Part shown: one piece after another, positions 1 through 64,000 of the stretch
Layout of the letters: each line of letters opens with the position of its first letter
Numbering within the stretch: position 1 is the first letter of the stretch
Source: Vitreimonas sp.
GTDB lineage: Bacteria; Patescibacteriota; Microgenomatia; UBA1400; PJMF01
Assembly: GCA_035627515.1 (NCBI GenBank)
Contig: DASPLQ010000012.1
Location: forward strand, 567,558 to 631,557
Length of the DNA: 64,000 nt
Reading direction: 5' to 3'
Position numbers and translations under genes: made by a program
Notes under the pieces: model-generated
What the model saw: only the letters and a program-made list of their open reading frames with translations
Database searches by the model: none
Told to the model about the DNA's origin: nothing

Positions 1-102
1 ACTCCCAAGCAGCTGTCTGAGTTTTCACTGAAGCTTTATAGCGATCCTAGTTATGCAGCCGTGAAGAAGCAAATCGATGCTGGCATTGCAAACTGTCAGT
101 AG
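1..102 (+). CDS. 3' end of a hypothetical protein (partial at the window edge)
   Basis: Open frame from the window start to TAG at 100-102; no recognisable motif. Confidence 0.3.
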   Translation, partial: TPKQLSEFSLKLYSDPSYAAVKKQIDAGIANCQ

Positions 103-110
103 GTTACTAT

Positions 111-551
111 ATGCGCCTATGGAGTCTTCATCCCAGTTATCTAGATACTAAAGGGTTACTGGCGGTATGGAGAGAAGGGTTGTTGGCCTTACACGTTTTA
201 AGAGGGCAGACCAAAGGTTATACTAATCATCCTCAGTTAATTCGCTTTAAAAATCATCCGCAACCTATAGCCGCTGTCTCCACCTATTTACATGCCATTG
301 TCGATGAAGCCGAGCGCAGAAACTTTTCATTTAATAGAGAAAAATTGGAATCACGATCCCGGTTGGATCCGCTCACTGTCACTACTGGCCAGTTGCAGTA
401 CGAGACACAACACCTCAAAAATAAGTTACAGCTAAGAGATCAAAACAGATTCTTTCAATACGAATCAATCACTCAGCTCGATGTTCATCCTTTGTTTATA
501 AAGGTGCCTGGAGAAATAGAAGTGTGGGAAAAAGTGGGTATAATAAGGTAA
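111..551 (+). CDS. pyrimidine dimer DNA glycosylase / endonuclease V-like protein
   Basis: N-terminus MRLWSLHPSYLDTKGLLAVWREGLLA matches the conserved start of the bacterial Pyr_excise family, as recalled from memory. Confidence 0.5.
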   Translation: MRLWSLHPSYLDTKGLLAVWREGLLALHVLRGQTKGYTNHPQLIRFKNHPQPIAAVSTYLHAIVDEAERRNFSFNREKLESRSRLDPLTVTTGQLQYETQHLKNKLQLRDQNRFFQYESITQLDVHPLFIKVPGEIEVWEKVGIIR

Positions 552-559
552 GGAACACT

Positions 560-871
560 ATGTTTAACATCAACACCTTTTGGTTTGAAATCGCGATGGT
601 GAGTAGTATTTTTGCTTTAGGCAATGTTTTTTTTGGGCATTTTGAGGAACGGACGCCAAAACTCAAAAAAGTACTTAAATTTTTACTGTTTAACTTGATC
701 ACGGTTAGTATTTCTGCCTTCTTTGGGAGGACCTGGACGGTGGCTTTTTATGTGCTGATGACGCTAGGTGTAGTTTATATTCATGGTTTTTGGCTACCGA
801 GTAAAGGCATTAACGGCCTGACAGGTGAACCGAAAGATAAATACTATAAATTGCGTGGCTGGAAAAAGTAG
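560..871 (+). CDS. small integral membrane protein
   Basis: Three hydrophobic helices; internal ATG 560 (MFNIN...) preferred because it avoids overlap with the upstream gene; AAGGAA 8 nt upstream. Confidence 0.4.
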   Translation: MFNINTFWFEIAMVSSIFALGNVFFGHFEERTPKLKKVLKFLLFNLITVSISAFFGRTWTVAFYVLMTLGVVYIHGFWLPSKGINGLTGEPKDKYYKLRGWKK

Positions 872-930
872 CGGGAAGATTCTTACATTTTTCTTGCTCA
901 CTAAATTGCTCAGTAGGTTAGAATTTCGTC

Positions 931-1191
931 ATGAAAAAATCAAGTATTTTATTGCTAATAGGTGTGGTTCTGTTGGGCGTTGCTTTTTTATATGGTGGTG
1001 TGGTCGCCGGTCCACCGGGGCCAACTGACCCTTTTACCCCGCCTGAAGTAATAAAGCGAGAAAATACTGAAATATTAATCACACAATTTTTATTATTACT
1101 GAGCTTAGTACTAATTGGTGGAAGTATAGTCTGGAAAATGATTGAGTGGAGTGGAAAGTTATGGCGGAGAAACGCTGATCACAATAAATAA
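931..1191 (+). CDS. small secreted/membrane protein (signal peptide plus C-terminal TM)
   Basis: N-terminal MKKSSILLLIGVVLLGVAFL signal-like segment and a second hydrophobic helix. Confidence 0.4.
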   Translation: MKKSSILLLIGVVLLGVAFLYGGVVAGPPGPTDPFTPPEVIKRENTEILITQFLLLLSLVLIGGSIVWKMIEWSGKLWRRNADHNK

Positions 1192-1206
1192 TTTCATATC
1201 AACATA

Positions 1207-1235
1207 TTAACATAATAACATACATGTGCTACAAT
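1207..1235 (+). promoter_or_regulatory. sigma70-type promoter (-35 TTAACA, 17 bp spacer, -10 TACAAT) upstream of gene 1265
   Basis: Hexamers visible in sequence; followed by AAAGGAGG RBS at 1253-1260. Confidence 0.4.
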
Positions 1236-1264
1236 CCTCCTACAAATTTAATAAAGGAGGAGTT

Positions 1265-1891
1265 ATGGTATCTAAAATAGAAAGAGACCTGAATGACGAT
1301 GAAGAAAGACGTCGTCAAGAACAGCTCGAGCAATTTAGGAAAGCTCAACAGTTAAGAGCGCAACAAGATGAAGCCAGCCGTTTAAAACAACTAGCAACTG
1401 ATCAAGAGCGTATAAGGCAAGCACAAGCAAATCCTTTATATGCAGAATTTTTAGCCGTGCCTGATGACATAGAATTAATGAATTGTTTGACAACAGTTAG
1501 AAACAGGAATCCAGAAATTTATTACTTTATTAAAGAGCCGCGGCCGATACAGGCCACCGCAGCTGAGCCATTAGGCAGAGTAGTTGTCAAAATTAACTAT
1601 AAAGATGGCACCCAGCGAGATTTCATCACCATTCGTTATGAAGAAGGTCTTATTCAGGTTGGATCTACATCACAAAAAAAGAGCAGTTTGCGTTTTTCAG
1701 TCACAGGTCCATATTCGCGGATGGAAGAATATGATGAAGTCACTGATGCGGGTAAGAGTGACGTTTATACAATGAGGGTATTTAGTGTAACCACTTTAGA
1801 TTTTGATTCATCATCACGGCTGATGGCTTTTATTCTCAGTGATCCATGGATTGCCAAAAAATTTGACGTAGTGCCACCTCAGAGATGGTAG
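1265..1891 (+). CDS. hypothetical protein with charged coiled-coil N-terminus
   Basis: ATG 1265 lies 5 nt after a perfect AAAGGAGG RBS; the track ORF begins at an upstream GTG 1226, but the RBS supports 1265; N-terminal E/R/Q-rich heptads. Confidence 0.5.
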   Translation: MVSKIERDLNDDEERRRQEQLEQFRKAQQLRAQQDEASRLKQLATDQERIRQAQANPLYAEFLAVPDDIELMNCLTTVRNRNPEIYYFIKEPRPIQATAAEPLGRVVVKINYKDGTQRDFITIRYEEGLIQVGSTSQKKSSLRFSVTGPYSRMEEYDEVTDAGKSDVYTMRVFSVTTLDFDSSSRLMAFILSDPWIAKKFDVVPPQRW

Positions 1892-1902
1892 AATGAAGAG
1901 CT

Positions 1903-2574
1903 GTGAAAAAAGCTTTTCAACAATTGGTTTTACACTTTAACCATGCACGATCGATAGTAAGTAAGTCATCTTGGCAAACAAAGCTTTTACTATCTGCCAT
2001 CATTATTTTAGCCCTCATTAACTATCAGTTAGCTAAGCTCACTCAGCGCTTGATGATAGCTGTGTATCCCAGTTGGTCATACCATCTGACCATTTCTGTG
2101 CCATGGTTTTTGATTTGTTTTCTTCCCGCGGCAGCTCAGTATCGTTACTCAGGTCTGGAAATAAATCGCCAGCAGTTTCTAAAAAAGTGGCCAGAAATCA
2201 TTGGTTCATTTTTGTTAATTATGATCGGCTTGGTTGTATTTGTATTATTAGGGGTGACGGCCTTCTTTCATAACGTCAAATCGCCGCTCATTTTCTTTTT
2301 GGTGACGCCGATAGTGGAAGAGTTGTTGTTTCGAGGGTGGATATATGGCCAATTAGAAAAGTATAAGCTGTATCCAATAATGGGTTCAGCGATGTTATTT
2401 GGTTTACATCACCTTCAATATTTTGGATACCGACCCACCCCGTTTGCATTATTTCAAATTACGTACACTTTGTTATTGGGTTTATTTTTTGGAGTGATGC
2501 GCAAGAAAAGTGGCAGTATCTATCCATCCCTAGTAACACACATCATTATTAATTGGGTGACAGTGTATTTTTAA
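1903..2574 (+). CDS. CPBP-family intramembrane metalloprotease (CAAX protease/Abi-like)
   Basis: Multi-TM protein with EELLFRG and a downstream LFGLHHL motif typical of the CPBP/Abi family. Confidence 0.6.
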   Translation: MKKAFQQLVLHFNHARSIVSKSSWQTKLLLSAIIILALINYQLAKLTQRLMIAVYPSWSYHLTISVPWFLICFLPAAAQYRYSGLEINRQQFLKKWPEIIGSFLLIMIGLVVFVLLGVTAFFHNVKSPLIFFLVTPIVEELLFRGWIYGQLEKYKLYPIMGSAMLFGLHHLQYFGYRPTPFALFQITYTLLLGLFFGVMRKKSGSIYPSLVTHIIINWVTVYF

Positions 2575-2589
2575 AGTTAAGCTAGAGAA

Positions 2590-2598
2590 TGATATAAT
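2590..2598 (+). promoter_or_regulatory. extended -10 element TGaTATAAT
   Basis: TGnTATAAT match about 36 nt upstream of ATG 2634. Confidence 0.35.
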
Positions 2599-2633
2599 TT
2601 ATACTTATTTATTGCGTATAAGTTAATTTTTCT

Positions 2634-3506
2634 ATGGCTGCTGAACACCTTAAAATCCAGTTTGGGGACTCTCGAGATCAGCTTTTATTTAAGAAGGTCC
2701 AAACTACTCCCGCTACTCAGCGCGTCATTTTAGCTGGCGGATGCCCTTCGTATACAGAAGTGGCGAAAAGTTATCCCAACCAAAGTACAAAATCGGGTTT
2801 AAAAATTGCCAGTTTTACTCCAGGAGGAGAAAAAACAGGTCCCTATGCTCGCAAACTGCGTCGATTGGCAGCTCATTTTAATGATGGAACGCCTTTAACC
2901 ATCGACGCTTATATTTCTGACTGGGTACCACTACTCAGTATTTTTGCAGCTGAAAACCAACTCTTTTTAACTGAGTGGTTAGCGGATCGCTATCATCTCC
3001 GCCCTTCCCAATTACAGCATTTAATAAAGGGTATTCTAAATAATAATGTGCAATCTTCAGCAGATGAGATCAATCACGCCACTCAAGAAAGTGTGGAGGC
3101 CATACAAGACCAACTCCAGGATAAATTTCCGATGCAGACACTGTCACATAGCCGCGAGCTTGTTCGGGCTTTTAACCCCTCTTTGACAGAAGCACAGCTT
3201 GATAGTATCAGAAATGATCTAAAAGTACTGATCAAAGCTGTTTTTATTGGTTTAGAAAGATTTAATAAAGACTGGATCATGAGGCCGAACGCTTCAGAAG
3301 GCATTTGGAAACATATTTACCGGACTGATTTTGAGTTACTGCCTGCAGCGCGGTATGGAAAGAATCCAGGCCAACAAGTGGTTTTTTTGAGTTTGCCCAA
3401 GTTAGATAAGAACCCCCACCGTCCTCAACTTACTGCTGGAGCGGAGGAGCGATTGGATCCCCAGACACCAGTCATATTAGATATCCAAGCCTCAATTAGT
3501 TTATAA
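2634..3506 (+). CDS. hypothetical protein
   Basis: 290-aa ORF with no recognisable motif; stop overlaps the next start (TAATG). Confidence 0.45.
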   Translation: MAAEHLKIQFGDSRDQLLFKKVQTTPATQRVILAGGCPSYTEVAKSYPNQSTKSGLKIASFTPGGEKTGPYARKLRRLAAHFNDGTPLTIDAYISDWVPLLSIFAAENQLFLTEWLADRYHLRPSQLQHLIKGILNNNVQSSADEINHATQESVEAIQDQLQDKFPMQTLSHSRELVRAFNPSLTEAQLDSIRNDLKVLIKAVFIGLERFNKDWIMRPNASEGIWKHIYRTDFELLPAARYGKNPGQQVVFLSLPKLDKNPHRPQLTAGAEERLDPQTPVILDIQASISL

Positions 3507-5251
3507 TGCAACCACACCCTATGATGTGGTCAAACTTTCCTTTATCCGGCATCATTTTCGTGATTGCCATCTTCTTTGTTTTACCCTTTCTGGTGACTGT
3601 CGTTCTTCCAGCCTGGTTAGTACCTATGATCATGCGCTGGGTGCTGAATAGACAGCCTCGTTATGATTTACCGTCTCTAAAACCGTTCATGTTAAGCTTG
3701 ATGGGCTTAGCCATTGCGGCTAACTTTTTCTGGGATTACGTCATTTTTAATAACATTTATTATGAATGGGATCGCATTTTTTTGCCGTATACCTTTCTAT
3801 GGCATGAAACACCATCTTTAGGTATGGGGCCAAATTGGCTAGCTGACGGGTGGGAATTAAAACATTTATTTGCTGCGTGGTTACTCATAACTGTGGCCAT
3901 TTATGTGACATCAGCCCTGATTGCGGCGTACCGGGCCCGACATCACCATCATCGGGTGCGGTATCACAAAATTTTAATTGGGTCGGTATTATTGCTGAGC
4001 TTAGCTAGTTTGACCTTGCCACCCGTAGTGATGCGAGGGATTGCTTTATTATGGAATGGCCCAGCTAATCTGAATTATGAGGAAGTCAACGTCTCCTGCC
4101 GGCCATCCGAAGCGCCTCAACCACGTGTATTATTTACCAATGGCCAAGAAGAGTGGGTGACAGAACTTGATGGGTCTCATCAACGTCCCGCTTTTGATAA
4201 ACATTTGCAACTGCGTAGCATCTCGGATTATTTGTCGCCTGATGACTCAATGGCAGCCATTTTATGGGGACAGGACCTGTGGATTTATTGTCTCAACACT
4301 GAGGGAGCACTCAAGATTTCACTGCCCGTCTTTGATAAATTATATGGTCCAGGGGCACCACGAAGCTTCCCATCGTGGTCACCGGATGGTACAGAAATGG
4401 CGATGAATAACAAGGGCGATTTACTACTCATTAATCTGGCCAGTAAAACTACCCAGGTGCTAAAAGCTCAAATCGCGTGGCGAGATAACCACGTCGATTT
4501 GCGTTCTAAAAATCGCGATAAGATGTTAGCGCCATATGAATATGGTGATGCCTATTGGAGCCGAGATAATTTTATTTACTACACTCGTTTTGAAGGTGAT
4601 ACCGTGAAGCTTAACAAGCTTAATCCCACCACTAATGAAGAGCAAACCGTATATGAGGCAGCGCACCCCATTTATATCAATGGTGGTAGTCCCACTGGGG
4701 AGTGGTTAGCTCTGTCTGAGTATGATTGGTCCGCACAGCGTTCAACTACCTCACCGCTGAATAAAAAAGTACTGCTGAATACGAAAACGCTGGCTTTATT
4801 AACTGAGTTTCCCACTGGTCCCCAACCAGATTTTGGGGTGCCGCTAGGGGAGATCATTTGGTCACCATCGGGTAAGTACATGGCTCAAAACCACGGGAAT
4901 ATGCTGCAAACCAGTGGCTTTGAAGGTCCCTCAGTGCCGGTAGTGAGTTTTGAGGAAGAACATTATTACTCTGTGACTTACAAAGTGGATACTGCCCTCG
5001 GTAAAAAAGGTATTGTTTTAGATGGAGAGACCTTAGCGGTGGAGCTGAAAGATTTTGTAGATGACACGCATGTGTTAGTTAAAATTATTATTACTGAAGG
5101 TTCATTGATGAACCGAGCTGGCCAACCTCGCCAAATCAATGCTATCTTGGATATTAAGGCGGAAGAAATGCAGATTTTGCATGATTACCCTTATCGCAGT
5201 TTTGATGAACCATCAGTTGCGCGTTTAGAGCCACTAGCAGTAATTAGGTAG
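3506..5251 (+). CDS. membrane-anchored beta-propeller protein (PD40/TolB-like repeats)
   Basis: About five N-terminal TM helices and a His-rich loop; C-terminal repeats such as SWSPDGTEMA and IIWSPSGKYMA typical of PD40/WD40-like propellers. Confidence 0.5.
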   Translation: MQPHPMMWSNFPLSGIIFVIAIFFVLPFLVTVVLPAWLVPMIMRWVLNRQPRYDLPSLKPFMLSLMGLAIAANFFWDYVIFNNIYYEWDRIFLPYTFLWHETPSLGMGPNWLADGWELKHLFAAWLLITVAIYVTSALIAAYRARHHHHRVRYHKILIGSVLLLSLASLTLPPVVMRGIALLWNGPANLNYEEVNVSCRPSEAPQPRVLFTNGQEEWVTELDGSHQRPAFDKHLQLRSISDYLSPDDSMAAILWGQDLWIYCLNTEGALKISLPVFDKLYGPGAPRSFPSWSPDGTEMAMNNKGDLLLINLASKTTQVLKAQIAWRDNHVDLRSKNRDKMLAPYEYGDAYWSRDNFIYYTRFEGDTVKLNKLNPTTNEEQTVYEAAHPIYINGGSPTGEWLALSEYDWSAQRSTTSPLNKKVLLNTKTLALLTEFPTGPQPDFGVPLGEIIWSPSGKYMAQNHGNMLQTSGFEGPSVPVVSFEEEHYYSVTYKVDTALGKKGIVLDGETLAVELKDFVDDTHVLVKIIITEGSLMNRAGQPRQINAILDIKAEEMQILHDYPYRSFDEPSVARLEPLAVIR

Positions 5252-5257
5252 CAGCTC

Positions 5258-6466
5258 ATGGTAACTACACTTTTTCCCTTCTCACATCTTCGCAACATCG
5301 CGTTGTTTTATGTCTTGAGCGCTGTCTACAACGCGTGGGTAGTGGCTGGGGTGTGGGTATTTGTGTGGGGACGATTCATGACTAAGACCCAAATTGGAGT
5401 TTCTGATGCCTTTACCTTTGCGATTGGTTTTTTGGTGGAGTTACCTTCGGGGGTGATGGCCGATATCATCGGTCGCAAAAAGGCAATTGTGATTGGCAAT
5501 GTGCTGTTAATGGTGGGTAATCTGTTGATTGCTGTCAGTAGCTCTTTTTTTAGCATTACGGGCTGGTATTTAGTCTGGACAATCGGGTATGCATTTCAAT
5601 CAGGAGCCACTGAAGCGTTAGCCTACGACACTCTGCGCCAGGCTGGTCACGAAAAAGAGTGGTCCCGAGTGATGGCAACTGCCATGACGATCTCACGTAT
5701 TTCGACTCTAGTTTCTACTGCCGCCGGTGGGTACTTGTTTATGTACTGGTTCAGGTTGCCATACCTTGTGTTTGGTTTAATTAGCATTATTGGCGTGTTA
5801 GCAGCGTTATCACTCAAAGAAATCAAAGTCTCTAAAGTCATTAATACATGGTCATGGCGCAGTTATGTGACTCAAATCAAAGATGGGGTGGCGGTGTTAG
5901 TGCGGCCACAGATTTTACCGATTGCCCTCGTGTCACTGACAATGATGGGCATTGGGTATATGTATAACTGGGGCTTAGTGAGACCGCTGACCGGAGAGCG
6001 CTTTGGCTATACACCAGAAGCGTACTCTTTGTTATTAGGAGTGATCTCAGTTGCCGGCATCATTGCTTTGACTGTGTTTACTCGTCTCCAACATCGTTTT
6101 AAAACTGAGCTTTCGATCCTGATTCTAGCTTTAGCTTATGCTCTCAACTTCGCGTTATTAAGTGGGTCTTATCACTGGCTAATCGGTGGAGGCGTGATGA
6201 TATCATTAGCCGTCTGGTTGCTGTATATCGATGTCTTATTTTCACAATTTATAAACCTCCACACTCGGGAAGAGCACCGGGCTACAACCTTGTCGACTGT
6301 CGCTCTCTTCACGCGGCTGCCATATGTGGTGTTGGCGATAGTGATTGGTCGGTTAGCTGATAATAATCTGGTGGCACTCTATACTTTGACAGTCGGATGT
6401 GTGGGCATTATGGTTTGGATAGTAGCACTGGCTTTATATTGGAGATCAAGAAAACTTACGTCTTAA
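5258..6466 (+). CDS. MFS transporter
   Basis: 12-TM topology; MADIIGRKKAIVIGNVLLMVG resembles the MFS loop 2-3 signature. Confidence 0.6.
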   Translation: MVTTLFPFSHLRNIALFYVLSAVYNAWVVAGVWVFVWGRFMTKTQIGVSDAFTFAIGFLVELPSGVMADIIGRKKAIVIGNVLLMVGNLLIAVSSSFFSITGWYLVWTIGYAFQSGATEALAYDTLRQAGHEKEWSRVMATAMTISRISTLVSTAAGGYLFMYWFRLPYLVFGLISIIGVLAALSLKEIKVSKVINTWSWRSYVTQIKDGVAVLVRPQILPIALVSLTMMGIGYMYNWGLVRPLTGERFGYTPEAYSLLLGVISVAGIIALTVFTRLQHRFKTELSILILALAYALNFALLSGSYHWLIGGGVMISLAVWLLYIDVLFSQFINLHTREEHRATTLSTVALFTRLPYVVLAIVIGRLADNNLVALYTLTVGCVGIMVWIVALALYWRSRKLTS

Positions 6467-6819
6467 AACAACACTTTTTTCCACTCCTGCCAGGCAGATG
6501 GGCTAGGAGTAGGTTGAGCTTGATTTTCAGTTACCGCCACTTCTGGCAGCTGAATGACATACTCTCCTGGTTTTTGCATCAATAGCTCATTACGAATAAT
6601 TTTTTCTTGTGTCAGTGATGTTTCTGCCTGGTTGAGGCGAGCTTCGAGCTCAGAAACTTCACTTGCCATTTTTACATTTTCTTGTTCTAATACGCCTATA
6701 GCTTCGGAAGAACTTCGTGTTTTCTCCAGAGTTTTATATAAAGACATCAAAATAAACAACGTGCTGAAGAGGACGATCAAAAGTGTCAGAGGGTGTTTTA
6801 AGACCGCTACCATTGCCAA
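6463..6819 (-). CDS. septum formation initiator family protein (FtsB/DivIC-like)
   Basis: Single N-terminal TM, coiled coil, and a conserved C-terminal IRNELLMQKPGEYVIQLP motif. Confidence 0.5.
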   Translation of the reverse strand: MAMVAVLKHPLTLLIVLFSTLFILMSLYKTLEKTRSSSEAIGVLEQENVKMASEVSELEARLNQAETSLTQEKIIRNELLMQKPGEYVIQLPEVAVTENQAQPTPSPSAWQEWKKVLF

Positions 6820-6932
6820 AAATCCCTAAATATGATATTATAAGCCCTTACAAGGCAATATTAATCTAAAAAAAGAGACGTTTTTGCCTTGAGGTTATAT
6901 TAAGCCTACCTAAAATTGATCTAAAAAACCAT

Positions 6933-7796
6933 ATGCATATTTTACGCGACGCCTTACTCAGCTTTACCCAAAGCCTTCGCGATGCTGGCAAAGCCAATGC
7001 TACTGTCATTGCTTATAGTAAGGATATCGAGCAGCTCATCGATTACTTGTCTACCCAAGGTAAAACTGAGGCGGCTCAAGTCACTTCTGATGACATTGAT
7101 CAGTTCAAAGAAACTCTCAAAAAACAACGCTATACCAGCAAATCTATCTCACGCAAAATTAACTCTATCAAAGGTTTTTTCCGTTATTTGATTACTAACT
7201 CGGTGTTGGAGGAAAATCCAGCTGAGGTCATTGTCCACCCTAAATTTGATAACTCACCACCTCGTATTTTGTCTAAGTTAGAGTACCGCGCTTTGCGCGA
7301 TGCTTGCCGTGGTGACTCACGGATGTCAGCGATTGTAGAGTTATTGCTCCAGACCGGGATGCGGATTAGTGAGTTAGCGGCTTTGCAATCCACCGATGTC
7401 GATTTTGAGCGCAATATTATGTACATCAAAGCGCAAAACTCTCGTCCGGCTCGCAAAGTACCGATGAATACCGCTGCTAAAAATGCCCTCATGGACTACT
7501 TACAAATTCGGCCTCGTGCTCGCGAAAAAACGTTGTTTTTAACTAAGACCTGTCGGCCCTTTTTAGTTCGGAACATTCGGACTGCTATTGATCGTTACTT
7601 CCGCTTGGCAGGTATCAAAGACGCTAAAGTCAATGACTTGCGCCATACGTTTATTGTGGAACAACTTAAAGCAGGCACACCGCTGGTGTATATTTCTCAA
7701 TTAGTTGGTCACAAACGTATCACGACTACCGAAAAATATCTTAAATTGATCGAAGCTCCTGACATGAATCCTCAAGTTCAAATTGAGGAACTGTAA
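6933..7796 (+). CDS. tyrosine site-specific recombinase (XerC/XerD family)
   Basis: N-terminal SAM-like core-binding domain; catalytic R...HxxR...Y pattern (LRHTF ... GHKRITTTEKYL). Confidence 0.7.
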   Translation: MHILRDALLSFTQSLRDAGKANATVIAYSKDIEQLIDYLSTQGKTEAAQVTSDDIDQFKETLKKQRYTSKSISRKINSIKGFFRYLITNSVLEENPAEVIVHPKFDNSPPRILSKLEYRALRDACRGDSRMSAIVELLLQTGMRISELAALQSTDVDFERNIMYIKAQNSRPARKVPMNTAAKNALMDYLQIRPRAREKTLFLTKTCRPFLVRNIRTAIDRYFRLAGIKDAKVNDLRHTFIVEQLKAGTPLVYISQLVGHKRITTTEKYLKLIEAPDMNPQVQIEEL

Positions 7797-7846
7797 AACA
7801 CTTCGTTAACCTTTTTCTTGAGCCAAACAAGTGATATACTCATTGA

Positions 7847-9469
7847 ATGAGTATTAACCCTCCTGAACGTCCTACTTGGCAATCACGTCAGGAAATTTTT
7901 TCGACTGAGTCTCTTGAAAGAGCAGCGGAGATAGTGGTGGCAGAAATTGCTGAGCGCATTGCCTGGCCTGATAGCTCCCGAGCGCTCCTGGAAATGATGC
8001 GTTCTGTGGCTTTGACAGAATACTTTCGAAACTTAAGCCCACTGGCAGTTCGACCAACTTATTTTTACACCCTCTTTTTCAATTTTTGGCATCAGCATCA
8101 AGATCATGAAACTGCGCTGTTAGAGATGATCAAGGCATGTAGTGATGCTCAAAATTTTTCTCATCTCGACGATATTATTGATAATCGTGATCAGCATTTG
8201 CCACATCAGATCCAAACGCCTCCTGAAGTTGAATTTGAAAAATCCTTATTAAATCATATTATGCCTTTCTTTCCAGAATATAAGGCGTATCAAGAAGATG
8301 AAAGTTTGCCACAGCTGAAACCACGACGAGTGTATAGCTATCTTTGGCAACTGGATTCTCATGATTTAGGTCAAAAGACAGGTAATTATATTAATACTTT
8401 TGCGATGCGCGATACCTGGCTGACTACAATTGCTCGTTATATAGCTGAACACCCCGATCATGATATTCCCGAAAACTATGCTGAACAGGACGATACCTAT
8501 CTCCAGAAGTTATATTATGAATTGGTGACACATCTGGGATCTTACGCCGCTCAGCAGCTGCGCGAAGCTAATGCCCGTAAATACAGTCAAGCCAATTTAT
8601 TTCCTTCGGCAATTTTAATGAGTACTTTTCAAGAAAATGGACTTTATCTTGATCCTGGCAAGACCAAACAATTGGCTCGCCAAGCCGTTGAAGATGGTGT
8701 TATTGCAGATACCTCAGAATGGATACATGAAGAAAATCATAGCGAATGGTATTACGATGTTAAGGCAATGTTGGCCTATGCCAAAGACCGAAAGCAGTTA
8801 AAAAATAAAGCTAATTTAGAGCTCATTAAACTTGGTGAAGCATATAAAGACTATGTGTTACTGGAAGAAATTCGCGCTCAATTTGAAGTAGTTGGTACTG
8901 AAATTGATAAATATATTATTCCGACTTCTGAGGAAGACCCTAGTAAAAAAAGTAATAAAGGTGTGATTAGATCGGTGCTCATTAAGGTCAAAGTAACTAA
9001 TGGCACGCAAGACCGCATCTTTAGAGCCGTCCATAGTGGTGACGTTTACCAGGTATATCTTCATTTAAAAAACATAAATGAATTTAGAGCTAGATTAAGT
9101 GTGAGCAAAACTTTTATAGAAATAAAATCCTTAAACGCTATTTTGCGTAATAACCCTGAGGCCTTTGTTAATACTACTGGCCAGGCATTAAAGGTGTCGA
9201 CAGTTCAGAGTGCTGTTAATCGTGAAAGGCAGCATGGTTACCATGTCAAATCGAAACGAATTGACGCATTGGAGCTTAATGGTAGCAGTGTTAGCGGCTG
9301 CACTTTTGTTGATTTAAACAGTTTATTTACCCGGTATCCACAACCACAGGAAACTGCTGAGGAAAGTATAAAGCAGCTATGGAATTTGTTGGATGTACTG
9401 AGAGCTAAACAGGCAGCAACAGAAAATAGCGCTATCTCAAGTGCTCAAGATGAAGCTGATTTAGATTAA
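7847..9469 (+). CDS. hypothetical protein (540 aa, cytoplasmic)
   Basis: Long ORF with no TM segment and no recognisable motif. Confidence 0.45.
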   Translation: MSINPPERPTWQSRQEIFSTESLERAAEIVVAEIAERIAWPDSSRALLEMMRSVALTEYFRNLSPLAVRPTYFYTLFFNFWHQHQDHETALLEMIKACSDAQNFSHLDDIIDNRDQHLPHQIQTPPEVEFEKSLLNHIMPFFPEYKAYQEDESLPQLKPRRVYSYLWQLDSHDLGQKTGNYINTFAMRDTWLTTIARYIAEHPDHDIPENYAEQDDTYLQKLYYELVTHLGSYAAQQLREANARKYSQANLFPSAILMSTFQENGLYLDPGKTKQLARQAVEDGVIADTSEWIHEENHSEWYYDVKAMLAYAKDRKQLKNKANLELIKLGEAYKDYVLLEEIRAQFEVVGTEIDKYIIPTSEEDPSKKSNKGVIRSVLIKVKVTNGTQDRIFRAVHSGDVYQVYLHLKNINEFRARLSVSKTFIEIKSLNAILRNNPEAFVNTTGQALKVSTVQSAVNRERQHGYHVKSKRIDALELNGSSVSGCTFVDLNSLFTRYPQPQETAEESIKQLWNLLDVLRAKQAATENSAISSAQDEADLD

Positions 9470-9507
9470 CAATTGTCTTTCTTAACTCTTTTTTATAGAA
9501 TATCCAT

Positions 9508-9558
9508 ATGTTAACCACACTTTTGACCTCCAGTGCTTGGTGGCTCTCCCAGAATTAA
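9508..9558 (+). promoter_or_regulatory. trpS leader peptide ORF (MLTTLLTSSAWWLSQN) with tandem Trp codons
   Basis: ATG 9508 ... TGG TGG 9538-9543 ... TAA 9556-9558; immediately followed by the antiterminator/terminator elements. Confidence 0.45.
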
Positions 9559-9604
9559 CCCCGGGAGAAAAGGTGGTGCAGTAAAAAATAAATGATAGAC
9601 AGAC

Positions 9605-9628
9605 AACTCCCGGCCGGGAGTTTTTTTG
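9605..9628 (+). terminator. intrinsic terminator/attenuator hairpin AACTCCC-GGCC-GGGAGTT followed by a T7 run
   Basis: Perfect 7-bp GC-rich stem, 4-nt loop and T-run, 43 nt upstream of the trpS ATG; the upstream copy CCCCGGGAG (9559-9567) can form a competing antiterminator. Confidence 0.6.
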
Positions 9629-9670
9629 TGTCTGTTTATCGTAGTAACTAGCGTTAGAATAAAGGAAATT

Positions 9671-10690
9671 ATGAATCAAAACCAAAAACGAATTTTATCC
9701 GGTATCACCCCCAGCGGTAGTGCGCTGCACATTGGGAATTATTTTGGGGCTGTGAAACCACAGATTGAGCTGCAAGATACGGCTGAAACCTATTACTTTG
9801 TGGCTGATTTGCATGCCTTAACTACTGTCCAGGAACAGGGCGTTTTAGAGAAAAATATTGAAGGAGTGGTGTTAGATTATTTAGCACTGGGGTTGGATCC
9901 GGAAAAATGTGTTTTTTTCCGTCAGTCTGATGTTCCCGCCCACAGCCAGTTGGCAGTAGTGTTAGGTAACTATATTACGTATGGTCAGATGCAACGCATG
10001 CATGCATTCAAGGATAAACTTCAAAAAGGTGCCAACGAAGAAAGTATTAACATGGGCCTCTTTAATTATCCGATTTTGATGGCTGCCGATATTTTGTTGT
10101 ACCGACCGTATGGTGTGCCTGTAGGTGAAGACCAACGCCAGCACATCGAATTAACCCGCGACATCGCCGACAACATTAATCGTGCGTATGGTCGTGAAGT
10201 TTTTCCGTTGCCCGAACCTTTGATTTCTAAAGAAGTGGGCAAAATTATTGGTACTGATGGTGAGCGTAAGATGAGCAAGTCACTGAGTAATATTATTGGT
10301 ATCTTTGATGACGAGGCCACGATCAAAAAACAAATCATGAGTTCATATACTGATCCTAATCGTAAAAAAGCCACCGACCCTGGCAAAGTGGAAGGTAATC
10401 CCATCTTCGTATATCACGATTTGTTGAATGATAATGTGGAAGAAGTCCAAGATCTCAAAGCTCGGTATCGGGCGGGGCAAGTCGGCGACGTAGAAGTCAA
10501 AGAAAAATTACTGGCTGCACATTTACGAATGTTTGGTGCGGCTCGGCAGCGTCGTGCGGAGCTAGCTGCCCAGCCAGAAAAGGTGAAACAAATCTTAGCC
10601 GATGGTGCTCGTCGCGCGCAGGAGTTTGCTAATCAAACCATGCGTGATGTGTACGAGTTAATAGGGATTAAAAATAAATTGAATTCGTAA
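9671..10690 (+). CDS. trpS: tryptophan--tRNA ligase
   Basis: Class I aaRS: HIGH-like region (SGSALHIGNYFGA) and KMSKS motif (KMSKSLSN); AAAGGAAATT RBS before ATG 9671. Confidence 0.9.
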   Translation: MNQNQKRILSGITPSGSALHIGNYFGAVKPQIELQDTAETYYFVADLHALTTVQEQGVLEKNIEGVVLDYLALGLDPEKCVFFRQSDVPAHSQLAVVLGNYITYGQMQRMHAFKDKLQKGANEESINMGLFNYPILMAADILLYRPYGVPVGEDQRQHIELTRDIADNINRAYGREVFPLPEPLISKEVGKIIGTDGERKMSKSLSNIIGIFDDEATIKKQIMSSYTDPNRKKATDPGKVEGNPIFVYHDLLNDNVEEVQDLKARYRAGQVGDVEVKEKLLAAHLRMFGAARQRRAELAAQPEKVKQILADGARRAQEFANQTMRDVYELIGIKNKLNS

Positions 10691-10702
10691 TCAAGACAAT
10701 TT

Positions 10703-11455
10703 TTATTCTTTTACTTGTTCACCAATTCCATTCCATAACTGTTCAAAAACACTTTTTTCAAAAGTCGCAATTTGAGGGTGATCGATGATGGTGCCATTAA
10801 GAGCGTCGTACGCGACGAAGGCAACTTTGTTGCCAAAGATAAGTTTATCTAAATGATGATTAGAAGGTTGTTGCTGACTGACGAGAATCTGGTGCGTGTC
10901 ACTGTAAAACCGTTCAATATATTCTAAGTGATCAACATCCGGAGTCACAATTTCGCGCATAGTGATATTCAGATTAGTTACCTCTGCCATGTATTTGTCA
11001 TAAATATATTCTTTGAGTGGAGGATGTAACGGTTGTTCATACCCTGAACACATCACTAAGATCTCATCAGCTCGTAAACTTTCTTCTAAAATGGCTTTAA
11101 TTCCTTGCCAGCCTTCAAAAAATCTGACAACGGGTTTGTGGGGTGATTGGTTATATAAAGCCATCAGCTCGGGTAATTGGTTAGAGGTGGTTTCTGCCAT
11201 TGTTTGCAGCTCAGCCACTTTTTCTTCAATCAACATATATAACTTGTGGGGATCATTGGCAGTGAGATAGGTTTTTTTACCGATGACTGTTTCGGAAACG
11301 AGTCCTAGAATTTTAAGTTGATTGAGCAGTAGATAGCAGGTAGTGCGGGGTAAGCGGGTTTTATCGGCCACATGCTGGACAGTGTCAGTCCCGAGCTCGA
11401 GGAGAGTTTTATAAACAAGGGTTTGTTCAGGAGTTAACGTTGATATTTTTGTCAT
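10703..11455 (-). CDS. TrmB-family transcriptional regulator
   Basis: N-terminal wHTH (LTPEQTLVYKTLLELGTDTVQHVADKTRLPRTTCYLLLNQLKILGLV) followed by a TrmB-like C-terminal domain. Confidence 0.5.
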   Translation of the reverse strand: MTKISTLTPEQTLVYKTLLELGTDTVQHVADKTRLPRTTCYLLLNQLKILGLVSETVIGKKTYLTANDPHKLYMLIEEKVAELQTMAETTSNQLPELMALYNQSPHKPVVRFFEGWQGIKAILEESLRADEILVMCSGYEQPLHPPLKEYIYDKYMAEVTNLNITMREIVTPDVDHLEYIERFYSDTHQILVSQQQPSNHHLDKLIFGNKVAFVAYDALNGTIIDHPQIATFEKSVFEQLWNGIGEQVKE

Positions 11456-11514
11456 AAAATGTGATAATAACTGTAATATAAGGCTAAAAAAATGTCAATG
11501 ATTGTGACAAATTT

Positions 11515-12021
11515 ATGAAAATAATCTTATACATGGCCACGAGTATTGATGGTTTAATCGCTACAGAGGACAGTAACTCTGATTGGGTCTCTCCCAGTGA
11601 CGTGCCCATTTTCACCGATAAAATTAATACTGCCGGCTGTGTGATCATGGGCAAGCGCACCTATGACCACTACTATGGCGAAATGTTTCCGATGGCAAAC
11701 GTACTTAATGTTGTCATCTCTCAAACTCCACACACGTCCGAACACGAAAACGTCATCTACCTCACAGACTATACTCAGATCAAACCTCAGCTCAGTGAGC
11801 GAGGTTTACAAGAAGCCATTTTAATTGGTGGTGGTGTGACTAATGGCTTATTTATAAATGCCGGCTTAATTGACGAAATCTTTTTAAGTGTTCACCCCTT
11901 AGTATTGGGGAAGGGCATTCGTTTGTTTGAGAATTATGCTCAGCAACTACCGCTTAAATTCTTAGCAGCTGTTCCTAAAGAGAGTGATTTAGTGCAGCTC
12001 CACTATCAAGTTCAGCATTAA
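11515..12021 (+). CDS. dihydrofolate reductase family protein (RibD C-terminal domain-like)
   Basis: MKIILYMATSIDGLIA...IMGKRTYD pattern of the RibD_C/DHFR-like family. Confidence 0.6.
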   Translation: MKIILYMATSIDGLIATEDSNSDWVSPSDVPIFTDKINTAGCVIMGKRTYDHYYGEMFPMANVLNVVISQTPHTSEHENVIYLTDYTQIKPQLSERGLQEAILIGGGVTNGLFINAGLIDEIFLSVHPLVLGKGIRLFENYAQQLPLKFLAAVPKESDLVQLHYQVQH

Positions 12022-12086
12022 GTCTTACTTAACTCTTACAAATTAAGGGGTGTAAGCAGTGGCATTCGTGTTAAAATAAACCCGCT

Positions 12087-14012
12087 ATGGCCATTAAAAA
12101 AGATCAACCCACCTCCGATAACACCCCTAAAAATAAATCTTCCCGTCCTTTTTGGGAGACGCCTTTTAATCTTAATACCTTCATGAACAAAGGTTTGTTA
12201 TATGTCTTAATCGGCTTATTGTTTTTGCCCTTCCTCTACAGTTTGTACGGTGGTAATCGTACTAATCAGATTACCCTGAGTCAGCTAGTTCGTGATGTGC
12301 GTGAGAATAAAGTAGAGCGCATTGAAGTGGCCGGTTCACAACTACAAGTTTTTTACAAAGACCAAACTAAAAAGATTTCTCGCAAAGAAGATGGTCAAGA
12401 AGTATTGAATGTTCTGCGTAGTTCTAATATTGATCTAGGCAGTGTTGATTTGAAAGTGCGAAATTTGACCCTCTCAGAGATGGCGTGGCAGTTAGCCTTA
12501 AACATCTTGCCGGTAGCCTTAATGGTAGGTTTGTTCTTAGTTTTCTTGCGTCAAATGCGCGGCACTCAAGACGGATTAATGGGAATAGGTCGGAGTAAAG
12601 CTCGAGTGTTTGTCAAAGGCAAACAAGATGTTAAGTTCAAAGATGTGGGTGGTATGAATGAAGCCAAACAAGAGCTGGAAGAGATTGTCGATTTCTTAAA
12701 GAATCCAAAGAAATACACTAAAGTTGGAGCGCGGACACCGAAGGGCGTATTGTTAGTTGGTCCAGCAGGAACTGGTAAAACGCTCTTAGCCCGGGCTGTG
12801 GCCGGTGAAGCCAATGTGCAGTTTCTCTCTATTGCCGGTTCGGAATTTATGGAAATGTTAGTGGGTGTGGGTGCATCGCGGGTGAGAGATTTGTTCTCGA
12901 CTGCCAAAAAATTAGCACCCTCGATTATTTTTATTGATGAAATTGATGCTATTGGCCGAATGCGCGGTCATGGCAGCATGGGTGGGCACGATGAGCGTGA
13001 ACAAACGCTAAACCAAATCTTAGTGGAGATGGATGGTTTTACTCAAAACGATAATGTGATTGTGATGGCGGCCACTAATCGTGGTGACATGCTTGATCCC
13101 GCCTTAGTACGTCCTGGTCGGTTTGATCGACGGGTGACGGTTAGTTTGCCTGATTTGGAAGAGCGGAAGTATATCTTGAGCATTCATGCGCTTAATAAAC
13201 CTTTTACTGCGGATGTGAACTGGGAACGTGTGGCCAAACGTACAGTCGGTTTCTCAGGTGCAGATTTGGAAAATATGTTGAACGAAGCTGCTATTGCCGT
13301 AGCTCGAGAAAATCGTGATCATATCAACATGCTTGATATCGAAGAAGCGTCTTTGAAAGTGAAGTTGGGCCCTAGTAAAAAGCGCTTACAAGATGAACTA
13401 GAGCGGAAAATGACTGCGTATCATGAAGCTGGTCACGCGATTATTGCTCACGTCTCACCACAAGCTGATCCTGTCCATCGCATCTCGATTGTGTCTCGTG
13501 GCCAGGCCTTAGGTTTTACATTGACACCACCTGAACGCGATAAAGTCCAAACTACTAAATCTGAATTATTAGATGAGATCGCAGTCTTGCTAGGTGGGCG
13601 CGCGGCCGAGCAACTCATTTTTAATGAATTGACTGCCGGAGCCAGCTCTGACATTGATAAAGCCACCCGGATAGCGCGCGCCATGGTGATTGATTACGGT
13701 ATGAGTAAGTTAGGCCCGATGAACTTTGGTCCTCAATATGAAAACTCGAGTTACAGTCGCTCCTGGGGTGAACCGATGACGATTTCTGATCGCTTACAAG
13801 AACAAGTCGACTTCGAAGTGACAGCTTTCATTGCTGAAGGTGAGAAGCGAGCCATGACCTATCTGAAAAAACACATCAAACAGTTACATGGGGTTTCTGA
13901 ACGGTTATTAGAAGTGGAAACAGTGGATACGGATGAGTTCACCCAATTGATGGGTATTCCTAAAGCCAAGCTTGGCGATGTCCCTCTGAAGAACAAGCCC
14001 ACAAAAGCTTAA
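12087..14012 (+). CDS. ftsH: ATP-dependent zinc metalloprotease FtsH
   Basis: Two N-terminal TM segments; AAA+ Walker A GPAGTGKT; Zn-binding HEAGHA motif. Confidence 0.9.
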
Positions 14013-14031
14013 AGAGTGATAGACTGTCAAC

Positions 14032-14997
14032 ATGTCGCAACGCCCTTACTTTCTAATTGTTGATGGTCATGCTTTAATTTACCGTGCTTATCACGCTTTT
14101 CCGGGCTTAAGTACTCCCAGTGGCATGTTGGTCAACGCTGTCTATGGCTTTACGCGAATCTTGTTAGTGGCGATCCGTGACTTTCAACCTAAATATTTGG
14201 TAGTTACTTTTGATCATCCGCAGCCGACGTTTCGGCATACTGATTTTGTTGATTACAAAGCTAACCGGGTGGAGATGCCCGACGATTTAAAACCCCAGAT
14301 TGCGGTGGTCAAAGAGGTGGTGACCGCACTCAATATTCCTCAGTTGGAAGTGCCAGGTTATGAAGCTGATGATTTAATTGGTACTACGGCTGAGCATCTC
14401 AATATACTCCGAGCAGGCACTGATGACGGGGAACTGTGTGAGTTGCAAACCATCATTGTCACAGGTGATCGAGATGCTTTTCAATTAGTGAATGAGTATA
14501 CCCACGTGTGGATGCCGGGCCGAGGCAAAGGAAACACTGATACTGAGTACGACCGGGATGGTGTCAAAACCAAGATGGGAGTGTATCCTGAGCAGATTGT
14601 GGATCTGAAAGCGTTGATGGGGGATGCTTCTGATAACATTCCCGGGGTAGCAGGGGTGGGTGAAAAAACAGCGGTCAAGCTGATGCAAGCATTTGGAACT
14701 TTAGAAAAATTGTACCAGCGGGTGGATGAGTTGATAGCGACTGGGGAGAGTGACGAGATCATCAGAGGGTCACTGCTAGAAAAACTGAAAGCCGGGCGCG
14801 AGTCAGCCATCATGAGTCAAAGGTTAGCTATGATCAATCGTGAAGCGCCTGTGCAGGTAGAGCTGGAAGCCTGTCAGGTGCATAGTTATAACAAGGCTCA
14901 GGCCACTGAGTTACTAGAAAAACTGGAATTTAAAACGTTATTACCGTTATTGCCCGCCGATGAGTTTGAGTTGGGAATTCAAAATGCACTTTTTTAA
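14032..14997 (+). CDS. 5'-3' exonuclease (stand-alone Pol I N-terminal/FEN-like domain)
   Basis: N-terminal LIVDGHALIYRAYHAF motif and acidic clusters of the 53EXO family. Confidence 0.85.
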   Translation: MSQRPYFLIVDGHALIYRAYHAFPGLSTPSGMLVNAVYGFTRILLVAIRDFQPKYLVVTFDHPQPTFRHTDFVDYKANRVEMPDDLKPQIAVVKEVVTALNIPQLEVPGYEADDLIGTTAEHLNILRAGTDDGELCELQTIIVTGDRDAFQLVNEYTHVWMPGRGKGNTDTEYDRDGVKTKMGVYPEQIVDLKALMGDASDNIPGVAGVGEKTAVKLMQAFGTLEKLYQRVDELIATGESDEIIRGSLLEKLKAGRESAIMSQRLAMINREAPVQVELEACQVHSYNKAQATELLEKLEFKTLLPLLPADEFELGIQNALF

Positions 14998-15006
14998 GGG
15001 GATCTC

Positions 15007-16119
15007 ATGAAAAAATTAAAAGTGGCTTTGGCTCACGATTACTTGATTGATTACGGTGGAGCTGAGCGAGTTTTAGAAGCTCTGCATGAAGTTTTCCCGG
15101 AGGCTCCGGTGTATATTGCTTTCAAAAATGAAGACAGTTTGGGTATTCATTGGCGGCGCTTTAAAGACTGGGATTTACGCGAAAGTTGGATTACGAGGTT
15201 ACCGTTTTATAAACGTTTATTTTCACCGCTTCGAATTTGGGCCCATCGCTATTTTGCGAGCTTTGATTTATCTGAATATGACGTGGTGATTTCCTCCTCC
15301 AATGCGTACATGGCCAAAGCCGTGGAGGTGCCCAATGGAGTTCATATTTGTTATTGTCATACGCCGCCACGCTCGCTCTATGGCTATAGCACCATGAGCA
15401 ATTGGCGGAGTAACCCAGTTTTTCGCGTGGTGGGGAGTTTGATTAACCATTATGTGCGGGTGATCGACGTTAAAGTGGCACAACAAGTTGATTATTTTAT
15501 TGCTAACTCTGAAGAAATTGCGCAGCGGATTCAAAAATTTTACCGACGAGATTCTGAAATTATTTATCCGCCTGTCAATATCTCTGCTCAACCACCCTCA
15601 AAAAAGCAAGAGGGTGAGTATTACCTATACGTTAATCGTTTGGCTTTAGCTAAGCATCCCGAGCTGGCAGTTCAGGCTGCAACCGAGTTGCAGTTGCCAC
15701 TAAAAGTAGTTGGGACTGGGGTGATGTTGGATAAGTTGCGTGAGTTGGCTGGTCCTACAGTCGAATTTTTGGGAGCAGTGGATGATGAAAAACTGCATGA
15801 GCTATATGCAGGCGCCAAAGCCCTGCTGTATCCAGTAGAAGATGAGGATTTTGGCATTGTGCCGGTAGAGGCGATGGGTCATGGAGTGCCGGTGATTGCT
15901 CATCGCTCGGGTGGTCCCCGCGAAACTATTCAAGATGGAGTCAGTGGCGTGTTTTTCGATGAGTTGAGTGTAGAGGGGTTGAAGGCTGCCATTAAAGTGG
16001 CGGATAAAAAGAAATTCGATGCTGTTAAGATTTACCAATTAAGTAAACGTTTTTCCAAAGCCGAGTTCCAAAAAAAGATTGTTAAGTTTGTGGAGCGGTG
16101 TGTGAAAGAGCGCGGGTAA
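15007..16119 (+). CDS. glycosyltransferase family 4
   Basis: GT-B fold with EX7E motif region EDEDFGIVPVEAMGHGVPVIA. Confidence 0.8.
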   Translation: MKKLKVALAHDYLIDYGGAERVLEALHEVFPEAPVYIAFKNEDSLGIHWRRFKDWDLRESWITRLPFYKRLFSPLRIWAHRYFASFDLSEYDVVISSSNAYMAKAVEVPNGVHICYCHTPPRSLYGYSTMSNWRSNPVFRVVGSLINHYVRVIDVKVAQQVDYFIANSEEIAQRIQKFYRRDSEIIYPPVNISAQPPSKKQEGEYYLYVNRLALAKHPELAVQAATELQLPLKVVGTGVMLDKLRELAGPTVEFLGAVDDEKLHELYAGAKALLYPVEDEDFGIVPVEAMGHGVPVIAHRSGGPRETIQDGVSGVFFDELSVEGLKAAIKVADKKKFDAVKIYQLSKRFSKAEFQKKIVKFVERCVKERG

Positions 16120-16135
16120 GTTTTTGACTTGTAGG

Positions 16136-16240
16136 TTGGCTGAGGTATGTCTCTGAACACTCTTAAAAGTCCGTGGCATAAATATGGCATTTTTGTGTAC
16201 TAAATATGCCACTCTGAAAATGAGTGTGCTGAAGACAGGT
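16136..16240. repeat. intergenic repeat family, copy 1 (5' module only)
   Basis: GGCTGAGGTATGTCTCTGAACACTCTTAAAAGTCCGTGGCATA ... TATGCCAC, with GTGGCATA/TATGCCAC inverted arms; homologous to copies at 21377, 47784 and (downstream module) 29058. Confidence 0.7.
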
Positions 16241-16361
16241 GCCAACGGTGAGGAGGAAGGAAAAAGTAACGGTGCCTCTTTTGTGCCTCATGAGTATTTT
16301 TCTTAAAGGTGATGATAAGAGCTCTTAACTGTGAGACACATTTCTTAATGACACAACGAGG

Positions 16362-18011
16362 CTACTCTCCAACCCGTCTCACCGGCCCATCTAATGGTAA
16401 ACCTTCATTGGCGGTTGGTGTCACTCCAGTCGGTGCAGTTACCGTTTCTGGCGGCAGTAAGTTTTCTGCTTGCAACTCGATAAAAGCCACGCTATTCACC
16501 GGCATGTTAACAAAGGTCTGCAACACAGCCGCAGTGGTAGCGACTTGCTCTGTCTGGCGGCGGCCGCCTAAAAATTCTTTGGTGATAGTGTAACTACCGG
16601 GTTGAATATTGGTGAAGGTGACCGGCACATTTTCCACATGGCCACCTTGGGGATCGTAATTAGCCATGATGACTTCAGTATTACCCTGATCGTCGCGGGC
16701 TGAGGCAGCTTTTACCCAACTACCTTTACCCAAGAGTTGCAGCCGTTGCGTCCCAATCCGATCGAGCATTCGCAACGCTTGGTAACGAGGTTTGGGCTTC
16801 GATCCCACACTTTGGTGCGTAAACATCCCCCAGCGACCCCAGTACTCTTTACCATCAGGGGCTTTGCCATCTTGAATTTCAAAAATAAAGGCTTTTTCAA
16901 TAATCCCAATCATCTCAATCGAACCTGCGACCGTGTGAGCCGCGCCCAAATTGGAGTCATAGCCAGCGTGATTGTTACTGTCATGTCCCCACTCAGTAAT
17001 ATGAAGTTCCATCGTAGGCTCTAACTGGGGATAGGCCGACAGCCACGAACGAGCATCGGTCATATCTTCGCGGTATTGATCGAGCTTCATGTTATAGCGA
17101 TGCCAGGAAAAGAAATCTAAGCGTAGATTATTATTAATCGCGTGCTTGGCCAAGGCGTCAAACCAATTTTTATACAAGGCAGTAATGCCCGGTCCACCAA
17201 TTTTGAACGGTTGCACACCTCGGGCGTTGCCCGCCCCTCGGACAGCATATTCATAGAGGGTTAAATAATTCTTGTCTCCATAATATTTCCAGCCTCCAAA
17301 TAAATCAGGTTCGTTCCAGACTTCATAATAGACATTGGGTGTTTTGCGCGTGCCACTGACGTGCTCAATGGTTTTTTGGACCGTTAATTGCCAGTCGGCC
17401 CAGTTTTTAGGTTTCGAGACGATATCGCCCTCAGCAATGGCTGGTGGCATGTATGACAAAGCAATATATGGTGTGGCTCCAGTTGCTTTGATGTCATCTA
17501 GAATTGGGTCCAGTTTCGAAAAATCAAACGTGAGATTTCCAGGACTGCCTTTGACGATTTCATAAAAATCATAAATATGATCGATGCGAATATATTGAGG
17601 GCGGACGGCTTTGACCTGAGGCACAATGGGTTCCATGCGCCAATCAAAACCTTCACCTCCTTGAGCTAAATTCTGCCAAGGTCGCGGCATTGGTCCGATC
17701 ACGGCTTGGGTATCAATCACAATATTAGCCGGTTCACCACTGGCGCGCGAGAAAAACTCCCGGATGACGTTAATTTGAGATACACCTACAAAAATCGCGA
17801 TCGCTAATGCCACCAGGACTAAGCCGCCCATTAAATATTTGCGACGGCGTTGTTGTTGAAAAGCGAGGAGCGTTTTTTGATGATTAGCCATAAAGTCACC
17901 ATCTGTACTAGGTGGTTGTTGTGGCATGCCCGGAACAGTTGGAACTGGTCCTGTGCCAGGTGCAAAACTCTGCGGTAGGCCGGGCAAAGCCGAGTTGGAA
18001 AAGTTTTCCAT
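16362..18011 (-). CDS. membrane-anchored glycoside hydrolase, clan GH-A (GH5/GH39-like)
   Basis: Pro-rich N-terminus, one TM, then a TIM-barrel glycosidase with YYEVWNEPD (acid/base Glu) and ITEWG (nucleophile Glu) motifs. Confidence 0.55.
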   Translation of the reverse strand: MENFSNSALPGLPQSFAPGTGPVPTVPGMPQQPPSTDGDFMANHQKTLLAFQQQRRRKYLMGGLVLVALAIAIFVGVSQINVIREFFSRASGEPANIVIDTQAVIGPMPRPWQNLAQGGEGFDWRMEPIVPQVKAVRPQYIRIDHIYDFYEIVKGSPGNLTFDFSKLDPILDDIKATGATPYIALSYMPPAIAEGDIVSKPKNWADWQLTVQKTIEHVSGTRKTPNVYYEVWNEPDLFGGWKYYGDKNYLTLYEYAVRGAGNARGVQPFKIGGPGITALYKNWFDALAKHAINNNLRLDFFSWHRYNMKLDQYREDMTDARSWLSAYPQLEPTMELHITEWGHDSNNHAGYDSNLGAAHTVAGSIEMIGIIEKAFIFEIQDGKAPDGKEYWGRWGMFTHQSVGSKPKPRYQALRMLDRIGTQRLQLLGKGSWVKAASARDDQGNTEVIMANYDPQGGHVENVPVTFTNIQPGSYTITKEFLGGRRQTEQVATTAAVLQTFVNMPVNSVAFIELQAENLLPPETVTAPTGVTPTANEGLPLDGPVRRVGE

Positions 18012-18068
18012 GTCTTAAGCATACCGGGAGTTTTTACTGAGTTCAATTGCCTGGTTAATGCCCAGCCC

Positions 18069-18103
18069 TTGACAAATTAGCAGTAAGTATCTAAGATTGC
18101 TAA
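18069..18103 (+). promoter_or_regulatory. hrcA promoter (-35 TTGACA 18069-18074) overlapping a CIRCE-like operator TTAGCAGTA-N9-GATTGCTAA (18077-18103)
   Basis: Inverted repeat TTAGCA...TGCTAA with a 9-bp centre matches the CIRCE consensus TTAGCACTC-N9-GAGTGCTAA at 14 of 18 arm positions; sits directly upstream of hrcA-grpE-dnaK. Confidence 0.55.
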
Positions 18104-18123
18104 TATAGGAGTGCAACACACCC

Positions 18124-18849
18124 ATGATTGACCTTACTGCCAGACAAGTTCAGATCTTACGCGCTGTGATCGAGGAGTTTATCGAAACGGCCGAACCAGT
18201 TGGTTCAGATACGCTCGACAAAAAGTTTAGCATCGGGGTCTCACCAGCTACGATTCGTAATGAAATGGTGTACCTGACTAAGCAAGGTTACCTCAATAAA
18301 TCTCACAGCAGTGCCGGCCGCGTGCCGACCCCATTAGCGCTCAGACTGTACGTAAATGAATTGATGAAGGAGAAAGAACTTTCTGTGGCTGATGAAGTTT
18401 CGGCAAAAGAGAAGATGTGGGGCCGCCGCGATGAAGTTGATATTTTGTTGCAGGAAGCTACCCGGGTGCTGGCCGACCGGACACGTTCATTGGGCATTGC
18501 CCTGACCGCTGATCGTCGCGTGTATCACGCTGGCTACGCTAATTTACTGAAGATGCCAGAATTTTATGACATCAATGTGATGCGGAATGTTTTGACACTG
18601 ATTGAAGAAGTGGCACTGGTGGAAGAAATTTTTAATCGTTCAGCCAGCTCCAACCCCGTCCAAGTTATTTATGGTCAAGAATTGGGGAATCGCTACTTAG
18701 AGCCAGTCGGTATGATTTATGTCACGGTCATTGCAGCCGGTCAGCCTTGCCGTTTGGGTGTCGTAGGTTCTACGCGTTTTGATTATCAATATGTGATCCC
18801 GATGATGAAGTATTTCCGGGGCTTGATTGAGGACTTAACCACTCGTTAA
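18124..18849 (+). CDS. hrcA: heat-inducible transcription repressor HrcA (short form)
   Basis: N-terminal wHTH with VGSDTL...VYLTKQGYL; position upstream of grpE-dnaK. Confidence 0.75.
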   Translation: MIDLTARQVQILRAVIEEFIETAEPVGSDTLDKKFSIGVSPATIRNEMVYLTKQGYLNKSHSSAGRVPTPLALRLYVNELMKEKELSVADEVSAKEKMWGRRDEVDILLQEATRVLADRTRSLGIALTADRRVYHAGYANLLKMPEFYDINVMRNVLTLIEEVALVEEIFNRSASSNPVQVIYGQELGNRYLEPVGMIYVTVIAAGQPCRLGVVGSTRFDYQYVIPMMKYFRGLIEDLTTR

Positions 18850-18853
18850 AAAC

Positions 18854-19318
18854 ATGAAAAATCAGCACCACTCTCAACCACCTGAAGAGCAGGCTCAAGA
18901 TGTTGTCACCCAGCAATTAGAAAATTTACAAACTCAGTTGCAACAAGCTCAGGAAAGTGAGAAGCGCATTTTGGCTGATTACCAAAATCTGGTTCGGCGC
19001 CAGCAGGAAGAGCGAGGAAAGTTAGTGAAGATGGCTACTCAAGATTTTGTCGAAAACTTGTTACAGCCACTCGATCACTTAAGCTTAGCTGCTACTCAGT
19101 TGCAAGATAAAGGGTTAAACATGGTGGTGCAACAGTTTTGGCAAACGCTCAATAACTCGGGGCTAACAGAGTTTAACCCAGTCAATGAAACGTTTGATCC
19201 ACAGACTATGGAGGTAGTAGATAAACAAGGTGACGGTGATACTGTCACTCAAGTGATGCAAAAAGGGTACAAATTAAATGGGGAACTTATCCGTGTGGCG
19301 AAAGTCATAGTCGCTTAA
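18854..19318 (+). CDS. grpE: nucleotide exchange factor GrpE
   Basis: Coiled-coil N-terminus (ADYQNLVRRQQEE) and a C-terminal beta domain; synteny with dnaK. Confidence 0.85.
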   Translation: MKNQHHSQPPEEQAQDVVTQQLENLQTQLQQAQESEKRILADYQNLVRRQQEERGKLVKMATQDFVENLLQPLDHLSLAATQLQDKGLNMVVQQFWQTLNNSGLTEFNPVNETFDPQTMEVVDKQGDGDTVTQVMQKGYKLNGELIRVAKVIVA

Positions 19319-19364
19319 GGTACTCAATTACTAAGTTACTTAATTACTTATTCGGAGGCTTTTT

Positions 19365-21329
19365 ATGGCAAATACTACAGGCAAAATTATTGGTATTGAT
19401 TTAGGGACCACTAACTCGGCGATTGCTGTGATGGAAGGTGGTTCACCCAAAGTCATCCCGACCGCAGAAGGCCGGAACACTTTTCCCTCAATTGTATCAT
19501 TTAAAGGTGATGAGGTGACCGTAGGTGACGTGGCTAAACGCCAAATGGTGTTAAATCCCAAAGCCACTGTTAACTCAGTCAAACGGTTCATGGGTCGTAA
19601 GCTCAAAGATAAAGCTGTCCAAGCGGCTATCAAACACGTTGCTTACACTATTACCGAAGGTAAAGATGGCATGGCCGTGGTAGAGGTCAACGGTAAAAAA
19701 TACACTCCTCAGGAAATTTCCGCCAAGATTTTAGCCAAAGCTAAAGCTGACGCTGAGTCATATTTAGGTTCACCGGTCACCCGCGCAGTGATTACGGTGC
19801 CGGCTTACTTTGATGACTCCCAGCGCCAAGCCACGAAACAAGCTGGTGAGATCGCAGGCTTGACGGTGGAGCGGATTGTCAACGAACCGACCGCCGCCGC
19901 CTTGGCTTACGGTTTAGATAAAAAAGGCAGTGCTACCATTGCTGTTTATGACATGGGTGGTGGTACCTTCGACATCTCTATTTTAGAAATTGGTGACGGC
20001 GTATTTGAAGTCAAATCTACCAACGGTGACACCTTCTTAGGAGGCGATGACTTTGATAACAAAATTATTGACTGGATTATTGCTGAATTTAAGAAAGATC
20101 AAGGCAAAGATTTAGCCAAAGATTCCCAAGCTTTGCAACGCGTCAAAGACGCTGCTGAGAAAGCTAAGATTGAGTTATCCTCAGCTCAACAAAGTGAGAT
20201 TAACTTGCCGTTTATTGCTCAAGGTGAGGACGGCCAAGCTTTGCACCTGACGATGAGTATGAGTCGCGCCAAGCTCGAAGAGTTAGTAGACGAGTTAATC
20301 ACACAAAGTTTTGAGCCGGTCCAAAAAGCCCTCAAAGACGCGGGTGTAAAAGCCAGCGACATCAATGAAGTGGTGTTAGTAGGCGGCATGACACGGATGC
20401 CTAAGATTCAAGAAGAAGTCAAAAAATTCTTTGGCAAAGAGCCGCATAAGGGCGTTAACCCAGATGAAGTCGTTGCGATTGGTGCCGCTATTCAAGCCGG
20501 TGTGATTGGTGGCGATGTGACCGATGTGGTCTTGCTGGATGTAACACCTTTGACATTGGGTATCGAAACACTTGGTGGTATCCGGACGCCATTAATCGAG
20601 CGCAACACCACTATCCCGACCAGTAAATCCCAAGTCTTTTCTACAGCCGCCGATAACCAAACTCAGGTCGAGATCAATGTCCTGCAAGGTGAGCGTGAGA
20701 TGGCTGCTGATAACAAGAGCTTAGGCCGGTTCATTTTGGATGGTATCCCACCTGCGATGCGTGGTATGCCTCAAGTAGAAGTGACCTTTGATATCGACTC
20801 GAATGGTATCTTGAATGTCACTGCCAAAGATAAAACTTCTGGCAAAGAGCAAAAAATTTCTATCCAAAACTCCACCAATTTATCGGAAGAAGAAGTGGAG
20901 CGGATGAAGGCCGATGCTGAGAAACACGCTGAGGAAGACAAACTCAAAAAAGAAACGATCGAAGCCAAAAACCAAGCCACCAGTGTTGCTTTTGAGCTGG
21001 AAAAACAACTCAAAGAGTATGGTGACAAGGTCAGCGATGACGATCGAAAAGAGATCGAAGAGAATGTCAAAAAACTCAAAGAGTTAGCGCAAAAAGATGA
21101 TGCTACTAAAGATGAGTTGAGCAAAGCTACTGAGGAAACCTTCAAGTCTGCCCAAAAGCTCGGCGAAGCGATGCAAAAAGCTAATGCTGCTAATCAAACT
21201 GCTGGCGCAGCCGGTGGTCCAGAAGCTGCCGGTGCCGCTGATGAAGCTGGTGCAGGTGGTTCTGAGGGCAAAAAAGGTAAGAAAAAAGCTGATAAAGACG
21301 AAGCCGAAGAAGGTGAAGTCGTAAATTAA
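19365..21329 (+). CDS. dnaK: molecular chaperone DnaK (Hsp70)
   Basis: [18 protein letters not shown], and a substrate-binding domain plus Gly/acidic tail. Confidence 0.95.
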
Positions 21330-21343
21330 GCATTAAGTCCATT

Positions 21344-21375
21344 GAAAAAAGCGGAGGTCGTATGGCTTCCGCTTT
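21344..21375 (+). terminator. intrinsic terminator downstream of dnaK
   Basis: GCGGAGG...CTTCCGC stem followed by a T-run. Confidence 0.5.
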
Positions 21376-21376
21376 T

Positions 21377-21826
21377 TGGTTTTGCGGGTTTTTTATTTCT
21401 CTGTAAGGTGTTTCTAGGTTAGGCGGCGGGTAGTTTTTTTGCATGGGGGCTGGGTGAGGTATGTGTCTAAACACCCATAAAAGTCCGTGGCATATTTGTG
21501 CCACGATCGTGCACTAATTATGTCACTGTAGAAATGAGGTTCTGATGAGGAGTGTGTCAGCGAGAGGGTCATTTGTTGAGCTCATAGTTTTTGGCTTGTA
21601 TGAATAGTGGCAAAAATCATACAATTGACACAGAACTTCCTTTTAAGAAAGAGACCTTAGCGGGCACCCCCCTTCACAAACCTCTTTTTTATTCATTGTG
21701 CGTTTATTAACAAAAACCGCACAACCTTCACAAAGTTCACTTTTTGAGCAACCACTATCAAACAAAAAAAGATCAGCTCCTTTTTTCACACCCCTTGAGA
21801 AACCTTCTTAAAGGCCGTTCAACATG
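21377..21826. repeat. intergenic repeat family, copy 2 (most complete, about 450 bp, modular)
   Basis: Contains module A (TTTCTCTGTAAGGTGTTTCTAGG ... GGTGAGGTATGT...AAAAGTCCGTGGCATA...TATGTCAC) and module B (TTGTATGAATAGTGGCAAAAATCATACAA hairpin ... TTATTAACAAAAA ... CTTAAAGGCC); aligned by eye to the copies at 16136, 29058 and 47784. Confidence 0.75.
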
Positions 21827-22104
21827 AGCCATCACTGCAGAAGTTCCCCTGGACACACGTCATTGCAGTCAAAACGTACAGTTTGTACACACCCCAGGCA
21901 GACTTTTGCAGCGTTCTTGTTATAATCACGATTACAAGGAGTGGTATGCCAAAGAAACCAGAGATTTTTCGCCCGGGGTTTAACAGAGGTCATGGAGGTC
22001 GAGAATGACACTCAACCCTGGCAATTGGCAGACATAAATACCTTCTTATCCAAGCGTTTTAAACTACTTTGGCCCGGCATTAAATACGTTATAATCACCA
22101 CCAC

Positions 22105-22779
22105 ATGAAATTATCGGTCATCGTCCCAGTCTATAACGAAGAAGCCACAGTGCGAGAGATTTTGCAGCGTTTAATTGCGATCCGTGACGTCAAAGAAATT
22201 GTGGTGGTCAATGATGGTTCCACTGACCGCACCGCCCGCGAGCTCAAAAAAATCAAACACCGCAAACTCAAGTTGTTTACCAAAGAGAACGGGGGTAAAG
22301 GCAGTGCCATTCGTTATGGCCTTACGAAAGTGACGGGCGATTATGTGCTGATTCAAGATGCTGATTTGGAGTATGATCCCGCCGATATTCCGATGCTGGT
22401 CGAGCCGATCAAACGCGATCGGGCCCACGTGGTCTATGGCTCACGCTTTTTGGGACCCCACTCTAATCTCCTTTTTTGGCATCGCAAGGGCAATGATTTT
22501 CTCAACTTCGTCACTAATGTCTTATATAACACCACTTTGTCCGATATGGAGACGTGTTACAAAGTCATGCCGACACAGCTATTTCGGCAATTAAACATCA
22601 CTGCCAATAAGTTTGATATCGAACCCGAAATTACCTGCAAATTACTGAAACGGGGAGTGTATATCTATGAAGTGCCCATTAGTTATGTGGGACGCGACTT
22701 CACCCAAGGCAAGAAAATTACCTGGCGCGATGGCTTGGACGCCTTGTGGGTCATCCTGCGCCATCGCTTTTTACCCTAG
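22105..22779 (+). CDS. glycosyltransferase family 2 (polyprenol-phosphate sugar transferase-like)
   Basis: VIVPVYNEE ... NDGSTD ... DxD (QDADLEYD) motifs of GT-A. Confidence 0.8.
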   Translation: MKLSVIVPVYNEEATVREILQRLIAIRDVKEIVVVNDGSTDRTARELKKIKHRKLKLFTKENGGKGSAIRYGLTKVTGDYVLIQDADLEYDPADIPMLVEPIKRDRAHVVYGSRFLGPHSNLLFWHRKGNDFLNFVTNVLYNTTLSDMETCYKVMPTQLFRQLNITANKFDIEPEITCKLLKRGVYIYEVPISYVGRDFTQGKKITWRDGLDALWVILRHRFLP

Positions 22780-22822
22780 TCCGCCAGCGGCCACTGGCCA
22801 AAATATGATAGGATGATGCCTT

Positions 22823-23389
22823 GTGTCGATGCAAGGTTTCGAACCACTATTTCAAGAATTGCGCTTGTGGAAAGTTGGACCCTATATTCCCGCTGATTGC
22901 GTGCTGGTTGATTTAGGGTGTGATGAAGAAATGACGCTGCTCAAGCGTTGGCAGCCCAAACTCACCAAAGGTATTGGCATTGATATCGTGGTCGAACCTC
23001 AACAGATCGATAATATCGAGATTATTCAGGCTGATATCACTCAACGGTTACCTCTCAAATCAAACACAGCTGACGTTGTCACGATGCTGGCAGTTCTTGA
23101 ACACTTACCCAATCCGGAGCAAGTACTCAAAGAAGCTTTTAGAATTCTCAAGCCCGGTGGTATTTTTCTCGTCACCGTACCGTCAGCCCACAGTCAGCCA
23201 CTCCTGGAAATGCTTGCCAAGATTAACGTAGTTCGCCAGGAAATGGTCGATCAACATCACAATTACTTCACTCATCAACAGTTACATCACATTACGGCGG
23301 CCGCGGGTTTTGACGAGATTTTTATTGAAAGCTGGGAACTGGGTTGTAACACCTTCATGCGCGCCACCAAACCGAGTAAATCCAGTTAG
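22823..23389 (+). CDS. class I SAM-dependent methyltransferase
   Basis: Motif I VLVDLGCD and motif post-II LKPGGIFLVTVP (methyltransferase type 11-like). Confidence 0.7.
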   Translation: MSMQGFEPLFQELRLWKVGPYIPADCVLVDLGCDEEMTLLKRWQPKLTKGIGIDIVVEPQQIDNIEIIQADITQRLPLKSNTADVVTMLAVLEHLPNPEQVLKEAFRILKPGGIFLVTVPSAHSQPLLEMLAKINVVRQEMVDQHHNYFTHQQLHHITAAAGFDEIFIESWELGCNTFMRATKPSKSS

Positions 23390-23424
23390 CAGAATTGGCA
23401 ACTTTCTGCTAAAATGAGCAACGT

Positions 23425-24285
23425 ATGCCGACGAAACGCGATTACTACGAAATTTTAGGAGTCACGAAAACTGCTACCGAGGCCGAGATTAAATCGGCGT
23501 ATCGGAAGATGGCTCTCAAGTTTCATCCCGACAAAAATAAAGCCGCTGACGCTGAAGAGAAATTCAAAGAAATCAACCAAGCCTATCAAATTTTATCTGA
23601 TAAACAAAAACGCCAAACCTATGACCAATTTGGTCATGCTGCTTTTGATCCCGCTAGTGGGATGGGCGGTAATCCTTTCAGTGGAGGCTTTGGCACTGGT
23701 GGGCCATTTACCTGGACATACTCTACTAATGCTGGGGGACCTAACCCTTTTGAGAATGTTGATTTTGGTGACCCTTTTGAAATTTTTGAGTCATTTTTTG
23801 GCGGTGGTTTCGCCCGGACAGCACGCAGGCCGCGGTATAGTTTGACGATCGATTTTATGGAGGCTGTGTTAGGCACTGAGAAAAAAGTTACTATCGAAGG
23901 TAAGCCTCACACTATCAAAGTTCCCGCTGGCGCCAACGATGGGACACGAATTCGGTTTGAAGAGTTTGACGTCACGATCGACGTCAAGCCACACGACCGT
24001 TTTCAACGTGAGGGCTATGATCTGTATTACGATGAAAAAATTTCTTTCACTATTGCCGCGTTGGGAGGGACCGTGGAAGTTCCTACTGTTACTGATAAAC
24101 TCAAACTCAAAGTCCGGCCTGGTACGCAATCTCACACCTTAGTGCGATTACGCGGCGAAGGCGTCCAGCATCTGCAAGGCAGAGGTAAAGGTGATTTATA
24201 TGTCCGGTTGATGGTAGAAGTCCCCGAAAAGCTCAGCCGTGAACAAAAACAAGCGCTGGAAGCTCTCCAAGGCACTGGCTTGTAG
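23425..24285 (+). CDS. DnaJ-family co-chaperone, type II (J-domain plus G/F region plus C-terminal domains; no Cys-rich zinc finger)
   Basis: DYYEILGV ... KFHPDKN (HPD motif) and a Gly/Phe-rich linker; no CxxCxGxG repeats. Confidence 0.75.
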
Positions 24286-24327
24286 TCAAGGCTACAGATT
24301 GATTCTCCAGAATAAACGTAGTAAGGT

Positions 24328-24672
24328 GTGGACATGAGATGGTGGCATGTCGTGGTACTAATAATCTTGGCTACTGGAGGAGCACTTTTTCCAGTGACGG
24401 TCACTGCGGCTGTGCCCAACCTAAAGCAAATTGAAGATCAAGTTAAAAAAACTGTCGAAGAACGCAAACACATTCCACTCGATCAGCGCTTGCCTCAGTT
24501 TTCACCCTCTCCGTCACCAACTCCGGCTAGTTTTTTTACTTTTGCTGCGCCTAGTCCTGCTCCCAAGCCCGTTGCCCCCACCGCCCCGGATGCCACGCTT
24601 TATTCTTGGTTGGGTGGTCGGATTGAAGTACGTCGCCAGACCGGTCAGCTCTACCTCAGTGTGCGCTGGTAA
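24328..24672 (+). CDS. secreted Pro-rich hypothetical protein
   Basis: Signal-peptide-like N-terminus and PSPSPTPA...APSPAPKPVAPTAP low-complexity region. Confidence 0.4.
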   Translation: MDMRWWHVVVLIILATGGALFPVTVTAAVPNLKQIEDQVKKTVEERKHIPLDQRLPQFSPSPSPTPASFFTFAAPSPAPKPVAPTAPDATLYSWLGGRIEVRRQTGQLYLSVRW

Positions 24673-24729
24673 CTCTAAATAGCTTGATTCACCATTTTTA
24701 TTTGCTCCTTGAGGAAATTTCTCAACACA

Positions 24730-24757
24730 TGTTATATAATATGTAATTATTACATAT
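24730..24757 (+). promoter_or_regulatory. extended -10 (TGtTATATA) overlapping a perfect 19-bp palindrome ATATGTAAT-T-ATTACATAT that covers the start codon at 24756
   Basis: Perfect dyad symmetry read directly from the sequence; candidate operator plus a near-leaderless promoter. Confidence 0.5.
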
Positions 24758-25718
24758 GTCAAACGTGTCTGAAATTTTACAGTATGATGCTCATCCTTTG
24801 CTCTCGGCAGAGCAGACAGCCTATGAGTACTATACGTTTCCTTTGCTGGGGCACGGAGATTACTCGCGGGTTTACTTAGGAAGAAACAAAGAAACTGGAC
24901 AGCTGGTAGCCATCAAAGCTATTTCGCCTCACGCTGGTCCAGGTGCCAGTGAGCTCTTGACCACCGAGGCCGAGGCTTTGCAGATGCTGCAACCAGGTGG
25001 GTCAGTTGTCAAATTACAGGATGTAATTTACTATCCACACACCAGTTCTTCTGATCGCCCACAAGTCCAATTTTTAATTTTAGAGTTACTTGAAGGCTCG
25101 GAAGAGCTCTTTAATAAAGCTTTCTTAGATCAAATTTTAATAGCCGCTCAGGAAGCCAACACTTACATTCCGTTGGATACGGTCTTTGAGATTTTCAGTC
25201 AGGTGGTTGATGCCTGGGGTCAAGCCTGGTCACATAATATTGATATTCGTGAACTCAAGACTTCTAGTATTGGAGTGATTAACGGTCAAGTTAAGCTTGC
25301 CGACTTTAATCAGGCCGTGCCGGTGGGCACCCCTTATCAACAGCTGGTCGGCTCTCCATATTATTTCTCTCCAGAACAAGCCGCTGGCCAATCACCTACC
25401 GAGCACAGTTACGTGTTTATTTTAGCGACGATTTTGTATGAGCTGCTGACCAATGAAAAACTTTTTAGCCCTCCGCTGGATGCTGAGACCCCAGAAAATC
25501 CTAATGCCGTATTATTGAGAGTTTACCAGGCAGTCGGTGTGGCGGAAAAAATGACGACCCTGATCGATATACTAAAAAATCGCAATTTTGATCAAGCTGA
25601 AACACTTGCAAAGGTACTCCTTCAAGCTCTAGCGCGGCATCCCGCTCAGCGCTTTGAGCACCCAGCAGAACTGAAAGCCAAAGTGCGGGCAGTTTTTCAA
25701 CCCGCTGCCACCAGATAG
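24756..25718 (+). CDS. protein kinase-like domain protein (divergent catalytic loop; possible pseudokinase)
   Basis: Gly-loop GHGDYSRV, VAIK lysine, DFN in place of DFG, SPE (APE-like); the HRDLKPEN catalytic loop is degenerate (HNIDIRELK). Confidence 0.45.
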   Translation: MSNVSEILQYDAHPLLSAEQTAYEYYTFPLLGHGDYSRVYLGRNKETGQLVAIKAISPHAGPGASELLTTEAEALQMLQPGGSVVKLQDVIYYPHTSSSDRPQVQFLILELLEGSEELFNKAFLDQILIAAQEANTYIPLDTVFEIFSQVVDAWGQAWSHNIDIRELKTSSIGVINGQVKLADFNQAVPVGTPYQQLVGSPYYFSPEQAAGQSPTEHSYVFILATILYELLTNEKLFSPPLDAETPENPNAVLLRVYQAVGVAEKMTTLIDILKNRNFDQAETLAKVLLQALARHPAQRFEHPAELKAKVRAVFQPAATR

Positions 25719-25842
25719 ATGTGGTATACTACATCTTGATAAGTTATCCTAAAGTGATATTGTAAGAGAGAGAGTGAGGACAGGCGTGAGTTTGTCCTTT
25801 TTTTATAAGTATTTGTCATCAACAGCGTAGTCAAAGGAATGT

Positions 25843-27105
25843 ATGCAACAACCATCAAGTGCCTTAGCCAGAACTGAGTTTGCCGCCGCTATTGCGCAAA
25901 TTGCTAGCGAACGTAAAATTCCAGCTGAATCAATTTTTGAAGCCATTCGCCAAGCATTAATTTCCGCTTTTCGCAAGCAAATGGGCGATTTAAGTGAAGA
26001 GTTCCATTACTATACGATTTTAAATGAACAAACTGGTGAAGCTCGTATCATGAAAGCACCTATCATCACTCAAGATGAAGAAACCGGTGAAGTGCTAGAG
26101 TGGAACGAGAAAAAAGCCGAAGATGTTACCCCCGCTGGTTTTGGTCGGATTGCTGCTCAAACTGCCAAGCAAGTTATCTTGCAAAAAATTCGCGAATCCG
26201 AGAAAAATCAAGTTATTTCCGATTATACTTCTCGTATGGGTGAGATCGTCAGTGGTCAAATCCTCCGCATGGATGGCCGGATGGTCGTGGTCGACATTGG
26301 TCGTGGCCAAGGTTACATGCCTCCTGAAGAGCAGATGCGCGGTGAGTTCTATAAGATGAACAATCGCATTGCGGTTTTACTCAAAGAAATTCGGGAAAGT
26401 CACCGCGGTCGGATGATCGTTGTTTCTCGCGCCGATAAGCAATTAGTGGCTAAGTTATTTGAGCGAGAAGTGCCTGAAGTTGCTTCTGGGGCTGTGGCCA
26501 TCGTGGCATTGGCTCGTGAAGCTGGTGTCCGGACCAAGTTGGCTGTCAAATCTACTCAAGATGGTGTGGATCCAGTGGGTTCGTGTGTAGGTCAAAAGGG
26601 TGTCCGTGTCCAAGAAGTCATCAAGGAACTCAATAACGAGAAAATCGATATTATTCCTTTTTCTGAGAACCCCGTCACTTTCCTGCAAGGCGCTTTAGCT
26701 CCGGCTGAGAACCTCAAGATTGAGATTGATCAAAAGAATAACAAAGCTATCGTGACTGCTCCTGATGACCAACTGTCATTAGCGATTGGCCGCGGTGGTC
26801 AAAACGTGCGCATGGCTGCCAAGTTAACCGGTTTCCAGATCACCATTAAATCTGCCACTGGGAGTGTGCAATCACACGCTACCGGTGAAGAAGAGTATGA
26901 AATTGATACTTTCAAAGGTTTGGATGAAGAGACGCGCAACGTCTTAATTCAACACAAACTCACCACGGTAGCTGACTTAGCTCGGTTCCGCGATAAATGG
27001 CAAAGCCACACTGATATAGCTGAAGCTCAAAAAGAGCTGTTGGCCAAAAAAGTAGCCGAGTTCGAAAAAGAAGAAGCAGAAAAAGAAGCCGCGAGAGCAG
27101 CTTAG
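25843..27105 (+). CDS. nusA: transcription termination/antitermination factor NusA
   Basis: N-terminal domain, S1 domain, two KH domains (GRGGQNVRMAAKLTG), and a C-terminal acidic extension. Confidence 0.9.
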   Translation: MQQPSSALARTEFAAAIAQIASERKIPAESIFEAIRQALISAFRKQMGDLSEEFHYYTILNEQTGEARIMKAPIITQDEETGEVLEWNEKKAEDVTPAGFGRIAAQTAKQVILQKIRESEKNQVISDYTSRMGEIVSGQILRMDGRMVVVDIGRGQGYMPPEEQMRGEFYKMNNRIAVLLKEIRESHRGRMIVVSRADKQLVAKLFEREVPEVASGAVAIVALAREAGVRTKLAVKSTQDGVDPVGSCVGQKGVRVQEVIKELNNEKIDIIPFSENPVTFLQGALAPAENLKIEIDQKNNKAIVTAPDDQLSLAIGRGGQNVRMAAKLTGFQITIKSATGSVQSHATGEEEYEIDTFKGLDEETRNVLIQHKLTTVADLARFRDKWQSHTDIAEAQKELLAKKVAEFEKEEAEKEAARAA

Positions 27106-27190
27106 GAAAAAATTCAAATTCCAAAATATAAAATTCCAAAATAATGGAATTTAGATTTTTGAAATTTGAGATTTGGAATTTTAAACCATT
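27106..27190 (+). promoter_or_regulatory. dyad-rich AT spacer between nusA and infB (AAATTCCAAA x2 / TTTGGAATTT)
   Basis: Direct and inverted repeats visible in sequence; could form alternative hairpins within the operon transcript. Confidence 0.3.
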
Positions 27191-28654
27191 ATGTCTAACC
27201 AAACACGACCGCCAGTTATTACCATCATGGGTCACGTCGATCACGGCAAGACTTCATTGTTGGATTACATCCGCAAAACCAACGTGGCGGCTCGTGAGTC
27301 CGGTGGCATTACCCAGCACATCGGTGCTTATCAAATCGAGTTTCAAGGCAAAAAATTAACTTTTATCGATACTCCTGGCCATGCAGCCTTCAACAAAATG
27401 CGTGAACGGGGCGCACACCTGACTGACATTGTGGTGTTAGTTGTCGCCGCTGATGATGGTGTCAAACCACAAACTATAGAATCAATCCGTCACATAAAAG
27501 CAAGTAATGTATCAGTCATAGTAGCAATCAATAAAAGTGATCTAAAGAATGTCTATGCAGATGTCGTCAAAGGCCAATTAGTGGAACACGGTATCTTGGT
27601 GAATGGCTTTGGTGGCAGCATTGATGCCATCAATGTCTCAGCCAAAACCGGTGCCGGAGTAGATGAGTTGCTCGATACGTTAGTGGCGATGGCAGAGTTG
27701 AGTGAGCTGAAAGCTGACCCGGCTGCTCCTTTGGAGGCAGTGGTAATTGAATCTACTCTCGATCCTCAACGGGGTGCGGTCGCTAGTGTAATTGTCCAAC
27801 AAGGCACCCTCAAAGTCCGTCAAGATGTCTATGCGGATGACGTTATGGGACGGGTACGGTCTCTGGTCGATGAAAACGGTAAACAATTAAGTGAAGTACT
27901 TCCTGGATCACCAGCGGAGATTATTGGTATGGCTAGTGTACCAGCGGTGGGATCAGTTATCCGCGATCAAGCTGCACAGTATCCTGAGCCAGCCGAGGAC
28001 GCCGAAGGCAGTCCTGCTAAAGCTGCCTCCAACCCCTTTAGCTTAGATTCACTCTTGAATGACAAACCGAAGTTGAAGTTAATTGTCAAAGCTGATGTAG
28101 AAGGCACACTGGAAGCAATTTTACAAAATTTTGATGAAGAGAGTGTCGAGTTGTTAACCACCGGGGTGGGACCAGTCACTGAGGGTGACATCGAGTTAGC
28201 CCAAACTAGTGGAGCAGTCATCTTAGCCTTCCGGGTCAAAGTTCACAACAAGATCAAGGAACAGGCTAAAACAGTGGGGGTTAAAATCAAAGCGTATGAT
28301 GTCATTTATCAATTGATTGAAGATCTCCAAAAACAAATGTTGAAACTGATGGAGCCAACGATCGATGAGGTCATTACCGGCGAAGCCGAAATCTTGCAAA
28401 TTTTCGAAATGCGCGGTGAACGCATTGCTGGTGTGCGCGTCAAAACTGGTGAGATTAAGAAAAATGACTTGCTTCACCTTAAGCGCGGTGACGAGATGGT
28501 CGCTAACCCAGTCATCAAATCTATGATGCACGGTAAAGAAGAAATTTTGATCTTAAAAACCAAGAATGAAGGTGGTTTAACCTTCAAGAATAAGAGCCTC
28601 GACTTCCGAGTCGGCGATACAATTGTGGCGTATAAACTCGAAGATGAGGGCTAG
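27191..28654 (+). CDS. infB: translation initiation factor IF-2 (short form lacking the long N-terminal region)
   Basis: G1 [11 protein letters not shown]3 DTPGH, G4 NKSD; beta-barrel domains follow. Confidence 0.85.
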
Positions 28655-28763
28655 TTTCTCTCTGGTGTGATATAATACAAATCTTAAAAAGTAGGTTACT
28701 TTGCATTCTGGTGATAACTCGAGTGTCAAGGGAAAGCCCAAGCTCAGCTTGGTGAAATACCAT

Positions 28764-29033
28764 ATGGCATTAGCCAAAAACCAAAAAACACAAATCATCA
28801 AGGATTATGCCTTGTTTGAAGGTGACACTGGGTCTCCAGAGGTCCAAATCGCCTTATTAACTGCTTCAGTCCAAGAATTAACTGAACATCTCAAAAAACA
28901 TAAAAAAGACAACCACTCTCGTCGTGGTTTGCTGAAACAAGTCTCCAAACGCCGCCGGTTGCTGAACTTCTTGCTTGCCAAAAGTGAAGAGCGCTACCGC
29001 AAGTTGATCGAGCGGTTGGGTTTGACTAAATAA
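28764..29033 (+). CDS. rpsO: 30S ribosomal protein S15
   Basis: 89-aa protein with the conserved S15 helix-bundle sequence ([14 protein letters not shown] ... RRGLL); ATG 28764 chosen within the longer track ORF. Confidence 0.85.
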
Positions 29034-29057
29034 ACTCTGATTTCTAACGAATCTGGT

Positions 29058-29325
29058 AGTAAGAGGGTCTTTTATTGAGTTCATATTTTTTTGTTTGTAT
29101 GAATATTGGCAAAAATCATACAACTGACACAGAACTTCCTTTTAATAGAAAGACCTTAGAGCGTAATTGCCTTCATCAACCTATTTTTTATCCATTGTGC
29201 GATTATTAACAAAAATGGCACAACCTTCAGAAAATTCACTTCCTGAACAAACACTGTCAAACAGAAAAAGATAAAGCGCTTTTTTCAGACCCCTTAAGAA
29301 ATCTTCTTAAAGGCCTTCCATTTAC
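29058..29325. repeat. intergenic repeat family, copy 4 (module B only)
   Basis: AGAGGGTCTTTTATTGAG ... TTGTATGAATATTGGCAAAAATCATACAA ... CTTAAAGGCC; near-identical to 21560-21826. Confidence 0.7.
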
Positions 29326-29576
29326 ATCTCCAGAATCATGTTATAATCTGCCTCAGTATTAACAGTGAGCTTGGTAAATCTGAGTTTTTCGGGTTCTAAG
29401 TTTTAAATCTACGTTTCAAGTACACGTTCTAAGTTCTGTCTTTCAGTGTGTCACAAGAGAGAACCTAGGCTTAAGATTTAGAGCCCCTCTGTGCGCTCAT
29501 GCACCTCGTTGTTCGGATTTCCCTCACGTATTTAATAAAAGGCCCTCGGCTGTAACTGCTGGGGTGTAATTATCGT

Positions 29577-31919
29577 ATGTCATATCCGACATATTCCAAA
29601 ACCTATACCACTGATCTCCACGTGGGTGACAAAGTCATTCACATCGAGATTGGTAAATTTTCTGAACAAGTCACGGCGGCTGTTTTAGCGAGCTGTGGTG
29701 ATACCGTGGTCCACACGACTGTAGCCCTTGGTCGCGAAGTAGATTTAGGTTACTTTCCGCTGTCAGTGGAGTACGCTGAAAAATTATTTGCCAGTGGCAT
29801 CATCAAAGGTTCTCAATGGGTGAAACGTGACGGTCGGCCCACTGATGACGCGATCTTAAAAGGCCGCGTGATCGACCGGACTATGCGCCCGCTTTTTCCT
29901 GAGGGCATCAAAAATGAAGTCCAGATTATTAACACCGTTTTTTCCTTTGATAAAGTCAACAGTCCTGACATGATTGCTTTGGTCAGTACCGCTGTAGCGC
30001 TGTCGGTTTCTGCAATTCCATTTGATGGTCCGGTAGCTGGTTTGCGCATTGGTTACCGCAAGAGCGATCAACAATACATCATTAACCCGACCTTAGAAGA
30101 GATAGACGAACTCGACATGGACTTAATTGTTTCTGGCACTGGTGAGTCAATCGTGATGGTGGAGTCAGGTTCAAATGAAGTCCCTGAAAGTGTGATTATC
30201 GATGGCTTCAAAGAGGCCCAAACCATCCTGGGTAAGGTCTGTGGAGAAATCCAAGCTATTGCTGACGCAGTTGGTCGACCTAAGTTTACGGTTAAAGAAG
30301 CTGTCGTGGCCGCCACTGATGGCCCATCTTTAGCTGAAATCGTCGAGAAAAAGTTTGCTAAACAACTCAAGGAATTAGTCAGCCTGGAAGGTAAACTGCT
30401 CAAAGATGAGGCTCGCGAAGTTGTGGCTGGAATCTTAGCTAAGCTCAATGAAGGCAAGGCTGACGATGCTGAAGACTTGGTCACCGAAAAAGAGTTGGGC
30501 TCAGTCCTTCATGACCTGACCGCCAAAGTGGCTCGAGAAATGATCTTGAAAGAAGGCATCCGGCCTGATGGTCGTGGTACCGAAGAAATTCGCCCAATCT
30601 GGTGCGAAGTCGATGTCTTCCCTCGAACTCATGGTTCAGCCATGTTTAAACGCGGTGCTACTCAAGCTGTGACGATCACGACGTTGGGTTCACCATCGTT
30701 GGGTCAACATATCGAAGATCTTGAAGGCGAAAGCGTCCGTCACTACATGCACCACTACAATATGCCTCCGTATGCTTCAGGTGAAGCTGGCCGGTTTGGG
30801 GCGCCAAAGCGTCGTGAAATTGGTCATGGTGCGTTAGCAGAACGAGCGTTGTTGGCAATGATCCCTTCTCAAGAAGAGTTCCCGTATACCATCCACGTCG
30901 TGACTGAAATTTTGAGTTCCAATGGCTCAACTTCGATGGCTTCTGTCTGTGGTTCCACCATGTCATTAATGGCAGCCGGTGTGCCTCTTAAGAAACCAGT
31001 GGCTGGTATCGCCATGGGTTTGATCACCGATGGCGCTGGTAAGTACGTGGTGCTCTCTGACATCCAAGGTGTGGAAGATCACATTGGTGACATGGATTTC
31101 AAAGTGGCTGGTACCGATGAAGGTGTCAACGCTTTACAAATGGACATCAAAATCAAAGGTGTGCCGTTGGAAGTGATGGTCCAAGCTCTCGAACAAGCCA
31201 AAGCTGGTCGCTTACACATCATGGGTAAAATGATGACGGCGATTGATGCGCCTCGTAAGCAAATTTCCGAGTTTGCGCCGAAGATTGTCCAGGTAATCAT
31301 TCCCGCTGATAAAATCGGCGAGTTAATTGGCCCAGGTGGTAAAAACATCAAAGCTATCATTGCTGATACTGATGCTGAGATCGAAGTTGATGAAGACGAA
31401 GAACGCAATGTGGGCGTGGTTAATATCACTTCACCTGACCAAAGTAAAATTGATGCTGCAGTGGCTCGAGTCACTGCCATCACTCGCACCATCGAGATTG
31501 GTGATGAGTTTGATGGGGAAGTAGTTCGCATTGAGGCCTACGGAGCTTTTGTGAACATCCTGCCTAATCGCGATGGATTAGTCCACGTCTCAGCCATGTC
31601 AACTGAGTATGTGGGTGATCCTAACCAGGTGGTGCAGATGGGTCAAACCGTTCATGTCCGTGTCAGTGACATCCAACCTGATGGGAAGATCAAGCTGAGT
31701 ATGCTTACGCCTGAGGAAGAGGCTGCAGCTAAAGCGAATCGACCTGAGCGTAGCGAAGGCGGAGATCGCGGTGGCGACCGAGGCGGCTTTGGTGGCAGAC
31801 CTTCATTCCGCGGTAGTCGCGACGGCGGTCGGGGTGGCTCACGCGGCGGTAGCCGTGGCGGGTTTGGCGGTAGCCGAGGTGGAGATCGCGGCGGTTCACG
31901 CGGCGGTGGACGCTATTAA
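29577..31919 (+). CDS. pnp: polyribonucleotide nucleotidyltransferase (PNPase) with a C-terminal RGG/GAR-rich tail
   Basis: Two RNase PH domains, KH (IGPGGKNIK) and S1 domains; the terminal roughly 55 aa are (GGDRGG/SRGG) repeats. Confidence 0.9.
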   Translation: MSYPTYSKTYTTDLHVGDKVIHIEIGKFSEQVTAAVLASCGDTVVHTTVALGREVDLGYFPLSVEYAEKLFASGIIKGSQWVKRDGRPTDDAILKGRVIDRTMRPLFPEGIKNEVQIINTVFSFDKVNSPDMIALVSTAVALSVSAIPFDGPVAGLRIGYRKSDQQYIINPTLEEIDELDMDLIVSGTGESIVMVESGSNEVPESVIIDGFKEAQTILGKVCGEIQAIADAVGRPKFTVKEAVVAATDGPSLAEIVEKKFAKQLKELVSLEGKLLKDEAREVVAGILAKLNEGKADDAEDLVTEKELGSVLHDLTAKVAREMILKEGIRPDGRGTEEIRPIWCEVDVFPRTHGSAMFKRGATQAVTITTLGSPSLGQHIEDLEGESVRHYMHHYNMPPYASGEAGRFGAPKRREIGHGALAERALLAMIPSQEEFPYTIHVVTEILSSNGSTSMASVCGSTMSLMAAGVPLKKPVAGIAMGLITDGAGKYVVLSDIQGVEDHIGDMDFKVAGTDEGVNALQMDIKIKGVPLEVMVQALEQAKAGRLHIMGKMMTAIDAPRKQISEFAPKIVQVIIPADKIGELIGPGGKNIKAIIADTDAEIEVDEDEERNVGVVNITSPDQSKIDAAVARVTAITRTIEIGDEFDGEVVRIEAYGAFVNILPNRDGLVHVSAMSTEYVGDPNQVVQMGQTVHVRVSDIQPDGKIKLSMLTPEEEAAAKANRPERSEGGDRGGDRGGFGGRPSFRGSRDGGRGGSRGGSRGGFGGSRGGDRGGSRGGGRY

Positions 31920-32151
31920 ACTGAGTTAGCTTTAATAAGATTTTAAAGAAAGGCTCTTCTGCTATTTAGCAGAGGGGCCTTTTTGATTGAGTTTTGAGGC
32001 CAGTTAGGCGTGTAATACAATATAATATATTACAGACAAATATGAGTACTAACCCCGACTTCTTTGCCTACTATCGCTAACGAGCTCGTAAGAGCCGGCT
32101 TTTTTTAGTTAAGGAAAAGTTTCTAGAGAAGGTCCGCACCTTTGATATAAT

Positions 32152-33168
32152 TTGATCATGTTTAAAGAAGGAAAAGGTGGTTTACCATCTGAGATACTTG
32201 CTTTGCATGACTTAATCAAAAACTCGCAGCAATTTATCACTGATCGCGGAGTTAATTTTGAGTCATATGTCTCAGCTCTTCAAAGCGCAGGTTTTTTTGA
32301 GTTAAGACTTTTTGATACCCGCGATTTAAGCATTCGTCCTTACCAGACCTCACAGGATCAAGCTGCTTACAAAGAGCGGTCGCAATTATTTCGCTTAGCT
32401 ATAGAAGGGTTTTATCAGGCTGAGTTGGTGACAGCTTTTATGAAGGCTAAAATACAGCAGGGTAGGGAACCACAGGGTATTATCTGCAGTACCATCCCAC
32501 TTGATTTCAATTTCATGGCACCTAGTGAGGACTACTCATTAGACAACTGGGCTGGTGACCCTTTAGTGTATCGCCAGCGTGCACAACAGAATTATTCTAA
32601 GGGAAAGTTCTCCTTTGAGATGTATCTTGCCACTAGGTATGCGACAGTCTTTGATCCCGCCTTTTATGTAAGTTTTTACATGTTCGAGGGTTTTTTAGCT
32701 GATTATCGGGAGCAGCAGCTGAGGGCAATGACGAAGCAGGGTATTAGTCAGCATTTGTTGACTGATTACAAAGATTCCACAGCTTTCAAAGCTCTTTTAT
32801 CGGGTAATTATAACTATTTCATTGGGTTGATGCCTGGCGTTGTCCATGCTTACCGGAAGCGGATTTTATCTGTTTCCCAGCCTTCTGATCATGAAAAGTA
32901 TTTTCTCCCAGAAGATTTTAAAGAGGGTATAGAATATGCTTTTAAAGCGGGTGTATTCCAGCATTATTTGAAATTGGGTGGGCGGAGTATTTGTTCAGCC
33001 GATAGGTTGTTGACCGACGTTATGCCACAAATTCTACCTTCACTATACCTTTATTTGCGTAGTGGTCGCGTTTGTAAAAAGACTCACCGTCAAATAGAAA
33101 TTGTTCAGCATCAGGCTCGTGGTTATATTTATGCTTATCAAGCTTATTTAGATCACAAATTGAGATAA
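32152..33168 (+). CDS. hypothetical protein
   Basis: 338-aa ORF with no recognisable motif. Confidence 0.45.
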   Translation: MIMFKEGKGGLPSEILALHDLIKNSQQFITDRGVNFESYVSALQSAGFFELRLFDTRDLSIRPYQTSQDQAAYKERSQLFRLAIEGFYQAELVTAFMKAKIQQGREPQGIICSTIPLDFNFMAPSEDYSLDNWAGDPLVYRQRAQQNYSKGKFSFEMYLATRYATVFDPAFYVSFYMFEGFLADYREQQLRAMTKQGISQHLLTDYKDSTAFKALLSGNYNYFIGLMPGVVHAYRKRILSVSQPSDHEKYFLPEDFKEGIEYAFKAGVFQHYLKLGGRSICSADRLLTDVMPQILPSLYLYLRSGRVCKKTHRQIEIVQHQARGYIYAYQAYLDHKLR

Positions 33169-33232
33169 TCTCAATGCTTTTGACCTAAACTTCCCAGATT
33201 TCATCACTAGCCTAACCCTGTATACTTACTGT

Positions 33233-34087
33233 ATGCACGTTTCTGCTCTGCAAACATCGAGCGGCATGTTTTGTGTGCTGGCCCTCGACACCACTCCTAC
33301 TGTGGCTAACGAGCTCGGTTTAGATCTAGACCTAGAGCCCAACCAACAGTTTTTTGCTGCCCTCAATGAAGAGTTACTCAAACACCTTTCACCGATGAGT
33401 TCAGGGGTAGTCCTTGACCCCATTTTCACTTTGCCTCTTCTCTCGCACAAAGCTAATCAGCCGGGCTTAGCTCTCCGCCTGGAGCAGCTGACTCCCGGGA
33501 CTGATCCATTGGTAATTCCCACCATCATTCCTAATTGGGGTGTGGAGCACATCTCGCAAAATTATGGTGTGACGAAGGTTGAAATGTATTACCACCCTGA
33601 GGAAATGGAAGCATTGGCCAAAAAACAACTCATAGCTGAGATCAATGATTTTTGTGACCTCCAGCACTCTCATCTTCTCCTTAAACTCATGATTTACACC
33701 CAACCCGATGATGGTGAACAAGGTCTGAGTATGGCCGAGGTGCAGCTCGAGGCTGTGACTGAGCTCCGGTCTAACTGCCAACTGCTTGTCTTGCAGCCCC
33801 CTCCTGATTCACTGACCGCGGCTACCCTGACTGCTGAGCTGGATGTTCCCTGGCTAGTCAGTCTGGAAGGTTTAGAGTATGCCACTGCCAAAGACATTAT
33901 GCGCCAGGCGCTGGAAAGTGGAGCCAAAGGGGCCTATTTAGGTGATGTGGTGTGGCGTGATATCCGTAACCTCCGCCAGGCCGATGCTTCACTTGATTGG
34001 CCAGCCATCCAAACTTTCATTGCTACAGAGGCCCGCGATCGAATGATTGAGTTACGAAGGATCATTGATGAGTTTGCCAACATTTGA
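33233..34087 (+). CDS. hypothetical protein (possibly a TIM-barrel/aldolase-like fold)
   Basis: 284-aa ORF; the N-terminal FCVLALD segment weakly resembles class I aldolase families; no firm motif. Confidence 0.35.
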   Translation: MHVSALQTSSGMFCVLALDTTPTVANELGLDLDLEPNQQFFAALNEELLKHLSPMSSGVVLDPIFTLPLLSHKANQPGLALRLEQLTPGTDPLVIPTIIPNWGVEHISQNYGVTKVEMYYHPEEMEALAKKQLIAEINDFCDLQHSHLLLKLMIYTQPDDGEQGLSMAEVQLEAVTELRSNCQLLVLQPPPDSLTAATLTAELDVPWLVSLEGLEYATAKDIMRQALESGAKGAYLGDVVWRDIRNLRQADASLDWPAIQTFIATEARDRMIELRRIIDEFANI

Positions 34088-34099
34088 TAGACTCAGCTC

Positions 34100-34393
34100 A
34101 TGCTCAAACTTATCAAAGATCTGTCCATGTTTATCATTGCTTTAATTGAAGTGGTGTTGGTGTTTCGCTTTGTCTTGAAATTACTGGCTGCTAATCCTCG
34201 GGCAGGTTTAGTGATGTGGGTTTATGAAACTTCTGAGCCCTTGTTGCAACCATTTCTAGCTATTTTCCCGGCTCCTTCTGTGCGAGGGGGATTTGTGCTG
34301 GAGTTTAGCACTTTGTTTGCCATCTTTGCTTACGCTGTGATTGGGTATATTTTGCAAGAACTGCTCGAGATCATAATCCGCAAGAGTAAATAA
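34100..34393 (+). CDS. YggT-family membrane protein
   Basis: Two TM helices with FRFVLKLLAANPRAGLV...EPLLQPF characteristic of YggT/Ycf19. Confidence 0.5.
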   Translation: MLKLIKDLSMFIIALIEVVLVFRFVLKLLAANPRAGLVMWVYETSEPLLQPFLAIFPAPSVRGGFVLEFSTLFAIFAYAVIGYILQELLEIIIRKSK

Positions 34394-34447
34394 AAACTAT
34401 CAAGTATCTGTGTCAGTCCATGCGTTGTGAATACGAAAGGAAATCTT

Positions 34448-35059
34448 ATGTTTACGTTACCGTCTCTCCCTTATGAATATGCCGCATTAGAGCCCCATTT
34501 TGATGAGCAAACTATGCGCATTCATCATACTAAGCATCATCAAACCTATGTCGATAAGTTAAATGCTGGTTTAGAAGGTCAAGCTGAGTTGCTAGAAAAA
34601 TCAGTTGAAGATTTACTGCGCGGTTTCGAGGCCTTACCAGATAAAGTTAAGCCTGTAGTCCGCAATCATGGCGGTGGTCATGCCAACCATTCTTTGTTTT
34701 GGACAACTTTGTCTGCTCAAGGTGGTGGTGAGCCCAGTGGTGCTTTAGCCGAAGCACTCAATAAAATGTGCACCGACTTCGCTACATTTAAAGATCATTT
34801 CACCCAGGCAGCTACTGGTCACTTTGGCTCTGGCTGGGCATGGGTGGTTGTTAACCCGGACAAGACTACGGAAATCATCACCACCCCTAACCAAGACTCA
34901 CCCCTGATGCAAGGCAAAACGCCGATCATGGGCTTAGATGTTTGGGAACACGCTTATTATCTGAAGTATCAAAATAAACGACCAGATTATATTCAAGCTT
35001 TTTGGAATGTAGTTAATTGGAGTGAAGTCAGCAAACGGTTTGAAGCAGCAGTGGCCTAA
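34448..35059 (+). CDS. sodA: superoxide dismutase (Fe/Mn)
   Basis: [14 protein letters not shown] and QNKRPDY signatures; AAAGGAAATCTT precedes ATG 34448. Confidence 0.9.
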
Positions 35060-35097
35060 GCGTCATTCTCATCTCTCGCGTGGGCAGTACTTGGTAT

Positions 35098-35679
35098 ATG
35101 TTACAAGTTATTCTTGACGTGGAAACCAAAAAAACCTTTGAAGAAGTCGGCGGATATTTTCCGGATCGCTTAGGAATTTCGTTTGTGGGAGTATGTGTGC
35201 GGGAGGGCAGTGGCAAAGGTGAGATGCAGGGTTTTTTTGAAGCCGACTTGCCCAATCTGTTTCCGCTCCTCGAGCGAGCGGATGTGCTAATTGGTTTTAA
35301 CATCGACGGTTTTGACATGCAAACCTTGGTGCCGTATTACACGGGCGACATCACTCGGATTCCCACCCTCGATTTAATGGTGCGCATCAAAAATAGTATT
35401 GGGCACCGGATTGGTTTAGACGCCGTGGCCAAAGAAACAATTGGAGCCGGCAAAACGGGTGATGGTCTCGATGCGATCAAGTACTACCAAACGAAACAAT
35501 TTGATAAACTGCGTGATTACTGTTTACAAGACGTCGCAGTCACCCGAGATGTCTATGATGTGGGTCTGAAAAAAGGGGCGGTTAAGTTTCGTAATAAATG
35601 GAACCGTTTGATTGATTGCCCCGTGGATTTTACGTTTACTCCTAAAAAAGATGCAGGCGTGCAGATGAGTTTGTTGTAA
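35098..35679 (+). CDS. DEDD-family 3'-5' exonuclease (RNase H-like fold)
   Basis: Exo I ILDVET, Exo II GFNIDGFD, Exo III Y...D (DYCLQDV). Confidence 0.6.
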   Translation: MLQVILDVETKKTFEEVGGYFPDRLGISFVGVCVREGSGKGEMQGFFEADLPNLFPLLERADVLIGFNIDGFDMQTLVPYYTGDITRIPTLDLMVRIKNSIGHRIGLDAVAKETIGAGKTGDGLDAIKYYQTKQFDKLRDYCLQDVAVTRDVYDVGLKKGAVKFRNKWNRLIDCPVDFTFTPKKDAGVQMSLL

Positions 35680-35685
35680 GATAAA

Positions 35686-35712
35686 AAAATCCCCGCCACT
35701 ATGGACGGGGAT
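35686..35712. terminator. bidirectional terminator hairpin between convergent genes
   Basis: AAAAAATCCCCG...CGGGGAT stem flanked by A- and T-runs. Confidence 0.45.
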
Positions 35713-35723
35713 CAGGGTCGAGC

Positions 35724-35954
35724 TTATTCTTCTTCTTTGCCTCTTAAGTCTTCAATCTCGGTTAAGAGAAAGAGACCTAAAGCAGTGGTAACTGCTGCAT
35801 TCCCCGATAGGACACAAACAATGCCGGCGCCTGCTGCGCCAGCTGTATTGCCATTGGTGATTGCATCAAACATGACGAATGCCGAAATTATGCACAGGGC
35901 TATCGCCCCAATGCATAATAACAACATTCTATTTGTCACTTTTTCTAGATTCAC
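35724..35954 (-). CDS. small membrane protein
   Basis: 76 aa with two hydrophobic helices and a Gly/Ala-rich segment. Confidence 0.4.
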   Translation of the reverse strand: MNLEKVTNRMLLLCIGAIALCIISAFVMFDAITNGNTAGAAGAGIVCVLSGNAAVTTALGLFLLTEIEDLRGKEEE

Positions 35955-36374
35955 TTAATACCTCCATATACCCGAGGACTTTTTTCCCCGGATGAGTACT
36001 ATCAACCACCGTGATTAACACCGAAGTTTATAGTACCCACCAGAGAAAAGAGTGAAGGCTAATGACAAGAATAAGCTCTAAACAAGACGTTTTCACTTTT
36101 TAAACAGCATTTGTTAAAAGTAAATAATCTTGGTTTTTAAGGTGCTTCTCACTCGAGAGAAACTAGCGCTAAATATATCATAAATACACACAAATGTCAA
36201 TATTATAGGACTAATTTTCATTAAATTTTTCATATCAAACGTAACTTTTGCACGTCTGTGTAAATTAATGCCTGGAAAACGTACATTTTGTAATATATTC
36301 AGGCAAAGGCTTACAAAAACTATTGATACAATTGCTCTAGGACAAGGGAAAGATACTGATAGAATAATGGCTAT

Positions 36375-36911
36375 ATGGCAAATCTTCTCAAATTTGAGGC
36401 AAAAAAGTGTTGGACAGCGGCTGGTGTCTTGATTCATGAAGGCAAGGTCTTGTTGATCAAACATAAAAAGGTGGGCATCTGGCTCAACCCCGGTGGTCAT
36501 TGCGAGCCCGGTGAAGCCCCTCATCAAGCGGCCGAGCGCGAGTTTTGGGAAGAAGCGGGTATCAAAGTCAAAGCAATTGATTTTGGTTTCACTCCCGACC
36601 AAAAAGATACCGAGTATGTGCCTAATCCCTTTGCCACTAATTTGCACTGGGTGTGTCGCGATAATTATGAGCACCGCGTCCACGGCGCTGAGCTGACTAA
36701 GTATGCTCAAACGCATTGGAAAAAAGGCTGCGAGCAACACCTTAACTTTTTATATTTACTCAAGCCGGTCGGTGACGTGAAGTTCAAAGAAAATATTGAA
36801 GAAACCGATGGCATTGGGTGGTTCACGCTGGCAGAACTAGACACCCTGGAAACCCATCCGCAAATTCGCCAAGAAGTGGCTGAAGCGATGCGACTGAGCC
36901 AATTAATGTAA
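36375..36911 (+). CDS. NUDIX hydrolase
   Basis: Nudix box GGHCEPGEAPHQAAEREFWEEAGI. Confidence 0.75.
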   Translation: MANLLKFEAKKCWTAAGVLIHEGKVLLIKHKKVGIWLNPGGHCEPGEAPHQAAEREFWEEAGIKVKAIDFGFTPDQKDTEYVPNPFATNLHWVCRDNYEHRVHGAELTKYAQTHWKKGCEQHLNFLYLLKPVGDVKFKENIEETDGIGWFTLAELDTLETHPQIRQEVAEAMRLSQLM

Positions 36912-37095
36912 CAGCTCTTAATTCTTTCTTACCCGTCTCCAGCAATTTACATATCGACTACGCACGTGCATTCATGTATAACATGTGTGTAGCCAATCTA
37001 TCATAAAGATGTAAGTAGTGCTGCATACTCCTCACCAGATGGAGAGGGCAGTACAATACAGACTTACTCTATTAAGTAGTTTGGCAAAGGTATCT

Positions 37096-37857
37096 ATGTC
37101 GACCTCAACCTTACGCGTGCGAAATTTGCGCGCTTCTATTGAAGACACTGAAATTTTAAAAGGCATTGACTTGAGCGTGAAGCCAGGTGAAATTCATGCT
37201 GTGATGGGTCCTAATGGTTCTGGTAAATCAACCTTGGCCTATACATTAGCTGGTCATCCGAGTTATGAAATTGCCGAGGGCAGTGAAGTGAGCTTAGATG
37301 GCGAAGACGTGTTAGAGATGTCTCCTGATGAGCGGGCCAATGCCGGTTTGTTTTTAGCTTTTCAGTATCCCATCGAGATTCCGGGTGTCAAAGTCCAGAA
37401 CTTTTTGCGGATGGCGTACGAAGCCCGTTTTGTAGATCAAGAAGACAAAAAATTTCCCTCAGTCCTGAAATTTCGTGAACACGTCGAAAAGCTGGCTGAT
37501 GAACTGGAAGTTAATAAAGAATTACTCAAGCGTGGTTTAAACGAAGGTTTTAGTGGTGGTGAAAAGAAACGCTTAGAAATCCTTCAAATGGCGGTACTCG
37601 AGCCGAAGTATGCCATCCTCGATGAAACTGATTCTGGCCTCGATATCGATGCTATAAAAGCCGTCGCTCACGGCGTCAAAAAAATTGTGTCCAAATATAA
37701 CACCGGGATAGTAGTAATTACCCACTATCAGCGCATTCTGGAGTACCTGAAACCAGATTTTGTGCATGTGCTCGTCAAAGGCAAAATTGCACAAAGTGGC
37801 AGCGGCGAGCTCGTCGACAAGCTCGAAAAGCAAGGGTACAAAGAGTGGGTTGAGTAG
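37096..37857 (+). CDS. sufC: Fe-S cluster assembly ATPase SufC
   Basis: Walker A GPNGSGKST, signature FSGGEKKR, Walker B ILDETDSGLD. Confidence 0.9.
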   Translation: MSTSTLRVRNLRASIEDTEILKGIDLSVKPGEIHAVMGPNGSGKSTLAYTLAGHPSYEIAEGSEVSLDGEDVLEMSPDERANAGLFLAFQYPIEIPGVKVQNFLRMAYEARFVDQEDKKFPSVLKFREHVEKLADELEVNKELLKRGLNEGFSGGEKKRLEILQMAVLEPKYAILDETDSGLDIDAIKAVAHGVKKIVSKYNTGIVVITHYQRILEYLKPDFVHVLVKGKIAQSGSGELVDKLEKQGYKEWVE

Positions 37858-37881
37858 GGGAATAAGTGGAAAGAAATTTAT

Positions 37882-38550
37882 ATGCCAGGCATGCCCGCAT
37901 TACAGGAAACAAGTTATCTCACCCAAGCTTATTTACGAGCGACAGGTGTGCAAGTTAAGACAGAAAAAGACGTCGCAACTCATGAAAATAGAGGAGTTGA
38001 TTTTGATGTGTGGGTAAATATTTTGCCTAACCTTTTAACACAGATTAGAAGTGTGGCTGAACCATGGTTACTCAAATGGTATTTTATTCAACGCTGTAAG
38101 ACTGAGGAGGAATTAAAACCGCTGCAAAATTTTGGCATGTTTGAAGAGTGGAAGTATGTTCGGAATAGTATAGTCACCCCTACATTGAAATCAGAGCAAA
38201 TGAAGCAAGTTTCACTTGAACAGCAACAAGCTATGAAACGTTGCGTCCGTATCATTAATCTTTACTTTCATTTAGTTGAGGGGGGACGTTCCATAGACAA
38301 AGTAGAAGATACGTTGAGGGAAATTTACTTTATGGAAGACGAAGCAGGGCATATCGAGAGTTTAGGAGATGATGGTAAGCCATATCCCGAAACCGAGCAC
38401 GCAAATCTTTTGTTGAATTATGCCGTAACTATGAGTGTCTTATTTAGGGATCAGGAGCAACCCCCAATTCATCGTTTTATACCGAGAGAGCCTATTACTA
38501 ACCCATCACCTCGTCAAGAAAATAACGGTTATAAGCAAATTGGAAATTAA
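37882..38550 (+). CDS. hypothetical protein (lower GC, inserted between sufC and sufB)
   Basis: 222-aa ORF with no recognisable motif; GC about 40% versus about 48% in the flanking suf genes. Confidence 0.4.
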   Translation: MPGMPALQETSYLTQAYLRATGVQVKTEKDVATHENRGVDFDVWVNILPNLLTQIRSVAEPWLLKWYFIQRCKTEEELKPLQNFGMFEEWKYVRNSIVTPTLKSEQMKQVSLEQQQAMKRCVRIINLYFHLVEGGRSIDKVEDTLREIYFMEDEAGHIESLGDDGKPYPETEHANLLLNYAVTMSVLFRDQEQPPIHRFIPREPITNPSPRQENNGYKQIGN

Positions 38551-38565
38551 AGTAGGAGTTACTAT

Positions 38566-39051
38566 ATGTCTTACTTAACCGAAGCACTTACTCAACTTGA
38601 AGGCTCATCTGCAAAGGTAGCAGAAACAGGAGTAATTACTCCTAGTGAGGTCCAGACCTTGGCAGATCATCAACATGTTTTGGCTGCTCAATTAATGAAG
38701 TTACAACTTATTTTAGATGTGTGGTTTGCTGAGGAACAACAAAGAGTAGTCGAAGGGGCTGAAGAACCACACGTAGCTGAATATGACGAAAAACAGTTTG
38801 GTGATCATGAGGTGTGGTTAGAGTTATGGAAGAAATATCTGAAAAAAGATGAGGAAACAGAACCACTAAGTCCTAATCAACAACCATCTAAGCCAGAGTT
38901 TCAACCAGCAACTATGGCTCAAATTAATTATGTTATTAAAGCAATCGAGATCTATTTTTTCTATCTTAAAGGTGATGCATCCTGGGAGATAGTGGAAATG
39001 ATTTTCAACGCTCGCCCCACTACCGAGCTAGTGGTTAGAGATTACGATTAG
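38566..39051 (+). CDS. hypothetical acidic protein (lower GC, inserted between sufC and sufB)
   Basis: 161-aa ORF preceded by AGGAG; no recognisable motif. Confidence 0.4.
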   Translation: MSYLTEALTQLEGSSAKVAETGVITPSEVQTLADHQHVLAAQLMKLQLILDVWFAEEQQRVVEGAEEPHVAEYDEKQFGDHEVWLELWKKYLKKDEETEPLSPNQQPSKPEFQPATMAQINYVIKAIEIYFFYLKGDASWEIVEMIFNARPTTELVVRDYD

Positions 39052-39099
39052 GACATCTACTCAGCTCTTGAACCAACTTCCTGGTAAAATATAACCTCT

Positions 39100-40527
39100 A
39101 TGGCCAGGTTTGCGCAAAAACATACCGATAAGTTTGATCCTCAAGCAATTGATGCGTATGAGCATGGGTACTCGTTTTCAACGAGTGGGTATTCGTATAT
39201 CACGCAGCCAGGTTTGAATGAGGGCGTTGTTAAAGAGATTTCTCACCTCAAAGGTGAGCCGGAGTGGATGCTCAACTTTCGATTGAAGGCCTACGAGCAG
39301 TTCCAAGCCAAGCAGATGCCTCCCTGGGGAGCTGATTTATCTGGCATTAACTTTGAGGCGATTCGTTATTACTTGCGACCGACAGATCAAGCGGTGAAAT
39401 CGTGGAATGACGTTCCGGCCGATGTCAAAAAAACCTTTGATCGTTTAGGCATTCCCGAAGCCGAGCGCAACGTTTTAGCTGGTGTCAAAGCTCAGTATGA
39501 CTCCGAAGTGGTGTATGGTTCTTTGAAACAGGTTTGGGCGAAAGATGGCGTGGTTTTCTTGTCGATGGATGAGGGTTTGAAGGAGTATCCCGATTTAGTT
39601 AAAGAATATTTTGGCAAAGTCATTCCCAGTGGCGACAACAAATTTGCCGCTTTAAATAGTGCGGTTTGGTCAGGTGGCTCGTTTGTGTACGTGCCCAAAG
39701 GTGTGCACGTTAAGATGCCACTGCAAACGTACTTCCGGATTAATGCCGAAAATGCTGGCCAATTTGAACGGACGTTAATCATTGTTGATGAAGGTGCCTC
39801 GGTTCATTATGTTGAGGGCTGCACCGCGCCGAACTTCTCATCCAACTCTTTGCACTCTGCCGTTGTCGAAATCTTTGTCAAAAAAGGTGCTCGCTGCCAA
39901 TACACTACCATCCAAAATTGGTACAAAAATATTTACAACTTAGTCACTAAACGCGCCTACGTAGAAGAAGAAGGTGAGATGGTGTGGACAGACTTCAACA
40001 TGGGTTCCAAAGTGACGATGAAGTATCCAGGGTTTATCCTGGCTGGCAAAGGTGCCCGTGGTGAGACGTTATCTATGGCGCTGGCTGGTAAAGGCCAACA
40101 CCAAGACACTGGTTCCAAAGCTATTCACTTAGCACCGTATACCAGTTCTACTATTATTTCTAAATCGATTAGTAAAAGCGGCGGCCGCACCAGTTATCGT
40201 GGGTTAGTTAACGTCGGTCCCAAAGCGTATGGTAGCAAAAATACCGTCATTTGTGACGCGTTGTTGCTTGATCCTTACTCACAATCGGACACCTATCCTG
40301 TCGATAAAGTTTTTAACTCTAATGTCCAAGTCCAGCACGAAGCCACAGTTTCCAAAATTGGTGATGACCAACTCTTTTACTTAATGAGTCGTGGTGTCAC
40401 CGAAGAAGATGCGCGCAAGTTGATTGTGAATGGTTTTATTGAAGGTTTGGTACGCCAATTGCCTCTCGAATACGCCGTAGAAATGAACCGCCTGATTGAT
40501 TACGAAATGGAAGGTAGTATTGGGTAA
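39100..40527 (+). CDS. sufB: Fe-S cluster assembly protein SufB
   Basis: Conserved SufB core and C-terminal FYLMSRGV...LIVNGF motif. Confidence 0.9.
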   Translation: MARFAQKHTDKFDPQAIDAYEHGYSFSTSGYSYITQPGLNEGVVKEISHLKGEPEWMLNFRLKAYEQFQAKQMPPWGADLSGINFEAIRYYLRPTDQAVKSWNDVPADVKKTFDRLGIPEAERNVLAGVKAQYDSEVVYGSLKQVWAKDGVVFLSMDEGLKEYPDLVKEYFGKVIPSGDNKFAALNSAVWSGGSFVYVPKGVHVKMPLQTYFRINAENAGQFERTLIIVDEGASVHYVEGCTAPNFSSNSLHSAVVEIFVKKGARCQYTTIQNWYKNIYNLVTKRAYVEEEGEMVWTDFNMGSKVTMKYPGFILAGKGARGETLSMALAGKGQHQDTGSKAIHLAPYTSSTIISKSISKSGGRTSYRGLVNVGPKAYGSKNTVICDALLLDPYSQSDTYPVDKVFNSNVQVQHEATVSKIGDDQLFYLMSRGVTEEDARKLIVNGFIEGLVRQLPLEYAVEMNRLIDYEMEGSIG

Positions 40528-40530
40528 CGT

Positions 40531-40956
40531 ATGCCAGAGACTTACCATCGTAAAATCGTCGTTGACGACAACATCGCGACTTTGTTGTACCAGCCGCTGA
40601 GTGACCGTCAAGGACAATTACACCGTTTGCTAGGCTCTTTAACGGCGATTAGTCAAGGTCGGCCGCCATTAGACGCTGTGACCTATACGGACTATCCCCA
40701 GCCTGCTGAGCCCGACCAGGAAATCTTATTTTTTGATTTTCCCTTATGGTGGGAAATTAGGTTATTACAAGCGTTATGTGTTTATTCTGCGGTTGATACC
40801 AAGGAAATGATGGAACGTGACAGTATTTTATCCGATGAACTGCTGGTGGAAAGCTCCGTGCTCAAAACACGTCAAAAGTGTTTTTTTGAAGCCGTTGAAG
40901 GAGTCGAAGATATTATTAATCAACTCAGAAATCCACCATTAATTCAACTACCATGA
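40531..40956 (+). CDS. hypothetical protein, possibly the N-terminal domain of SufD
   Basis: Sits where the SufD N-domain is expected; stop overlaps the next ATG (ATGA) in a different frame. Confidence 0.3.
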   Translation: MPETYHRKIVVDDNIATLLYQPLSDRQGQLHRLLGSLTAISQGRPPLDAVTYTDYPQPAEPDQEILFFDFPLWWEIRLLQALCVYSAVDTKEMMERDSILSDELLVESSVLKTRQKCFFEAVEGVEDIINQLRNPPLIQLP

Positions 40957-41441
40957 CCGAAAAAAATATCACAATCACCAAAAATGATGAAAAGTTGCAA
41001 CTGAGTGAGTCAGGGGTTTATATCGTTAACTTAGTTAAACCCGGTGCCCAAGTTGAGATTGCGGGCGCGTTTGCTGTGGCTGGGAGTGAGAAGATCGAGG
41101 TAACCGTGATCATTCACCACAAAGCTCCTCACACTCGAGCCAATACAACCTTACGAGGTGTAGCTAATGACCAAGCACACGTTCGTTTTGTAGGTAGAAT
41201 TAAAATTGATGAGAACTGTGGTGATACCAACTCATTTTTGACTGAACGTATTTTATTATTATCAGACGATGCTAAAGCCGAAGCTGTCCCAGATCTCGAA
41301 ATCAAAAGTGATGACGTCAAGTGCTCTCATGCTGCCAGCATCAGCCGCATTCCTGAAGAACACATTTTTTATTTAATGAGCCGGGGAGTGACACGCCAAG
41401 CTGCTGAGTCACTGATTGTTGAGGGCTTTTTGAAGGTTTGA
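40953..41441 (+). CDS. sufD: SufD-like Fe-S assembly protein (beta-helix core plus C-terminal helices)
   Basis: PDLEIKSDDVKCSHAASISRI and EHIFYLMSRGV...LIVEGF match the SufB/SufD family C-terminal region. Confidence 0.6.
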   Translation: MTEKNITITKNDEKLQLSESGVYIVNLVKPGAQVEIAGAFAVAGSEKIEVTVIIHHKAPHTRANTTLRGVANDQAHVRFVGRIKIDENCGDTNSFLTERILLLSDDAKAEAVPDLEIKSDDVKCSHAASISRIPEEHIFYLMSRGVTRQAAESLIVEGFLKV

Positions 41442-41503
41442 CGGATTGATGCGTAATAGTGAATTCTTGCCAGTAATCTATTAATCCTTTATAGTAGGTC
41501 ACT

Positions 41504-41704
41504 ATGACAGACATTAAAAAGTTTGTTACAAATCCTCAGCCTAGATTTTTGCCTGCCAGTAAAAATACTTCACCAAAGAAAAAACTTTCTGAAGAAGAAA
41601 AAGAAAGAGTTATTTCTGAAGTAGTAGAAATTATTCGAGAAGGTCAGCGATTACGTGAGGAAGAAGGAAACGTAACTGGAACTCCTCATGCAGCTTTTCT
41701 ATGA
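41504..41704 (+). CDS. small charged protein, candidate antitoxin/partner of the downstream PIN gene
   Basis: 66 aa; overlaps the PIN ORF start by 17 nt; lies within the 33% GC island. Confidence 0.3.
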   Translation: MTDIKKFVTNPQPRFLPASKNTSPKKKLSEEEKERVISEVVEIIREGQRLREEEGNVTGTPHAAFL

Positions 41705-42281
41705 CCAAAGAATAACTTCTCTGGTCCAAGACAAATATATTTTCCTTGATAATGACTTTTTAAGTTTACTTTTTACCAATGAAGAGGCCTTTAGAGAAGC
41801 ATACAGCTGTTTAGCAGGGTCATATTTTCTGTTAGATTCTTTAACTATATTTGAGTTTTTAAGAAATATTTTTGTGCCTAAGGAAAGAAAAATTCGTGAA
41901 AAATTTCTTGCATCTAGCCTTGGAAATACTAGTGTTTTCTTTTTAGCTACAGACCACAACGATATCTATATTAAGACTAGAGAAAATGCTTTAATTTTAT
42001 CTAAGATATATGCCCACCAAGGTATTAATGGTAATAAAAAAAGTGGTGGACCTGGACCAATTGATTTGTTCTTGGCGGCCAAGCTGATGATTTATTCTAA
42101 AAGGAACCATTTACTGATTACGGGCAATAAAAAAGATTTCCCTACGGTTATTTTTGACACCTTATCAATCTTAAATATTGAAGATAAAAACAGTGGTACG
42201 ATGAGATGTTATAGTTTAGTCAGCTTTAACCAAGAAAAATTCGATGATTGCTTTGAGAAGTTGAACGACTTAAAAGTATAA
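41688..42281 (+). CDS. PIN-domain protein (VapC-like nuclease fold)
   Basis: N-terminal YIFLDNDFL acidic motif and C-terminal LLITGNKKDF (TxNxxDF) motif typical of PIN; low-GC island. Confidence 0.5.
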   Translation: MQLFYDQRITSLVQDKYIFLDNDFLSLLFTNEEAFREAYSCLAGSYFLLDSLTIFEFLRNIFVPKERKIREKFLASSLGNTSVFFLATDHNDIYIKTRENALILSKIYAHQGINGNKKSGGPGPIDLFLAAKLMIYSKRNHLLITGNKKDFPTVIFDTLSILNIEDKNSGTMRCYSLVSFNQEKFDDCFEKLNDLKV

Positions 42282-42884
42282 CTAAATAAGTTTCCGACAA
42301 AAAAGTTTACGATGTTGTTCACAGATCCCAGCTGTTTTAATTCCTAGTCGATGTCTAGTAGTCCCATACCCGACATTGTTCTTCCAATCATATGCTGGAT
42401 ATTGGGCAGCTAACGTCACCATCAATGCATCCCGATACACTTTTGCCACGATGCTAGCAGCCGCAATACTATAGACTTTAGCATCACCTTTGACGATAAA
42501 TTCATATTCAGCTGGCCATTTAGGAAGTAACTTTTGTTTAAACGGCAAACCATCAATTGCAATTAAGTTGCATTTAGTCAGTTGATTAAGGGCTGCCTCC
42601 ATCGCATAACGTTGAGCGGCCACGATACCAAATTGATTAATCATCTCTACACTGCCCACCCCGATGCCATGACAGAGCGCAGTTTGTTGAATTTGGGCAG
42701 CTAGTTTCTCACGTACCCGAGCCGTAACTTGCTTCGAGTCATTGATGCCGCTGAGGGGCAGGTGATCAGACGCAAACACCACCGCTGCCGCCACAATAGG
42801 ACCGGCCAGCGCGCCCCGACCCACTTCATCCATACCGGCAATAAACTTTGTCCCAGCTCTCCAGTAAGGTTGCTCCCAATCCAT
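42282..42884 (-). CDS. rnhB: ribonuclease HII
   Basis: IAGMDEVGRGALAGPIV catalytic D-E segment; start placed at the MDWEQ methionine. Confidence 0.85.
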   Translation of the reverse strand: MDWEQPYWRAGTKFIAGMDEVGRGALAGPIVAAAVVFASDHLPLSGINDSKQVTARVREKLAAQIQQTALCHGIGVGSVEMINQFGIVAAQRYAMEAALNQLTKCNLIAIDGLPFKQKLLPKWPAEYEFIVKGDAKVYSIAAASIVAKVYRDALMVTLAAQYPAYDWKNNVGYGTTRHRLGIKTAGICEQHRKLFCRKLI

Positions 42885-42922
42885 CGATAATGAAATGCCC
42901 TTCATCCTGATACAATACCACT

Positions 42923-44185
42923 ATGATTGACGCTAACACAATCAAAACTGACTTTCCCATTTTAAGCCGCAAGGTGAACGATAAACCTTTGGTGTATTTA
43001 GACAATGCCGCCACCTCGCAGAAACCGAGGGCAGTCATCCAAGCAATTGTGGATTACTACGAACACCATAATGCAAATGTACATCGAGGGGTTCATCAGC
43101 TCGGTGATGAAAGTACGCGCGCCTTTCACGACTCACGCCAAGAAATTGCCCAGTTCATGGGAGCGGAGGCGGAGGAATTGGTGGTGGTTCGTAATACGAC
43201 TGAAGCCTTAAATCAAATCTGTTATACCTGGGGTGAGTACCATGTGGGAGCCGATGACGTCTTGATTGTCACGGAAATGGAGCATCATAGTAATATCGTG
43301 CCGTGGCAGGAACTAGCCAAGCGAAAAAACGCCCTCGTTAAATTTGTGACAGTCGATGATCAAGGGCGGGTGGAGCTTGATAGCCTCCAGGCCTTACTCT
43401 CTGAATATAAAACGCGAATTAAAGTAGTAGCTTTCATACATGTTTCCAATACCTTAGGCACGCTCAATCCTCTCGAAAAAATTGTAGCCACGATTGATGA
43501 TCATTTCGGTCAAGCACAGCGGCCATTACTAGTGGTCGATGGTGCTCAAGCTGCTGCTCATCTGCCCGTTAACTTTGCGAAATTAAAAGTTGATTGTTAT
43601 GTGGTTTCTGCCCACAAAATGCTTGGTCCCATGGGCATTGGTGGGTTATTAATTCGCAAATCATTACTCAAGACATGGCCACCATTTTTATTTGGGGGCG
43701 GGATGATTAATGAAGTCAGCACGCAAGGCACCACCTTTGCTGAGGATTTAGAAGAACGTTTTACCGCGGGCACACCCGATGTTGCCAGTTTAGCGGGCTG
43801 GGCAGCAGCCTGTGAGTATTTAGCTGGCGTAGGAATGCGGGAATCTCAAACTCACGATCGGCAGCTCGTGGAGTATACATTGCAACAACTGCAGACTTTT
43901 TCTCAGGTGAAAATCATTGGTCCTACTGATTTTAATGACCATGAATTTGATCGAGTTGGTTCAGTGGCGTTTGTATACGAAGGTGTCCACGCCCATGATG
44001 TGGGACAAGTGCTGGACTCCGAAGGAGTGGCTGTCCGCAGTGGCCATCACTGCACCATGCCCTTACACGTCAAATTTGGTTGGCCTGCCTCTACGCGCGT
44101 GAGTTTCCAAATTTACAACTCGATTGACGACGTCGACAGTTTTATCACTGCCCTCCAAAAAGTAAAAACTATTTTTGGAAAGTAG
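42923..44185 (+). CDS. sufS: cysteine desulfurase SufS
   Basis: Class V aminotransferase; PLP lysine in SAHKMLGP; RSGHHC active-site Cys loop. Confidence 0.9.
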   Translation: MIDANTIKTDFPILSRKVNDKPLVYLDNAATSQKPRAVIQAIVDYYEHHNANVHRGVHQLGDESTRAFHDSRQEIAQFMGAEAEELVVVRNTTEALNQICYTWGEYHVGADDVLIVTEMEHHSNIVPWQELAKRKNALVKFVTVDDQGRVELDSLQALLSEYKTRIKVVAFIHVSNTLGTLNPLEKIVATIDDHFGQAQRPLLVVDGAQAAAHLPVNFAKLKVDCYVVSAHKMLGPMGIGGLLIRKSLLKTWPPFLFGGGMINEVSTQGTTFAEDLEERFTAGTPDVASLAGWAAACEYLAGVGMRESQTHDRQLVEYTLQQLQTFSQVKIIGPTDFNDHEFDRVGSVAFVYEGVHAHDVGQVLDSEGVAVRSGHHCTMPLHVKFGWPASTRVSFQIYNSIDDVDSFITALQKVKTIFGK

Positions 44186-44199
44186 GAGTAGCCATCACT

Positions 44200-44574
44200 A
44201 TGTCAGACCTTTATCAAGAAATTATCCTTGAGGAAGCTCGACAACCCCAAAACGTGGGACAGCTGGAAGACGCTGACTATGTGATTCATGACCTCAATGC
44301 GAGCTGTGGTGATGAAGTCACGATTTATTTAAAACTTGATTCTAAAACTAAAAAAATTGCGGCTGTGAAGTGGCAAGGCCAGGGGTGTGTTATCAGTCAA
44401 GCTGCAATGAGTTTGTTATCCGCTCACCTGATGGCTCACCACATAACTCTTGATCAAATTCAGTTATTGTCTCATCGGGATTTATCCGAATGGCTGGGAA
44501 TTAATGACATTAGCCCAGGTCGGCTGAAGTGTTTATTACTTGGCTTGAATGCACTCAAGAGAAAGTTACCATGA
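44200..44574 (+). CDS. sufU: SufU/IscU-like sulfur-transfer scaffold protein
   Basis: NifU N-terminal-like domain with Cys in NASCGD, GQGCVIS and RLKC. Confidence 0.75.
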   Translation: MSDLYQEIILEEARQPQNVGQLEDADYVIHDLNASCGDEVTIYLKLDSKTKKIAAVKWQGQGCVISQAAMSLLSAHLMAHHITLDQIQLLSHRDLSEWLGINDISPGRLKCLLLGLNALKRKLP

Positions 44575-45131
44575 CAATTTTTGTGGGTTCCACCAATCCA
44601 GTTAAAATTAATGCTGTACGAGTAGCTGCCAGTGAAACTTGGCCAGAGGTTACCGTCGTTGGTTACGACACTGACAGTGGCGTGGCTGCTCAACCGCTGA
44701 CGGATGCAGCCACTCGGCTTGGTGCCGAAAATAGAGCGCAAGCAGCGCTTACAGCCGGACTAGCAGCCCATCCTGAACAAGCGAATGAAGTGTACCTCGG
44801 TGTTGGTTTGGAAGGTGGCGTATTTGATCACGCCAATGGTGAGCTGTGGTCCACAGTTTGGGTAGCAGTCTGTGATCGCCACGACCACCGCTTTGTCGCT
44901 AATGGAGCTCGAATCAAAGTGCCCGATAAAATTGCTGCCCTGATGCGGGCTGGTGGCGAGATGGGCCCGGTGGTCCAACAACTCACCGGTCAGCACGACG
45001 TGCGCCAAAAGCAAGGTATGCTAGGTGTCATCACCAATAATTTTGTGGACCGGACTAGTGAGTATGGCGCCATTGCTAAGCTGGCACTGGGGCTATGGTA
45101 TGGCAGAGAATGGGATAAAGACCTGATCTAA
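44571..45131 (+). CDS. non-canonical purine NTP phosphatase (YjjX family inosine/xanthosine triphosphatase)
   Basis: VGSTNPVKINAV N-terminus plus ...TRLGAENR... and GVITNNF segments align with E. coli YjjX as recalled from memory. Confidence 0.65.
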   Translation: MTIFVGSTNPVKINAVRVAASETWPEVTVVGYDTDSGVAAQPLTDAATRLGAENRAQAALTAGLAAHPEQANEVYLGVGLEGGVFDHANGELWSTVWVAVCDRHDHRFVANGARIKVPDKIAALMRAGGEMGPVVQQLTGQHDVRQKQGMLGVITNNFVDRTSEYGAIAKLALGLWYGREWDKDLI

Positions 45132-45169
45132 GCCTTCCTTTTTTTTGTAAAGTTAGGTAAGCTATCCCC

Positions 45170-45880
45170 ATGCAACCGCCTCAACTTGGAACCGTCAAAT
45201 TGATTGATAAACTGGTTCACAACGAAAAATTTACTCAATATTATTTCGAATATCTGCAGCCAGCGAGCATGAATTTCAAAGCTGGGCAGTACATGTCTAT
45301 TCAAGTCACTGACCGGGGTGATCGCCGGTCATACTCAATTTGTAGTTCGCCAGCTAAAACGCACGGTTTTGAGCTATTGGTTGATTCCACGCCTCACGGG
45401 TTGGGGGTGACATATTTAGAGAATTTGCCTTTGGGTGGTGAAATGAAATCATTAGGGCCACTAGGGGTGTTTACGATGTCAGAAGTGGGTGACGAAGAAG
45501 CAGTGGTATATGTGGCGGCAGGGTCGGGGATCACACCTTTCCGAAGTATGATTTTTGATCAGCTCCAAAATAAACAAGACCAACGTCCCATGTATCTCTA
45601 CTGGGGTTTGCGGTATGCCGAAACAATGTTTTGGCAAGATGAGTTCCAAGAATTGGCTCAAAATTTTCCTAATTTCCATTTCCACCCGGTGATTTCTCGT
45701 GCTTTGCCTGAGTGGCCGCTGTGCCGGGGTCGGGTAACAGATTGTTTAAATGTCCATGCCTTACCCGAGAAAGCAGGGTTTTACTTGTGTGGAAATGCTG
45801 CTATGATTCACGATACTAGTGCCCTCCTGCAGCAAAAAGGTGTGACACCTGAACACATTCATCACGAAAAGTTTTTCTAA
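45170..45880 (+). CDS. FNR-like FAD/NAD(P)-binding oxidoreductase
   Basis: RxYS FAD motif (RSYSICS) and NAD(P) motif AAGSGITP. Confidence 0.65.
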   Translation: MQPPQLGTVKLIDKLVHNEKFTQYYFEYLQPASMNFKAGQYMSIQVTDRGDRRSYSICSSPAKTHGFELLVDSTPHGLGVTYLENLPLGGEMKSLGPLGVFTMSEVGDEEAVVYVAAGSGITPFRSMIFDQLQNKQDQRPMYLYWGLRYAETMFWQDEFQELAQNFPNFHFHPVISRALPEWPLCRGRVTDCLNVHALPEKAGFYLCGNAAMIHDTSALLQQKGVTPEHIHHEKFF

Positions 45881-45888
45881 TTATTACC

Positions 45889-46218
45889 ATGTTCAATAAC
45901 CCAATTTCTAATAACAACCAATCCTCAACACCCACTCCGGCAGCTGATAAAGCAGTCCAGCCCACAGTGATGGTGACCAAACAAATTGGTAAGTATAAAG
46001 TGGAAGTCATTAATGACAAGTGTATTAGTGCTGCCAGCTGCGTAGCCATTGCCCCTAAAGTCTTTCAATTAGATGAAAACAACATTGCTAAAGTCATTTC
46101 ACAAGATGGCGAAGAAGATGATATGAAGTTATTGGCTGCTCAAAGCTGTCCTACTGCCGCCATTATTGTCACGGATATTACCACTGGGCAACAAGTTTGG
46201 CCCAGAGAGGATCTCTAA
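45889..46218 (+). CDS. ferredoxin (single Fe-S cluster)
   Basis: C-x5-C ... CP cysteine pattern (DKCISAASC ... SCP) after a low-complexity N-terminus. Confidence 0.5.
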   Translation: MFNNPISNNNQSSTPTPAADKAVQPTVMVTKQIGKYKVEVINDKCISAASCVAIAPKVFQLDENNIAKVISQDGEEDDMKLLAAQSCPTAAIIVTDITTGQQVWPREDL

Positions 46219-46220
46219 GT

Positions 46221-46877
46221 ATGAAAAACGTCCCGCTTTTAATTGTGACTTTATTAGGTACCTTAGCGCTCATCTTTGGCGTAGCCATGATCTTTTCACA
46301 GAGTAGCACCAAAGGTGGTGTAGCAGATTTAGGCGTGGTCAAAGGGCCTGAACGACGAGTCAAAGGCAAAGCCGAAGCGCAGGTGACGATTACTGAGTTT
46401 AGTGATTTTCAATGCCCAGCTTGTAAAGCTATTTCACCTCTTATCAAGCAAGTTGCTGATCAAAATCCTGACACTGTCAAAGTTAATTATCGTCACTTCC
46501 CATTGACCATGATTCACCCCTATGCCACATTGGCAGCTCAAGCTAGCGAAGCCGCCGGTGAGCAAGGTAAGTTTTGGGAGATGCACGACTTATTATTTGC
46601 CAACCAAGAAACATGGGCAGCTTTTCAAAGTGAAGACGAAGCCCGAGCTGAGTTTGAAAAGTATGCTGAACAACTTGGTCTTGACAAAGCTACGTTTGTC
46701 GAGACAATACAATCAGACGCGATCAAACAGAACGTAGCTAATGATATTGCTGCTGGGAATCAACTCAGAGTTTCAGCAACACCAACTATATTTGTGAATG
46801 ATCAACAAGTCCCTGCCCCTCAACAACTGCAAAGCATTGTTGAGTCTGAATTACAGAAAGTAAATACGGCTCAGTAG
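46221..46877 (+). CDS. DsbA-family thiol:disulfide oxidoreductase (membrane-anchored)
   Basis: N-terminal TM anchor; thioredoxin fold with CPAC active site (FSDFQCPACKA). Confidence 0.7.
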   Translation: MKNVPLLIVTLLGTLALIFGVAMIFSQSSTKGGVADLGVVKGPERRVKGKAEAQVTITEFSDFQCPACKAISPLIKQVADQNPDTVKVNYRHFPLTMIHPYATLAAQASEAAGEQGKFWEMHDLLFANQETWAAFQSEDEARAEFEKYAEQLGLDKATFVETIQSDAIKQNVANDIAAGNQLRVSATPTIFVNDQQVPAPQQLQSIVESELQKVNTAQ

Positions 46878-46919
46878 CCTAGTACGCTATCTAGCTCAAG
46901 CCTAGTGGAGGGGCGACTC

Positions 46920-47426
46920 ATGAAGAAATATCTGCCATTTGTTTTTCCGGCAATCGCACTGTTAATTGTGCTGTTTTTGGGGTACCGCTGGTACTCGATG
47001 CGAACTGATCGAACTGGCGTAGTCAGTACTTTTGGTGAAGGTGTCGAAATTGAGGATTTGACTGGCTCTGAGCAAGACTCTGTATTGAGAGGGGCTGGTG
47101 ATTACAAAACCGTCACCATGACAGGTCAAGGTGAAGCTGCCGGTAGTATCCGTTACGAAATCAAAGATGGTAAAGTTCGCTTCAGCGTCAATGCTGATTT
47201 AGCTGAATTATCCCAAGGTCAATATCAAGTCTGGTTGAAAGCGGTCGGCAGTGATGCCAAGCGCAAAGCCTTTGTGTTAGAAAACAACAAGGCTGGATTT
47301 ATGGGCAGTGCCGCTATTGATGCCACTACTTTACCGTTTGAAGTGATTGTCAGTAAAGAGGTGCGTCCAGATGACACAATTGAAGAAGTTGTGTTGCAGG
47401 GTACGATCAATAAGGAGAGTAACTAA
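46920..47426 (+). CDS. secreted/membrane-anchored hypothetical protein
   Basis: MKKYLPFVFPAIALLIVLFLG signal/anchor; no recognisable motif. Confidence 0.4.
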   Translation: MKKYLPFVFPAIALLIVLFLGYRWYSMRTDRTGVVSTFGEGVEIEDLTGSEQDSVLRGAGDYKTVTMTGQGEAAGSIRYEIKDGKVRFSVNADLAELSQGQYQVWLKAVGSDAKRKAFVLENNKAGFMGSAAIDATTLPFEVIVSKEVRPDDTIEEVVLQGTINKESN

Positions 47427-47516
47427 ATTTTCCTTCTTGATGTCCCTATCGAGTATGATAGGCTTAAAGAAAGCTAAGCTAGTAATAAATCCCACATAGG
47501 GAAAAAGGAGTATTAT

Positions 47517-47729
47517 ATGGCAAATGGCAAAGCTTACAGCTATACCAACAAAAAGGGTCAAACCTACTACTTGCACACCCGCCAAGTTAAATTGAAAAAT
47601 GGCCGCGTGCAAACCATCTACTTCTTCGCTCGTGATATCCGCGAAGGTTCTATGGAAGCCGTTCCTGCTGGTTACACCGTCGTTGAAACTCAACGCACTG
47701 GTATGCCTGTCTTGAAAAAAGCTGCTTAA
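47517..47729 (+). CDS. small basic hypothetical protein (70 aa)
   Basis: Perfect AAAGGAG RBS 7 nt upstream; strong intrinsic terminator immediately downstream. Confidence 0.5.
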   Translation: MANGKAYSYTNKKGQTYYLHTRQVKLKNGRVQTIYFFARDIREGSMEAVPAGYTVVETQRTGMPVLKKAA

Positions 47730-47754
47730 TTAGTAGCCCGATTTTGAACTTAAG

Positions 47755-47783
47755 CCCCTTCTCGCAAGAGAGGGGGTTTTTGG
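47755..47783 (+). terminator. intrinsic terminator CCCCTTCTC-GCAA-GAGAGGGGG followed by a T-run
   Basis: 9-bp stem (one G-U pair), tetraloop and T-run read directly from the sequence. Confidence 0.65.
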
Positions 47784-48085
47784 TTATGCAGGTTTTTTTT
47801 ATTTCTCTGTAAGGTGTTTCTAGGGTGTCTGGCGAGTATTTTTTTGCTTGGAGGTGGGATAGGTGAGGTATGTCTTTGAACACTCTTAAAAGTTCGTGGC
47901 ATAGTTGTGGCATGATCGTGCACTAGTTATGCCACAGTAAAAATGAGGTTCTGTTTAGGAGTGAGTAAGAAGGTCTTTTATTGAGCGCATGTTTTTTCGT
48001 TTGTATGAATATTGGCAAAAATCATACAAACTCCAGGAAGTTCACTTTTTGAGCAACCACTGTCATACAAAAAAGATCTCTGCCG
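47784..48085. repeat. intergenic repeat family, copy 3 (module A plus a shortened module B)
   Basis: GGTTATGCAGGTTTTTTTTATTTCTCTGTAAGGTGTTTCTAGG ... GGTGAGGTATGTCTTTGAACACTCTTAAAAGTTCGTGGCATA...TATGCCAC ... TTGTATGAATATTGGCAAAAATCATACAA. Confidence 0.75.
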
Positions 48086-48127
48086 ATCAAGGTGTCTTTA
48101 CCCACCTTCATCAGGTAAAATACCTCT

Positions 48128-48502
48128 ATGGCCGACCCGCACATTCAAACCCTTAACACCACTTTGACCTCAGATCTTATTACCACCCACCTCAAAACAG
48201 TGATGGACCCGGAACTTAATGTGGATATTGTCAGTCTCGGGTTAGTTTATGATGTCAGCGTTAAAGAGGTCCAAAGCCCTGGTGGACCACACCCGCTTAT
48301 TCACATCCTTCTCACCCTTACTACCCCTGGTTGTCCACTCGCTGCTGTCTTCGAACCGATGATTAAAAGTGCGCTCAAACCCCTGGAGACTTCCCATCAC
48401 GTAGATACTGATCAGGACGTGATTATTGAACTGACCTTTGACCCACCCTGGGTTCCAGATATGATGACAGCTGAAGCTCGGGCGGAGTTAGGATTTGATT
48501 AA
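48128..48502 (+). CDS. DUF59/MIP18-family Fe-S cluster assembly protein (SufT-like)
   Basis: Conserved TTPGCPL cysteine motif and DUF59 fold. Confidence 0.65.
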   Translation: MADPHIQTLNTTLTSDLITTHLKTVMDPELNVDIVSLGLVYDVSVKEVQSPGGPHPLIHILLTLTTPGCPLAAVFEPMIKSALKPLETSHHVDTDQDVIIELTFDPPWVPDMMTAEARAELGFD

Positions 48503-48533
48503 TCGTCGTTGACCTCGTACACTGGGCCTAGTT

Positions 48534-48986
48534 ATGAAAATGTATCTTGGTAGTGATCATGGCGGTTTTGAGCTCAAAGAGCAGTTAAAAGCGTGGCTGA
48601 GTGCTCAAGGTCATACAATCGAGGATTGTGGCGCCTATGCCGCTACTCCAGATGATGATTTTCCCCAGTTTGCTTTCGCCGTCGCCGAAAAAGTAGCAGC
48701 TGAGCCAGAGGCCAGAGGCCTGTTGCTTTGCCGCTCGGCAGGGGGAATGGTGATTGCTGCCAATAAGGTGCCGGGAATTCGCGCCGTAGCCGCTCTCAAC
48801 GAAGCCCAAGTCAAACAAGATAGAGAACACGACGATATTAATATTCTCTCGATCTCAGGCAACTGGACGACCAGCGAGCAAGCCCAGCACTTAATTCAGC
48901 TCTTTCTTGACACACCTTATAGCCAAGAAGAACGCCACCAGCGGCGTTTAAACGCCATTACCGCTTACGAGCAAGCTCAGGTATAA
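48534..48986 (+). CDS. rpiB: ribose-5-phosphate isomerase B
   Basis: MKMYLGSDHGGFELK ... CRSAGGMVIAANK (RpiB/LacAB family). Confidence 0.85.
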   Translation: MKMYLGSDHGGFELKEQLKAWLSAQGHTIEDCGAYAATPDDDFPQFAFAVAEKVAAEPEARGLLLCRSAGGMVIAANKVPGIRAVAALNEAQVKQDREHDDINILSISGNWTTSEQAQHLIQLFLDTPYSQEERHQRRLNAITAYEQAQV

Positions 48987-48993
48987 TCTGGCC

Positions 48994-49653
48994 ATGCAGA
49001 TTTTTCCCGCTATCCTTACAGATTCCGTCGCTAGCGTGCAGGAGCAACTAGATTTAGCTGCCGAGAGCGAAGACACCAAAACCGTCCAGATTGACATTAT
49101 TGATGGTCAGTTCGTGGATAATATTACGGTGGCCCCCCTCGATATCACCACGCTCAACTTTCACCACCTGACCTGCGACCTCCATTTATTAGTGGATGAG
49201 CCTATGGATTATGTTTTTGAGGCCGAAGCCGTCAAGACATACTTACCGATCCGTGCTGTCATTGCTCAAATTGAACACATGAGTTATCAAACCAGTTTTC
49301 TGGAAGAAGTCAAAAAACAAAATTGGCAAGCTGGTCTAGCCCTTGATATTTTTACGCCTTTAGATGAAGTTGAAGAAGCCTGCTGGCGACAGCTCGACAT
49401 CATTCAGTTGATGGGCAATGAAGCTGGTTTCCAAGGTGAAGACCTTCATCCGCACTTGATTCCAAAAATTAAAGAATTGACTCAGCTGCTGAGCGAAAAA
49501 GGTTTAAAACCCGAAATTTACATTGATGTAGGCGTCAAACGTGACAATATTGAATCATTGCAGAAGGCGGGTGCCACGGGCTTTGCGGTCGGAAGTGGTA
49601 TTTGGCAAGCTCCTCAACCAGTCCAGATGCTCAATGAGTTATTAGCTCTCTAA
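48994..49653 (+). CDS. ribulose-phosphate 3-epimerase family protein (divergent)
   Basis: Aligns along its length with Rpe (IDIIDGQFVDNITVAP, DLHLLV, GFQG, IDVGV), but the first metal-ligand His is Q. Confidence 0.55.
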   Translation: MQIFPAILTDSVASVQEQLDLAAESEDTKTVQIDIIDGQFVDNITVAPLDITTLNFHHLTCDLHLLVDEPMDYVFEAEAVKTYLPIRAVIAQIEHMSYQTSFLEEVKKQNWQAGLALDIFTPLDEVEEACWRQLDIIQLMGNEAGFQGEDLHPHLIPKIKELTQLLSEKGLKPEIYIDVGVKRDNIESLQKAGATGFAVGSGIWQAPQPVQMLNELLAL

Positions 49654-49706
49654 TCTCTCACCCAAGGTGACAGCGCTGCCATTTTGTGTGCATAATAGTA
49701 ACCGGT

Positions 49707-50531
49707 ATGAAGACTCAAGTCGCGGTTCCTAAAATCCAGCAGTATTGTACGATCAAAAACATTGCCTTATTTGGCAGTGCTGATATTGACGAGCGGCACC
49801 CTCTCTATCAAGAAGCTTTCAAAGTAGCGCGGTACTTGGCGTATCATGGCAAAGTAGTCGTCAATGGTGGTGGCCCGGGTGTGATGGCAGCGGCGACCTT
49901 AGGAGCGCAATCAGCAGGCGGTGAGACGCTTGCGGTGACGTTTTATCCCAAAGACATGCCTAACTTCGAAGGTCGGTTTGCAGGGAACATCGTCAAAAAA
50001 GAAATTAAAACGGCTAATTATATCGAACGGATGTTTGGGTTAATGGATCATGCTGAGGCCTTTGTGTGTTTCCAGGGTGGGACAGGCACTTTATCTGAGT
50101 GGGCTACAGCTTGGCTATTGGCACATTTATATTATGGCAATCACAAGCCCATGATTCTGTATGGCGAGTTTTGGCATGATTTGATGCGCGTCATTAATGA
50201 TCATTTCTTTATCAGTGAAACTGAGCGCAAAGTCTACAAAATTGTCAAAAATGAAGAAGAATTGATTCAAGCTTTAAATGAGTTTGAAGAGGAACTTGAG
50301 ACTAGATGTGGGTTAAATAAGGCCATGGGTGCGATGCCTCCAGAGCGGAGTGAAGAGAGTGTTGAACAGCCTGTAAAGCTGCCTCAGGCTCAACCTATTG
50401 CAGAACCATCACCACCTTCACCTCAATTTGATTCATTTTTAGAAACAGGTGGCACTTTTCAGCACCGGCTTCGTTCACATTTTCATCAAACTGGCAAACT
50501 ACACTTAACAACCTTACTAGCTCGACAGTAA
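49707..50531 (+). CDS. LOG-family (TIGR00730) nucleotide-binding protein with a C-terminal extension
   Basis: GGGPGVMAA ... FQGGTGTLSE motifs. Confidence 0.65.
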   Translation: MKTQVAVPKIQQYCTIKNIALFGSADIDERHPLYQEAFKVARYLAYHGKVVVNGGGPGVMAAATLGAQSAGGETLAVTFYPKDMPNFEGRFAGNIVKKEIKTANYIERMFGLMDHAEAFVCFQGGTGTLSEWATAWLLAHLYYGNHKPMILYGEFWHDLMRVINDHFFISETERKVYKIVKNEEELIQALNEFEEELETRCGLNKAMGAMPPERSEESVEQPVKLPQAQPIAEPSPPSPQFDSFLETGGTFQHRLRSHFHQTGKLHLTTLLARQ

Positions 50532-50533
50532 CT

Positions 50534-51463
50534 ATGTTTGACGTCCTTACGATTGGCACCGCCGTCGTTGATATTTTTATTCATTCTCCGGAGCTGAAAG
50601 TTCGCCGTGAGGAAAATCAAGAATGGTTGTGTCAATTGTATGGCGAAAAACTAACGGTTAGTGATTTAGCCATTCACTCAGGAGGAGCCGCTACTAATAC
50701 CGCGGTTGGGTTTCAACGGTTGGGTTTCAAAACAGCCTGTATTGCTGAATTAGGCAAAGATTTTTTAGCTACTAAAGTTTTGGAAGAGCTGCATCAGGCT
50801 CAAATCGAGACTAAGCTCTTAGTTCGCGAAAAATTGGAACAAACGGGTGGCTCGGTGATTCTGGTCGGTGAAGATGGCGGCAGGACGGCTTTGGTATACC
50901 GTGGTGCTTCTGCGCAACTGGATCCTCAGGACTTAGCGATGGAAGAAATCAGTACTGCCCGATGGCTGCACCTCTCTAGCATTGGTGGCCGGCTAGAAAC
51001 TCTCACCACGTTATTCAAAGCTCTTAAACATTATCAACGCCATTACTCCTGGAATCCTGGTCGGGCGGAGTTGGAGTTGCTCACATCAGGACAGTTAGCT
51101 ATTACCGAGCTTTCCGCTCAAGTTTTATTACTCAATCAAGAAGAATGGCACACGTTAGCTCCTGTGCAGCCACAGTTGCAGCAACAGATCGAAAGAATTG
51201 TCGTCACCAATGGTGATCAGGGTGGAGTCTTGCTAGAACGGGGTCAAGCACCGTACCAGTATTCCGCCGCTCAGGTGAGTTCACTTGATGACACTGGAGC
51301 TGGAGATGCTTTTGGGACGGGCTTTGTAGCGGGATTACTGTCGGGGAAAACGAGCCAGGAAGCGCTGAATTGGGGAGTGCACAACTCTGCCAGCGTGGTC
51401 CAGCACGTGGGTGCTAAGCCTGGATTGTTGACTCGTGCCCAACTCGAAGCCTCATTCCGCTAG
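50534..51463 (+). CDS. PfkB-family carbohydrate/nucleoside kinase
   Basis: C-terminal DTGAGDAF anion-hole motif; ribokinase-like fold. Confidence 0.75.
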   Translation: MFDVLTIGTAVVDIFIHSPELKVRREENQEWLCQLYGEKLTVSDLAIHSGGAATNTAVGFQRLGFKTACIAELGKDFLATKVLEELHQAQIETKLLVREKLEQTGGSVILVGEDGGRTALVYRGASAQLDPQDLAMEEISTARWLHLSSIGGRLETLTTLFKALKHYQRHYSWNPGRAELELLTSGQLAITELSAQVLLLNQEEWHTLAPVQPQLQQQIERIVVTNGDQGGVLLERGQAPYQYSAAQVSSLDDTGAGDAFGTGFVAGLLSGKTSQEALNWGVHNSASVVQHVGAKPGLLTRAQLEASFR

Positions 51464-51513
51464 CCTCTGAGCCGCCAATATGTCACAATGAGAATCGATA
51501 AGTATGCGCTGCC

Positions 51514-52572
51514 ATGTCTGATTACAAACAAATTCTCGAGCAAGAAATTCAAGAACTAAAGAACCGGGTTCAAGCCTCTCAGCTGCCGGAAGAAATGTTG
51601 CGCAAAGTCAACAAAGATATCGTGGCACTGGAGCGCTCTGTGGCCATGGGTTCGTACGACGAAAAGTACGAAAAAGTCTCCAAGTATATTGATTGGGTGT
51701 TAAAGATTCCGTGGTTGGCGGAAACCAGCGATACCCTGGATATTGAAAATACTCGCCAAGTTTTTGATAAGCACCACTTCGGGATGAAGGAAGTCAAAGA
51801 GCGCTTCCTGGAGTACGTCGCAGTTCTTAATTTGCGCAAACAGCAAGATCCCGACTCCGAGTTTCGGGCGCCAGTGCTATTACTGGTGGGGTTGGTGGGT
51901 ACGGGTAAAACCACGTTTGCCTATTCATTAGCCGATGCCTTGAACCGCAAAATTGTCCGGATTCCTTTCGGTGGCATGGGTTCGGCTCGGGAGTTACGCG
52001 GACAGTCGCGACTCCATCTAGAATCAGAACCAGGCCGCATCGTCAAAGGTGTCGCGGAAGCCGGTGTTCGCAATCCCATTATTCTTTTGGATGAAATTGA
52101 TCGGTGTGCTGATGAAGCCCGGATGGACATCATGGGTGTGTTGGTGGAGCTGTTAGACCCAGCGCAGAATCACGCTTTTGTAGACAGTTATTTAGATTAT
52201 CCTATTGATCTTTCTCATGCTATTTTTATTGCCACTGCCAACAACACCACCGGCATCGCCACCGCGGTGATGGACCGGATGGAAAAAATCACGATGCCAT
52301 CCTACACGGACGAGGAAAAAATCGTGATTGCCAAGCAGTACATCATGCCTAAATTGCTGAAAGCTTCTGGACTGCGTCCTGAACAGCTCAAAATTGCCGA
52401 AGATGTCTGGCCCAAAATGGCTCGGCCGCTAGGTTTTGACGCTGGTATCCGGACTTTGGAGCGGACTTTGCAAGGGGTGGTGCGCAAGGCGGTGCGAATT
52501 ATTGTCGAACGCAAGTATCCTGAAGTGGTAGTCACCCAACAAAACTCCAAAATCTTCTTGCCGCAGTTCTAG
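51514..52572 (+). CDS. Lon-like AAA+ ATPase lacking both the N-terminal LON domain and the C-terminal S16 protease domain
   Basis: Walker A GLVGTGKTT, Walker B ILLDEIDR; roughly 250-aa region collinear with the Lon AAA+ module (VDSYLDYPIDLSHAIFIATAN ... DRMEKI). Confidence 0.6.
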   Translation: MSDYKQILEQEIQELKNRVQASQLPEEMLRKVNKDIVALERSVAMGSYDEKYEKVSKYIDWVLKIPWLAETSDTLDIENTRQVFDKHHFGMKEVKERFLEYVAVLNLRKQQDPDSEFRAPVLLLVGLVGTGKTTFAYSLADALNRKIVRIPFGGMGSARELRGQSRLHLESEPGRIVKGVAEAGVRNPIILLDEIDRCADEARMDIMGVLVELLDPAQNHAFVDSYLDYPIDLSHAIFIATANNTTGIATAVMDRMEKITMPSYTDEEKIVIAKQYIMPKLLKASGLRPEQLKIAEDVWPKMARPLGFDAGIRTLERTLQGVVRKAVRIIVERKYPEVVVTQQNSKIFLPQF

Positions 52573-52623
52573 TTGCTCGTCGCCAAGGGGTTTATCAGTA
52601 AAAAAATATGATAGGATTAGCCC

Positions 52624-53250
52624 ATGTCGAAAGCTGATCAACTCTCCGCCCTGTATCAACAACTAGAGGCAGCCGCCCCTACTTTACCATTAGCTACCAA
52701 GGCAACAGATATCGTACCCGGTGAAGGCAATCCTGCAGCCGAGATTATGTTTATCGGTGAAGCACCGGGTGAACAAGAAGCCAAACTCCGCCGACCTTTT
52801 GTGGGCCGTTCTGGACAATTATTTCGCGCCACACTCCGCCAAGTTGGCACCGCCGAAAAAGATGTTTACATCAGTAATATTGTCAAAGTTCGTCCACCTG
52901 AGAATCGCGATCCGTTACCCACTGAGATTGCTGCCTACAAACCTTACCTTGACCAAGAAATTGAGATTATTCAGCCATTATTAATTGCTACTTTAGGCCG
53001 GTTTAGCATGGGTAAATTTTTGCCCAATGTGAAGGTGTCACAAGTTCATGGCCGCTTACATAAAGTAAAATGGAATGGGAAAACACTGTACGTCTTACCG
53101 ATGTATCATCCAGCGGCGGCGTTGCGGGCTCCGAAGGTCAAAGAATCGTTTATTCAGGATTTTCAAAAACTGACCAAAGTAGTAGCGTGGATTAAGGGTC
53201 AACATGAGAGTGCGGCGCTCCAAGCAGAAGTAGCAGCCTCGCTTTTTTAG
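52624..53250 (+). CDS. uracil-DNA glycosylase, family 4
   Basis: GEAPGEQEA...PFVGRSG motif. Confidence 0.8.
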   Translation: MSKADQLSALYQQLEAAAPTLPLATKATDIVPGEGNPAAEIMFIGEAPGEQEAKLRRPFVGRSGQLFRATLRQVGTAEKDVYISNIVKVRPPENRDPLPTEIAAYKPYLDQEIEIIQPLLIATLGRFSMGKFLPNVKVSQVHGRLHKVKWNGKTLYVLPMYHPAAALRAPKVKESFIQDFQKLTKVVAWIKGQHESAALQAEVAASLF

Positions 53251-53252
53251 TT

Positions 53253-54101
53253 TTGCCGATTATGAAATTGATTGACATCGTGCTGGTGATGGTACCTATT
53301 TGGGGTTTGCTGAGTGCGGTTTATATTTATCGTCTTAATGGTCGTCGTGATTTTCTTCGCATGGACATGGTGCAGTTTTTTTATGGCTTTGTTTTATTTC
53401 CCATTTTGTACATTTGGTTAAAAACCTTGCTGTTTACCGTGGCGCGCAAAGAATTAGGTAACACCTTATCTCAAGGTGAGTTGTTTACGATCGATACTAT
53501 TTTCAGCGTGGTTTTTTTATACATTTACTCATTTGCTGTTATTCACTCGCTCACCGCCACGTTTAAGCTTAAGAAGGTCAAAGATCCGTTGTATGATTTG
53601 TTTTTGCACTCAGAATATTTCCATTTGTGGTTGTCACATCTGGTGATTTATATCGGAGGCGCAGTGTTGATGTGTGTCTTTTCGTTAATTAATTTACTAG
53701 TGCCCTTTACCTCGATTTTGCCCCAACCCCTTTTTTGGATGGGGATAGGCGTTTCTATTATTCTGGGTTTATTTGGTTATATTGGCATTTGGATGAGTAA
53801 TCCTCACCAGGGAAATTTTATGCGGATTATGAAGTTGTGGATGGCGGCTGGGGTGTTATTCCATATCTTTTTATATTTTGTGCGGAATCCTGACTTTAAT
53901 TCAAGATTTGCCCTCTATTGGTTTAGCAGTGCCTTTTTTAGTACGTTGGCGGTGAGCGGGGCCTTGATTGAACGTTCGCGCCGCGCGGTTCGCTTCTTTG
54001 ATAGCTTCAAGTACAAGACTGGTTGGGATTTCCGCGTCGATCTTTTTGATGACAAATCATTAGAAAAAGCTGAGCATGCTGTAGTAGAAGAGGAGCCGTA
54101 A
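53253..54101 (+). CDS. polytopic membrane protein, hypothetical
   Basis: About 7 predicted TM helices; no recognisable motif. Confidence 0.45.
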   Translation: MPIMKLIDIVLVMVPIWGLLSAVYIYRLNGRRDFLRMDMVQFFYGFVLFPILYIWLKTLLFTVARKELGNTLSQGELFTIDTIFSVVFLYIYSFAVIHSLTATFKLKKVKDPLYDLFLHSEYFHLWLSHLVIYIGGAVLMCVFSLINLLVPFTSILPQPLFWMGIGVSIILGLFGYIGIWMSNPHQGNFMRIMKLWMAAGVLFHIFLYFVRNPDFNSRFALYWFSSAFFSTLAVSGALIERSRRAVRFFDSFKYKTGWDFRVDLFDDKSLEKAEHAVVEEEP

Positions 54102-54411
54102 TGTCACCGGTCTTAAAAAGTGATATAATCGAAAGTGGTGAAACGTATTTTCAATGTGTCTATCAACGTTTCTACTCGTCGCCAACTCTGCTGGAACTTC
54201 GGTCTGCACTTGCCTCAGCTCTTCATGTTGAACCCATTCAGCCGTGGAAAATTCACCTAAGTTTAGTGTATGGTACGTTTGTGGTAGTCAGGACCTGATC
54301 CCAAAACCTGGAAGCAGGAGTTTGAGATCAAATTTAAAAAGTAATTATTAGTAATAACTACGATAGAGGACACCTGTGAGTGGACGCTCTATCACCAAAA
54401 GGAAGACTACT

Positions 54412-56073
54412 ATGTCTCAATTAAAAATAATTCCCTTAGGGGGAATGGGTAATGTTACCCAAAATATGTTTGTCTATGAATATGACAACGAAATGTTAAT
54501 CGTCGATTGTGGAATCGGGTTTCCCGATATTCAATCGCCAGGAGTTGATGTCTTAATTCCTGATATCACTTACCTGAAAAATGCTCTCACCGAGGGGAAA
54601 CAAATTGTGGGTATGATTTTGACGCATGGTCATGATGACCATATTGCGGCTACGCCTTATCTCTTGCCTGAGTTGCCAGAATTCCCTATCTTTGGATCAC
54701 CGTTGACGGCAGCCTTCGCCGAAAACCGAATGAAGGATAGCAATTTACAACGGACAATTACGGTCATCAAGAACCCGCAAGTATTTAAGATCAGTGAGCA
54801 CTTTTCAGCTCAAGCGATCAACATGACTCACTCGGTGCCGGACACGCGCCATTATGCTATTCATACTCCTGAGGGCATCATTTATCATGGTTCTGACTTC
54901 AAGTTGGACCACGACCCTATCGGCGGTCAAAAACCCGACTACGACACCATCACCCAACTTGGAGAGCAAGGTGTACTGTGTATGATGGTTGACTGTTTGC
55001 GGGTGGAACGACCTGACTGGAGCAAATCTGAGTCTACCGTGGGACCGACTCTGGAAAAAATCATGGCTCAAACTCGTGGTAAATATATTGTGACCTTGAT
55101 GAGCTCTCATATCCACCGCATTCAACAAGTGGTAAATGCTGCTCAGCAACATGGTCGCAAAGTGGTCTTTGTGGGCCGCTCAGTGGAGCAGAACGTGGAA
55201 GCAGCCATGGGCCTCGGTGAACTGGAAGTGCCTCGTGACATGTTAGTCAATAAACGCGAGATTGGTGATTACGATGACAGTAAATTATGTGTGGTCATTG
55301 CCGGTAGCCAAGGACAAGAGGGATCATCATTGATGCGGGCTGTGTATGGCGACCATCCAGTGATTCAAATCAAACCTCAAGACAATGTCATTTTTTCTGC
55401 TGACGTGATTCCTGGCAATGAGATTCCGTTCTATGGGGCAATTGATGAATTGTGTCGCAATGGCATTCATGTCATGTACCCCGATATCGAACCCAACCTG
55501 CACCAATCTGGTCATGCTAGTGCAGCTGAACAAGAAGATTTAGTCAAAAAAGTGAAGCCAAAATATTTGATGCCGATTGGTGGTGCTGATCGCCATCGCG
55601 TCAAGTTTGTAGAGTTTGTGGCTCAACCAGCTGGCTATAGCGAACATCAAGTTTTGATTCCTGGTAGTGGTGATGTGCTGGCTTTCGAAGGTGGCAAACC
55701 ACAAGTAGTCGATCACATTTCACTCCGCCCAGTAGCGGTGGATGGTTTGGGTGTCGGTGACGTAGGGCCCATTGTGCTCTCAGACCGCCGGACACTGGGC
55801 CAATCAGGCATCATCGTCTTAGCCATTCCTAAGTTTAAGGGTCACTATGACGTAAAAAACATGACTATTGTCTCGCGCGGTTTTGTGTTCATGAAAGAAG
55901 CCGACGAAGTCATCGAGTTCATCAAGAAAGCGACAGGCGAAATCGTGGCCGATATGGGTGATAAACCTAAAGAGGAAGAGCTGAAGCGCGCCATCGAGAA
56001 ACGCCTCGCTCGTCGCCTCTATAAGGTCATCCAGCGTGAACCAATGATTGTGCCCGTCATCCTCGAGTCATAA
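54412..56073 (+). CDS. rnj: ribonuclease J
   Basis: Metallo-beta-lactamase HGHDDH motif plus beta-CASP and C-terminal domains; AAAAGGAAG RBS before ATG 54412. Confidence 0.85.
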   Translation: MSQLKIIPLGGMGNVTQNMFVYEYDNEMLIVDCGIGFPDIQSPGVDVLIPDITYLKNALTEGKQIVGMILTHGHDDHIAATPYLLPELPEFPIFGSPLTAAFAENRMKDSNLQRTITVIKNPQVFKISEHFSAQAINMTHSVPDTRHYAIHTPEGIIYHGSDFKLDHDPIGGQKPDYDTITQLGEQGVLCMMVDCLRVERPDWSKSESTVGPTLEKIMAQTRGKYIVTLMSSHIHRIQQVVNAAQQHGRKVVFVGRSVEQNVEAAMGLGELEVPRDMLVNKREIGDYDDSKLCVVIAGSQGQEGSSLMRAVYGDHPVIQIKPQDNVIFSADVIPGNEIPFYGAIDELCRNGIHVMYPDIEPNLHQSGHASAAEQEDLVKKVKPKYLMPIGGADRHRVKFVEFVAQPAGYSEHQVLIPGSGDVLAFEGGKPQVVDHISLRPVAVDGLGVGDVGPIVLSDRRTLGQSGIIVLAIPKFKGHYDVKNMTIVSRGFVFMKEADEVIEFIKKATGEIVADMGDKPKEEELKRAIEKRLARRLYKVIQREPMIVPVILES

Positions 56074-56152
56074 CGTACTAGTTCTTGATTTTATATATAA
56101 AGGTATACAATAAGTACATATTCGATTGAGATAGCAAGGAAAAGGAGTTGTT

Positions 56153-57373
56153 ATGTTACGAAAAGAAGACAATGCCGCTTCTAATGAAGACTATAGGAAT
56201 TTGAGTTATAGAGAAGTACTTACTCAATATCTAAAACAAAAAGCGAAAGATTTGTTAGGTGTTTCTCGTAAAGATGAGGATCAGATTAGTGTACTCACTG
56301 CTGCAGACTCAACAGAACCGGCTCCAGTCCTGACTCAAGAACAAAGACAACAAGCCTATCAGTATGAGTGGAATAAGACTAACGATGTATTACGTGGCAT
56401 CTTCCCAACTATTCTCAACGAAATCTCTTCTGCAACTGCAGACGACCTGAAAGCCTTGAAAACGGCTCTTAATTTTGATCTAACTCGAGTAACCACAGGA
56501 GTTGAAGGCAGAGAAATTACTCATAAGGTAGACAGACCAAGTCCAGGTTTGCTACCAACCTTAATCAGAGCCTATCAGATTGATGCTCGTCGGTCTCGAA
56601 TTGAGGAGGAAGCAGAAGATCGCGCAATAAAACTGGAAATGTTTGACAATGTAGATGATGGATTAGATGACGTCTGTTCCCAAATTAGAGGGGCAGCATT
56701 ACAGAAGCTTCAGGAGCTTTTTCCTGAGAGTTATCCTGGTTTGCAAGACTTTGCTGGACGAAGCAATGGTATGTTGTTTAGTAATGTGCAACGTGATAAT
56801 TCCAATGTCCCTTACAACATTGATTCTCAAATTTATGATTATAAGTCTGAGCCTATGTCGGGTAGTGCTGAAAGTGATTTGACCCTAGCCCGCTTTTATA
56901 ATTTATTGGGTGTAGGGGGAGCAGAGGGATTTGTACCTCAGGTTGAAAATGTTCAGCAAGCAGAACAGCAGATTTTGCTGCATCTAGAAAATGCTCGGGT
57001 ATTAATAGGACAGGAATCAGACGCCATGTTGGGTGTTGCCCAATACAATGGTGATTATTTTACTGCATCAGCACAAGAGTGGGCAGATAAAACTCAATAC
57101 GTTTTTACCACCAAAGAAAGTGCTAAAACTGGGTACATGATTCCTGATGAAGCCCCCCAAGAAATGATTAAGAGTCCGCTTTTTCAAAGCTTAGTGGAAG
57201 CAAAAGCTTTATATGAAGCACTGAAGAAGGGCGGGCAAGTAACTGAGACCTTTCAGACGGCTTTAAGCGAGAGGTTGCGGACGTTCCAAACTGCAGTGAA
57301 TCGTGAATTTCAGAAGCGGGCCACTCAACAAGCTTATCAAATTGGCCAGCTGAGAGCTCAACGCCCATCCTAG
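56153..57373 (+). CDS. hypothetical protein (lower GC, strong RBS)
   Basis: 406-aa ORF; AAGGAAAAGGAG precedes the ATG; no recognisable motif. Confidence 0.45.
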   Translation: MLRKEDNAASNEDYRNLSYREVLTQYLKQKAKDLLGVSRKDEDQISVLTAADSTEPAPVLTQEQRQQAYQYEWNKTNDVLRGIFPTILNEISSATADDLKALKTALNFDLTRVTTGVEGREITHKVDRPSPGLLPTLIRAYQIDARRSRIEEEAEDRAIKLEMFDNVDDGLDDVCSQIRGAALQKLQELFPESYPGLQDFAGRSNGMLFSNVQRDNSNVPYNIDSQIYDYKSEPMSGSAESDLTLARFYNLLGVGGAEGFVPQVENVQQAEQQILLHLENARVLIGQESDAMLGVAQYNGDYFTASAQEWADKTQYVFTTKESAKTGYMIPDEAPQEMIKSPLFQSLVEAKALYEALKKGGQVTETFQTALSERLRTFQTAVNREFQKRATQQAYQIGQLRAQRPS

Positions 57374-57460
57374 TTTTCCCTCTTGATTAGGTGCTCTGGT
57401 TTGTGCTACTTTTATCCTATAACATTTGCAAACCTGGTTTGTGGTGTTGTGGAACTTAGT

Positions 57461-59650
57461 ATGCCGCGCAAGAAAAAGTCACTCAAACTCAAGATTCGTC
57501 CCGAGACGCTGCACTCAATTGTGGCCGTGATTCTGATCCTGATTGGGGTCCTAATTATGGTTTCATTTACTGGGCAAGGGATGGTGCTGGCAGCGATCAA
57601 TCAAATTCTCGTTACCAAACTAGGTCTCTCGATGCTGTTTTTACCCTTTGTGTTCATTGCCGCTGGTCTAGTGATGTTCCAAACCAAATGGGCGTGGTCT
57701 AAACCTCATGTGCTGCTAGGTACTCTTTTTTTAATGATTGGCACCATGGGCGTGGCTCGCTCAGGTGAAATTGGTGAGCAAACGTTTCTTAACCTAGCTA
57801 CGCTCCTGTCACCGATTGGCAGTTATGTGGTTTTCAGTAGCTTTTTTATCATTGGTGCTCTGATCATGATGCAGCTCTCAATTGCTGAAGTGCTCGAGGT
57901 AATTGCGGCTTGGAATGAGCGTCGCGCCTTAGCCAAACCTGCCCCAGCCCGGGCAGAGCCAGACCCCGCCGAACTCAAACAGGCTCGTGGCTTTCAGATC
58001 CCTAAACTTTCGCTGGGATTTGGTAAAAAAGCTGATCAACCTGGCTTTAGCGTCAATGACAATACGTCTAGCCTCAAGAACCAAGGTGATGACGGCACAG
58101 CTACAGCTGTCCCTACCCAGGCCAAGCCCGCTCAAGTGGCACCTGGTACTAAGCCCAAAGATGCTCTGACTGAAAACTCTAATTTACTGCCCAATAACGC
58201 TCAATTAATTTGGGAGTATCCACCGTTGTCAATTTTGTCTGCCAGCCGTGGTGGGGAAGCTGATCGTGGCGACGTCAAAGCTAACGCCCAAATCATCGAA
58301 GCCACACTGGATTCATTTGGGATTAAAGCTCGGGTTGCCGAGGTTAATTATGGTCCGTCCGTGACGCAATATGCCTTAGAAATTACTCGGGGTACCAAGT
58401 TATCAAAAATTACCACTTTAGCCACTGACTTAGCGCTAGCTTTGGCTGCGCCCACTGGTCAAATCCGGATCGAGGCGCCGATTGCTGGCCGGGCGTTAGT
58501 GGGTATCGAAGTGCCTAATCACTCTGCACAATTTGTGACCTTACGGACGATGTTAACCTCTGAGCAAATGAAGAAACACAAATCGAAATTGGCGGTGGCC
58601 TTGGGTATTGATGTGGCTGGTAATCCTAATATTGCCGATATTGCCAAGATGCCTCACGTGCTGGTAGCTGGTTCTACTGGTTCCGGTAAATCCGTGGCTG
58701 TGAACACCTTTATTTGTTCCATTTTATTCCGCGCTAGCCCCTCTGAAGTGAAGTTCATTCTGGTGGATCCTAAGCGGGTGGAGTTGACGGGTTATAACGA
58801 CATTCCTCACTTATTAACGCCAGTGATTGTGGAGCCTAAAAAGGTGGTTTCGGCTTTGAAATGGGCCACAGCTGAGATGGATCGGCGCTATAAACAGTTG
58901 GCTGAAGTCGGTGTCAAAAACATTGACGGCTACAATGAGTTGGCAGGTTTTGCCGCTATGCCGAGTATCGTAATTATCATCGATGAGTTAGCTGACATGA
59001 TGTTATTTGCGCCAGCTGAAGTGGAAGAAAGTATCACTCGCTTGGCCCAAATGGCACGGGCGGTGGGCATTCATTTGGTGCTGGCCACGCAGCGCCCATC
59101 TGTTGACGTCATCACTGGTTTGATCAAAGCTAACGTCCCGACCCGGATTGCCTTCAACGTTTCATCCATGACTGATTCACGCGTTATCATCGATGGTCCA
59201 GGTGCTGAGAAGTTATTGGGTAAAGGTGACATGTTATATGTGCCTCCTGATCAAGCTAAACCGAGCCGTATCCAAGGTACGTATGTTTCTGATCAAGAGA
59301 TTAAAGCTTTGATCGATCACATCAAATCCCAAGGCCAGAAACCTGAGTATCAAGACGAAATCACCACTAAATATCAGGCTACTACCGTCAAAGGTGGCTC
59401 CAGTGGTGAGGGTGGCGAAGATCGTGATGACCTGTTTGTAGAAGCCGTGAAATTATTCTCACAATATGACAAAGCTTCTTCCTCGTTGATTCAACGGCGT
59501 TTGTCCGTGGGTTATGCCCGCGCAGCGCGGATTTTAGATCAACTCTATGAAGCCGGTATGGTTGGTCCCGCTGAAGGCAGCAAACCTCGCGAGGTCAATC
59601 TCACTAAAGTCCGTGATTTCTTGAGCAGCCCTGAAGCGCTGGGGGAGTAA
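57461..59650 (+). CDS. ftsK: DNA translocase FtsK/SpoIIIE
   Basis: Four N-terminal TM helices, Pro/Ala linker, motor domain with Walker A GSTGSGKS and Walker B IIIDELAD, and a C-terminal gamma wHTH domain. Confidence 0.85.
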   Translation: MPRKKKSLKLKIRPETLHSIVAVILILIGVLIMVSFTGQGMVLAAINQILVTKLGLSMLFLPFVFIAAGLVMFQTKWAWSKPHVLLGTLFLMIGTMGVARSGEIGEQTFLNLATLLSPIGSYVVFSSFFIIGALIMMQLSIAEVLEVIAAWNERRALAKPAPARAEPDPAELKQARGFQIPKLSLGFGKKADQPGFSVNDNTSSLKNQGDDGTATAVPTQAKPAQVAPGTKPKDALTENSNLLPNNAQLIWEYPPLSILSASRGGEADRGDVKANAQIIEATLDSFGIKARVAEVNYGPSVTQYALEITRGTKLSKITTLATDLALALAAPTGQIRIEAPIAGRALVGIEVPNHSAQFVTLRTMLTSEQMKKHKSKLAVALGIDVAGNPNIADIAKMPHVLVAGSTGSGKSVAVNTFICSILFRASPSEVKFILVDPKRVELTGYNDIPHLLTPVIVEPKKVVSALKWATAEMDRRYKQLAEVGVKNIDGYNELAGFAAMPSIVIIIDELADMMLFAPAEVEESITRLAQMARAVGIHLVLATQRPSVDVITGLIKANVPTRIAFNVSSMTDSRVIIDGPGAEKLLGKGDMLYVPPDQAKPSRIQGTYVSDQEIKALIDHIKSQGQKPEYQDEITTKYQATTVKGGSSGEGGEDRDDLFVEAVKLFSQYDKASSSLIQRRLSVGYARAARILDQLYEAGMVGPAEGSKPREVNLTKVRDFLSSPEALGE

Positions 59651-59655
59651 GAGTT

Positions 59656-60099
59656 TTATCCTGGAACAGGCACAGGTTTGTTGACTTTAGGAAACACTAA
59701 AGTATCACAACTGATGTTGCTGGGTTCACGGACTTTGAAACGCCACCGAGCGGCAGGAGTATTTTGTAACTCGCTATCAGTGATGCCACAGACTGTGCGG
59801 GCTAACTCCAGATGCTGATCACTCAGGCGTAGCTTTTGTCCGTGGCCATCAGGAGTTAAAAAATCTATCTCACCGACGACTAACGATAAGATGCCTAAAG
59901 CTGGATAGGTAGTATCAGTTAAGTCGAGCTCATTGATTTGGCTGTGGAACCAAATTTCGGCATGATCAGGATGATAAACGGCGGGGTAGGTGTTAAGAAG
60001 ATCGGTGATGAAATTGGGTTGGAGAGGAGTTGAATTGTCAGCAGAGAGGTGCAACTTAGCTACTTCTTCAGGTAATAGTCGTCTTAAATTTTCGGACAC
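59656..60099 (-). CDS. hypothetical protein
   Basis: 147-aa ORF convergent with ftsK; no recognisable motif. Confidence 0.4.
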   Translation of the reverse strand: MSENLRRLLPEEVAKLHLSADNSTPLQPNFITDLLNTYPAVYHPDHAEIWFHSQINELDLTDTTYPALGILSLVVGEIDFLTPDGHGQKLRLSDQHLELARTVCGITDSELQNTPAARWRFKVREPSNISCDTLVFPKVNKPVPVPG

Positions 60100-60193
60100 G
60101 ACAGCTCCTTACTGACAAGTTTTAATACTCACTTGTTACACATATTGTAGCAGATTGTCTTACCCGAAGGGTAAAGTGAGATAATATTAGAGT

Positions 60194-62104
60194 ATGGTCA
60201 TTCAGAATTCTTTGCTGAAAAGCAAGTTAGCCCTTTTCTCACAAACGCTCTTTAAGCATAAAAAACTGATGGCGGGGATTTTAGTGATTGAGATTTGTTT
60301 GTCGATTATCTCAGTAGTGATTCCTTACTTCACTAAAATTCAGGTGGATTATTTGCAATCCCAACAGGCCTCGTTACCTTGGTTAAGTGGTTTTTCACCG
60401 TTACAAATCTTTGCCGTGTTGTTATTGATTCCTTTAAGCATTGAGCTGATCAGGATCGTAATTTTTGAGAAAATACGACGACAGCTGAGTTATGTGTTTG
60501 GGACTGAGTTACGGTTAAGCACTGAACAAATGATTTGGCAGAAGTTGGAAACATTAGACGCCGGTTTTTTTGCTAACGAACGCAATCAACGTATTTTGGC
60601 TTCAGCCATCAATTCCACCACGGTGGTCAGAGATTTTTTTGAGTTTATTAAACAACGAGTGGGAAATATCACCACGTTATTGGCAATTCTGCCTTTGTTA
60701 GGCTTAATCAGCTGGGAGTTGTTAGTGTTAGTGAGTGTGGTGGCGATGTTACAAGTGCTGTTGGGTGAGGTAGCCCGCCAACAGGAAGTGGCGATGAACA
60801 CCTTACGCGATCAGCATAACGAACAGTTTTGGAAAGTGGATCGAGCCCTCACCTATGATTACTACACGCTGAAAACCTTGGGAGCAGTGCCCAAGCTTTT
60901 GGGCATGTACAACCAGTTGCTCCGCGACAGAAATGCGCTGGATCTTAAACACGAAGCCGCTCGGGACGTGTTGACACTCTACGATTGGATCTTAAGAAAT
61001 GGCTTAACATTAATGACTAATGTATGGGTGGGCTGGCAAGTGCTAGAAGGTTCGATTTCACTGGGTACCTTTACCTTAGTAGTTTCATACACTTTACAAA
61101 TCAATGGTTTGTTAAATAGCTTTTTAGAGAGTGCCAAGGGATGGCGAGATATTGATTTACAGTGGGATCGATTACACTTTTTGGAGTTGTTGCAACCTCG
61201 CATTTCACAGGCCAAACGCCCGCAGCCATTACCAAGCTCACCTCTGGAGCTGTCGTTTGATAAAGTCGCTTTCACCTATCCTAACTTACACGACGAAGAA
61301 AAAAAATATATTGAGCTGATGGTTACAAAAACTCAGGGCTACCTCTCTAAATTTGCTTCGTATTACTACAAATACGACTTTGAACAATGGCAAAAATTGT
61401 TAGAAGCCCCAGTTAAAACTCAACAGGTACTAAAAAATGTTACATTGAAACTAGAGCGCGGTAAAGTTATCGCTTTATTGGGGCGCAATGGGGCTGGCAA
61501 AACTACCTTAACCCAGTTGTTAATGCATAACTATGAACCTGATAAGGGTAAGGTCTTACTTGACGGACAACCACTTTCCAATTTTCTCCAAAACGAATTA
61601 TTACAACTTTTTGCTGTCATCCATCAACGCCCGTTTATTTTGTATCGGTTTACGATTCGCGACAATGTTTTACTGGGAGTGAACCGACAGGTAAATGATG
61701 ATGAAATTTGGCAGATTTTGAAAAAATTAGACCTCGATATATTTATCAAACACCTGCCTAAACAGCTCGATACATTATTAGGAGAAGGATTAAACTTATC
61801 TGGAGGACAAGAACAGTTGTTAGCCATTGCCCGCGTCTTTTTACAATGCCGACCGTTTATTATTTTTGACGAAGGTATGAATCAATTGGATGTAGAACAC
61901 GAAACTAAAGTATTGGAGTTATTGATTGAACAAAGCCAGCAAGCTGGCGTGCTTTTTATTACCCACCGCATTACGGTCGCTCGCAAAGCTGATTATATTT
62001 ACATCCTCGATGATGGCAGTATTGTAGAACAGGGCACACATCCCAGCTTGCTTCAAAAAGAGGGGTTATACGCCAAGTTTTGGAAACTACATGTGGTGGA
62101 GTAA
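60194..62104 (+). CDS. ABC transporter, fused permease/ATP-binding (exporter type)
   Basis: Six-TM N-terminal domain; NBD with Walker A GRNGAGKTT, signature LSGGQEQ, Walker B IIFDEG. Confidence 0.8.
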   Translation: MVIQNSLLKSKLALFSQTLFKHKKLMAGILVIEICLSIISVVIPYFTKIQVDYLQSQQASLPWLSGFSPLQIFAVLLLIPLSIELIRIVIFEKIRRQLSYVFGTELRLSTEQMIWQKLETLDAGFFANERNQRILASAINSTTVVRDFFEFIKQRVGNITTLLAILPLLGLISWELLVLVSVVAMLQVLLGEVARQQEVAMNTLRDQHNEQFWKVDRALTYDYYTLKTLGAVPKLLGMYNQLLRDRNALDLKHEAARDVLTLYDWILRNGLTLMTNVWVGWQVLEGSISLGTFTLVVSYTLQINGLLNSFLESAKGWRDIDLQWDRLHFLELLQPRISQAKRPQPLPSSPLELSFDKVAFTYPNLHDEEKKYIELMVTKTQGYLSKFASYYYKYDFEQWQKLLEAPVKTQQVLKNVTLKLERGKVIALLGRNGAGKTTLTQLLMHNYEPDKGKVLLDGQPLSNFLQNELLQLFAVIHQRPFILYRFTIRDNVLLGVNRQVNDDEIWQILKKLDLDIFIKHLPKQLDTLLGEGLNLSGGQEQLLAIARVFLQCRPFIIFDEGMNQLDVEHETKVLELLIEQSQQAGVLFITHRITVARKADYIYILDDGSIVEQGTHPSLLQKEGLYAKFWKLHVVE

Positions 62105-62121
62105 ATAGAATATGAACAAAC

Positions 62122-62880
62122 TTAAAACGGATCGGTTTCTAACAACCTTCTTTCGAGCATATACCCATGCGTAGCTTTAATGGGTGAGTAACAGATTTGC
62201 AACTGATCATAATCCTGTGGCCGAAAAGCTCGCAGGTCTTCAGGGGTCTGAGGGCACTCACTTTTATCGGGGCGTTGCCAACATAAATCATTAGTATGTG
62301 CCCTATAACCTGAAGACACATACAGATCGTCACTCTTTGAACATAAACCAGAGGGGGCGGTTGCCCACAGCACAAAAAAGATTGAGCCAATGCTTAATCC
62401 AGCTGAAAGGAAGGAAATAAAAAGTAAAAGTGGATTAAATTTCCATATTTGGCGGGTGTGAAAAAAGTTGGCTGGGAAATACATTAATAACGTAGTCGTC
62501 AGCGTTTCTGTGATGAAGAAAAATCTCAAAATAGTTTTGCCGTCCCATTCTCTGGCCATAGGATAAAACTGATCCATGAGATGTATGAATAGAAAAAACT
62601 GAGCGGTAATCAACGTCACGCTCGTTGCAGACATTAACAATGCACTGCCAAGAGATTGCCAGATAGTGGCAGTTTTTTTGTGACTTTGTCTTAAGTAGTA
62701 CCACCATACTGGTGCGGTAATTAAACCAACTAACACGACGAAGTAGGCCGAAAAAGCTATCACCCATAACCAAAAACTGAAAATATGACTGAGGTTATTA
62801 AAGTAAGGATGAATGAAGAAATTCTGGAAATAAATCAGTGACCAATAAAAAATTTTTTGCATAATAGAGTGAAGTCTCAT
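62122..62880 (-). CDS. membrane protein with a Cys-containing C-terminal extracytoplasmic tail
   Basis: Several TM helices; C-terminal segment carries 5 Cys. Confidence 0.4.
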   Translation of the reverse strand: MRLHSIMQKIFYWSLIYFQNFFIHPYFNNLSHIFSFWLWVIAFSAYFVVLVGLITAPVWWYYLRQSHKKTATIWQSLGSALLMSATSVTLITAQFFLFIHLMDQFYPMAREWDGKTILRFFFITETLTTTLLMYFPANFFHTRQIWKFNPLLLFISFLSAGLSIGSIFFVLWATAPSGLCSKSDDLYVSSGYRAHTNDLCWQRPDKSECPQTPEDLRAFRPQDYDQLQICYSPIKATHGYMLERRLLETDPF

Positions 62881-63017
62881 CTATTATACAGACTCAGAGT
62901 GGACGTCAATGATTTGAAATGGAACTCTGCGATTGAGTGGATAAGAGGTAAAACCGCATAGTTTGATTGGCTTGAGGTATAATCCCTTAATTAAGAGAAA
63001 GAAACTAAGGAGCAAAA

Positions 63018-63716
63018 ATGTTACAGGAACATGACCCCAACTCACGTAGTATAGACTATGAAAAACAAGTTATTCCTCAAAGTGACTGGGCGTGGTATGA
63101 ACAAGTGAGACTTAAGTTCACTCCTCTCATGAGACTTTTTACTAGGAAGCCTTTGCAAATTTTTGAAGAGTTAGTAGCAAGATCTCGAAGGCATGAAATA
63201 CCAGCTAATGATGTTCTTAATTTCATTGACAGGCGTTCGAAAGCAGATACTCAAGACATTCTGTACATAGAATCTATAGGTTATTTTTTGGATCATGAAG
63301 CAAAAAATTTTGGAGAAAATGAGATAGTTAGAGACACTATACTTGAGCATATAGACAGTATTGATCAAATAAGACTAGCTATCTTAGCAGCTCTAGGAGA
63401 AAGAAATCCTTATATTTGGAGTAGTGAAAAATCTTTCCCTCTTACCCAATCTCTACCAGATGGAGAAAATAGTGATCTGATAGAACGATATAAAGAGGCA
63501 GTAGTAAAATTATATGAATATATTGAGTCTATGCAAGACATAGATAAAGAAGAAATTATTAAATTTCTAGAATTAGAGTTAGCGGAATACCAGTTAGGTA
63601 TTAAAACTGGAAAATTTCATAATGATCGTAAAGTTGATGACAACCGCAAAAAATTTCTTGAAGAACAAATCCCTTATCTTCAAAGAGCTCTCAGTCGTTT
63701 AAAACAGTCAGTATAA
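63018..63716 (+). CDS. hypothetical protein (low GC)
   Basis: 232-aa ORF, GC about 35%; no recognisable motif. Confidence 0.4.
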   Translation: MLQEHDPNSRSIDYEKQVIPQSDWAWYEQVRLKFTPLMRLFTRKPLQIFEELVARSRRHEIPANDVLNFIDRRSKADTQDILYIESIGYFLDHEAKNFGENEIVRDTILEHIDSIDQIRLAILAALGERNPYIWSSEKSFPLTQSLPDGENSDLIERYKEAVVKLYEYIESMQDIDKEEIIKFLELELAEYQLGIKTGKFHNDRKVDDNRKKFLEEQIPYLQRALSRLKQSV

Positions 63717-63968
63717 TAGATTGGCAGAGAGATTCTTGTCGCAGTTGGAACTACATTACGTTTCGCGGACCACCACTTCGATCTAGGTGTCTAAAACCAC
63801 GCAGCTCCATGCAACTTAGTGAAATGGTGGACATCCTTTCCCAAAGATGGAACCACTTAACTGAGTGGATTTTAACATGGGGTAAAGAGCTGGAGAAGTC
63901 AAAGTACCTGGCTAACATTTCACAACCCGTCTTGAGTTTTAATCACATCTAAAGGAGTGTAACTATCA

Positions 63969-64000
63969 TGCAATCACAGAGTAATTCACCACACGAATCT
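63969..64000 (+). CDS. 5' end of a hypothetical gene (partial at the window edge)
   Basis: AAAGGAG RBS followed by ATG 63969; the ORF runs off the window. Confidence 0.25.

Follow-up and report, generated by a model that had tools for sequence, protein, structure and literature searches.

Upstream of the gene for tryptophan--tRNA ligase (trpS) in the DNA analyzed here (64,000 nucleotides from a member of the Patescibacteria, or Candidate Phyla Radiation; hereafter the window) lies a 16-codon reading frame with two adjacent Trp codons, followed by an intrinsic terminator. This arrangement raises the question of whether the passage of RNA polymerase into trpS is governed by the progress of a ribosome on the short frame. 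On the evidence set out below, we consider it highly probable that the locus harbors a classical ribosome-mediated (leader-peptide) transcription attenuator, through which the level of charged tRNA-Trp governs read-through into trpS. The features of leader-peptide attenuators that are seen here are an ORF with cognate codons, an intrinsic terminator, a mutually exclusive antiterminator and the corresponding ribosome geometry, the last in masked folds that rely on an assumed ribosome footprint.

The leader ORF, its terminator and the competing pairings

The leader ORF (9508-9558, MLTTLLTSSAWWLSQN) and its tandem TGG codons (9538-9543), first pointed out in an earlier note on this DNA, are read directly in the sequence, with WW followed by four codons before the stop just as the note had stated (Table 1). 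Tandem Trp codons are found in 5 of the 592 short ATG ORFs of the window. The downstream gene had been named as trpS, an assignment that its match to TIGR00233 (E 2.9e-95) confirms, and the regulated gene appears to be an ordinary trpS. A second possible leader in the window (32042-32080, MSTNPDFFAYYR) was dropped, its folding being no better than that of shuffled sequences (z = 0.26).

Directly past the stop codon, the sequence CCCCGGGAG at 9559-9567 is indeed the copy of the terminator 3' arm that the earlier note had described. The terminator, which the note had placed at 9605-9628, is likewise present as a hairpin with a run of seven T residues, but its end was set one base too far, as the T-run occupies 9621-9627 and position 9628 is a G. 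A terminator scan returned the same hairpin, with seven pairs (four of them G-C) and a loop of four, and 44 nt separate the terminator with its T-run (9605-9622 and 9621-9627) from the trpS ATG. The antiterminator formed between 9561-9567 and 9607-9613 comprises 7 bp, six of which are G-C, with an energy of -14.5 kcal/mol as a duplex; the loop between its strands is long, at about 39 nt. Inside the ORF, segment 1 pairs with GGGAGA (9563-9568) in both minimum-energy (MFE) and duplex folds and completes the classical 1-2-3-4 layout. Neither this segment nor the helix between the ORF 5' half and the linker, nor the -10 box ahead of the leader ORF, figured in the earlier note.

Table 1. Elements of the trpS leader region, in window coordinates
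Feature	Position	Strand	Description
Promoter-like P1	9473-9501	+	-35 TTGTCT (9473-9478), 17-nt spacer, -10 TAGAAT (9496-9501); -10 ends 6 nt before leader ATG
Leader ORF	9508-9558	+	16 codons plus stop (ATG 9508, TAA 9556-9558); translation MLTTLLTSSAWWLSQN
ORF 5' half (ACCACACTTTTG)	9514-9525	+	Partner of linker 9568-9577 in MFE folds; outer part of the long leader hairpin predicted in untranslated RNA
Regulatory Trp codons TGG TGG	9538-9543	+	Codons 11-12; first W 6 codons before the stop codon
Segment 1 (TCTCCC)	9545-9550	+	Anti-antiterminator strand inside the ORF, directly 3' of WW
Segment 2 (CCGGGAGA)	9561-9568	+	3-10 nt past the stop; partners are segment 1 (via 9563-9568) or segment 3 (via 9561-9567)
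A-rich linker, 37 nt	9568-9604	+	Between segments 2 and 3; its 5' end AAAAGGTGGT (9568-9577) pairs with the ORF 5' half
Segment 3	9605-9615	+	Terminator 5' arm AACTCCC (9605-9611) plus loop GGCC (9612-9615); antiterminator part CTCCCGG (9607-9613)
Segment 4	9616-9627	+	Terminator 3' arm GGGAGTT (9616-9622) plus T7 run (9621-9627)
Candidate P2, -10-like TAGAAT	9655-9660	+	10 nt before trpS ATG; no convincing -35; not called by the promoter scan
Shine-Dalgarno-like AAGGA for trpS	9662-9666	+	
trpS, tryptophan--tRNA ligase	9671-10690	+	339 aa, regulated gene; TIGR00233, E 2.9e-95, 319 bits against a cut-off of 176.75

Taken from the window alone, the signal has moderate to modest statistical support, as 73 of 2000 dinucleotide-shuffled leaders (3.7%) reached the 7-bp antiterminator pairing. 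This figure, together with the occurrence of WW in other short ORFs, could suit a mere coincidence of an ordinary intergenic terminator, a chance short ORF and chance complementarity. The position of the terminator argues otherwise: it lies 136 nt past the upstream stop, compared with 19-58 nt past their gene for the other intergenic terminators of the window. Moreover, the 12 distinct leader sequences described below keep the reading frame, the W position and co-varying helices, and it is this recurrence in relatives that makes the leader-terminator arrangement more than chance. We therefore hold coincidence to be extremely improbable.

Conservation and covariation in related Patescibacteria loci

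The earlier note had suggested looking for a conserved short ORF with Trp codons upstream of trpS in relatives, and such an ORF does recur. Eleven distinct leaders beyond that of the window were found in related Patescibacteria loci, giving a set of 12 (window, L003, L002, L021, L005, L006, L014a, L014b, L037, L017, L036 and L004), all of which are 15-18 codons long. A scan for WW-containing ORFs in the 330 nt upstream of trpS missed leaders with a single W and those split from trpS by inserts; both kinds were recovered by a terminator-anchored scan of whole loci, and a relaxed scan that allowed GTG or TTG starts and weaker terminators yielded no extra leaders. Identity of TrpS to the window protein ranges from 60% to 77% among leader-bearing loci, so these loci are not assembly duplicates of one sequence.

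Across the 12 leader peptides, W is the sole invariant residue. It occurs as WW in eight leaders and singly in the other four, with the first W always 5-8 codons before the stop, and the residues that follow it differ from leader to leader (LSQN, ASLK, NLFN, SLFA, TRL and others), a variability that fits a constraint acting at the RNA rather than the peptide level. All 12 leaders also carry a terminator with a T-run, and 23-52 nt separate the stop codon from the terminator arm. Without exception the leaders precede trpS, and in L014 a second leader (MKVNNYLNWWSSKYLW, WW(W)) with its own terminator precedes trpB (TIGR00263, 575 bits), which is followed by trpS; this gene association points to Trp as the amino acid concerned. 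Of 24 loci with the recombinase-trpS synteny, 9 lack the leader, which is therefore dispensable.

The sequences that make up the terminator and antiterminator are locus-specific (CCGGGAG/CTCCCGG, GGGGTTT/AAACCCC, AAGGGAGA/TCTCCCTT, GCGGGTTGTC/GACTCCCGC and others). When the leaders were aligned with MAFFT, the terminator helix was the only one that RNAalifold recovered, with two of five pairs changed on both sides, while segments 2 and 3 were out of register between sequence classes. For this reason we turned to a register-free test, in which the energies of cognate and non-cognate duplexes were compared among the 12 leaders with 100,000 permutations. For the antiterminator (2:3), the cognate mean was -13.0 kcal/mol versus -9.8 kcal/mol for non-cognate combinations, a result reached in 0 of 100,000 permutations; the terminator (3:4) likewise gave 0 of 100,000. 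The corresponding values were -8.3 versus -6.9 kcal/mol for the 1:2 pairing (1,711 of 100,000 permutations) and -8.6 versus -6.1 kcal/mol for the helix between the ORF 5' half and the linker (45 of 100,000). As judged by these cognate and non-cognate duplex energies, covariation supports the proposed pairings. The complementarity of segments 2 and 3, kept despite differing sequences, bears out the claim that an antiterminator excludes the terminator.

The same comparison bears on whether the nascent peptide itself could be the sensor, in the manner of TnaC. Arrest near the end of the ORF at abundant Trp would then change termination in response to free tryptophan, and trpS would be induced by high Trp. 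A conserved W a fixed few codons before the stop is reminiscent of arrest peptides; however, TnaC requires specific residues beyond Trp and acts on Rho-dependent termination, whereas the 12 peptides here are unconserved apart from W, the terminator is intrinsic with a T-run, and the alternative pairing co-varies at the RNA level. A ribosome held at the stop would, in addition, cover segment 2 and favor termination, and induction of trpS and trpB at high Trp makes little physiological sense. Sensing of free tryptophan by the peptide is, in our assessment, very unlikely.

Ribosome position and the predicted structural switch

How the position of a ribosome would influence these pairings was assessed by masked folding of transcripts that end before segment 4, with the footprint set as the A-site codon plus 11 nt, an assumption drawn from established ribosome dimensions. 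With the ribosome placed on the last W, all 12 leaders sequester 5-11 nt of the terminator 5' arm (-10.4 to -19.4 kcal/mol). With the ribosome on the stop codon, this arm pairing is lost in all 12, and the remaining energies are -3.6 kcal/mol or weaker except in L036, where a value of -8.8 kcal/mol stems from an unrelated linker hairpin. In these models, every leader switches as the earlier note had proposed, with a stalled ribosome predicted to cause antitermination and a ribosome at the stop termination.

In the full-length leader RNA, the terminator is the minimum-energy structure even when segment 1 is masked. Because the terminator is thermodynamically preferred in this way, the choice must be kinetic, falling before segment 4 is transcribed, and it was because masked full-length folds still gave the terminator that truncated transcripts were used to represent the decision. 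The competing structure that folding had been expected to reveal is thus present in transcripts ending before segment 4, but the terminator prevails once the RNA is complete.

From these elements we infer the following course of events, which extends from the transcription start through ribosome stalling and kinetic competition to the physiological response. Transcription would start at the leader ATG (9508) or within about 2 nt of it, from the promoter-like sequence at 9473-9501. On RNA free of ribosomes, segment 1 (9545-9550) would pair with segment 2 (9563-9568), and 9514-9525 with 9568-9577, leaving segment 3 free so that the terminator (9605-9622 plus T7) could form. A ribosome running freely to the stop (9556-9558) would cover segment 2 (9561-9567), and the terminator would again form. 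When Trp-tRNA is scarce, the ribosome would stall with TGG TGG (9538-9543) in its decoding sites, covering segment 1 and leaving segment 2 free; the latter would then pair with CTCCCGG (9607-9613) ahead of the synthesis of segment 4, thereby keeping the terminator from forming and letting polymerase enter trpS.

The predicted ribosome-free state differs among the leaders. In unmasked transcripts ending before segment 4, 5 of 12 leaders keep the terminator arm free (six with L014a, in which 4 of 9 arm nucleotides are paired), and folding of L002, L021, L006, L014b, L017 and L036 already gives the antiterminator in place of the 1:2 hairpin. The 1:2 pairing is near-absent in L017, at -0.2 kcal/mol.

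Could a trans-acting factor other than the ribosome, such as uncharged tRNA-Trp bound by a degenerate T-box or a TRAP-like RNA-binding protein, control the terminator instead? The linker sequence GGTGGTG (9572-9578) vaguely recalls the T-box core GGUGGUACC, and L004 has GGTGGTACCG further downstream; however, we rejected the linker motif as a T-box remnant since it pairs with ACCAC in the ORF. A canonical T-box, with Stem I plus antiterminator, would not fit into the roughly 100 nt that lie between the 5' end and the terminator here. Rfam searches of 9300-9800 at E<=10 gave two chance matches only and neither a T-box (RF00230) nor a Trp_leader (RF00513), in agreement with the absence of a T-box consensus reported earlier. 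At the gathering threshold, the scan of the whole window found no riboswitch or leader family at the trpS leader, and that of 37 related loci found no T-box and no Trp_leader, the scans overall giving only tRNAs and chance matches. For a TRAP-like protein, no (G/U)AG repeat array is visible in 9500-9630. Control by such a factor strikes us as exceedingly improbable.

The earlier note had framed the element against the T-box riboswitches of Firmicutes, a framing that does not hold, as the host belongs to the Patescibacteria (CPR) and is not a Firmicute. Comparison with the T-box is for this reason an analogy and not an expectation. The Firmicutes trpS T-box shares with the ribosome-mediated attenuator proposed here its signal (poor charging of tRNA-Trp), its output (antitermination into trpS) and the competition between terminator and antiterminator, and differs in that it binds tRNA directly, whereas the Patescibacteria element would use a translating ribosome.

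Promoters, precedents and significance

Within 9200-10000, P1 is the only sigma-70-like site returned by the promoter scan (9/12 matches), and we infer that it acts as the promoter of the leader. A -10-like hexamer ending 6-9 nt before the leader ATG is found in 10 of 11 promoter-proximal leaders, against a background of 0.0246 per position, and an SD-like motif before the leader ORF in none of the same 11. This proximity of the -10 box, combined with the lack of a Shine-Dalgarno sequence, makes leaderless or near-leaderless translation of the leader ORF probable.

A promoter closer to trpS is also conceivable. Boxes resembling P2 (TATAAT, TACAAT, TACGAT) stand 10-21 nt before trpS in seven of eight relatives in which trpS directly follows the attenuator, and L024 and L025 keep both a terminator and a -10-like box before trpS where the W leader is absent. 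Given this recurrence and the retention of the box in L024 and L025, trpS may have an additional promoter of its own (P2), in which case the attenuator perhaps only modulates expression.

Taken to its limit, an own promoter would make leader and terminator a short, self-contained transcript (a gene for a small peptide, a small RNA or the 3' end of the upstream unit), with trpS transcribed solely from the promoter whose -10 box lies at 9655-9660 and the complementarity devoid of regulatory consequence for trpS. The -10-like boxes in the window and its relatives would agree with this, as would a motif, AAAAAATAGTA(C/A)GATAC, common to L017, which has a leader, and to L024 and L025, which have a terminator and no W leader; so too would the TACAAT located 5-9 nt upstream of the trpS start in many relatives whose loci lack the leader, and the finding of the leader only where the recombinase gene is also upstream. 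Such hexamers are frequent, however, with about 63% of 45-nt stretches holding one by chance; in the window, P2 lacks a -35 and the promoter scan did not call it, and such a promoter would in any event supplement the attenuator, not replace it. A self-contained transcript also leaves unexplained why W alone is invariant, why the post-stop segment co-varies with the terminator 5' arm (0 of 100,000 permutations) and why all 12 leaders show a switch that depends on ribosome position. Furthermore, where genes are inserted between the recombinase gene and the leader (a 540-aa ORF in the window, a HicA-containing pair in L003, a 90-aa ORF in L036), the leader still adjoins trpS, and the second W-leader of L014 precedes trpB. 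We regard the self-contained transcript as unlikely, and return to the attenuator in comparing the locus with known systems.

The closest textbook counterpart is E. coli trpL (RF00513). Its short ORF likewise carries tandem Trp codons shortly before the stop, and its four segments pair as 1:2, 2:3 (antiterminator) and 3:4 (terminator plus U-run); ribosome position decides the outcome, and the antiterminator is kinetically, not thermodynamically, favored. In E. coli TrpL, WW is followed by three codons, compared with four in the window leader. The element studied here differs from trpL in lying on an aminoacyl-tRNA synthetase gene and not on a biosynthetic operon, in its Patescibacteria host, and in showing neither sequence nor covariance-model (CM) similarity to the Rfam family. 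In addition, the Patescibacteria leader ORF has no SD and starts 6-9 nt after the -10 box, and segments 2 and 3 are separated by a linker of 23-52 nt that takes part in the helix with the ORF 5' half.

Placement of the trpL logic on a synthetase gene is not new, as precedents upstream of trpS exist in Streptomyces. Attenuators have been predicted there (PMC1262725), with S. avermitilis trpS2 as one case; S. coelicolor trpRS1 is a further example, and for S. lividans a leaderless trpL2 with a single W (MMTRTCTQLWRAA) has been reported upstream of trpS (PMC8079986). Like the Patescibacteria elements, these are Trp-codon leader-peptide attenuators before a tryptophanyl-tRNA synthetase gene, in an unrelated phylum and with no sequence similarity to the leaders described here; no U-rich tract was reported for S. 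lividans trpL2 (PMC8079986), whereas a T-run is present in all 12 Patescibacteria leaders. Judging by its title, Vecchione & Sello 2010 (reference 57 of PMC4787780) deals with the ribosome-mediated attenuation of an auxiliary, antibiotic-resistant trpRS paralogue, unlike the apparently ordinary trpS of the window. E. coli pheST attenuation has been named as a parallel for attenuation of synthetase genes (PMC1262725); this operon, with its pheM leader, is similarly under leader-peptide attenuation through codons for the cognate amino acid, and it concerns another amino acid in another phylum and is not homologous.

For the attenuation field, the locus represents an expected extension of a textbook mechanism and no new principle, that is, a known kind of switch in a new lineage. 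A literature search found nothing joining the Candidate Phyla Radiation with transcription attenuation, nor Patescibacteria with T-box riboswitches. As far as these searches show, it is fairly likely that this is the first ribosome-mediated attenuator family described in the Candidate Phyla Radiation (Patescibacteria), marked by an SD-less, probably leaderless leader ORF, a long ORF-spanning hairpin and, in one genome, tandem copies that also govern trpB. For annotation, the 12 distinct leaders found here define a small family that goes undetected by current RNA-family libraries.

A conserved Trp-codon attenuator that acts on trpS and, in one relative, on trpB-trpS as well would provide a concrete, testable example of amino-acid sensing in Patescibacteria. 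If the element is functional, trpS would have two modes of expression, one led by its SD from read-through transcripts and one near-leaderless from the proximal promoter. It would also mean that these organisms, with their reduced genomes, monitor the charging of tRNA-Trp and depend on tight coupling of transcription and translation.

Leader, terminator and trpS in the window

All of the elements that the earlier note placed upstream of trpS, namely a short ORF with adjacent Trp codons, a copy of the terminator 3' arm after its stop codon and the terminator hairpin, were found in the sequence, the hairpin also by a terminator scan, and the downstream gene was confirmed as trpS by a TIGR00233 match. 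The T run, and with it the terminator, had been extended to 9628, but this base is G and the run stops one base earlier. An imperfect inverted repeat (GATAGACAGACA ... TGTGTCTGTTTATC) surrounds terminator and T run and is present in the minimum-energy fold; inspection by eye did not reveal it in relatives, and it could, as folded, form in read-through transcripts only.

Features of the window (window coordinates)
Feature	Position	Strand	Remark
XerC/XerD-like recombinase gene	6933-7796
540-aa ORF	7847-9469		no Pfam or NCBIfam match
P1, sigma-70-like TTGTCT-17-TAGAAT	9473-9501	+	only such site detected in 9200-10000
Leader ORF	ATG 9508 to TAA 9556-9558	+	encodes MLTTLLTSSAWWLSQN; read from sequence
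Trp codons TGG TGG	9538-9543	+	read from sequence
Post-stop segment CCCCGGGAG	9559-9567	+	read from sequence
Imperfect inverted repeat	9591-9641
Terminator hairpin	AACTCCC 9605-9611, GGCC 9612-9615, GGGAGTT 9616-9622	+	sequence and terminator scan
T run, n = 7	ends 9627	+	9628 is G
P2, -10-like TAGAAT	9655-9660	+	sequence
trpS	ATG 9671 to 10690	+	TIGR00233, E 2.9e-95
Non-coding repeat, two copies	21376-21640; 47778-48035
Intrinsic terminators before the repeat copies	21348-21375; 47754-47777		first one after dnaK
Short ORF MSTNPDFFAYYR with following weak hairpin plus T7	32042-32110		FF and YY codons
338-aa ORF	32152-33168		unassigned

The statistical support from the window by itself is only moderate: the best duplex between leader and terminator 5' arm (-14.5 kcal/mol) was equalled by 73 of 2000 dinucleotide shuffles, and WW is present in 5 of the 592 short ATG ORFs of the whole window. 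Rfam scans returned two chance matches and otherwise none for the leader region (E <= 10), and zero matches in any family for the entire window at the gathering threshold; by these scans the element falls outside the Trp_leader family in sequence, and the claimed absence of a T-box holds, with none found among 37 related loci scanned. The earlier note had drawn its T-box comparison with Firmicutes, which serves here as an analogy, because TrpS relatives from species-representative genomes and metagenomes carry, nearly without exception, the labels Patescibacteria group, Dojkabacteria, Saccharibacteria or Paceibacterota, which makes the host a CPR/Patescibacteria bacterium and not a Firmicute.

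Elsewhere in the window, the copies of a non-coding repeat of ~255 nt, ~85% identical over that stretch and without an Rfam match, each begin right after an intrinsic terminator. The short ORF MSTNPDFFAYYR, with TACAAT/TATAAT-like boxes before it and a weak hairpin plus T7 after it, lies ~50 nt upstream of an unassigned ORF; it is probably not an attenuator, folding no better than shuffles (z = 0.26).

Leaders in related trpS loci

Reading of trpS upstream regions in related loci from other genomes (designated L002-L039), followed by scanning of whole loci for short W-containing ORFs with a following terminator, yielded 11 further distinct leaders.

Leader peptides in related loci (equals signs join loci sharing one leader)
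Locus	Peptide
L003 (= L020)	MTRTTARSSWWASLK
L002 (= L019)	MTRHTTQSSWWTSLS
L021 (= L026)	MKRYTALSSWRSSLRN
L005	MLINNSKTIFAWWNLFN
L006	MILTNNSNTNFAWWSLFA
L037	MNTKINPTITWWNCFK
L017	MKFYTLSFTSAWWTRL
L036 (= L038; TrpS identity only 60%)	MKIKTQNTSNWSTSLK
L004	MLLQTQLSSYWHNPE
L014, first leader	MFNQNLTLACWLNSK
L014, second leader	MKVNNYLNWWSSKYLW

The leader ORFs comprise 15-18 codons, with the first W 5-8 codons from the stop, and Trp is their sole invariant residue. The search proposed in the earlier note, for a short ORF with two or more Trp codons upstream of trpS in relatives, gave WW in 8 of the 12 leaders (that of the window included) and a single W in 4. Residues after W vary freely between loci, as expected if this stretch (segment 1) were constrained as RNA and not as peptide.

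A XerC/XerD-like recombinase gene lies upstream in every leader-bearing locus, and the leader is present in 15 of 24 loci with recombinase-trpS synteny (window counted); loci lacking this synteny yielded none, several having too little upstream sequence to judge. Because the leader directly follows the recombinase gene in five loci (L005, L006, L017, L037 and L021), the 540-aa ORF between them in the window looks like an insertion. Insertions into this interval are also present in L003 (two genes, one of them for a HicA toxin) and L036 (a 90-aa ORF), and insertions between leader and trpS in L002 (a 99-aa ORF), L004 (~970 nt) and L014, where trpB (TIGR00263, 575 bits) and another leader, WW(W), complete with a terminator, have come in. 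The L014 arrangement (1432-1682 and 1727-4023) is one of tandem W leaders, each with a terminator, then trpB and, after a 47-nt gap, trpS. That a W leader also precedes the gene for the tryptophan synthase beta subunit independently supports a signal related to tryptophan.

In the TrpS tree, leader-bearing loci are scattered within a single clade and also occur on the distant branch of L036, suggesting an old element that was repeatedly lost. Three loci look like decayed versions: in L025 (1335-1400) TAGAAT is followed, after a 7-nt gap, by an ATG whose frame lacks W codons and now enters the terminator directly, in L024 (450-520) the terminator alone remains, and L023 (1400-1500) has neither W-containing ORF nor terminator. 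In L022 (1230-1500), which lacks the leader, a TrpR-family gene (PF01371, Pfam Trp_repressor, E 2e-20) ending 17 nt upstream of the trpS ATG may provide alternative tryptophan control. L003 (2874-3000) and L002 (2443-2560) have in common a stretch 3' of the terminator, ..AACTCCCT..GTTCTTTAACAGAGAAGGA...TCCTTCC.., in which the CTCCC motif occurs once more and GAAGGA/TCCTTC forms a hairpin.

Competing pairings and ribosome position

The minimum-energy fold of the window has the ORF folded back onto the post-stop region and the terminator separate: TCTCCC (9545-9550), immediately 3' of WW, pairs with GGGAGA (9563-9568), and ACCACACTTTTG (9514-9525) with AAAAGGTGGT (9568-9577). Once segment 1, overlooked in the earlier note, is included, the layout is the classical 1-2-3-4, with post-stop segment 2 and terminator arms 3 and 4. 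Segments 2, 3 and 4 differ in sequence from locus to locus, for example CCGGGAG/CTCCCGG, GGGGTTT/AAACCCC, AAGGGAGA/TCTCCCTT, AGGGAGTTT/AAACTCCC and GCGGGTTGTC/GACTCCCGC.

Because MAFFT alignments placed the helices out of register and RNAalifold found the terminator only, we adopted a register-free test, in which the energy of the strongest duplex that two defined regions can form is compared for a locus's own pair and all cross-locus pairs, with 100,000 permutations over 12 loci. Cognate pairs exceeded non-cognate pairs for the 2:3 antiterminator (-13.0 versus -9.8 kcal/mol) and the 3:4 terminator (-14.3 versus -9.7), no permutation reaching the cognate value in either case (0/100,000), as well as for 1:2 (-8.3 versus -6.9; 1,711/100,000) and the ORF 5' half with the linker (-8.6 versus -6.1; 45/100,000). 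The test is conservative and not liberal, as close relatives among the twelve yield near-cognate energies when swapped.

In folds of the whole leader the terminator is preferred even with the ribosome footprint masked, so the decision must precede transcription of segment 4, as in E. coli, and the model relies on a kinetic window. We therefore folded transcripts ending after the terminator loop, with a mask reaching 11 nt past the first nucleotide in the A site. When the last codon of the W block occupied the A site, all 12 leaders had 5-11 nt of their terminator 5' arm paired (-10.4 to -19.4 kcal/mol) with bases 2-19 nt past the first position of the stop codon. When the stop codon itself occupied the A site this pairing was lost, residual energies being -3.6 kcal/mol or weaker except in L036, where an unrelated linker hairpin gave -8.8 kcal/mol. 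The competition between structures foreseen in the earlier note is thus reproduced in these masked folds, all 12 leaders switching with ribosome position. Without translation, the predicted folds leave the terminator arm unpaired in five leaders (those of the window, L003, L005, L037 and L004) and mostly so in the first leader of L014; the antiterminator is already predicted in the remaining 6 of 12, which makes the anti-antiterminator (1:2) the model's least certain element.

Promoter-like sites, translation and known attenuators

Only 6 nt separate the P1 -10 end from the leader ATG. Among the 11 leaders directly after a promoter-like site, a -10-like hexamer ends 6-9 nt before the ATG in 10, several with an extended TGn (background frequency of such hexamers 0.0246 per position), and a Shine-Dalgarno-like motif before the ATG is absent in all 11; the second L014 leader has an SD-like AAGG in place of the -10 box. 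This spacing, together with the missing Shine-Dalgarno motif, suggests that the mRNA on which the leader ORF is translated probably has no 5' leader or one of 1-3 nt, paralleling the leaderless trpL1 and trpL2 of Streptomyces lividans (PMC8079986). The window trpS has AAGGA 5 nt upstream of its ATG, consistent with its being translated on a longer mRNA produced by read-through. In six relatives that lack the W leader (L009, L015, L016, L032, L034 and L039), only 5-9 nt separate a (TG)GTACAAT box from the ATG of trpS and no SD is present, suggesting that trpS itself is leaderless there.

P2-like boxes occur 10-21 nt upstream of trpS in 7 of 8 relatives with trpS directly after the attenuator, a count that is not significant, as ~63% of 45-nt stretches are expected to hold one; the box is conserved within subgroups, and L024 and L025 keep terminator and box where the W leader is absent. 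A reasonable refinement is that a proximal promoter would give basal trpS expression, to which the attenuator-controlled upstream promoter would add.

In its logic the element matches the E. coli trp leader, in whose peptide WW is followed by three codons, compared with four here. Attenuation through a leader peptide is already known for aminoacyl-tRNA synthetase genes: attenuators before trpS have been predicted in Streptomyces (PMC1262725), and Vecchione and Sello (2010; reference 57 of PMC4787780) reportedly described an auxiliary trpRS gene under ribosome-mediated attenuation. In S. lividans the single-W trpL2 has been reported upstream of trpS (PMC8079986).

The trpL-type attenuation of trpS put forward in the earlier note is sustained by the Trp invariant in 12 leaders, the 2:3 covariation and the uniform switch, and its mechanism is the best explanation. 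From these comparisons and folds, the window element very probably functions as a Trp-responsive, ribosome-mediated attenuator. Literature searches turned up no paper on transcription attenuation in the Candidate Phyla Radiation or on T-box riboswitches in Patescibacteria, and no mention of Patescibacteria in work on leader-peptide attenuators. The trpS leader would thus place a known mechanism in a lineage where, by these searches, such regulation had not been described.

Follow-up and report, generated by a model that had tools for sequence, protein, structure and literature searches.

The genes in the 64,000-nt stretch of DNA analysed here, referred to below as the window, lie almost all on the + strand and are tightly packed, and the question arises of what fills four unusually long intergenic regions among them. 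An earlier note had proposed that these regions share a mosaic repeat, and a repeat search together with blastn confirmed the proposal. The four gaps contain full or partly deleted copies of one element of about 445 nt, all four copies being on the + strand, and they are of common descent. The copies lie at 16112-16309 (copy 1), 21373-21816 (copy 2), 29046-29315 (copy 3), and 47777-48078 (copy 4), and are about 72-85% identical to one another (blastn E 1e-20 to 1e-69). Copies 2 and 3 align over 272 nt with 82% identity (21550-21821 with 29049-29320; blastn E 1e-69), and copies 2 and 4 align over 279 nt with 80% identity (21373-21644 with 47777-48049; E 1e-60). Copy 1 matches the A modules of both copy 2 and copy 4 over 124 nt (16112-16235; 76-78%, E ~1e-21), and the end of copy 4 (47992-48078) matches the tail of the second B unit in copies 2 and 3 (76-78%, E about 1e-13). 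A profile search (nhmmer --max) detected no fifth copy in the window, and no copies were found by profile search in the flanks, i.e., in 8.1 kb on the left (L083) and 9.7 kb on the right (L082). The copy number of four covers about 82 kb, namely the window and these two flanks, of a contig of about 1.41 Mb, and all four copies fall within 32 kb. The G+C content of the element is 33-42%, compared with 44% for the window.

The four copies differ in which parts they retain. Copy 2 (21373-21816) is the sole complete element and comprises a 5' block, the core of module A, two units of module B, and a 3' tail. It had been described as the most complete copy, with A plus the full module B, and both statements were correct, while its bounds are 21373-21816 rather than 21377-21826; blastn similarity to copy 3 continues weakly up to 21821. 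Copy 1 consists of the A core without its first ~48 nt and the 3' tail of B, both hairpin units of B being deleted. It had been taken for a copy with A only, which is not the case: the final ~50 nt of B, with CTTAAAGG among them, have their counterpart at 16259-16309, a match whose score was reached by 2-8 of 2000 shuffled sequences. The homology of copy 1 to A already begins inside GT4, in the final codons of this gene and its stop codon, and the copy sits between two convergent genes (GT4 and GH39). Copy 3 is a complete B, with units 1 and 2 and the tail, and lacks A. It starts 13 nt past the stop codon of rpsO (TAA, 29031-29033), with no terminator in between. Copy 4 contains a complete A and a single hybrid B unit, in which the hairpin of unit 1 (48001-48029) is joined to the tail of unit 2. 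It is also truncated at its 3' end, the 3' tail being absent and the sequence from 48079 on being unlike the B tail, and its start lies in the T-run of the terminator at 47752-47779. The modules of the last two copies had been described properly, but the copy numbers had been exchanged: the region 29034-29576 contains B only, and the region 47730-48127 contains A plus an internally deleted B.

As only one copy is complete, each end of the element is defined by two or three sequences. The 5' end (TTTTTGGTTWTGCRGGTTTTTT...ATTTCTCTGTAAGGTGTTTCTAGG) is common to copies 2 and 4, where it directly follows two differing terminator stems. In copy 2 the 5' terminal block TTTTTGGTTTTGCGGGTTTTTTATTTCTCTGTAAGGTGTTTCTAGG (21373-21420, + strand) begins in the T-run directly past the stem of the dnaK terminator, and 44 of 46 of its nucleotides are identical in copy 4. 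This end is the best-kept part of the two copies, with 2/46 mismatches versus 27/135 (post hoc p about 0.007). The 3' end ...CTTAAAGG (...CTTCTTAAAGG) is common to copies 1, 2, and 3. A search of all four copies for terminal inverted repeats (seed 6) yielded internal hairpins alone. A target-site duplication was not found either at copy 2, the one complete copy, the flanks of which (...GGCTTCCGC and GTTCAACATG...) contain no direct repeat.

The core of module A (21421-21549, + strand) is made up of the conserved block TGAGGTATGT..AACAC..TAAAAGTCCGTGGCATA and a hairpin at 21487-21526 (+ strand), the arms of which, GTGGCATA and TATGTCAC, include one G-U pair. The module holds a conserved block of 40 nt and, in addition, a triple GTGGCAT motif. 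Module B is composed of two tandem units of ~98 nt, each with a T-run followed by a near-palindrome of 29 nt. Unit 1 (21550-21682, + strand) contains the hairpin TTGTATGA-N13-TCATACAA at 21596-21624, and its tandem paralogue, unit 2 (21683-21780, + strand), contains the hairpin TTGTGCG-N15-CGCACAA at 21696-21724. The stems of the two units differ by two compensated pairs. In the 3' tail (21765-21816, + strand), a weak A/U hairpin (AAAAAAG-N8-CTTTTTT) precedes CCTTGAGAAACCTTCTTAAAGG, the terminal hairpin, after which CC follows. The module strings that had been quoted previously, with the arms GTGGCATA/TATGCCAC and TTGTATGA/TCATACAA, are all present at the places given for them. The number of internal tandem subunits varies, with two B units in the full element, one hybrid unit in copy 4, and none in copy 1. 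Beyond the four copies, the hairpin motifs occur in the 64 kb at chance level only and are not enriched.

The element is non-coding, as had been claimed together with the non-synonymous character of its substitutions. Stop codons are present in all six frames, and non-synonymous differences between the copies far outnumber synonymous ones. Two short ORFs of a seemingly conserved kind were considered and rejected because their substitution patterns are neutral. The 18-codon ORF in A shares its start and stop among the three copies, but has undergone ~3 synonymous versus 12 non-synonymous changes. The 36-codon ORF in B (copies 2 and 3) has undergone 1 synonymous versus ~13 non-synonymous changes, and it is cut short in copy 4. 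In addition, 5.8 billion proteins were searched with a concatenation of every open six-frame translation from the four copies, in order to detect ORFs wrongly annotated over other copies or descent from a pseudogene; there was no match at E <= 0.01.

At the RNA level, Rfam models gave nothing at gathering score in the window, and permissive scans of all four copies returned terminator-type noise only. Folding of the whole element is ordinary (z -1.1, -0.5, -0.9, and -1.0 for the four copies versus shuffled sequences), and the description "hairpin-rich" was thus overstated. Locally, two structures stand out, with z -3.9 for the B2 hairpin and z -2.8 for the A hairpin (-16 kcal/mol), while the B1 hairpin and those of the tail do not exceed shuffled sequence. 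Among the three copies of A, no compensated pair was found. The two compensated pairs of the B hairpin stem from the single split between B1 and B2, in few sequences. Consensus scans for a sigma-70-type promoter or a terminator shared among the copies were negative. The mismatches between copies 2 and 3 are uniformly distributed (longest identical run 21 nt, p = 0.53; dispersion p = 0.28), and the substitutions in module A are at most marginally clustered (p 0.02-0.13). Such a near-uniform distribution fits near-neutral decay.

Several other kinds of site were considered for the element and rejected. A CIRCE/HrcA operator was discarded, as the true CIRCE-like sites, found ahead of hrcA and groES, differ in sequence. 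A motif of the DNA-uptake-sequence type is not enriched in the window. By eye, a sigma-54 promoter in A does not hold up, since its spacing deviates by one and copy 2 lacks the GG. The defining features of a dif/Xer site, an attC site, and a rolling-circle nick-site hairpin are absent (by eye), and so are those of a group IIC intron (by eye and Rfam).

The 80 best relatives of NusA are encoded in genomes of Patescibacteria, Candidatus Pacebacteria, and Microgenomates, the closest with 78-80% identity, and the gene order hrcA-grpE-dnaK-(GT2)-dnaJ-nusA-infB-rpsO-pnp is conserved in relatives. Because both the NusA relatives and the gene order match Patescibacteria/Pacebacteria, the GenBank label "Vitreimonas sp.", which denotes an alphaproteobacterium and under which the window proteins are recorded (HYD35013-HYD35025), is very likely wrong. 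The window corresponds to about 162.6-226.6 kb of the ENA contig k141_237778 (ERZ27252484). Neither A nor B was found in 80 related loci (about 1.3 Mb; blastn and nhmmer), and a comparable repeat native to these loci was not seen either. When 44 loci and the window were searched with a covariance model built from A, only the three known copies matched, and A is thus also absent from the 42 related loci among them (~0.7 Mb together with the window and its flanks). The A core GAGGTATGTNNNNNAACACNNNTAAAAGT, used as an exact pattern, had no match in the GTDB species representatives, and scans with this core and with the B1 hairpin found none in JGI metagenome contigs and IMG/VR; the source genome is apparently absent from all these collections. 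A blastn comparison of copy 2 with phage and plasmid collections returned nothing.

The relatives also reveal an empty site for copy 1. In two of them (L008 and L018) GT4 and its convergent neighbour GH39 run into each other with an overlap of 11-17 nt, whereas in the window the two genes are separated by a gap of 242 nt that is filled by copy 1. Copy 1 is therefore an insertion. The gap between dnaK and GT2 is 107-166 nt in L041, L009, and L018 versus 775 nt in the window. However, the gaps after dnaK and after rpsO range from 2 to 2235 nt among the relatives, and in L003 the gap after dnaK holds a gene, so that gap length alone is no proof of insertion at copies 2 and 3. A different arrangement was noticed in the infB-rpsO interval of one relative (L004, 12433-15062). 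In this interval of ~2.8 kb, a promoter-like box (TTATTGTGATATAAT) occurs three times and a terminator-like hairpin (CACCCCGCCTAA..GGGGTG followed by a T-run) four times, and the interval may be a tandem array of small transcription units.

All copies had been thought to follow intrinsic terminators. This is true for copies 2 and 4, but copies 1 and 3 start at the stop codons of GT4 and rpsO, respectively, and neither is preceded by a terminator there. The intrinsic terminator of dnaK (21345-21377, + strand) and that of a gene for 70 amino acids at 47517-47729 (47752-47779, + strand) belong to the flanks and not to the repeat, and their stems are unlike each other. Extended -10 boxes had been reported near copies 2 and 4. 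The first, TGTTATAAT at 21918-21926 (+ strand), is indeed located in the region 21330-22104, ~100 nt downstream of copy 2. The second, TGTTATAAT at 29339-29347 (+ strand), is found in the region 29034-29576, i.e., 24 nt downstream of copy 3, the numbering having been exchanged here as well; it is likely the pnp promoter. Both boxes lie outside the repeat. The same applies to all six TGNTATAAT boxes of the window, which are on the + strand and intergenic, to all its TATAAT boxes, and to the many TAnAAT boxes 6-10 nt before start codons.

The surroundings of the copies yielded further observations. At many genes a -10-like box (TAnAAT or GATAnnnT) ends 6-10 nt before the start codon without a Shine-Dalgarno motif, e.g., at 22087-22107, 34085-34102, 39083-39102, 42908-42925, 48113-48130, and 48979-48996, and leaderless mRNAs therefore seem to be common in this genome; other genes in the window use AGGAG or TAGGT instead. 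Between copy 2 and the GT2 gene (21918-22006), the strong extended -10 box TGTTATAAT precedes AAGGAG, and an ATG at 21947, 5 nt further on, opens an ORF of 19 amino acids, MPKKPEIFRPGFNRGHGGRE. At the matching position L004 has an ORF of 95 amino acids, of which the MPKKP start alone matches (E 0.02, tiny database), and the 19-aa ORF may be a remnant or a small gene. CIRCE-like inverted repeats are located upstream of hrcA-grpE-dnaK and of groES, TTAGCAGTA-N9-GATTGCTAA at 18070-18105 and TTAGCAGTC-N9-ATCTGCTAG at 563-592 of the left flank (L083). They would fit control by HrcA and are unrelated to the repeat. The C-terminal Arg/Gly-rich tail of PNPase (RGG repeats, ...GGDRGGDRGGFGGRPSFRGSRDGGRGGSRGGSRGGFGGSRGGDRGGSRGGGRY) is encoded by a tandem DNA repeat (D4, 31740-31919). 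Short A+T-rich tandem motifs are present just upstream of the infB start (GAAATTTRAGATTT-like, 27146-27190) and in a related locus, L005 (AGTAACTAAGTAAC-like; 5208-5269, 11099-11136, and 12647-12691). In this lineage they sit just upstream of infB, dnaK, and other start codons, and they may be translation-enhancer-like leaders. The window contains no multicopy protein families, and no tRNA or tmRNA genes were found in it. Its GC skew is positive throughout (+0.04 to +0.12), which identifies the + strand as the leading strand, so that all copies have the leading-strand orientation.

An independent assembly of the same organism was available for comparison, namely the Logan k=31 assembly of SRR7003767. 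It has 0 mismatches to the window at every junction that is covered. Its contigs cover all of copy 1, all of A in copy 2, and the parts of B that flank the breaks. They break inside B in copy 2 (21744-21773), copy 3 (about 29102), and copy 4 (about 48004), and the repeat thus fragments short-read assemblies. Copies 3 and 4 share an exact 31-mer. In B unit 2 of copy 2, Logan contigs end and start on the 30-mer 21744-21773, which has no twin in the window, and this hints at a fifth, closer copy elsewhere or at a strain variant.

How did this element come to occupy the four gaps? The earlier note had left a choice between a structured sRNA, a MITE-like mobile element, and a shared regulatory cassette, and it had named paralogous operons and a known RNA family as findings that would speak against it; in fact, the genes flanking the copies are not paralogues, and no Rfam family explains A or B. 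A mobile or dispersed repeat fits best, although its likeness to MITEs is reduced by the lack of terminal inverted repeats and target-site duplications. We regard the chances as about even that the element is a lineage-specific, non-autonomous dispersed repeat of the BOX/BIME kind with eroding copies. We think it unlikely that an intergenic segment was passively copied among nearby junctions by illegitimate recombination or gene conversion and then decayed. Passive spread would be in keeping with four copies within 32 kb and none in the flanking 18 kb, with the lack of inverted repeats, target duplications, and a transposase in ~82 kb, and with the neutral-looking substitutions. However, the copies have discrete 5' and 3' ends in common beside unrelated flanks, their orientation is identical in 4/4 cases, copy 1 occupies a junction at which the genes of relatives overlap, and the assembly break without a twin 30-mer hints at a copy elsewhere. 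That the copies are artefacts generated by mis-assembly is hardly credible: the source is a MAG and short-read contigs break in B, but the copies differ by about 16-29% and hence are not collapsed or duplicated reads, and the covered junctions agree without a mismatch in the Logan assembly.

Two further explanations assign a function to the element. Modules A and/or B could be functional RNAs, either paralogous small RNAs or structured UTR parts, e.g., processing or stabilising hairpins by rpsO-pnp and dnaK. The copies all run with the direction of transcription, copies 1 and 3 would be co-transcribed as they directly follow stop codons, the A and B2 hairpins surpass shuffled sequence, the B1 and B2 stems differ by two compensated pairs, and A contains the conserved block of 40 nt. 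Nevertheless, we rate this as quite improbable, and the structured sRNA in particular found no favour. Even permissive Rfam thresholds gave no match, and the element contains no conserved sigma-70-like promoter or terminator, though real promoters are strong here (TGNTATAAT, TAnAAT). Furthermore, the whole element folds in an ordinary way, substitutions are even, A shows no compensatory change in three copies, the compensated pairs of B represent a single split, and copies 2 and 4 lie downstream of strong terminators. Alternatively, the element could act at the DNA level, the 29-nt B palindromes (TTGTnnGnnTATT-N-AAAAAnCnnACAA) and the triple GTGGCAT in A being putative sites of a dimeric protein that would control GT2, pnp, and an Fe-S assembly gene. 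Three copies and both B units have retained near-perfect palindromes, and copies 2, 3, and 4 are upstream of + strand genes. But the distance from the palindrome to the next promoter or start varies (roughly 100-220 nt), copy 1, flanked by convergent genes, lacks the palindrome unit altogether, the rest of the window shows no enrichment of the motifs, and the CIRCE-like operators of hrcA and groES differ in sequence. In addition, the compensation between the stems of the units preserves the hairpin and not a fixed recognition sequence. The shared regulatory cassette is thus a weak proposal, and we consider it very unlikely.

For the dispersed repeat that we favour, the following course of events can be envisaged. 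A single non-coding repeat of ~445 nt would have entered the otherwise compact gene junctions of a Pacebacteria-like genome. It would be non-autonomous, with the mobilising enzyme encoded elsewhere, and would insert at the 3' ends of genes, right after a terminator stem or a stop codon, oriented with the leading strand and the upstream gene. Subsequent erosion by deletions would have cost copies 1 and 3 their 5' part, copy 4 its 3' tail, and copy 1 also its middle, and unequal recombination between the two tandem ~98-nt B units would have produced the hybrid unit of copy 4. We infer active transposition, rather than passive copying, and an enzyme that performs it; the missing inverted repeats and duplications and the clustering of the copies argue against transposition. 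A single-strand recombinase (HUH/Y1, IS200/IS605-type) or a site-specific one (IS110-like or tyrosine) would be in keeping with the strict orientation and with the lack of inverted ends and target duplications. A transposase or similar gene was not found in ~82 kb, where the sole recombinase is an ordinary Xer-like tyrosine recombinase (6933-7796). For neutral DNA of a small genome, copies with a divergence of about 16-29% are old, a possible hint that some use of them has been retained.

A bolder version of this reading would make the element a non-autonomous member of an undescribed class of mobile DNA in the CPR. Members of such a class would be locked in orientation, would lack inverted repeats and target duplications, would target DNA past terminators or stop codons, and would be mobilised in trans by an HUH or an RNA-guided (IS110-like) recombinase, with the A core as recognition or guide module. 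This idea is based on the orientation, the shared ends, and the terminator-adjacent placement, and we regard it as a long shot. The element is a new sequence of a known kind of feature. Genomes of the CPR/Patescibacteria are usually described as small, compact, and repeat-poor. The fact that a modular repeat fills several of the longest intergenic gaps indicates that such genomes continue to be shaped by selfish or duplicative DNA. Should the copies prove numerous across the genome, the repeat would be a marker for strain typing and a route to the enzyme that moves elements without inverted repeats in this phylum.

Comparison with known repeat families places the element as follows. Small non-autonomous MITEs such as Correia/NEMIS, RUP, and bcr1 resemble it in being non-coding and intergenic and in having deletion derivatives, and with ~445 nt and four copies in 82 kb the element is likewise small and multicopy. 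Unlike MITEs, it has no terminal inverted repeats or target-site duplications, and its copies share one orientation. The IS200/IS605-derived PATEs also lack inverted ends and target duplications, have an orientation tied to replication, and carry a hairpin near the 3' end. In the element all 4/4 copies are on the + strand in DNA with positive GC skew, a bias that is confounded with gene orientation and based on n = 4. In contrast to PATEs, the element has no matching 5' hairpin, its 3' hairpin directly adjoins the end rather than being set ~10 nt inward, copies 2 and 4 have no common 4-5 nt target on the 5' side (CCGC versus GGGG before the T-run), and no TnpA or TnpB gene is present in 82 kb. 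Group IIC introns insert after terminator hairpins, and ORF-less forms are known. The length of ~450 nt and the sense orientation of copies 2 and 4 directly past terminator stems are reminiscent of the latter, but the element has neither a GUGYG 5' end nor a domain V-like hairpin, and Rfam group II models matched neither 21300-22150 at E <= 10 nor any part of the window at gathering score. Truncated copies and a tandem duplication inside the element are also at odds with a ribozyme.

REP sequences are G+C-rich imperfect palindromes of 20-40 nt with a GTAG-type head that occur in hundreds of copies and are linked to RAYT transposases. The element shares with BIME/REP the mosaic combination of motifs after stop codons or operon 3' ends, the direction of transcription, and the hairpins. 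It is unlike them in that its modules are 100-180 nt long, A+T-rich, and few, and in that no RAYT was seen in 82 kb; within the 64 kb, its hairpin motifs are confined to the four copies or occur at chance level, and its G+C content is only 33-42%. The BOX element of Streptococcus pneumoniae reportedly has the structure boxA-boxB(n)-boxC. BOX elements are present in more than 100 copies per genome, and their outer modules are partly complementary and act like inverted ends. The modularity of the BOX type that had been noted earlier holds: both elements are non-coding, intergenic, a few hundred nt long, and modular, with variable internal tandem subunits, and in both incomplete mosaic copies are common. 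They differ in that the element described here has no terminal inverted repeat and four known copies in 82 kb. The likeness is one of architecture, and sequence homology would not be expected as the host phylum, Patescibacteria, is a different one. By kind, the nearest counterparts of the element are the mosaic repeats BOX and BIME; under a strict definition it does not count as a MITE.

Follow-up and report, generated by a model that had tools for sequence, protein, structure and literature searches.

Two open reading frames lie between sufC and sufB

The window analysed here, a stretch of DNA of 64,000 nt, carries a suf cluster for Fe-S assembly. Its features are, in order:

36375-36911, + strand, NUDIX hydrolase gene (PF00293, E 2e-17), conserved, immediately 5' of sufC
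37096-37857, + strand, sufC, 253 aa from the probable start ATG 37096 (TIGR01978, E 5e-100)
37858-39099, segment between sufC and sufB, 1,242 nt, with a counterpart in no relative
37882-38550, + strand, ORF222, 222-aa orphan protein, NCBI hypothetical protein HYD35034.1, locus tag VD999_03115
38554-38558, + strand, AGGAG Shine-Dalgarno-like motif, read from the sequence, 7 nt 5' of the ORF161 ATG
38566-39051, + strand, ORF161, 161-aa orphan protein, HYD35035.1, locus tag VD999_03120
39100-40527, + strand, sufB, 475 aa, without intein (TIGR01980, E 2.5e-214)
40531-40956, + strand, ORF141, lying between sufB and sufD and overlapping the latter by ATGA; pI 4.5; singleton cluster HYD35037.1
40953-41441, + strand, short sufD, 162 aa (PF01458 positions 98-232 of 232, E 7e-45)
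41504-41704, + strand, ORF66, between sufD and sufS; GC 35%, z -3.5
41688-42281, + strand, ORF197, overlapping ORF66; GC 32%, z -4.8
42282-42905, - strand, RNase HII gene (rnhB) within the suf cluster (PF01351, E 1e-33)
42923-44185, + strand, sufS (tblastn, 50-62% identity to relatives)
44200-44574, + strand, sufU (tblastn, 30-52% identity to relatives), end of the cluster backbone

The true start of sufC is probably ATG 37096 rather than GTG 37018: the ORF as listed comprises 279 aa from the GTG, the TIGR01978 match begins at residue 32, and the SufC proteins of relatives are 248-253 aa long. An earlier note on this DNA had described a 222-aa and a 161-aa ORF between sufC and sufB, in the same orientation and with short spacers, and both the coordinates and the TIGRFAM matches agree with this description. 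The spacers measure 24 nt between sufC and ORF222 (37858-37881), 15 nt between ORF222 and ORF161 (38551-38565) and 48 nt between ORF161 and sufB (39052-39099). ORF222 and ORF161 share one reading frame, with TAA plus 5 codons between them, and the AGGAG ribosome-binding site that the note had ascribed to ORF161 is indeed present at a distance of 7 nt from its ATG. Within 37858-39099, no terminator-like site was detected on the + strand, and promoter-like sites occur at chance frequency only. Judged from the common strand, the short spacers and the lack of a terminator-like site, co-transcription of both ORFs with the suf genes is plausible.

We also searched for the hallmarks of a mobile element, that is terminal repeats or a target-site duplication together with a recombinase or transposase. 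The direct and inverted repeats flanking 37858-39099 are merely short, chance-like matches, and Pfam and NCBIfam reveal no recombinase domain inside the insert or adjoining it. Signs of mobility are thus lacking, with neither convincing repeats nor an integrase or transposase at the insert and with ORF161 devoid of phage or plasmid relatives, which speaks against the reading as captured cargo. No Rfam family was found anywhere in the window.

Related loci share the backbone and lack the two ORFs

The window was compared with 30 related loci, 22 of which hold both sufC and sufB. The backbone order, i.e. SOD, an exonuclease-like gene, NUDIX, sufC, sufB, short sufD, sufS and sufU, is strongly syntenic in the 30 loci, and at least 15 flanking genes are collinear with loci L081, L096, L002, L004, L083 and L088. 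Orthologues of the NUDIX gene at 36375-36911, with 52-58% identity, occupy the same position in these six loci, and this gene is probably the first of the suf operon. SufB of the window is 64-88% identical to the SufB proteins of relatives, and 19 of 20 loci show tight spacing between sufS and sufU. SufD of the window matches the SUFBD core in its C-terminal half only; an alignment of eight sequences with 50-63% identity and similar lengths identifies this short form as the normal one in the clade.

ORF222, ORF161, ORF141, ORF66, ORF197 and rnhB have no counterpart in the six collinear loci. Likewise, phmmer (E <= 20) and hmmsearch (E <= 100) over all ORFs of the 30 clade loci retrieved no relatives of ORF222 or ORF161. 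In the nearest relative, L081, the sufB ATG lies 22 nt past the sufC stop codon, and the two genes overlap or are at most 35 nt apart in 14 of the 22 loci, L081 included. The claim that sufC and sufB are normally adjacent is therefore true of gene order in this clade. Such adjacency is not universal, the order in Bacillus being sufCDSUB. In the synteny comparison that the earlier note had proposed as a check, none of the 30 syntenic relatives, not even the nearest one, has either ORF. For Saccharibacteria, it has been described that synteny is kept at 55-65% amino-acid identity, with individual genes being gained and lost (PMC7427843).

ORF222 and ORF161 resemble genuine genes in codon usage

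The GC content is 39.9% for ORF222 and 39.7% for ORF161, as compared to 45.3% for sufC, 45.9% for sufB and 44.3% for the window. Both ORFs had been described as lower in GC, at about 40%, and the values confirm this; yet the shift is mild, since the ORFs lie only ~1.9 SD under the average of the long genes of the window (n = 34), three of which are equally low. Composition thus stays within the native range and is a weak argument for a foreign origin. The in-frame codon scores are 0.20 for ORF222 and 0.33 for ORF161, with reference genes at 0.31 +/- 0.09, and the off-frame scores of the two ORFs are about -0.6 to -0.9 (-0.58 and -0.69 for ORF222). Both show GC1 > GC3 > GC2. By rough arithmetic, the chance probability of 222 stop-free codons at 40% GC is about 5e-7. 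Codon scores, positional GC and the ribosome-binding site of ORF161 indicate that ORF222 and ORF161 are protein-coding genes, not chance ORFs.

The pI is 4.5 for ORF161, in keeping with its earlier description as acidic, and 5.5 for ORF222; ORF161 contains no cysteine and ORF222 two. Single-sequence AF2 models show ten helices for ORF222 (pLDDT 41) and a helical ORF161 (pLDDT 50.5). Both proteins are accordingly modelled, i.e. predicted, as all-helical, and ORF222 probably ends in a proline-rich, disordered C-terminal tail of about 70 residues. Foldseek of the PDB with the low-confidence ORF161 model returned nothing at E < 1, an uninformative outcome at this pLDDT.

Searches retrieve no relatives of either ORF

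Neither ORF matches Pfam or NCBIfam at E <= 1, in a search that detected SufC, SufB and SufD strongly, and the same holds for PHROGs and PADLOC at E <= 1. This bears out the view that the ORFs have no recognisable domains. The profile searches that had been suggested as a check also reveal no match of either ORF to the standard Suf families (SufA, SufE, SufT, SufR, SufU, SufBD). Among PDB sequences, neither ORF found a match, ORF222 yielding coiled-coil-like chance matches only. When 5.8 billion proteins were searched, ORF222, ORF161 and their joint two-sequence profile each retrieved themselves only. For ORF222, phmmer was additionally run exhaustively over 1.84 billion representatives, where it returned ORF222 itself only, and a search of metagenome contigs returned nothing. 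For ORF161, searched in the 5.8 billion proteins and in phage, plasmid and viral DNA, phages, plasmids and viral contigs gave nothing significant, and the DNA scan produced a single chance-level match to an unannotated Paracoccus region (E 0.01). ORF222 and ORF161 are thus singletons known from one contig, and by these sequence searches they classify as orphan, i.e. taxonomically restricted, genes. Their orphan status may partly reflect a missing genus or family, because even the SufB of this genome is a singleton at 90% identity and the nearest relative is distant (SufC 74%, SufB 84% identical). A literature search yielded no description of additional genes separating sufC from sufB in Patescibacteria.

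The BLASTP alignment of ORF222 with ORF161 spans 146 aa and is 21% identical (pairwise E 0.18). The Smith-Waterman score of the pair is 53, as compared to 32 +/- 5 for shuffles and 34 for the reversed control; full shuffles attain this score in 7 of 2000 cases and, in a set of 5000, in 0.2%, whereas local shuffles do so in 1.1%. The shuffle p of this collinear similarity is about 0.002-0.01, and the common anchors are SYLT.A, W, FG..E.W, KY and I..YF....G..S...VE. Among 1,885 ORFs, the two are each other's top match by length-corrected z, albeit marginally, as unrelated ORFs reach a nearly equal Smith-Waterman z-score, and phmmer in a 1,886-ORF database gives an E of about 4. On these marginal figures, we infer that ORF222 and ORF161 are probably tandem paralogues.

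Junctions of the suf cluster hold variable cargo

Eight of the 22 loci carry unrelated cargo between sufC and sufB. In most cases this is a second NUDIX gene, present in six distinct loci (L001, L008, L083, L086/L090, L092, L100). The cargo of L007 is a unique 190-aa ORF, and L001 and L008 carry extra unique ORFs; none of these genes resembles the ORFs of the window. A remnant of a junction NUDIX gene in the window's insert was considered and discarded, as tblastn matches only the backbone NUDIX gene at 36375-36911. Throughout the clade, the junctions nudix-sufC, sufC-sufB, sufB-sufD and sufD-sufS repeatedly hold differing extra genes, while the order of the backbone is fixed. About half of the relatives' other junction ORFs are acidic too, yet mutually unrelated. 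A common 'S/T-x-E-Q + amphipathic helix' pattern, seen by eye, had raised the idea that the junction ORFs form one fast-evolving family, which was rejected as BLASTP, phmmer and hmmsearch found nothing.

In addition, SufB inteins are present in L001, L083, L086/L090 and L095, in the form of an in-frame insert of ~1.0-1.1 kb. The insert in SufB of L001 starts with CFTAGT and ends with VAVHN|C.

The suf cluster of the window itself contains two further private insertions, namely ORF141 and the group of ORF66, ORF197 and the reverse-strand RNase HII gene. ORF141 has no match in Pfam, NCBIfam, PHROGs or PADLOC and no counterpart in relatives. It was rejected as a third paralogue of ORF222 and ORF161, sequence similarity being absent, and as a detached N-terminal domain of SufD, to which it has no similarity either; moreover, relatives with the same short SufD lack ORF141. 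ORF66 and ORF197 match no family in Pfam, NCBIfam, PHROGs or PADLOC and are absent from relatives. A promoter-like site with 10 of 12 positions matched lies at 41467-41495 near ORF66. For the RNase HII gene, no match was found in the syntenic loci.

Discussion

The explanation that we favour, and regard as fairly probable, is that ORF222 and ORF161 constitute a lineage-specific orphan pair that was gained at a permissive sufC-sufB junction and is passively co-transcribed, rather than a conserved part of the Suf system. The pair would have entered between sufC and sufB in one Patescibacteria-like lineage after its split from the sampled relatives, and gain rather than repeated loss is what we infer from its distribution. 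A gene landing at a suf junction would destroy nothing, and it could be expressed for free through read-through from the operon promoter. The products of the pair are most likely two soluble, acidic, all-helical cytoplasmic proteins, to go by pI and models and with solubility presumed, and they may associate with each other. Both would be made alongside SufC and SufB, outside the conserved Fe-S assembly machine. Against this reading, the ORFs are intact, codon-adapted and possibly paralogues of ~21% identity, which would imply long retention under selection and argue for some function; a function linked to Suf or oxidative stress is possible. The earlier note had left two alternatives, of which the comparison favours the 'hitch-hiking cassette', taken broadly as lineage-specific cargo absent from 30 relatives; the 'suf accessory factors' fail on operon conservation, the one point at which they could be put to the test, and a conserved accessory role in Suf is not supported by the sequence comparisons.

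In several respects, the pair resembles other orphan genes in variable slots: it has no detectable homologue in the databases searched, is confined to one lineage, interrupts a collinear backbone, and other genes take the same slot elsewhere. It differs from them in its setting, which is not a genomic island but a housekeeping operon, with subunit genes of a single complex on either side; moreover, that operon carries extra genes at three different junctions in this genome. The closest parallel in position is the second NUDIX gene of relatives, which fills the same slot in the same orientation and lies close to both sufC and sufB; however, this gene belongs to PF00293 and recurs in six loci at 37-55% identity, whereas ORF222 and ORF161 are unrelated to NUDIX and unique. 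The SufB inteins of the clade are comparable as extra DNA invading this operon, but the ORFs of the window are free-standing between genes and carry no Hint, LAGLIDADG, HNH or GIY-YIG signature.

That the two proteins are lineage-restricted accessory factors of SUF or the oxidative stress response, owing their place in the operon to a requirement for them in concert with SufC and SufB, appears unlikely. Such factors could be acidic, helical donors or buffers of iron for SufBC(D), or else adaptors making up for the truncated SufD. With the SUF accessory proteins SufA, SufE, SufT/DUF59, SufR and SufU, they share a location within a suf operon and, presumably, expression together with SufBCD. Such a role would suit the location of their genes, which lie amid the subunit genes of a single complex, run in the same direction at short distances and include a good ribosome-binding site; it would also suit the strong acidity of ORF161 (pI 4.5), the oxidative-stress theme of the backbone neighbourhood (SOD, NUDIX, suf) and the preservation of intact, codon-adapted ORFs that are possibly old paralogues. 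However, the pair is absent from all 22 relatives that hold the junction; their SufD is equally short, and they evidently get by in the absence of the pair. Unrelated genes occupy this junction in other relatives. Moreover, the ORFs lack the similarity and operon conservation of the known accessory proteins, resemble neither SufA, SufE, SufT nor any other Pfam or NCBIfam family, have few cysteines or none and are predicted to be all-helical. Acidity is not a specific trait, because about half of the relatives' junction ORFs share it without being related, and no shared function can be read from a location in the suf operon, which in this clade tolerates differing cargo at four of its five junctions, sufS-sufU being the only tight one. 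We consider it highly improbable that ORF222 and ORF161 represent a new, lineage-restricted all-helical acidic family working with SufBC and the short SufD, be it as iron donor or buffer or as a substitute for the N-terminal half of SufD.

Two other readings concern the nature of the insert itself. A single gene of ~390 aa that appears as two because of a nonsense mutation or an error in sequencing, or decaying or transient ORFs in inserted DNA, would explain why both ORFs are in the same frame with only TAA plus 15 nt between them, why they are singletons on one contig, and why AF2 confidence is low (pLDDT 41 and 50) with a probably disordered, proline-rich tail in ORF222. Yet the codon scores of both ORFs lie in the range seen for genuine genes, GC1 > GC3 > GC2 applies to both, ORF161 starts with ATG at an ideal distance from a separate AGGAG, and long stop-free runs at 40% GC are highly improbable by chance; a shared frame has a prior of one in three, and low pLDDT is expected of any single-sequence prediction. 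We therefore judge that the ORFs are quite unlikely to be anything other than two functional genes. A selfish or defence-type two-gene module, such as a toxin-antitoxin pair, a small anti-phage system or the remnant of a mobile element, is very unlikely. The compact arrangement with a short spacer between unrelated genes and the slightly lower GC and GC3 as compared to the neighbours are reminiscent of type II toxin-antitoxin and other two-gene cassettes; the same operon holds the clearly foreign low-GC cassette of ORF66 and ORF197, and selfish elements do target this operon, because relatives carry SufB inteins. Against this, neither ORF matches PADLOC, PHROGs or Pfam, ORF161 has no phage, plasmid or viral relatives and exhaustive phmmer finds only ORF222 itself; flanking repeats and a recombinase were not found, and the copies elsewhere that such a module leads one to expect are missing among 5.8e9 proteins. 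The apparent paralogy of the two ORFs makes a toxin-antitoxin pair unlikely, and proteins of 222 and 161 aa that are both acidic are larger than, and atypical of, type II modules.

Under the favoured reading of lineage-specific cargo, ORF222 and ORF161 are a further orphan pair in a sparsely sampled bacterium with a small genome, with no mechanistic link to Fe-S assembly apparent. If they were to act with the Suf proteins after all, they would represent a SUF accessory factor of a previously unknown kind, in an organism with a minimal SufD, and binding of the pair to SufBCD would bear on how iron reaches the SUF scaffold. The combination of a fixed gene order with private junction inserts, the repeated occurrence of a second NUDIX gene, inteins in SufB and a SufD that is truncated throughout is of modest interest in its own right, and this pattern lends itself to studying how new genes become expressed upon entering housekeeping operons.

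Two intact ORFs separate sufC from sufB

The suf cluster of the window carries two orphan genes, ORF222 and ORF161, between sufC and sufB. Both neighbours are unambiguous (sufC upstream, TIGR01978, E 5e-100; sufB downstream, TIGR01980, E 2.5e-214), and the spacers from sufC via ORF222 and ORF161 to sufB measure 24, 15 and 48 nt, in this order.

37882-38550, + strand: ORF222
38554-38558: AGGAG, 7 nt before the ORF161 ATG
38566-39051, + strand: ORF161

Thus, the arrangement described in the earlier note, i.e. two same-strand ORFs with short spacers, the second preceded by an AGGAG ribosome-binding site, was confirmed. Their GC contents of 39.9% (ORF222) and 39.7% (ORF161) also agree with the ~40% reported there, as compared to 45-46% for sufC/sufB and 44.3% for the window, but both lie only ~1.9 SD under the average of 34 long window genes, three of which are equally low. 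ORF161 is acidic (pI 4.5), as previously noted, and lacks cysteines; ORF222 has two. By codon usage, both ORFs look like real genes: in-frame codon scores are 0.20 for ORF222 and 0.33 for ORF161 (reference genes 0.31 +/- 0.09, minimum 0.10), both off-frames score strongly negative, and GC1 > GC3 > GC2 holds in each. The two share one reading frame, with a TAA and five codons between them. As the sufC-sufB insert contains no + strand terminator-like site and promoter-like sites at chance frequency, co-transcription with the suf genes is plausible. Judging from the sequence, the true start of sufC is probably ATG 37096 instead of the listed GTG 37018; the SufC model matches from residue 32, and relatives have 248-253 aa. 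Further upstream, a spacer of ~700 nt (35680-36374) separates the exonuclease-like gene from NUDIX; it becomes AT-rich 3'-ward, down to 32% GC, and may control the nudix-suf operon. The region's best promoter-like match falls here on the minus strand (36200-36172, 11/12 positions); a weaker + strand match (36339-36368) directly precedes the NUDIX ATG.

ORF222 and ORF161 match no known family and are probably paralogues

Neither ORF had a match in Pfam, NCBIfam, PHROGs, PADLOC or PDB sequences, which bears out the earlier statement that they contain no recognisable domains. Profile searches, as proposed in the earlier note, found no family: used singly or as a joint two-sequence profile, both retrieved only themselves among 5.8 billion proteins. 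Exhaustive phmmer with ORF222 against 1.84 billion cluster representatives likewise returned only itself, metagenome contigs yielded nothing for ORF222, and viral contigs, phage genomes and plasmids nothing significant for ORF161. The two proteins (NCBI hypothetical proteins HYD35034.1 and HYD35035.1) form singleton clusters from one 1.41-Mb contig. Their orphan status partly reflects missing close relatives, because the lineage has been sampled once and even SufB of this lineage clusters with no other protein at 90% identity. Single-sequence AlphaFold models are of low confidence (pLDDT 41 for ORF222, 50.5 for ORF161) and reveal no more than an all-helical prediction for both proteins; Foldseek with the better, still low-confidence ORF161 model gave no match below E = 1.

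Comparison of the two ORFs with each other suggests that they are tandem paralogues, which we consider fairly probable. BLASTP aligned them collinearly over 146 residues with 21% identity (pairwise E 0.18). The Smith-Waterman score of 53 compares with 32 +/- 5 for shuffled sequences and 34 for a reversed-sequence control; full shuffling reached it in 7 of 2000 and in 0.2% of 5000 trials, and shuffling that kept local composition in 1.1%. Aromatic residues dominate the common anchors (SYLT.A close to the N-terminus, Trp, FG..E.W, KY and I..YF....G..S...VE), and the helices predicted by the low-confidence single-sequence models align. Among 1,885 ORFs each is, marginally, the top match of the other by length-corrected score (phmmer E ~4). 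If true, paralogy argues against a toxin-antitoxin pair and implies some selected function, since both copies would have stayed intact through long divergence.

A collinear backbone with variable junctions

Related loci were collected by scanning genomes with SufC and metagenomes with aligned short SufD sequences of the clade, together yielding 30 loci from related small-genome bacteria. Their labels conflict: the source MAG is "Vitreimonas sp." (Alphaproteobacteria, NCBI), six relatives are "uncultured Pseudomonadales" and two are Patescibacteria or Ca. Woesebacteria. Gene content, common synteny, 44% GC and contigs of 1.2-1.4 Mb favour the last; the Alphaproteobacteria and Pseudomonadales labels look wrong, and the window appears to belong with the Patescibacteria/Woesebacteria loci.

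Window and relatives are strikingly collinear at about 45-85% protein identity, in the order SOD, exonuclease-like gene, NUDIX, sufC, sufB, ~160-aa sufD, sufS, sufU, followed by eight or more other genes. Over window 33233-52572, about 20 backbone genes hold their order in loci L081, L096, L002, L004, L083 and L088, with proteins 40-85% identical. Of the SUFBD core, SufD (40953-41441) has only the C-terminal half (PF01458 positions 98-232); this truncation is the group norm, as it is found in the window and every clade relative (including the alignment of L001-L008).

Private inserts interrupt the backbone in almost every relative. Spacing at nudix-sufC, sufB-sufD and sufD-sufS varies between 0 and 6 kb (in L083, NUDIX and sufC are 5.1 kb apart; in L092, sufD and sufS 6 kb), and sufS-sufU is the sole suf junction that stays tight (19/20 loci). 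The window has private inserts at three junctions of one operon, namely sufC-sufB and two others:

40531-40956, sufB-sufD: ORF141, singleton orphan, pI 4.5, ATGA overlap with the sufD start
41504-42905, sufD-sufS: ORF66 and overlapping ORF197, then RNase HII (reverse strand)

ORF66 (35% GC, z -3.5) and ORF197 (32%, z -4.8) are clearly atypical. A promoter-like site (41467-41495, 10/12 positions) lies ahead of ORF66, and ORF197 displays by eye a PIN-like D..E..D..N pattern, with no Pfam match. ORF141 was not found in the relatives' loci, which have unrelated ORFs at sufB-sufD in L002 (180 aa), L004 (97 aa), L096 and L098. None of the window's insert genes, including ORF222, ORF161 and the RNase HII gene, has a counterpart in the backbone of relatives, and neither tblastn of the clade loci (E 1e-3) nor phmmer (E <= 20) and hmmsearch (E <= 100) of all clade-locus ORFs >= 50 aa gave a match.

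At the sufC-sufB junction itself, the genes overlap or lie <= 35 nt apart in 14 of the 22 loci holding both. In L081, the nearest relative (SufC 74%, SufB 84%, SufD 69%), sufB starts 22 nt past the sufC stop. The remaining eight loci (seven distinct) carry 0.46-1.24 kb of other cargo, none of it resembling ORF222 or ORF161: a unique 190-aa ORF in L007 and, in six distinct relatives, a second NUDIX gene (PF00293; 153-174 aa, 37-55% identity among loci), accompanied in L001 and L008 by additional unique ORFs. This second NUDIX gene occurs alongside the backbone copy ahead of sufC (window 36375-36911), and its recurrence exactly at this junction suggests that NUDIX and suf are truly associated in the clade. 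SufB of some relatives contains an in-frame insert of ~1.0-1.1 kb at one site, after residue ~241 between EG and CTAPNF. It is an intein, as the L001 insert starts with CFTAGT, ends with VAVHN/C and has a LAGLIDADG-like motif (LIGYYLAEGS); the window's SufB has none.

Table. Second NUDIX genes at sufC-sufB and SufB with insert in related loci (locus coordinates)
L001: NUDIX 8830-9327; SufB 9701-12265
L008: NUDIX 8789-9280
L083: NUDIX 6861-7385; SufB 7401-9956
L086/L090: NUDIX 6820-7326 (L086); SufB 7299-9860
L092: NUDIX 8113-8574
L095: SufB 629-3139
L100: NUDIX 7995-8519

Probable lineage-specific cargo at a permissive junction

An accessory factor of the Suf or oxidative-stress system, restricted to this lineage, would fit the position in the operon, the acidity of ORF161 and a neighbourhood themed around SOD, NUDIX and suf. 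However, the pair is absent from all 30 loci of the synteny comparison, including all relatives that share the short SufD, cysteines are few or missing and no family matches, leaving this reading a small residual probability. Hence, of the two options raised in the earlier note, hitch-hiking cargo holds in a broad sense, whereas a novel Suf factor fails on conservation. A selfish or defence module would fit two compactly arranged genes inside an operon into which foreign DNA does enter, as the ORF66/ORF197 cassette and the SufB inteins illustrate, but PADLOC, PHROGs and Pfam are empty, no further copies were found anywhere searched, and the probable paralogy speaks against it. The common reading frame and singleton status could likewise betray a split or decaying gene, yet both ORFs have good coding signal and ORF161 has its own ribosome-binding site and ATG.

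Taken together, ORF222 and ORF161 are most likely lineage-specific cargo outside the conserved Fe-S machine. Most loci, the nearest relative L081 among them, have an empty junction, so that repeated loss would be a less parsimonious history than gain in the lineage of the window. No flanking repeats or recombinase mark an arrival route, and phages, plasmids and viral contigs hold no ORF161 relatives. If the tight arrangement in relatives is ancestral, insertion would have pulled sufC and sufB apart; in the window, sufB has a 48-nt leader without obvious Shine-Dalgarno motif. The pair was probably captured at a permissive operon junction and would be expressed by read-through. A similar picture of fixed synteny with gene gain and loss is known from Saccharibacteria G1, another CPR group, whose genomes stay syntenic at 55-65% amino-acid identity even as single genes come and go (PMC7427843).

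Follow-up and report, generated by a model that had tools for sequence, protein, structure and literature searches.

Two small overlapping genes lie between a short sufD-type gene and rnhB in the window (the whole 64-kb stretch of DNA that was analysed), in a segment of low GC content, and the question they raise is whether they form a toxin-antitoxin module, encode a ribonuclease with some other role, or simply belong to the suf region in which they are found. The segment, at positions 41445 to 42295, has a GC fraction of 0.324 and contains both genes. The first, ORF-S (41504..41704, plus strand), encodes 66 amino acids and is the candidate antitoxin or partner; the second, ORF-L (41688..42281, plus strand), encodes a 197-residue protein with a VapC-type PIN fold and is the candidate endoribonuclease toxin. 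On the left edge of what proves to be a variable junction is the gene for a SufD-type protein of just 162 residues (40953..41441, plus strand; PF01458, E-value 7e-45). On the right, and convergent with ORF-L, is rnhB, encoding RNase HII (42282..42905, minus strand; PF01351, E-value 1e-33), followed by sufS (42923..44185, plus strand; Aminotran_5, E-value 1e-119). A first-pass annotation, made without database searches, had placed reading frames of 66 and 197 amino acids here, between sufD and rnhB and overlapping by 17 nucleotides; both were recovered exactly there, the overlap is at 41688..41704 on the plus strand with ORF-L in the +1 frame, and the PF01458 and PF01351 matches bear out the identity of the flanking genes. 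The same annotation described the ORF-L stop codon as abutting that of rnhB with no spacer, and indeed the TAA at 42279-42281 is followed at once by CTA at 42282-42284, the TAG stop of rnhB on the minus strand. The module has no noteworthy direct repeats at its flanks, the 64-kb window contains no tRNA genes, and a search of 41000-42700 for an RNA component of the kind expected in a type III-like system found neither an Rfam match nor a tandem array.

ORF-L escapes every curated library that we searched. No usable match was found in Pfam, NCBIfam, PADLOC, or PHROGs; the Pfam search gave nothing at an E-value of 1 or better, PF01850 included, PADLOC-DB v2 anti-phage defence models gave 0 matches at the same cutoff for ORF-S and ORF-L, and NCBIfam models for toxin-antitoxin systems matched neither protein. 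Against PDB sequences, phmmer returned chance matches or none, and hmmsearch with a profile of the family returned 0. Database labels are uninformative: the exact match to ORF-L is annotated "hypothetical protein", and some TPA assemblies that contain homologues are labelled "Gammaproteobacteria", "Bacteroidetes", or "Vitreimonas".

Homologues themselves are numerous. Among 5.8 billion proteins, 82 were identified, with 35-51% identity to the window protein and lengths of 142-218 residues, most of them 180-200; not one of the 82 has a Pfam domain. Searching 1.84 billion cluster representatives (50% identity level) with a profile extended the set to 536 relatives at E-values of 1e-3 or better, 111 of them at 1e-30 or better; among the 150 listed of these 536, the full-length proteins are mostly about 180-210 residues long and the remainder are shorter fragments. 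Judged by sequence, then, ORF-L is a member of a distinct and sizeable family that lies outside all of the curated libraries searched. The named sources of its homologues are Patescibacteria (Beckwithbacteria, Paceibacterota, Buchananbacteria, and others), and the family has so far been encountered almost only in that group, the candidate phyla radiation. Of all Pfam families only PF01850 matches more than three members of the set of 82, and it matches just six of them, weakly, with a best E-value of 0.0039 that falls below the gathering score; no curated PIN model, PF01850 or another Pfam PIN-like family, is matched significantly.

Identification of ORF-L as a PIN-domain protein comes instead from structure prediction and from conservation, with the VapC-like group of the PIN domain-like superfamily taken as the reference class for membership (Matelska et al. 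2017, PMC5499597). An AlphaFold2 model computed from the family alignment (pLDDT 93.7, pTM 0.89) has the Rossmann-like alpha/beta/alpha fold and parallel beta-sheet seen in VapC. Foldseek searches with this model reached a probability of 1.00 and TM(target) values of 0.65-0.69, and the nearest structural matches were toxins of toxin-antitoxin systems without exception, with no processing enzymes among them. The first-pass annotation had expected a domain search to return PIN or VapC for the larger protein; Pfam did not oblige, and it was the structural comparison that recovered the fold.

Four residues, D21, S105, D126, and N147, are invariant in the 82-sequence alignment, and a further twelve (N22, D23, F24, E56, F57, L58, T145, G146, K149, D150, F151, and P152) are conserved in at least 90% of sequences. 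The two motifs singled out at first pass, IFLDNDFL and LLITGNKKDF, turn out to be the most conserved blocks of the whole family. Conservation across the 82 homologues nominates four putative catalytic residues, all encoded on the plus strand: D21 (41748-41750), E56 (41853-41855), D126 (42063-42065), and D150 (42135-42137). In the model, D21 closes beta-1, E56 falls within the helix that follows beta-2, D126 opens the "DLFLAA" helix, and the segment T145-G-N147-K-K-D150-F comes after beta-4. Catalytic sites of VapC proteins consist of D6/E43/D99/E120 plus N117 (PMC5499597), and the conserved residues of ORF-L occupy PIN active-site positions, which argues for PIN identity; the usual complement of four to five acidic residues plus a serine or threonine is present, the latter as S105, which is invariant, and T145, which is at least 90% conserved. 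The spacing of the site agrees with that of VapC D98 and N116/E119, and an hhalign comparison of the family profile to Shigella VapC, whose sequence was checked to be identical to PDB 3tnd_A, pairs D126 with D98, N147/D150 with N116/E119, and TGNKKDF with TNNTREF, but at an E-value of 0.14, which is not significant. We assign ORF-L with high confidence, on the combined weight of the model and the alignment, to the VapC-like PIN domains, with a predicted catalytic site that is complete. An inactive PIN domain is ruled out as a description of this family, since all four acidic positions are conserved. To the VapC core the protein adds a strand at the N-terminus (residues 2-5), an inserted loop (111-123), and, at the C-terminus, a beta-hairpin and helix (residues about 156-194).

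The smaller gene is more elusive. ORF-S, annotated by NCBI as a hypothetical protein, is charged (12 K+R and 11 D+E in 66 residues) and has no match in Pfam, NCBIfam, PADLOC, or PDB sequences. Its counterparts were collected from 24 related loci in species-representative genomes, 23 of which keep the upstream DNA. Directly upstream of the PIN gene, on the same strand, an ORF for 52-79 amino acids was found in 23 of 23, overlapping the start of the PIN gene in 20 (by 11-38 nucleotides) and holding the same +1 frame relation in 19 of those 20 overlapping pairs. The overlap of ORF-S and ORF-L makes translational coupling likely. Across the related loci there is no third conserved gene beside the module.

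These observations could also be read as those of a leader ORF, one that controls ORF-L expression through the overlap while the PIN protein acts without it, whether singly or through an unlinked partner. Divergence among the small proteins is very high, with a mean column identity of 22% and Met1 as the sole invariant residue; no domain is detected in ORF-S; and the retention of frame in 19 of 20 pairs is what would be seen were coupling itself the selected feature. Against this, the small proteins from different host classes have two motifs in common, a form K-N-P-K-P-x-F/Y near the N-terminus (N-P-x-P-x-F in ORF-S) and an amphipathic segment, I.EMV.IIKENKKI.E, and their lengths stay within the 52-79 range. 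A profile built from them recovers called "hypothetical proteins", the window ORF-S included, at E-values down to 1e-12. ORF-S also has strong codon-position periodicity in GC content (GC1 0.52, GC2 0.39, GC3 0.15), as coding sequence should, and a confidently predicted helix. A leader ORF is improbable on this balance; the shared motifs and the recovery of homologues by profile search indicate that ORF-S is a real, conserved partner gene.

What sort of partner it might be is constrained by what the small proteins contain. No AbrB, RHH, Phd/YefM, or HTH family from Pfam was detected in any of the 24 at an E-value of 1 or better, so that none has a recognisable VapB-type DNA-binding domain. The AlphaFold2 model of ORF-S, which rests on a shallow alignment of nine sequences and is not decisive, leaves residues 1-29 without regular structure, forms a single helix at residues 30-58 (pLDDT about 91 over residues 31-50), and ends in a disordered tail. 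With a lone helix in the model and no DNA-binding domain, canonical autoregulation of the VapB type is unsupported. The suggestion at first pass of a VapBC-like toxin-antitoxin pair therefore holds for the architecture but not for the DNA-binding domain that a VapB-type antitoxin would contribute.

A consensus scan found a promoter-like site, TTGCCA-17 nt-TATAGT, at 41467..41495 on the plus strand (10 of 12 consensus matches), ending 8 nucleotides before the ORF-S ATG, so that any leader would be very short or missing altogether. It is the best of five such sites in 2 kb, where 4.4 are expected by chance, and its position hints, weakly, at a putative promoter of a bicistronic operon. The scan found no terminator-like site at the module. 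Two loci have a disrupted PIN gene, through a C-terminal frameshift in L003 and an in-frame TAA in L015, and in both the small ORF is intact; among the related loci, an intact PIN gene never occurs unaccompanied by the small ORF. Loss of the nuclease with retention of the partner, and never the reverse, fits toxin-antitoxin logic. A Mantel test comparing small-protein to PIN-protein distances gave r = 0.13 (p = 0.2), on distances that are saturated.

Whether the pair is accessory or core was addressed by comparison of the sufD-sufS junction, using the regions around the closest SufD homologues in eight relatives (71-81% SufD identity). All eight keep a block that includes yggT, sod, an RNase_H_2-like gene, nudix, sufC, sufB, short sufD, sufS, and sufU, and in none of these eight closest relatives found does a homologue of ORF-S or ORF-L occur at the junction. 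Four have nothing there at all (L026, L030, L031, and L032, with gaps of 0-74 nucleotides). The other four contain, respectively, a terpene synthase with a 171-aa ORF (L025), a 692-aa ORF with rnhB (L027), a 130-aa ORF (L028), and a 204-aa ORF (L029); among the relatives, rnhB adjoins sufS as it does in the window only in L027. The sufD-sufS junction is a slot whose content varies, and the module is just one of several alternatives that can fill it.

The picture elsewhere is similar. In most of the 24 loci the module lies amid unrelated housekeeping genes, with neighbours such as PGK, GluRS, L,D-transpeptidase, M23 peptidase, ftsX, and ABC transporters, and in about 20 other loci it is nowhere near suf genes. 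Its distribution is patchy and its genomic context variable, and its absence from the eight closer relatives, together with these unrelated contexts, marks it as accessory. The idea of acquired cargo, raised in the first-pass annotation along with the comparison of relatives that would bear on it, is supported accordingly: the island is not conserved.

One distant syntenic locus, L003, whose SufB and SufD are 80% and 57% identical to those of the window, does have the module in the same sufD-sufS slot, with a PIN protein 46% identical to ORF-L. This shared position could mean long residence. It also lends something to the view that the pair belongs to the suf region as a vertically inherited core component, with no more than a compositional quirk behind the GC dip, as does the tendency of module GC to track host GC (r = 0.87). 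That view is nevertheless very improbable, given eight of eight closer relatives that lack the module at the junction, four of them with sufD and sufS contiguous, and the roughly 20 loci where the module is far from suf genes; a core gene pair is contradicted by the presence/absence pattern at the junction.

Base composition requires similar care in its interpretation. The drop to about 33% GC over some 850 bp reported at first pass was confirmed by measurement, with flanks at 0.450 (5 kb on each side, 10 kb in total). Of all 850-bp windows across the 64 kb (mean 0.444, sd 0.034), this segment has the lowest value; only 0.03% of them are equally low, and every one of these is the module region. 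GC3 is 0.15 in ORF-S and 0.30 in ORF-L, compared to 0.40-0.48 in neighbouring genes, which places the dip in codon usage and amino-acid composition. The module is lower in GC than its flanks in 22 of 23 related loci, by 0.084 on average (Wilcoxon p = 5e-7), and it is across these same loci that its GC correlates with that of the host. Low GC relative to the host is thus a family-wide trait. Accessory and selfish genes are generally AT-rich, and a family-wide low GC fits with this. An offset that is family-wide and follows host GC neither proves nor dates a recent transfer; recent transfer as a necessary consequence of low GC is ruled out, and the signal does not indicate recent arrival from a single AT-rich donor.

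A more serious alternative grants that the module is dispensable but denies that it is a toxin-antitoxin system. ORF-L would then be a PIN ribonuclease with a non-toxin role in RNA processing or turnover, or as a defence effector, and ORF-S its accessory subunit, adaptor, or activator. The structural elements of ORF-L beyond VapC and the lack of an antitoxin-type DNA-binding domain in ORF-S are compatible with this proposal, as is the lack of association with mobile elements: neither an integrase nor a transposase turned up among the module neighbours scanned, and no homologue of the ORF-L family occurs in IMG/VR viral contigs, INPHARED phages, or PLSDB plasmids. That the module recurs within or close to the suf block (in the window, in L003, and in L002) may be counted on the same side. 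The nearest structural matches, however, are all toxins of toxin-antitoxin systems, the distribution is patchy to the point of absence from the closest relatives, pseudogenised copies exist, and divergence is fast, with the best homologue only about 50% identical where SufB is 80% identical to that of L003. Patchiness, fast divergence, and pseudogenes are more readily explained by a dispensable gene, selfish or defensive, than by a processing enzyme, and we regard the non-toxin role as unlikely.

The explanation that we consider probable, from the analysis as a whole, is a chromosomal, accessory, two-gene operon encoding a VapBC-like type II toxin-antitoxin system with a non-canonical antitoxin. 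In such a system the promoter-like site at 41467-41495 would drive transcription of both genes, and translation of ORF-L would be coupled to that of ORF-S through the overlap. ORF-L, with its four acidic active-site residues intact, would act as a metal-dependent endoribonuclease. ORF-S would be small and largely disordered but for one long amphipathic helix, which would most likely bind and block the active-site groove of the PIN domain in the manner of the C-terminal helices of VapB and FitA, both of which occupy that groove (PMC5499597). Should ORF-S be labile, its loss would free the nuclease to cut cellular RNA, perhaps tRNA or rRNA by analogy to VapC, with growth arrest as the presumed result.

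A system of the PIN-toxin and small-antitoxin kind, most likely an ordinary accessory module, from a family new to the domain libraries, is thus the best description of the pair. In the tiny genomes of Patescibacteria few genes for toxin-antitoxin systems or defence have been recognised, and a full-text literature search found toxin-antitoxin PIN-domain proteins of Patescibacteria mentioned only in passing. Pfam, NCBIfam, PADLOC, and PHROGs do not detect the family, so surveys as now conducted would overlook it; its definition would enlarge catalogues of toxin-antitoxin and defence systems by a PIN subfamily and a new family of small partners, and would give mechanistic work a compact candidate antitoxin, ORF-S, free of any DNA-binding domain. 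What makes the finding worthwhile is the cataloguing of the family and its unusual partner protein; current understanding is unchallenged, and specialists should not be surprised. A bolder proposal is that this is a toxin-antitoxin-like family so far found almost only in the candidate phyla radiation, in which a VapC-fold nuclease with a unique C-terminal beta-hairpin and helix would be controlled by a new, disordered, NPKPxF-bearing partner devoid of a DNA-binding domain, and in which recurrent placement in variable slots of the suf block could reflect a functional link rather than an accident of insertion. We hold this to be distinctly unlikely; if the link were real, it might point, for example, to RNA-level control of growth or of Fe-S biogenesis under stress in ultra-small symbionts.

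Among known systems, VapBC stands closest. The best structural matches of ORF-L are the tRNA-fMet endonuclease of Shigella, Salmonella, and the F plasmid (PDB 3tnd and 6sd6), VapBC15, VapBC11, and VapBC21 of M. tuberculosis, and VapBC2 of Rickettsia felis. VapC and ORF-L have in common an acidic D-E-D-D/E site and a T-x-N-x-x-[DE]-F motif, in which T145-G-N147-x-x-D150-F of ORF-L parallels T-N-N-x-x-E-F of Shigella VapC. As in VapBC, a small gene on the same strand lies immediately upstream and overlaps the nuclease gene, and the module is chromosomal, accessory, and patchily distributed. The overlaps of 11-38 nucleotides are atypical in length, however, compared to the usual 1 or 4 in toxin-antitoxin operons (PMC5499597). 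ORF-L has no significant sequence similarity to VapC toxins (no PF01850 match; hhalign E-value 0.14), and it is about 60 residues longer, the excess including the N-terminal strand and the C-terminal beta-hairpin and helix; archaeal stand-alone PIN proteins (PDB 1y82, 1w8i, and 2fe1) lack these extensions. ORF-S, unlike VapB, has no AbrB, RHH, Phd, or HTH domain and falls outside known antitoxin families, and it differs likewise from FitA of the Neisseria gonorrhoeae FitAB system (PDB 2bsq), which has an RHH DNA-binding domain. For want of a curated PIN model match and of an antitoxin DNA-binding domain, the module is not filed as a strict member of VapBC. The paaR-paaA-parE and epsilon/zeta systems, unlike the module, have a third regulatory gene (PaaR and omega, respectively) and toxins that are not PIN proteins. 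Their inhibitors PaaA2 and epsilon, on the other hand, are small, largely disordered or helical proteins that do not bind DNA, and the state predicted for ORF-S is much the same.

Among the related loci that carry the module (L001-L024), the overlap between the small ORF and the VapC-like PIN-domain gene, where there is one, ranges from 11 to 38 nt. Of the 20 pairs that overlap, 19 do so by a length equal to 2 mod 3, which puts the PIN gene in the +1 frame relative to the small ORF. This regularity may mean that the geometry of coupling is conserved, or even that the two genes are fused through a +1 frameshift. Two of these loci have a disrupted PIN gene: that of L003 (5992-6616) is frameshifted at about codon 175, and that of L015 (5372-5926) has an in-frame TAA at position 5798. 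The small ORF upstream, the candidate antitoxin or partner, is intact in both. The disruptions could be assembly errors or could represent genuine decay of the toxin.

At the downstream end of the module in the window, the stop codons of the PIN gene and the convergent rnhB are adjacent (42279-42284), and no terminator-like hairpin was found in 41000-43000. The transcripts of the two genes would be expected to overlap.

At loci outside the block of suf Fe-S assembly genes, some genes recur beside the module. An M23 peptidase gene adjoins it in three loci (L006 3139-4455, L014 3558-4976, and L018 6566-7921; in L018 the peptidase gene lies beside ftsX), and a gene for an RNase_H_2-like exonuclease does so in two more (L001 6525-7172 and L017 3671-4312). 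It is possible that such surroundings are preferred insertion neighborhoods of the module.

The suf block itself contains two further variable slots. The first, between sufB and the short sufD, is occupied in the window by a 141-aa ORF (40531-40956) with no match in a Pfam search, while in relatives it is empty or holds an ORF of 61, 96, or 98 aa. The second, the sufC-sufB interval, holds ORFs of 222 and 161 aa in the window (37857-39100) and unrelated ORFs in relatives, ranging from 0 to 432 aa. In L031, a locus of one of the closest SufD relatives, SufB (2462-5026) is an intein-bearing protein of 854 aa, with matches to Hint_2, Intein_splicing, and LAGLIDADG_3.

A second low-GC stretch in the window, at 62630-63990 (GC no higher than 0.36 in 850-bp windows), has a 252-aa membrane-like ORF on the minus strand (62122-62880) and a 232-aa ORF on the plus strand (63018-63716). 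Its composition and these two ORFs together suggest that it may be another accessory insert.

The proteins that match those of the window exactly (P0001, P0083, and P0228) carry the NCBI label "Vitreimonas sp.", that is, an alphaproteobacterium. Patescibacteria account for every syntenic relative and family member whose name is informative, so the taxonomy assigned to the source MAG is probably incorrect.
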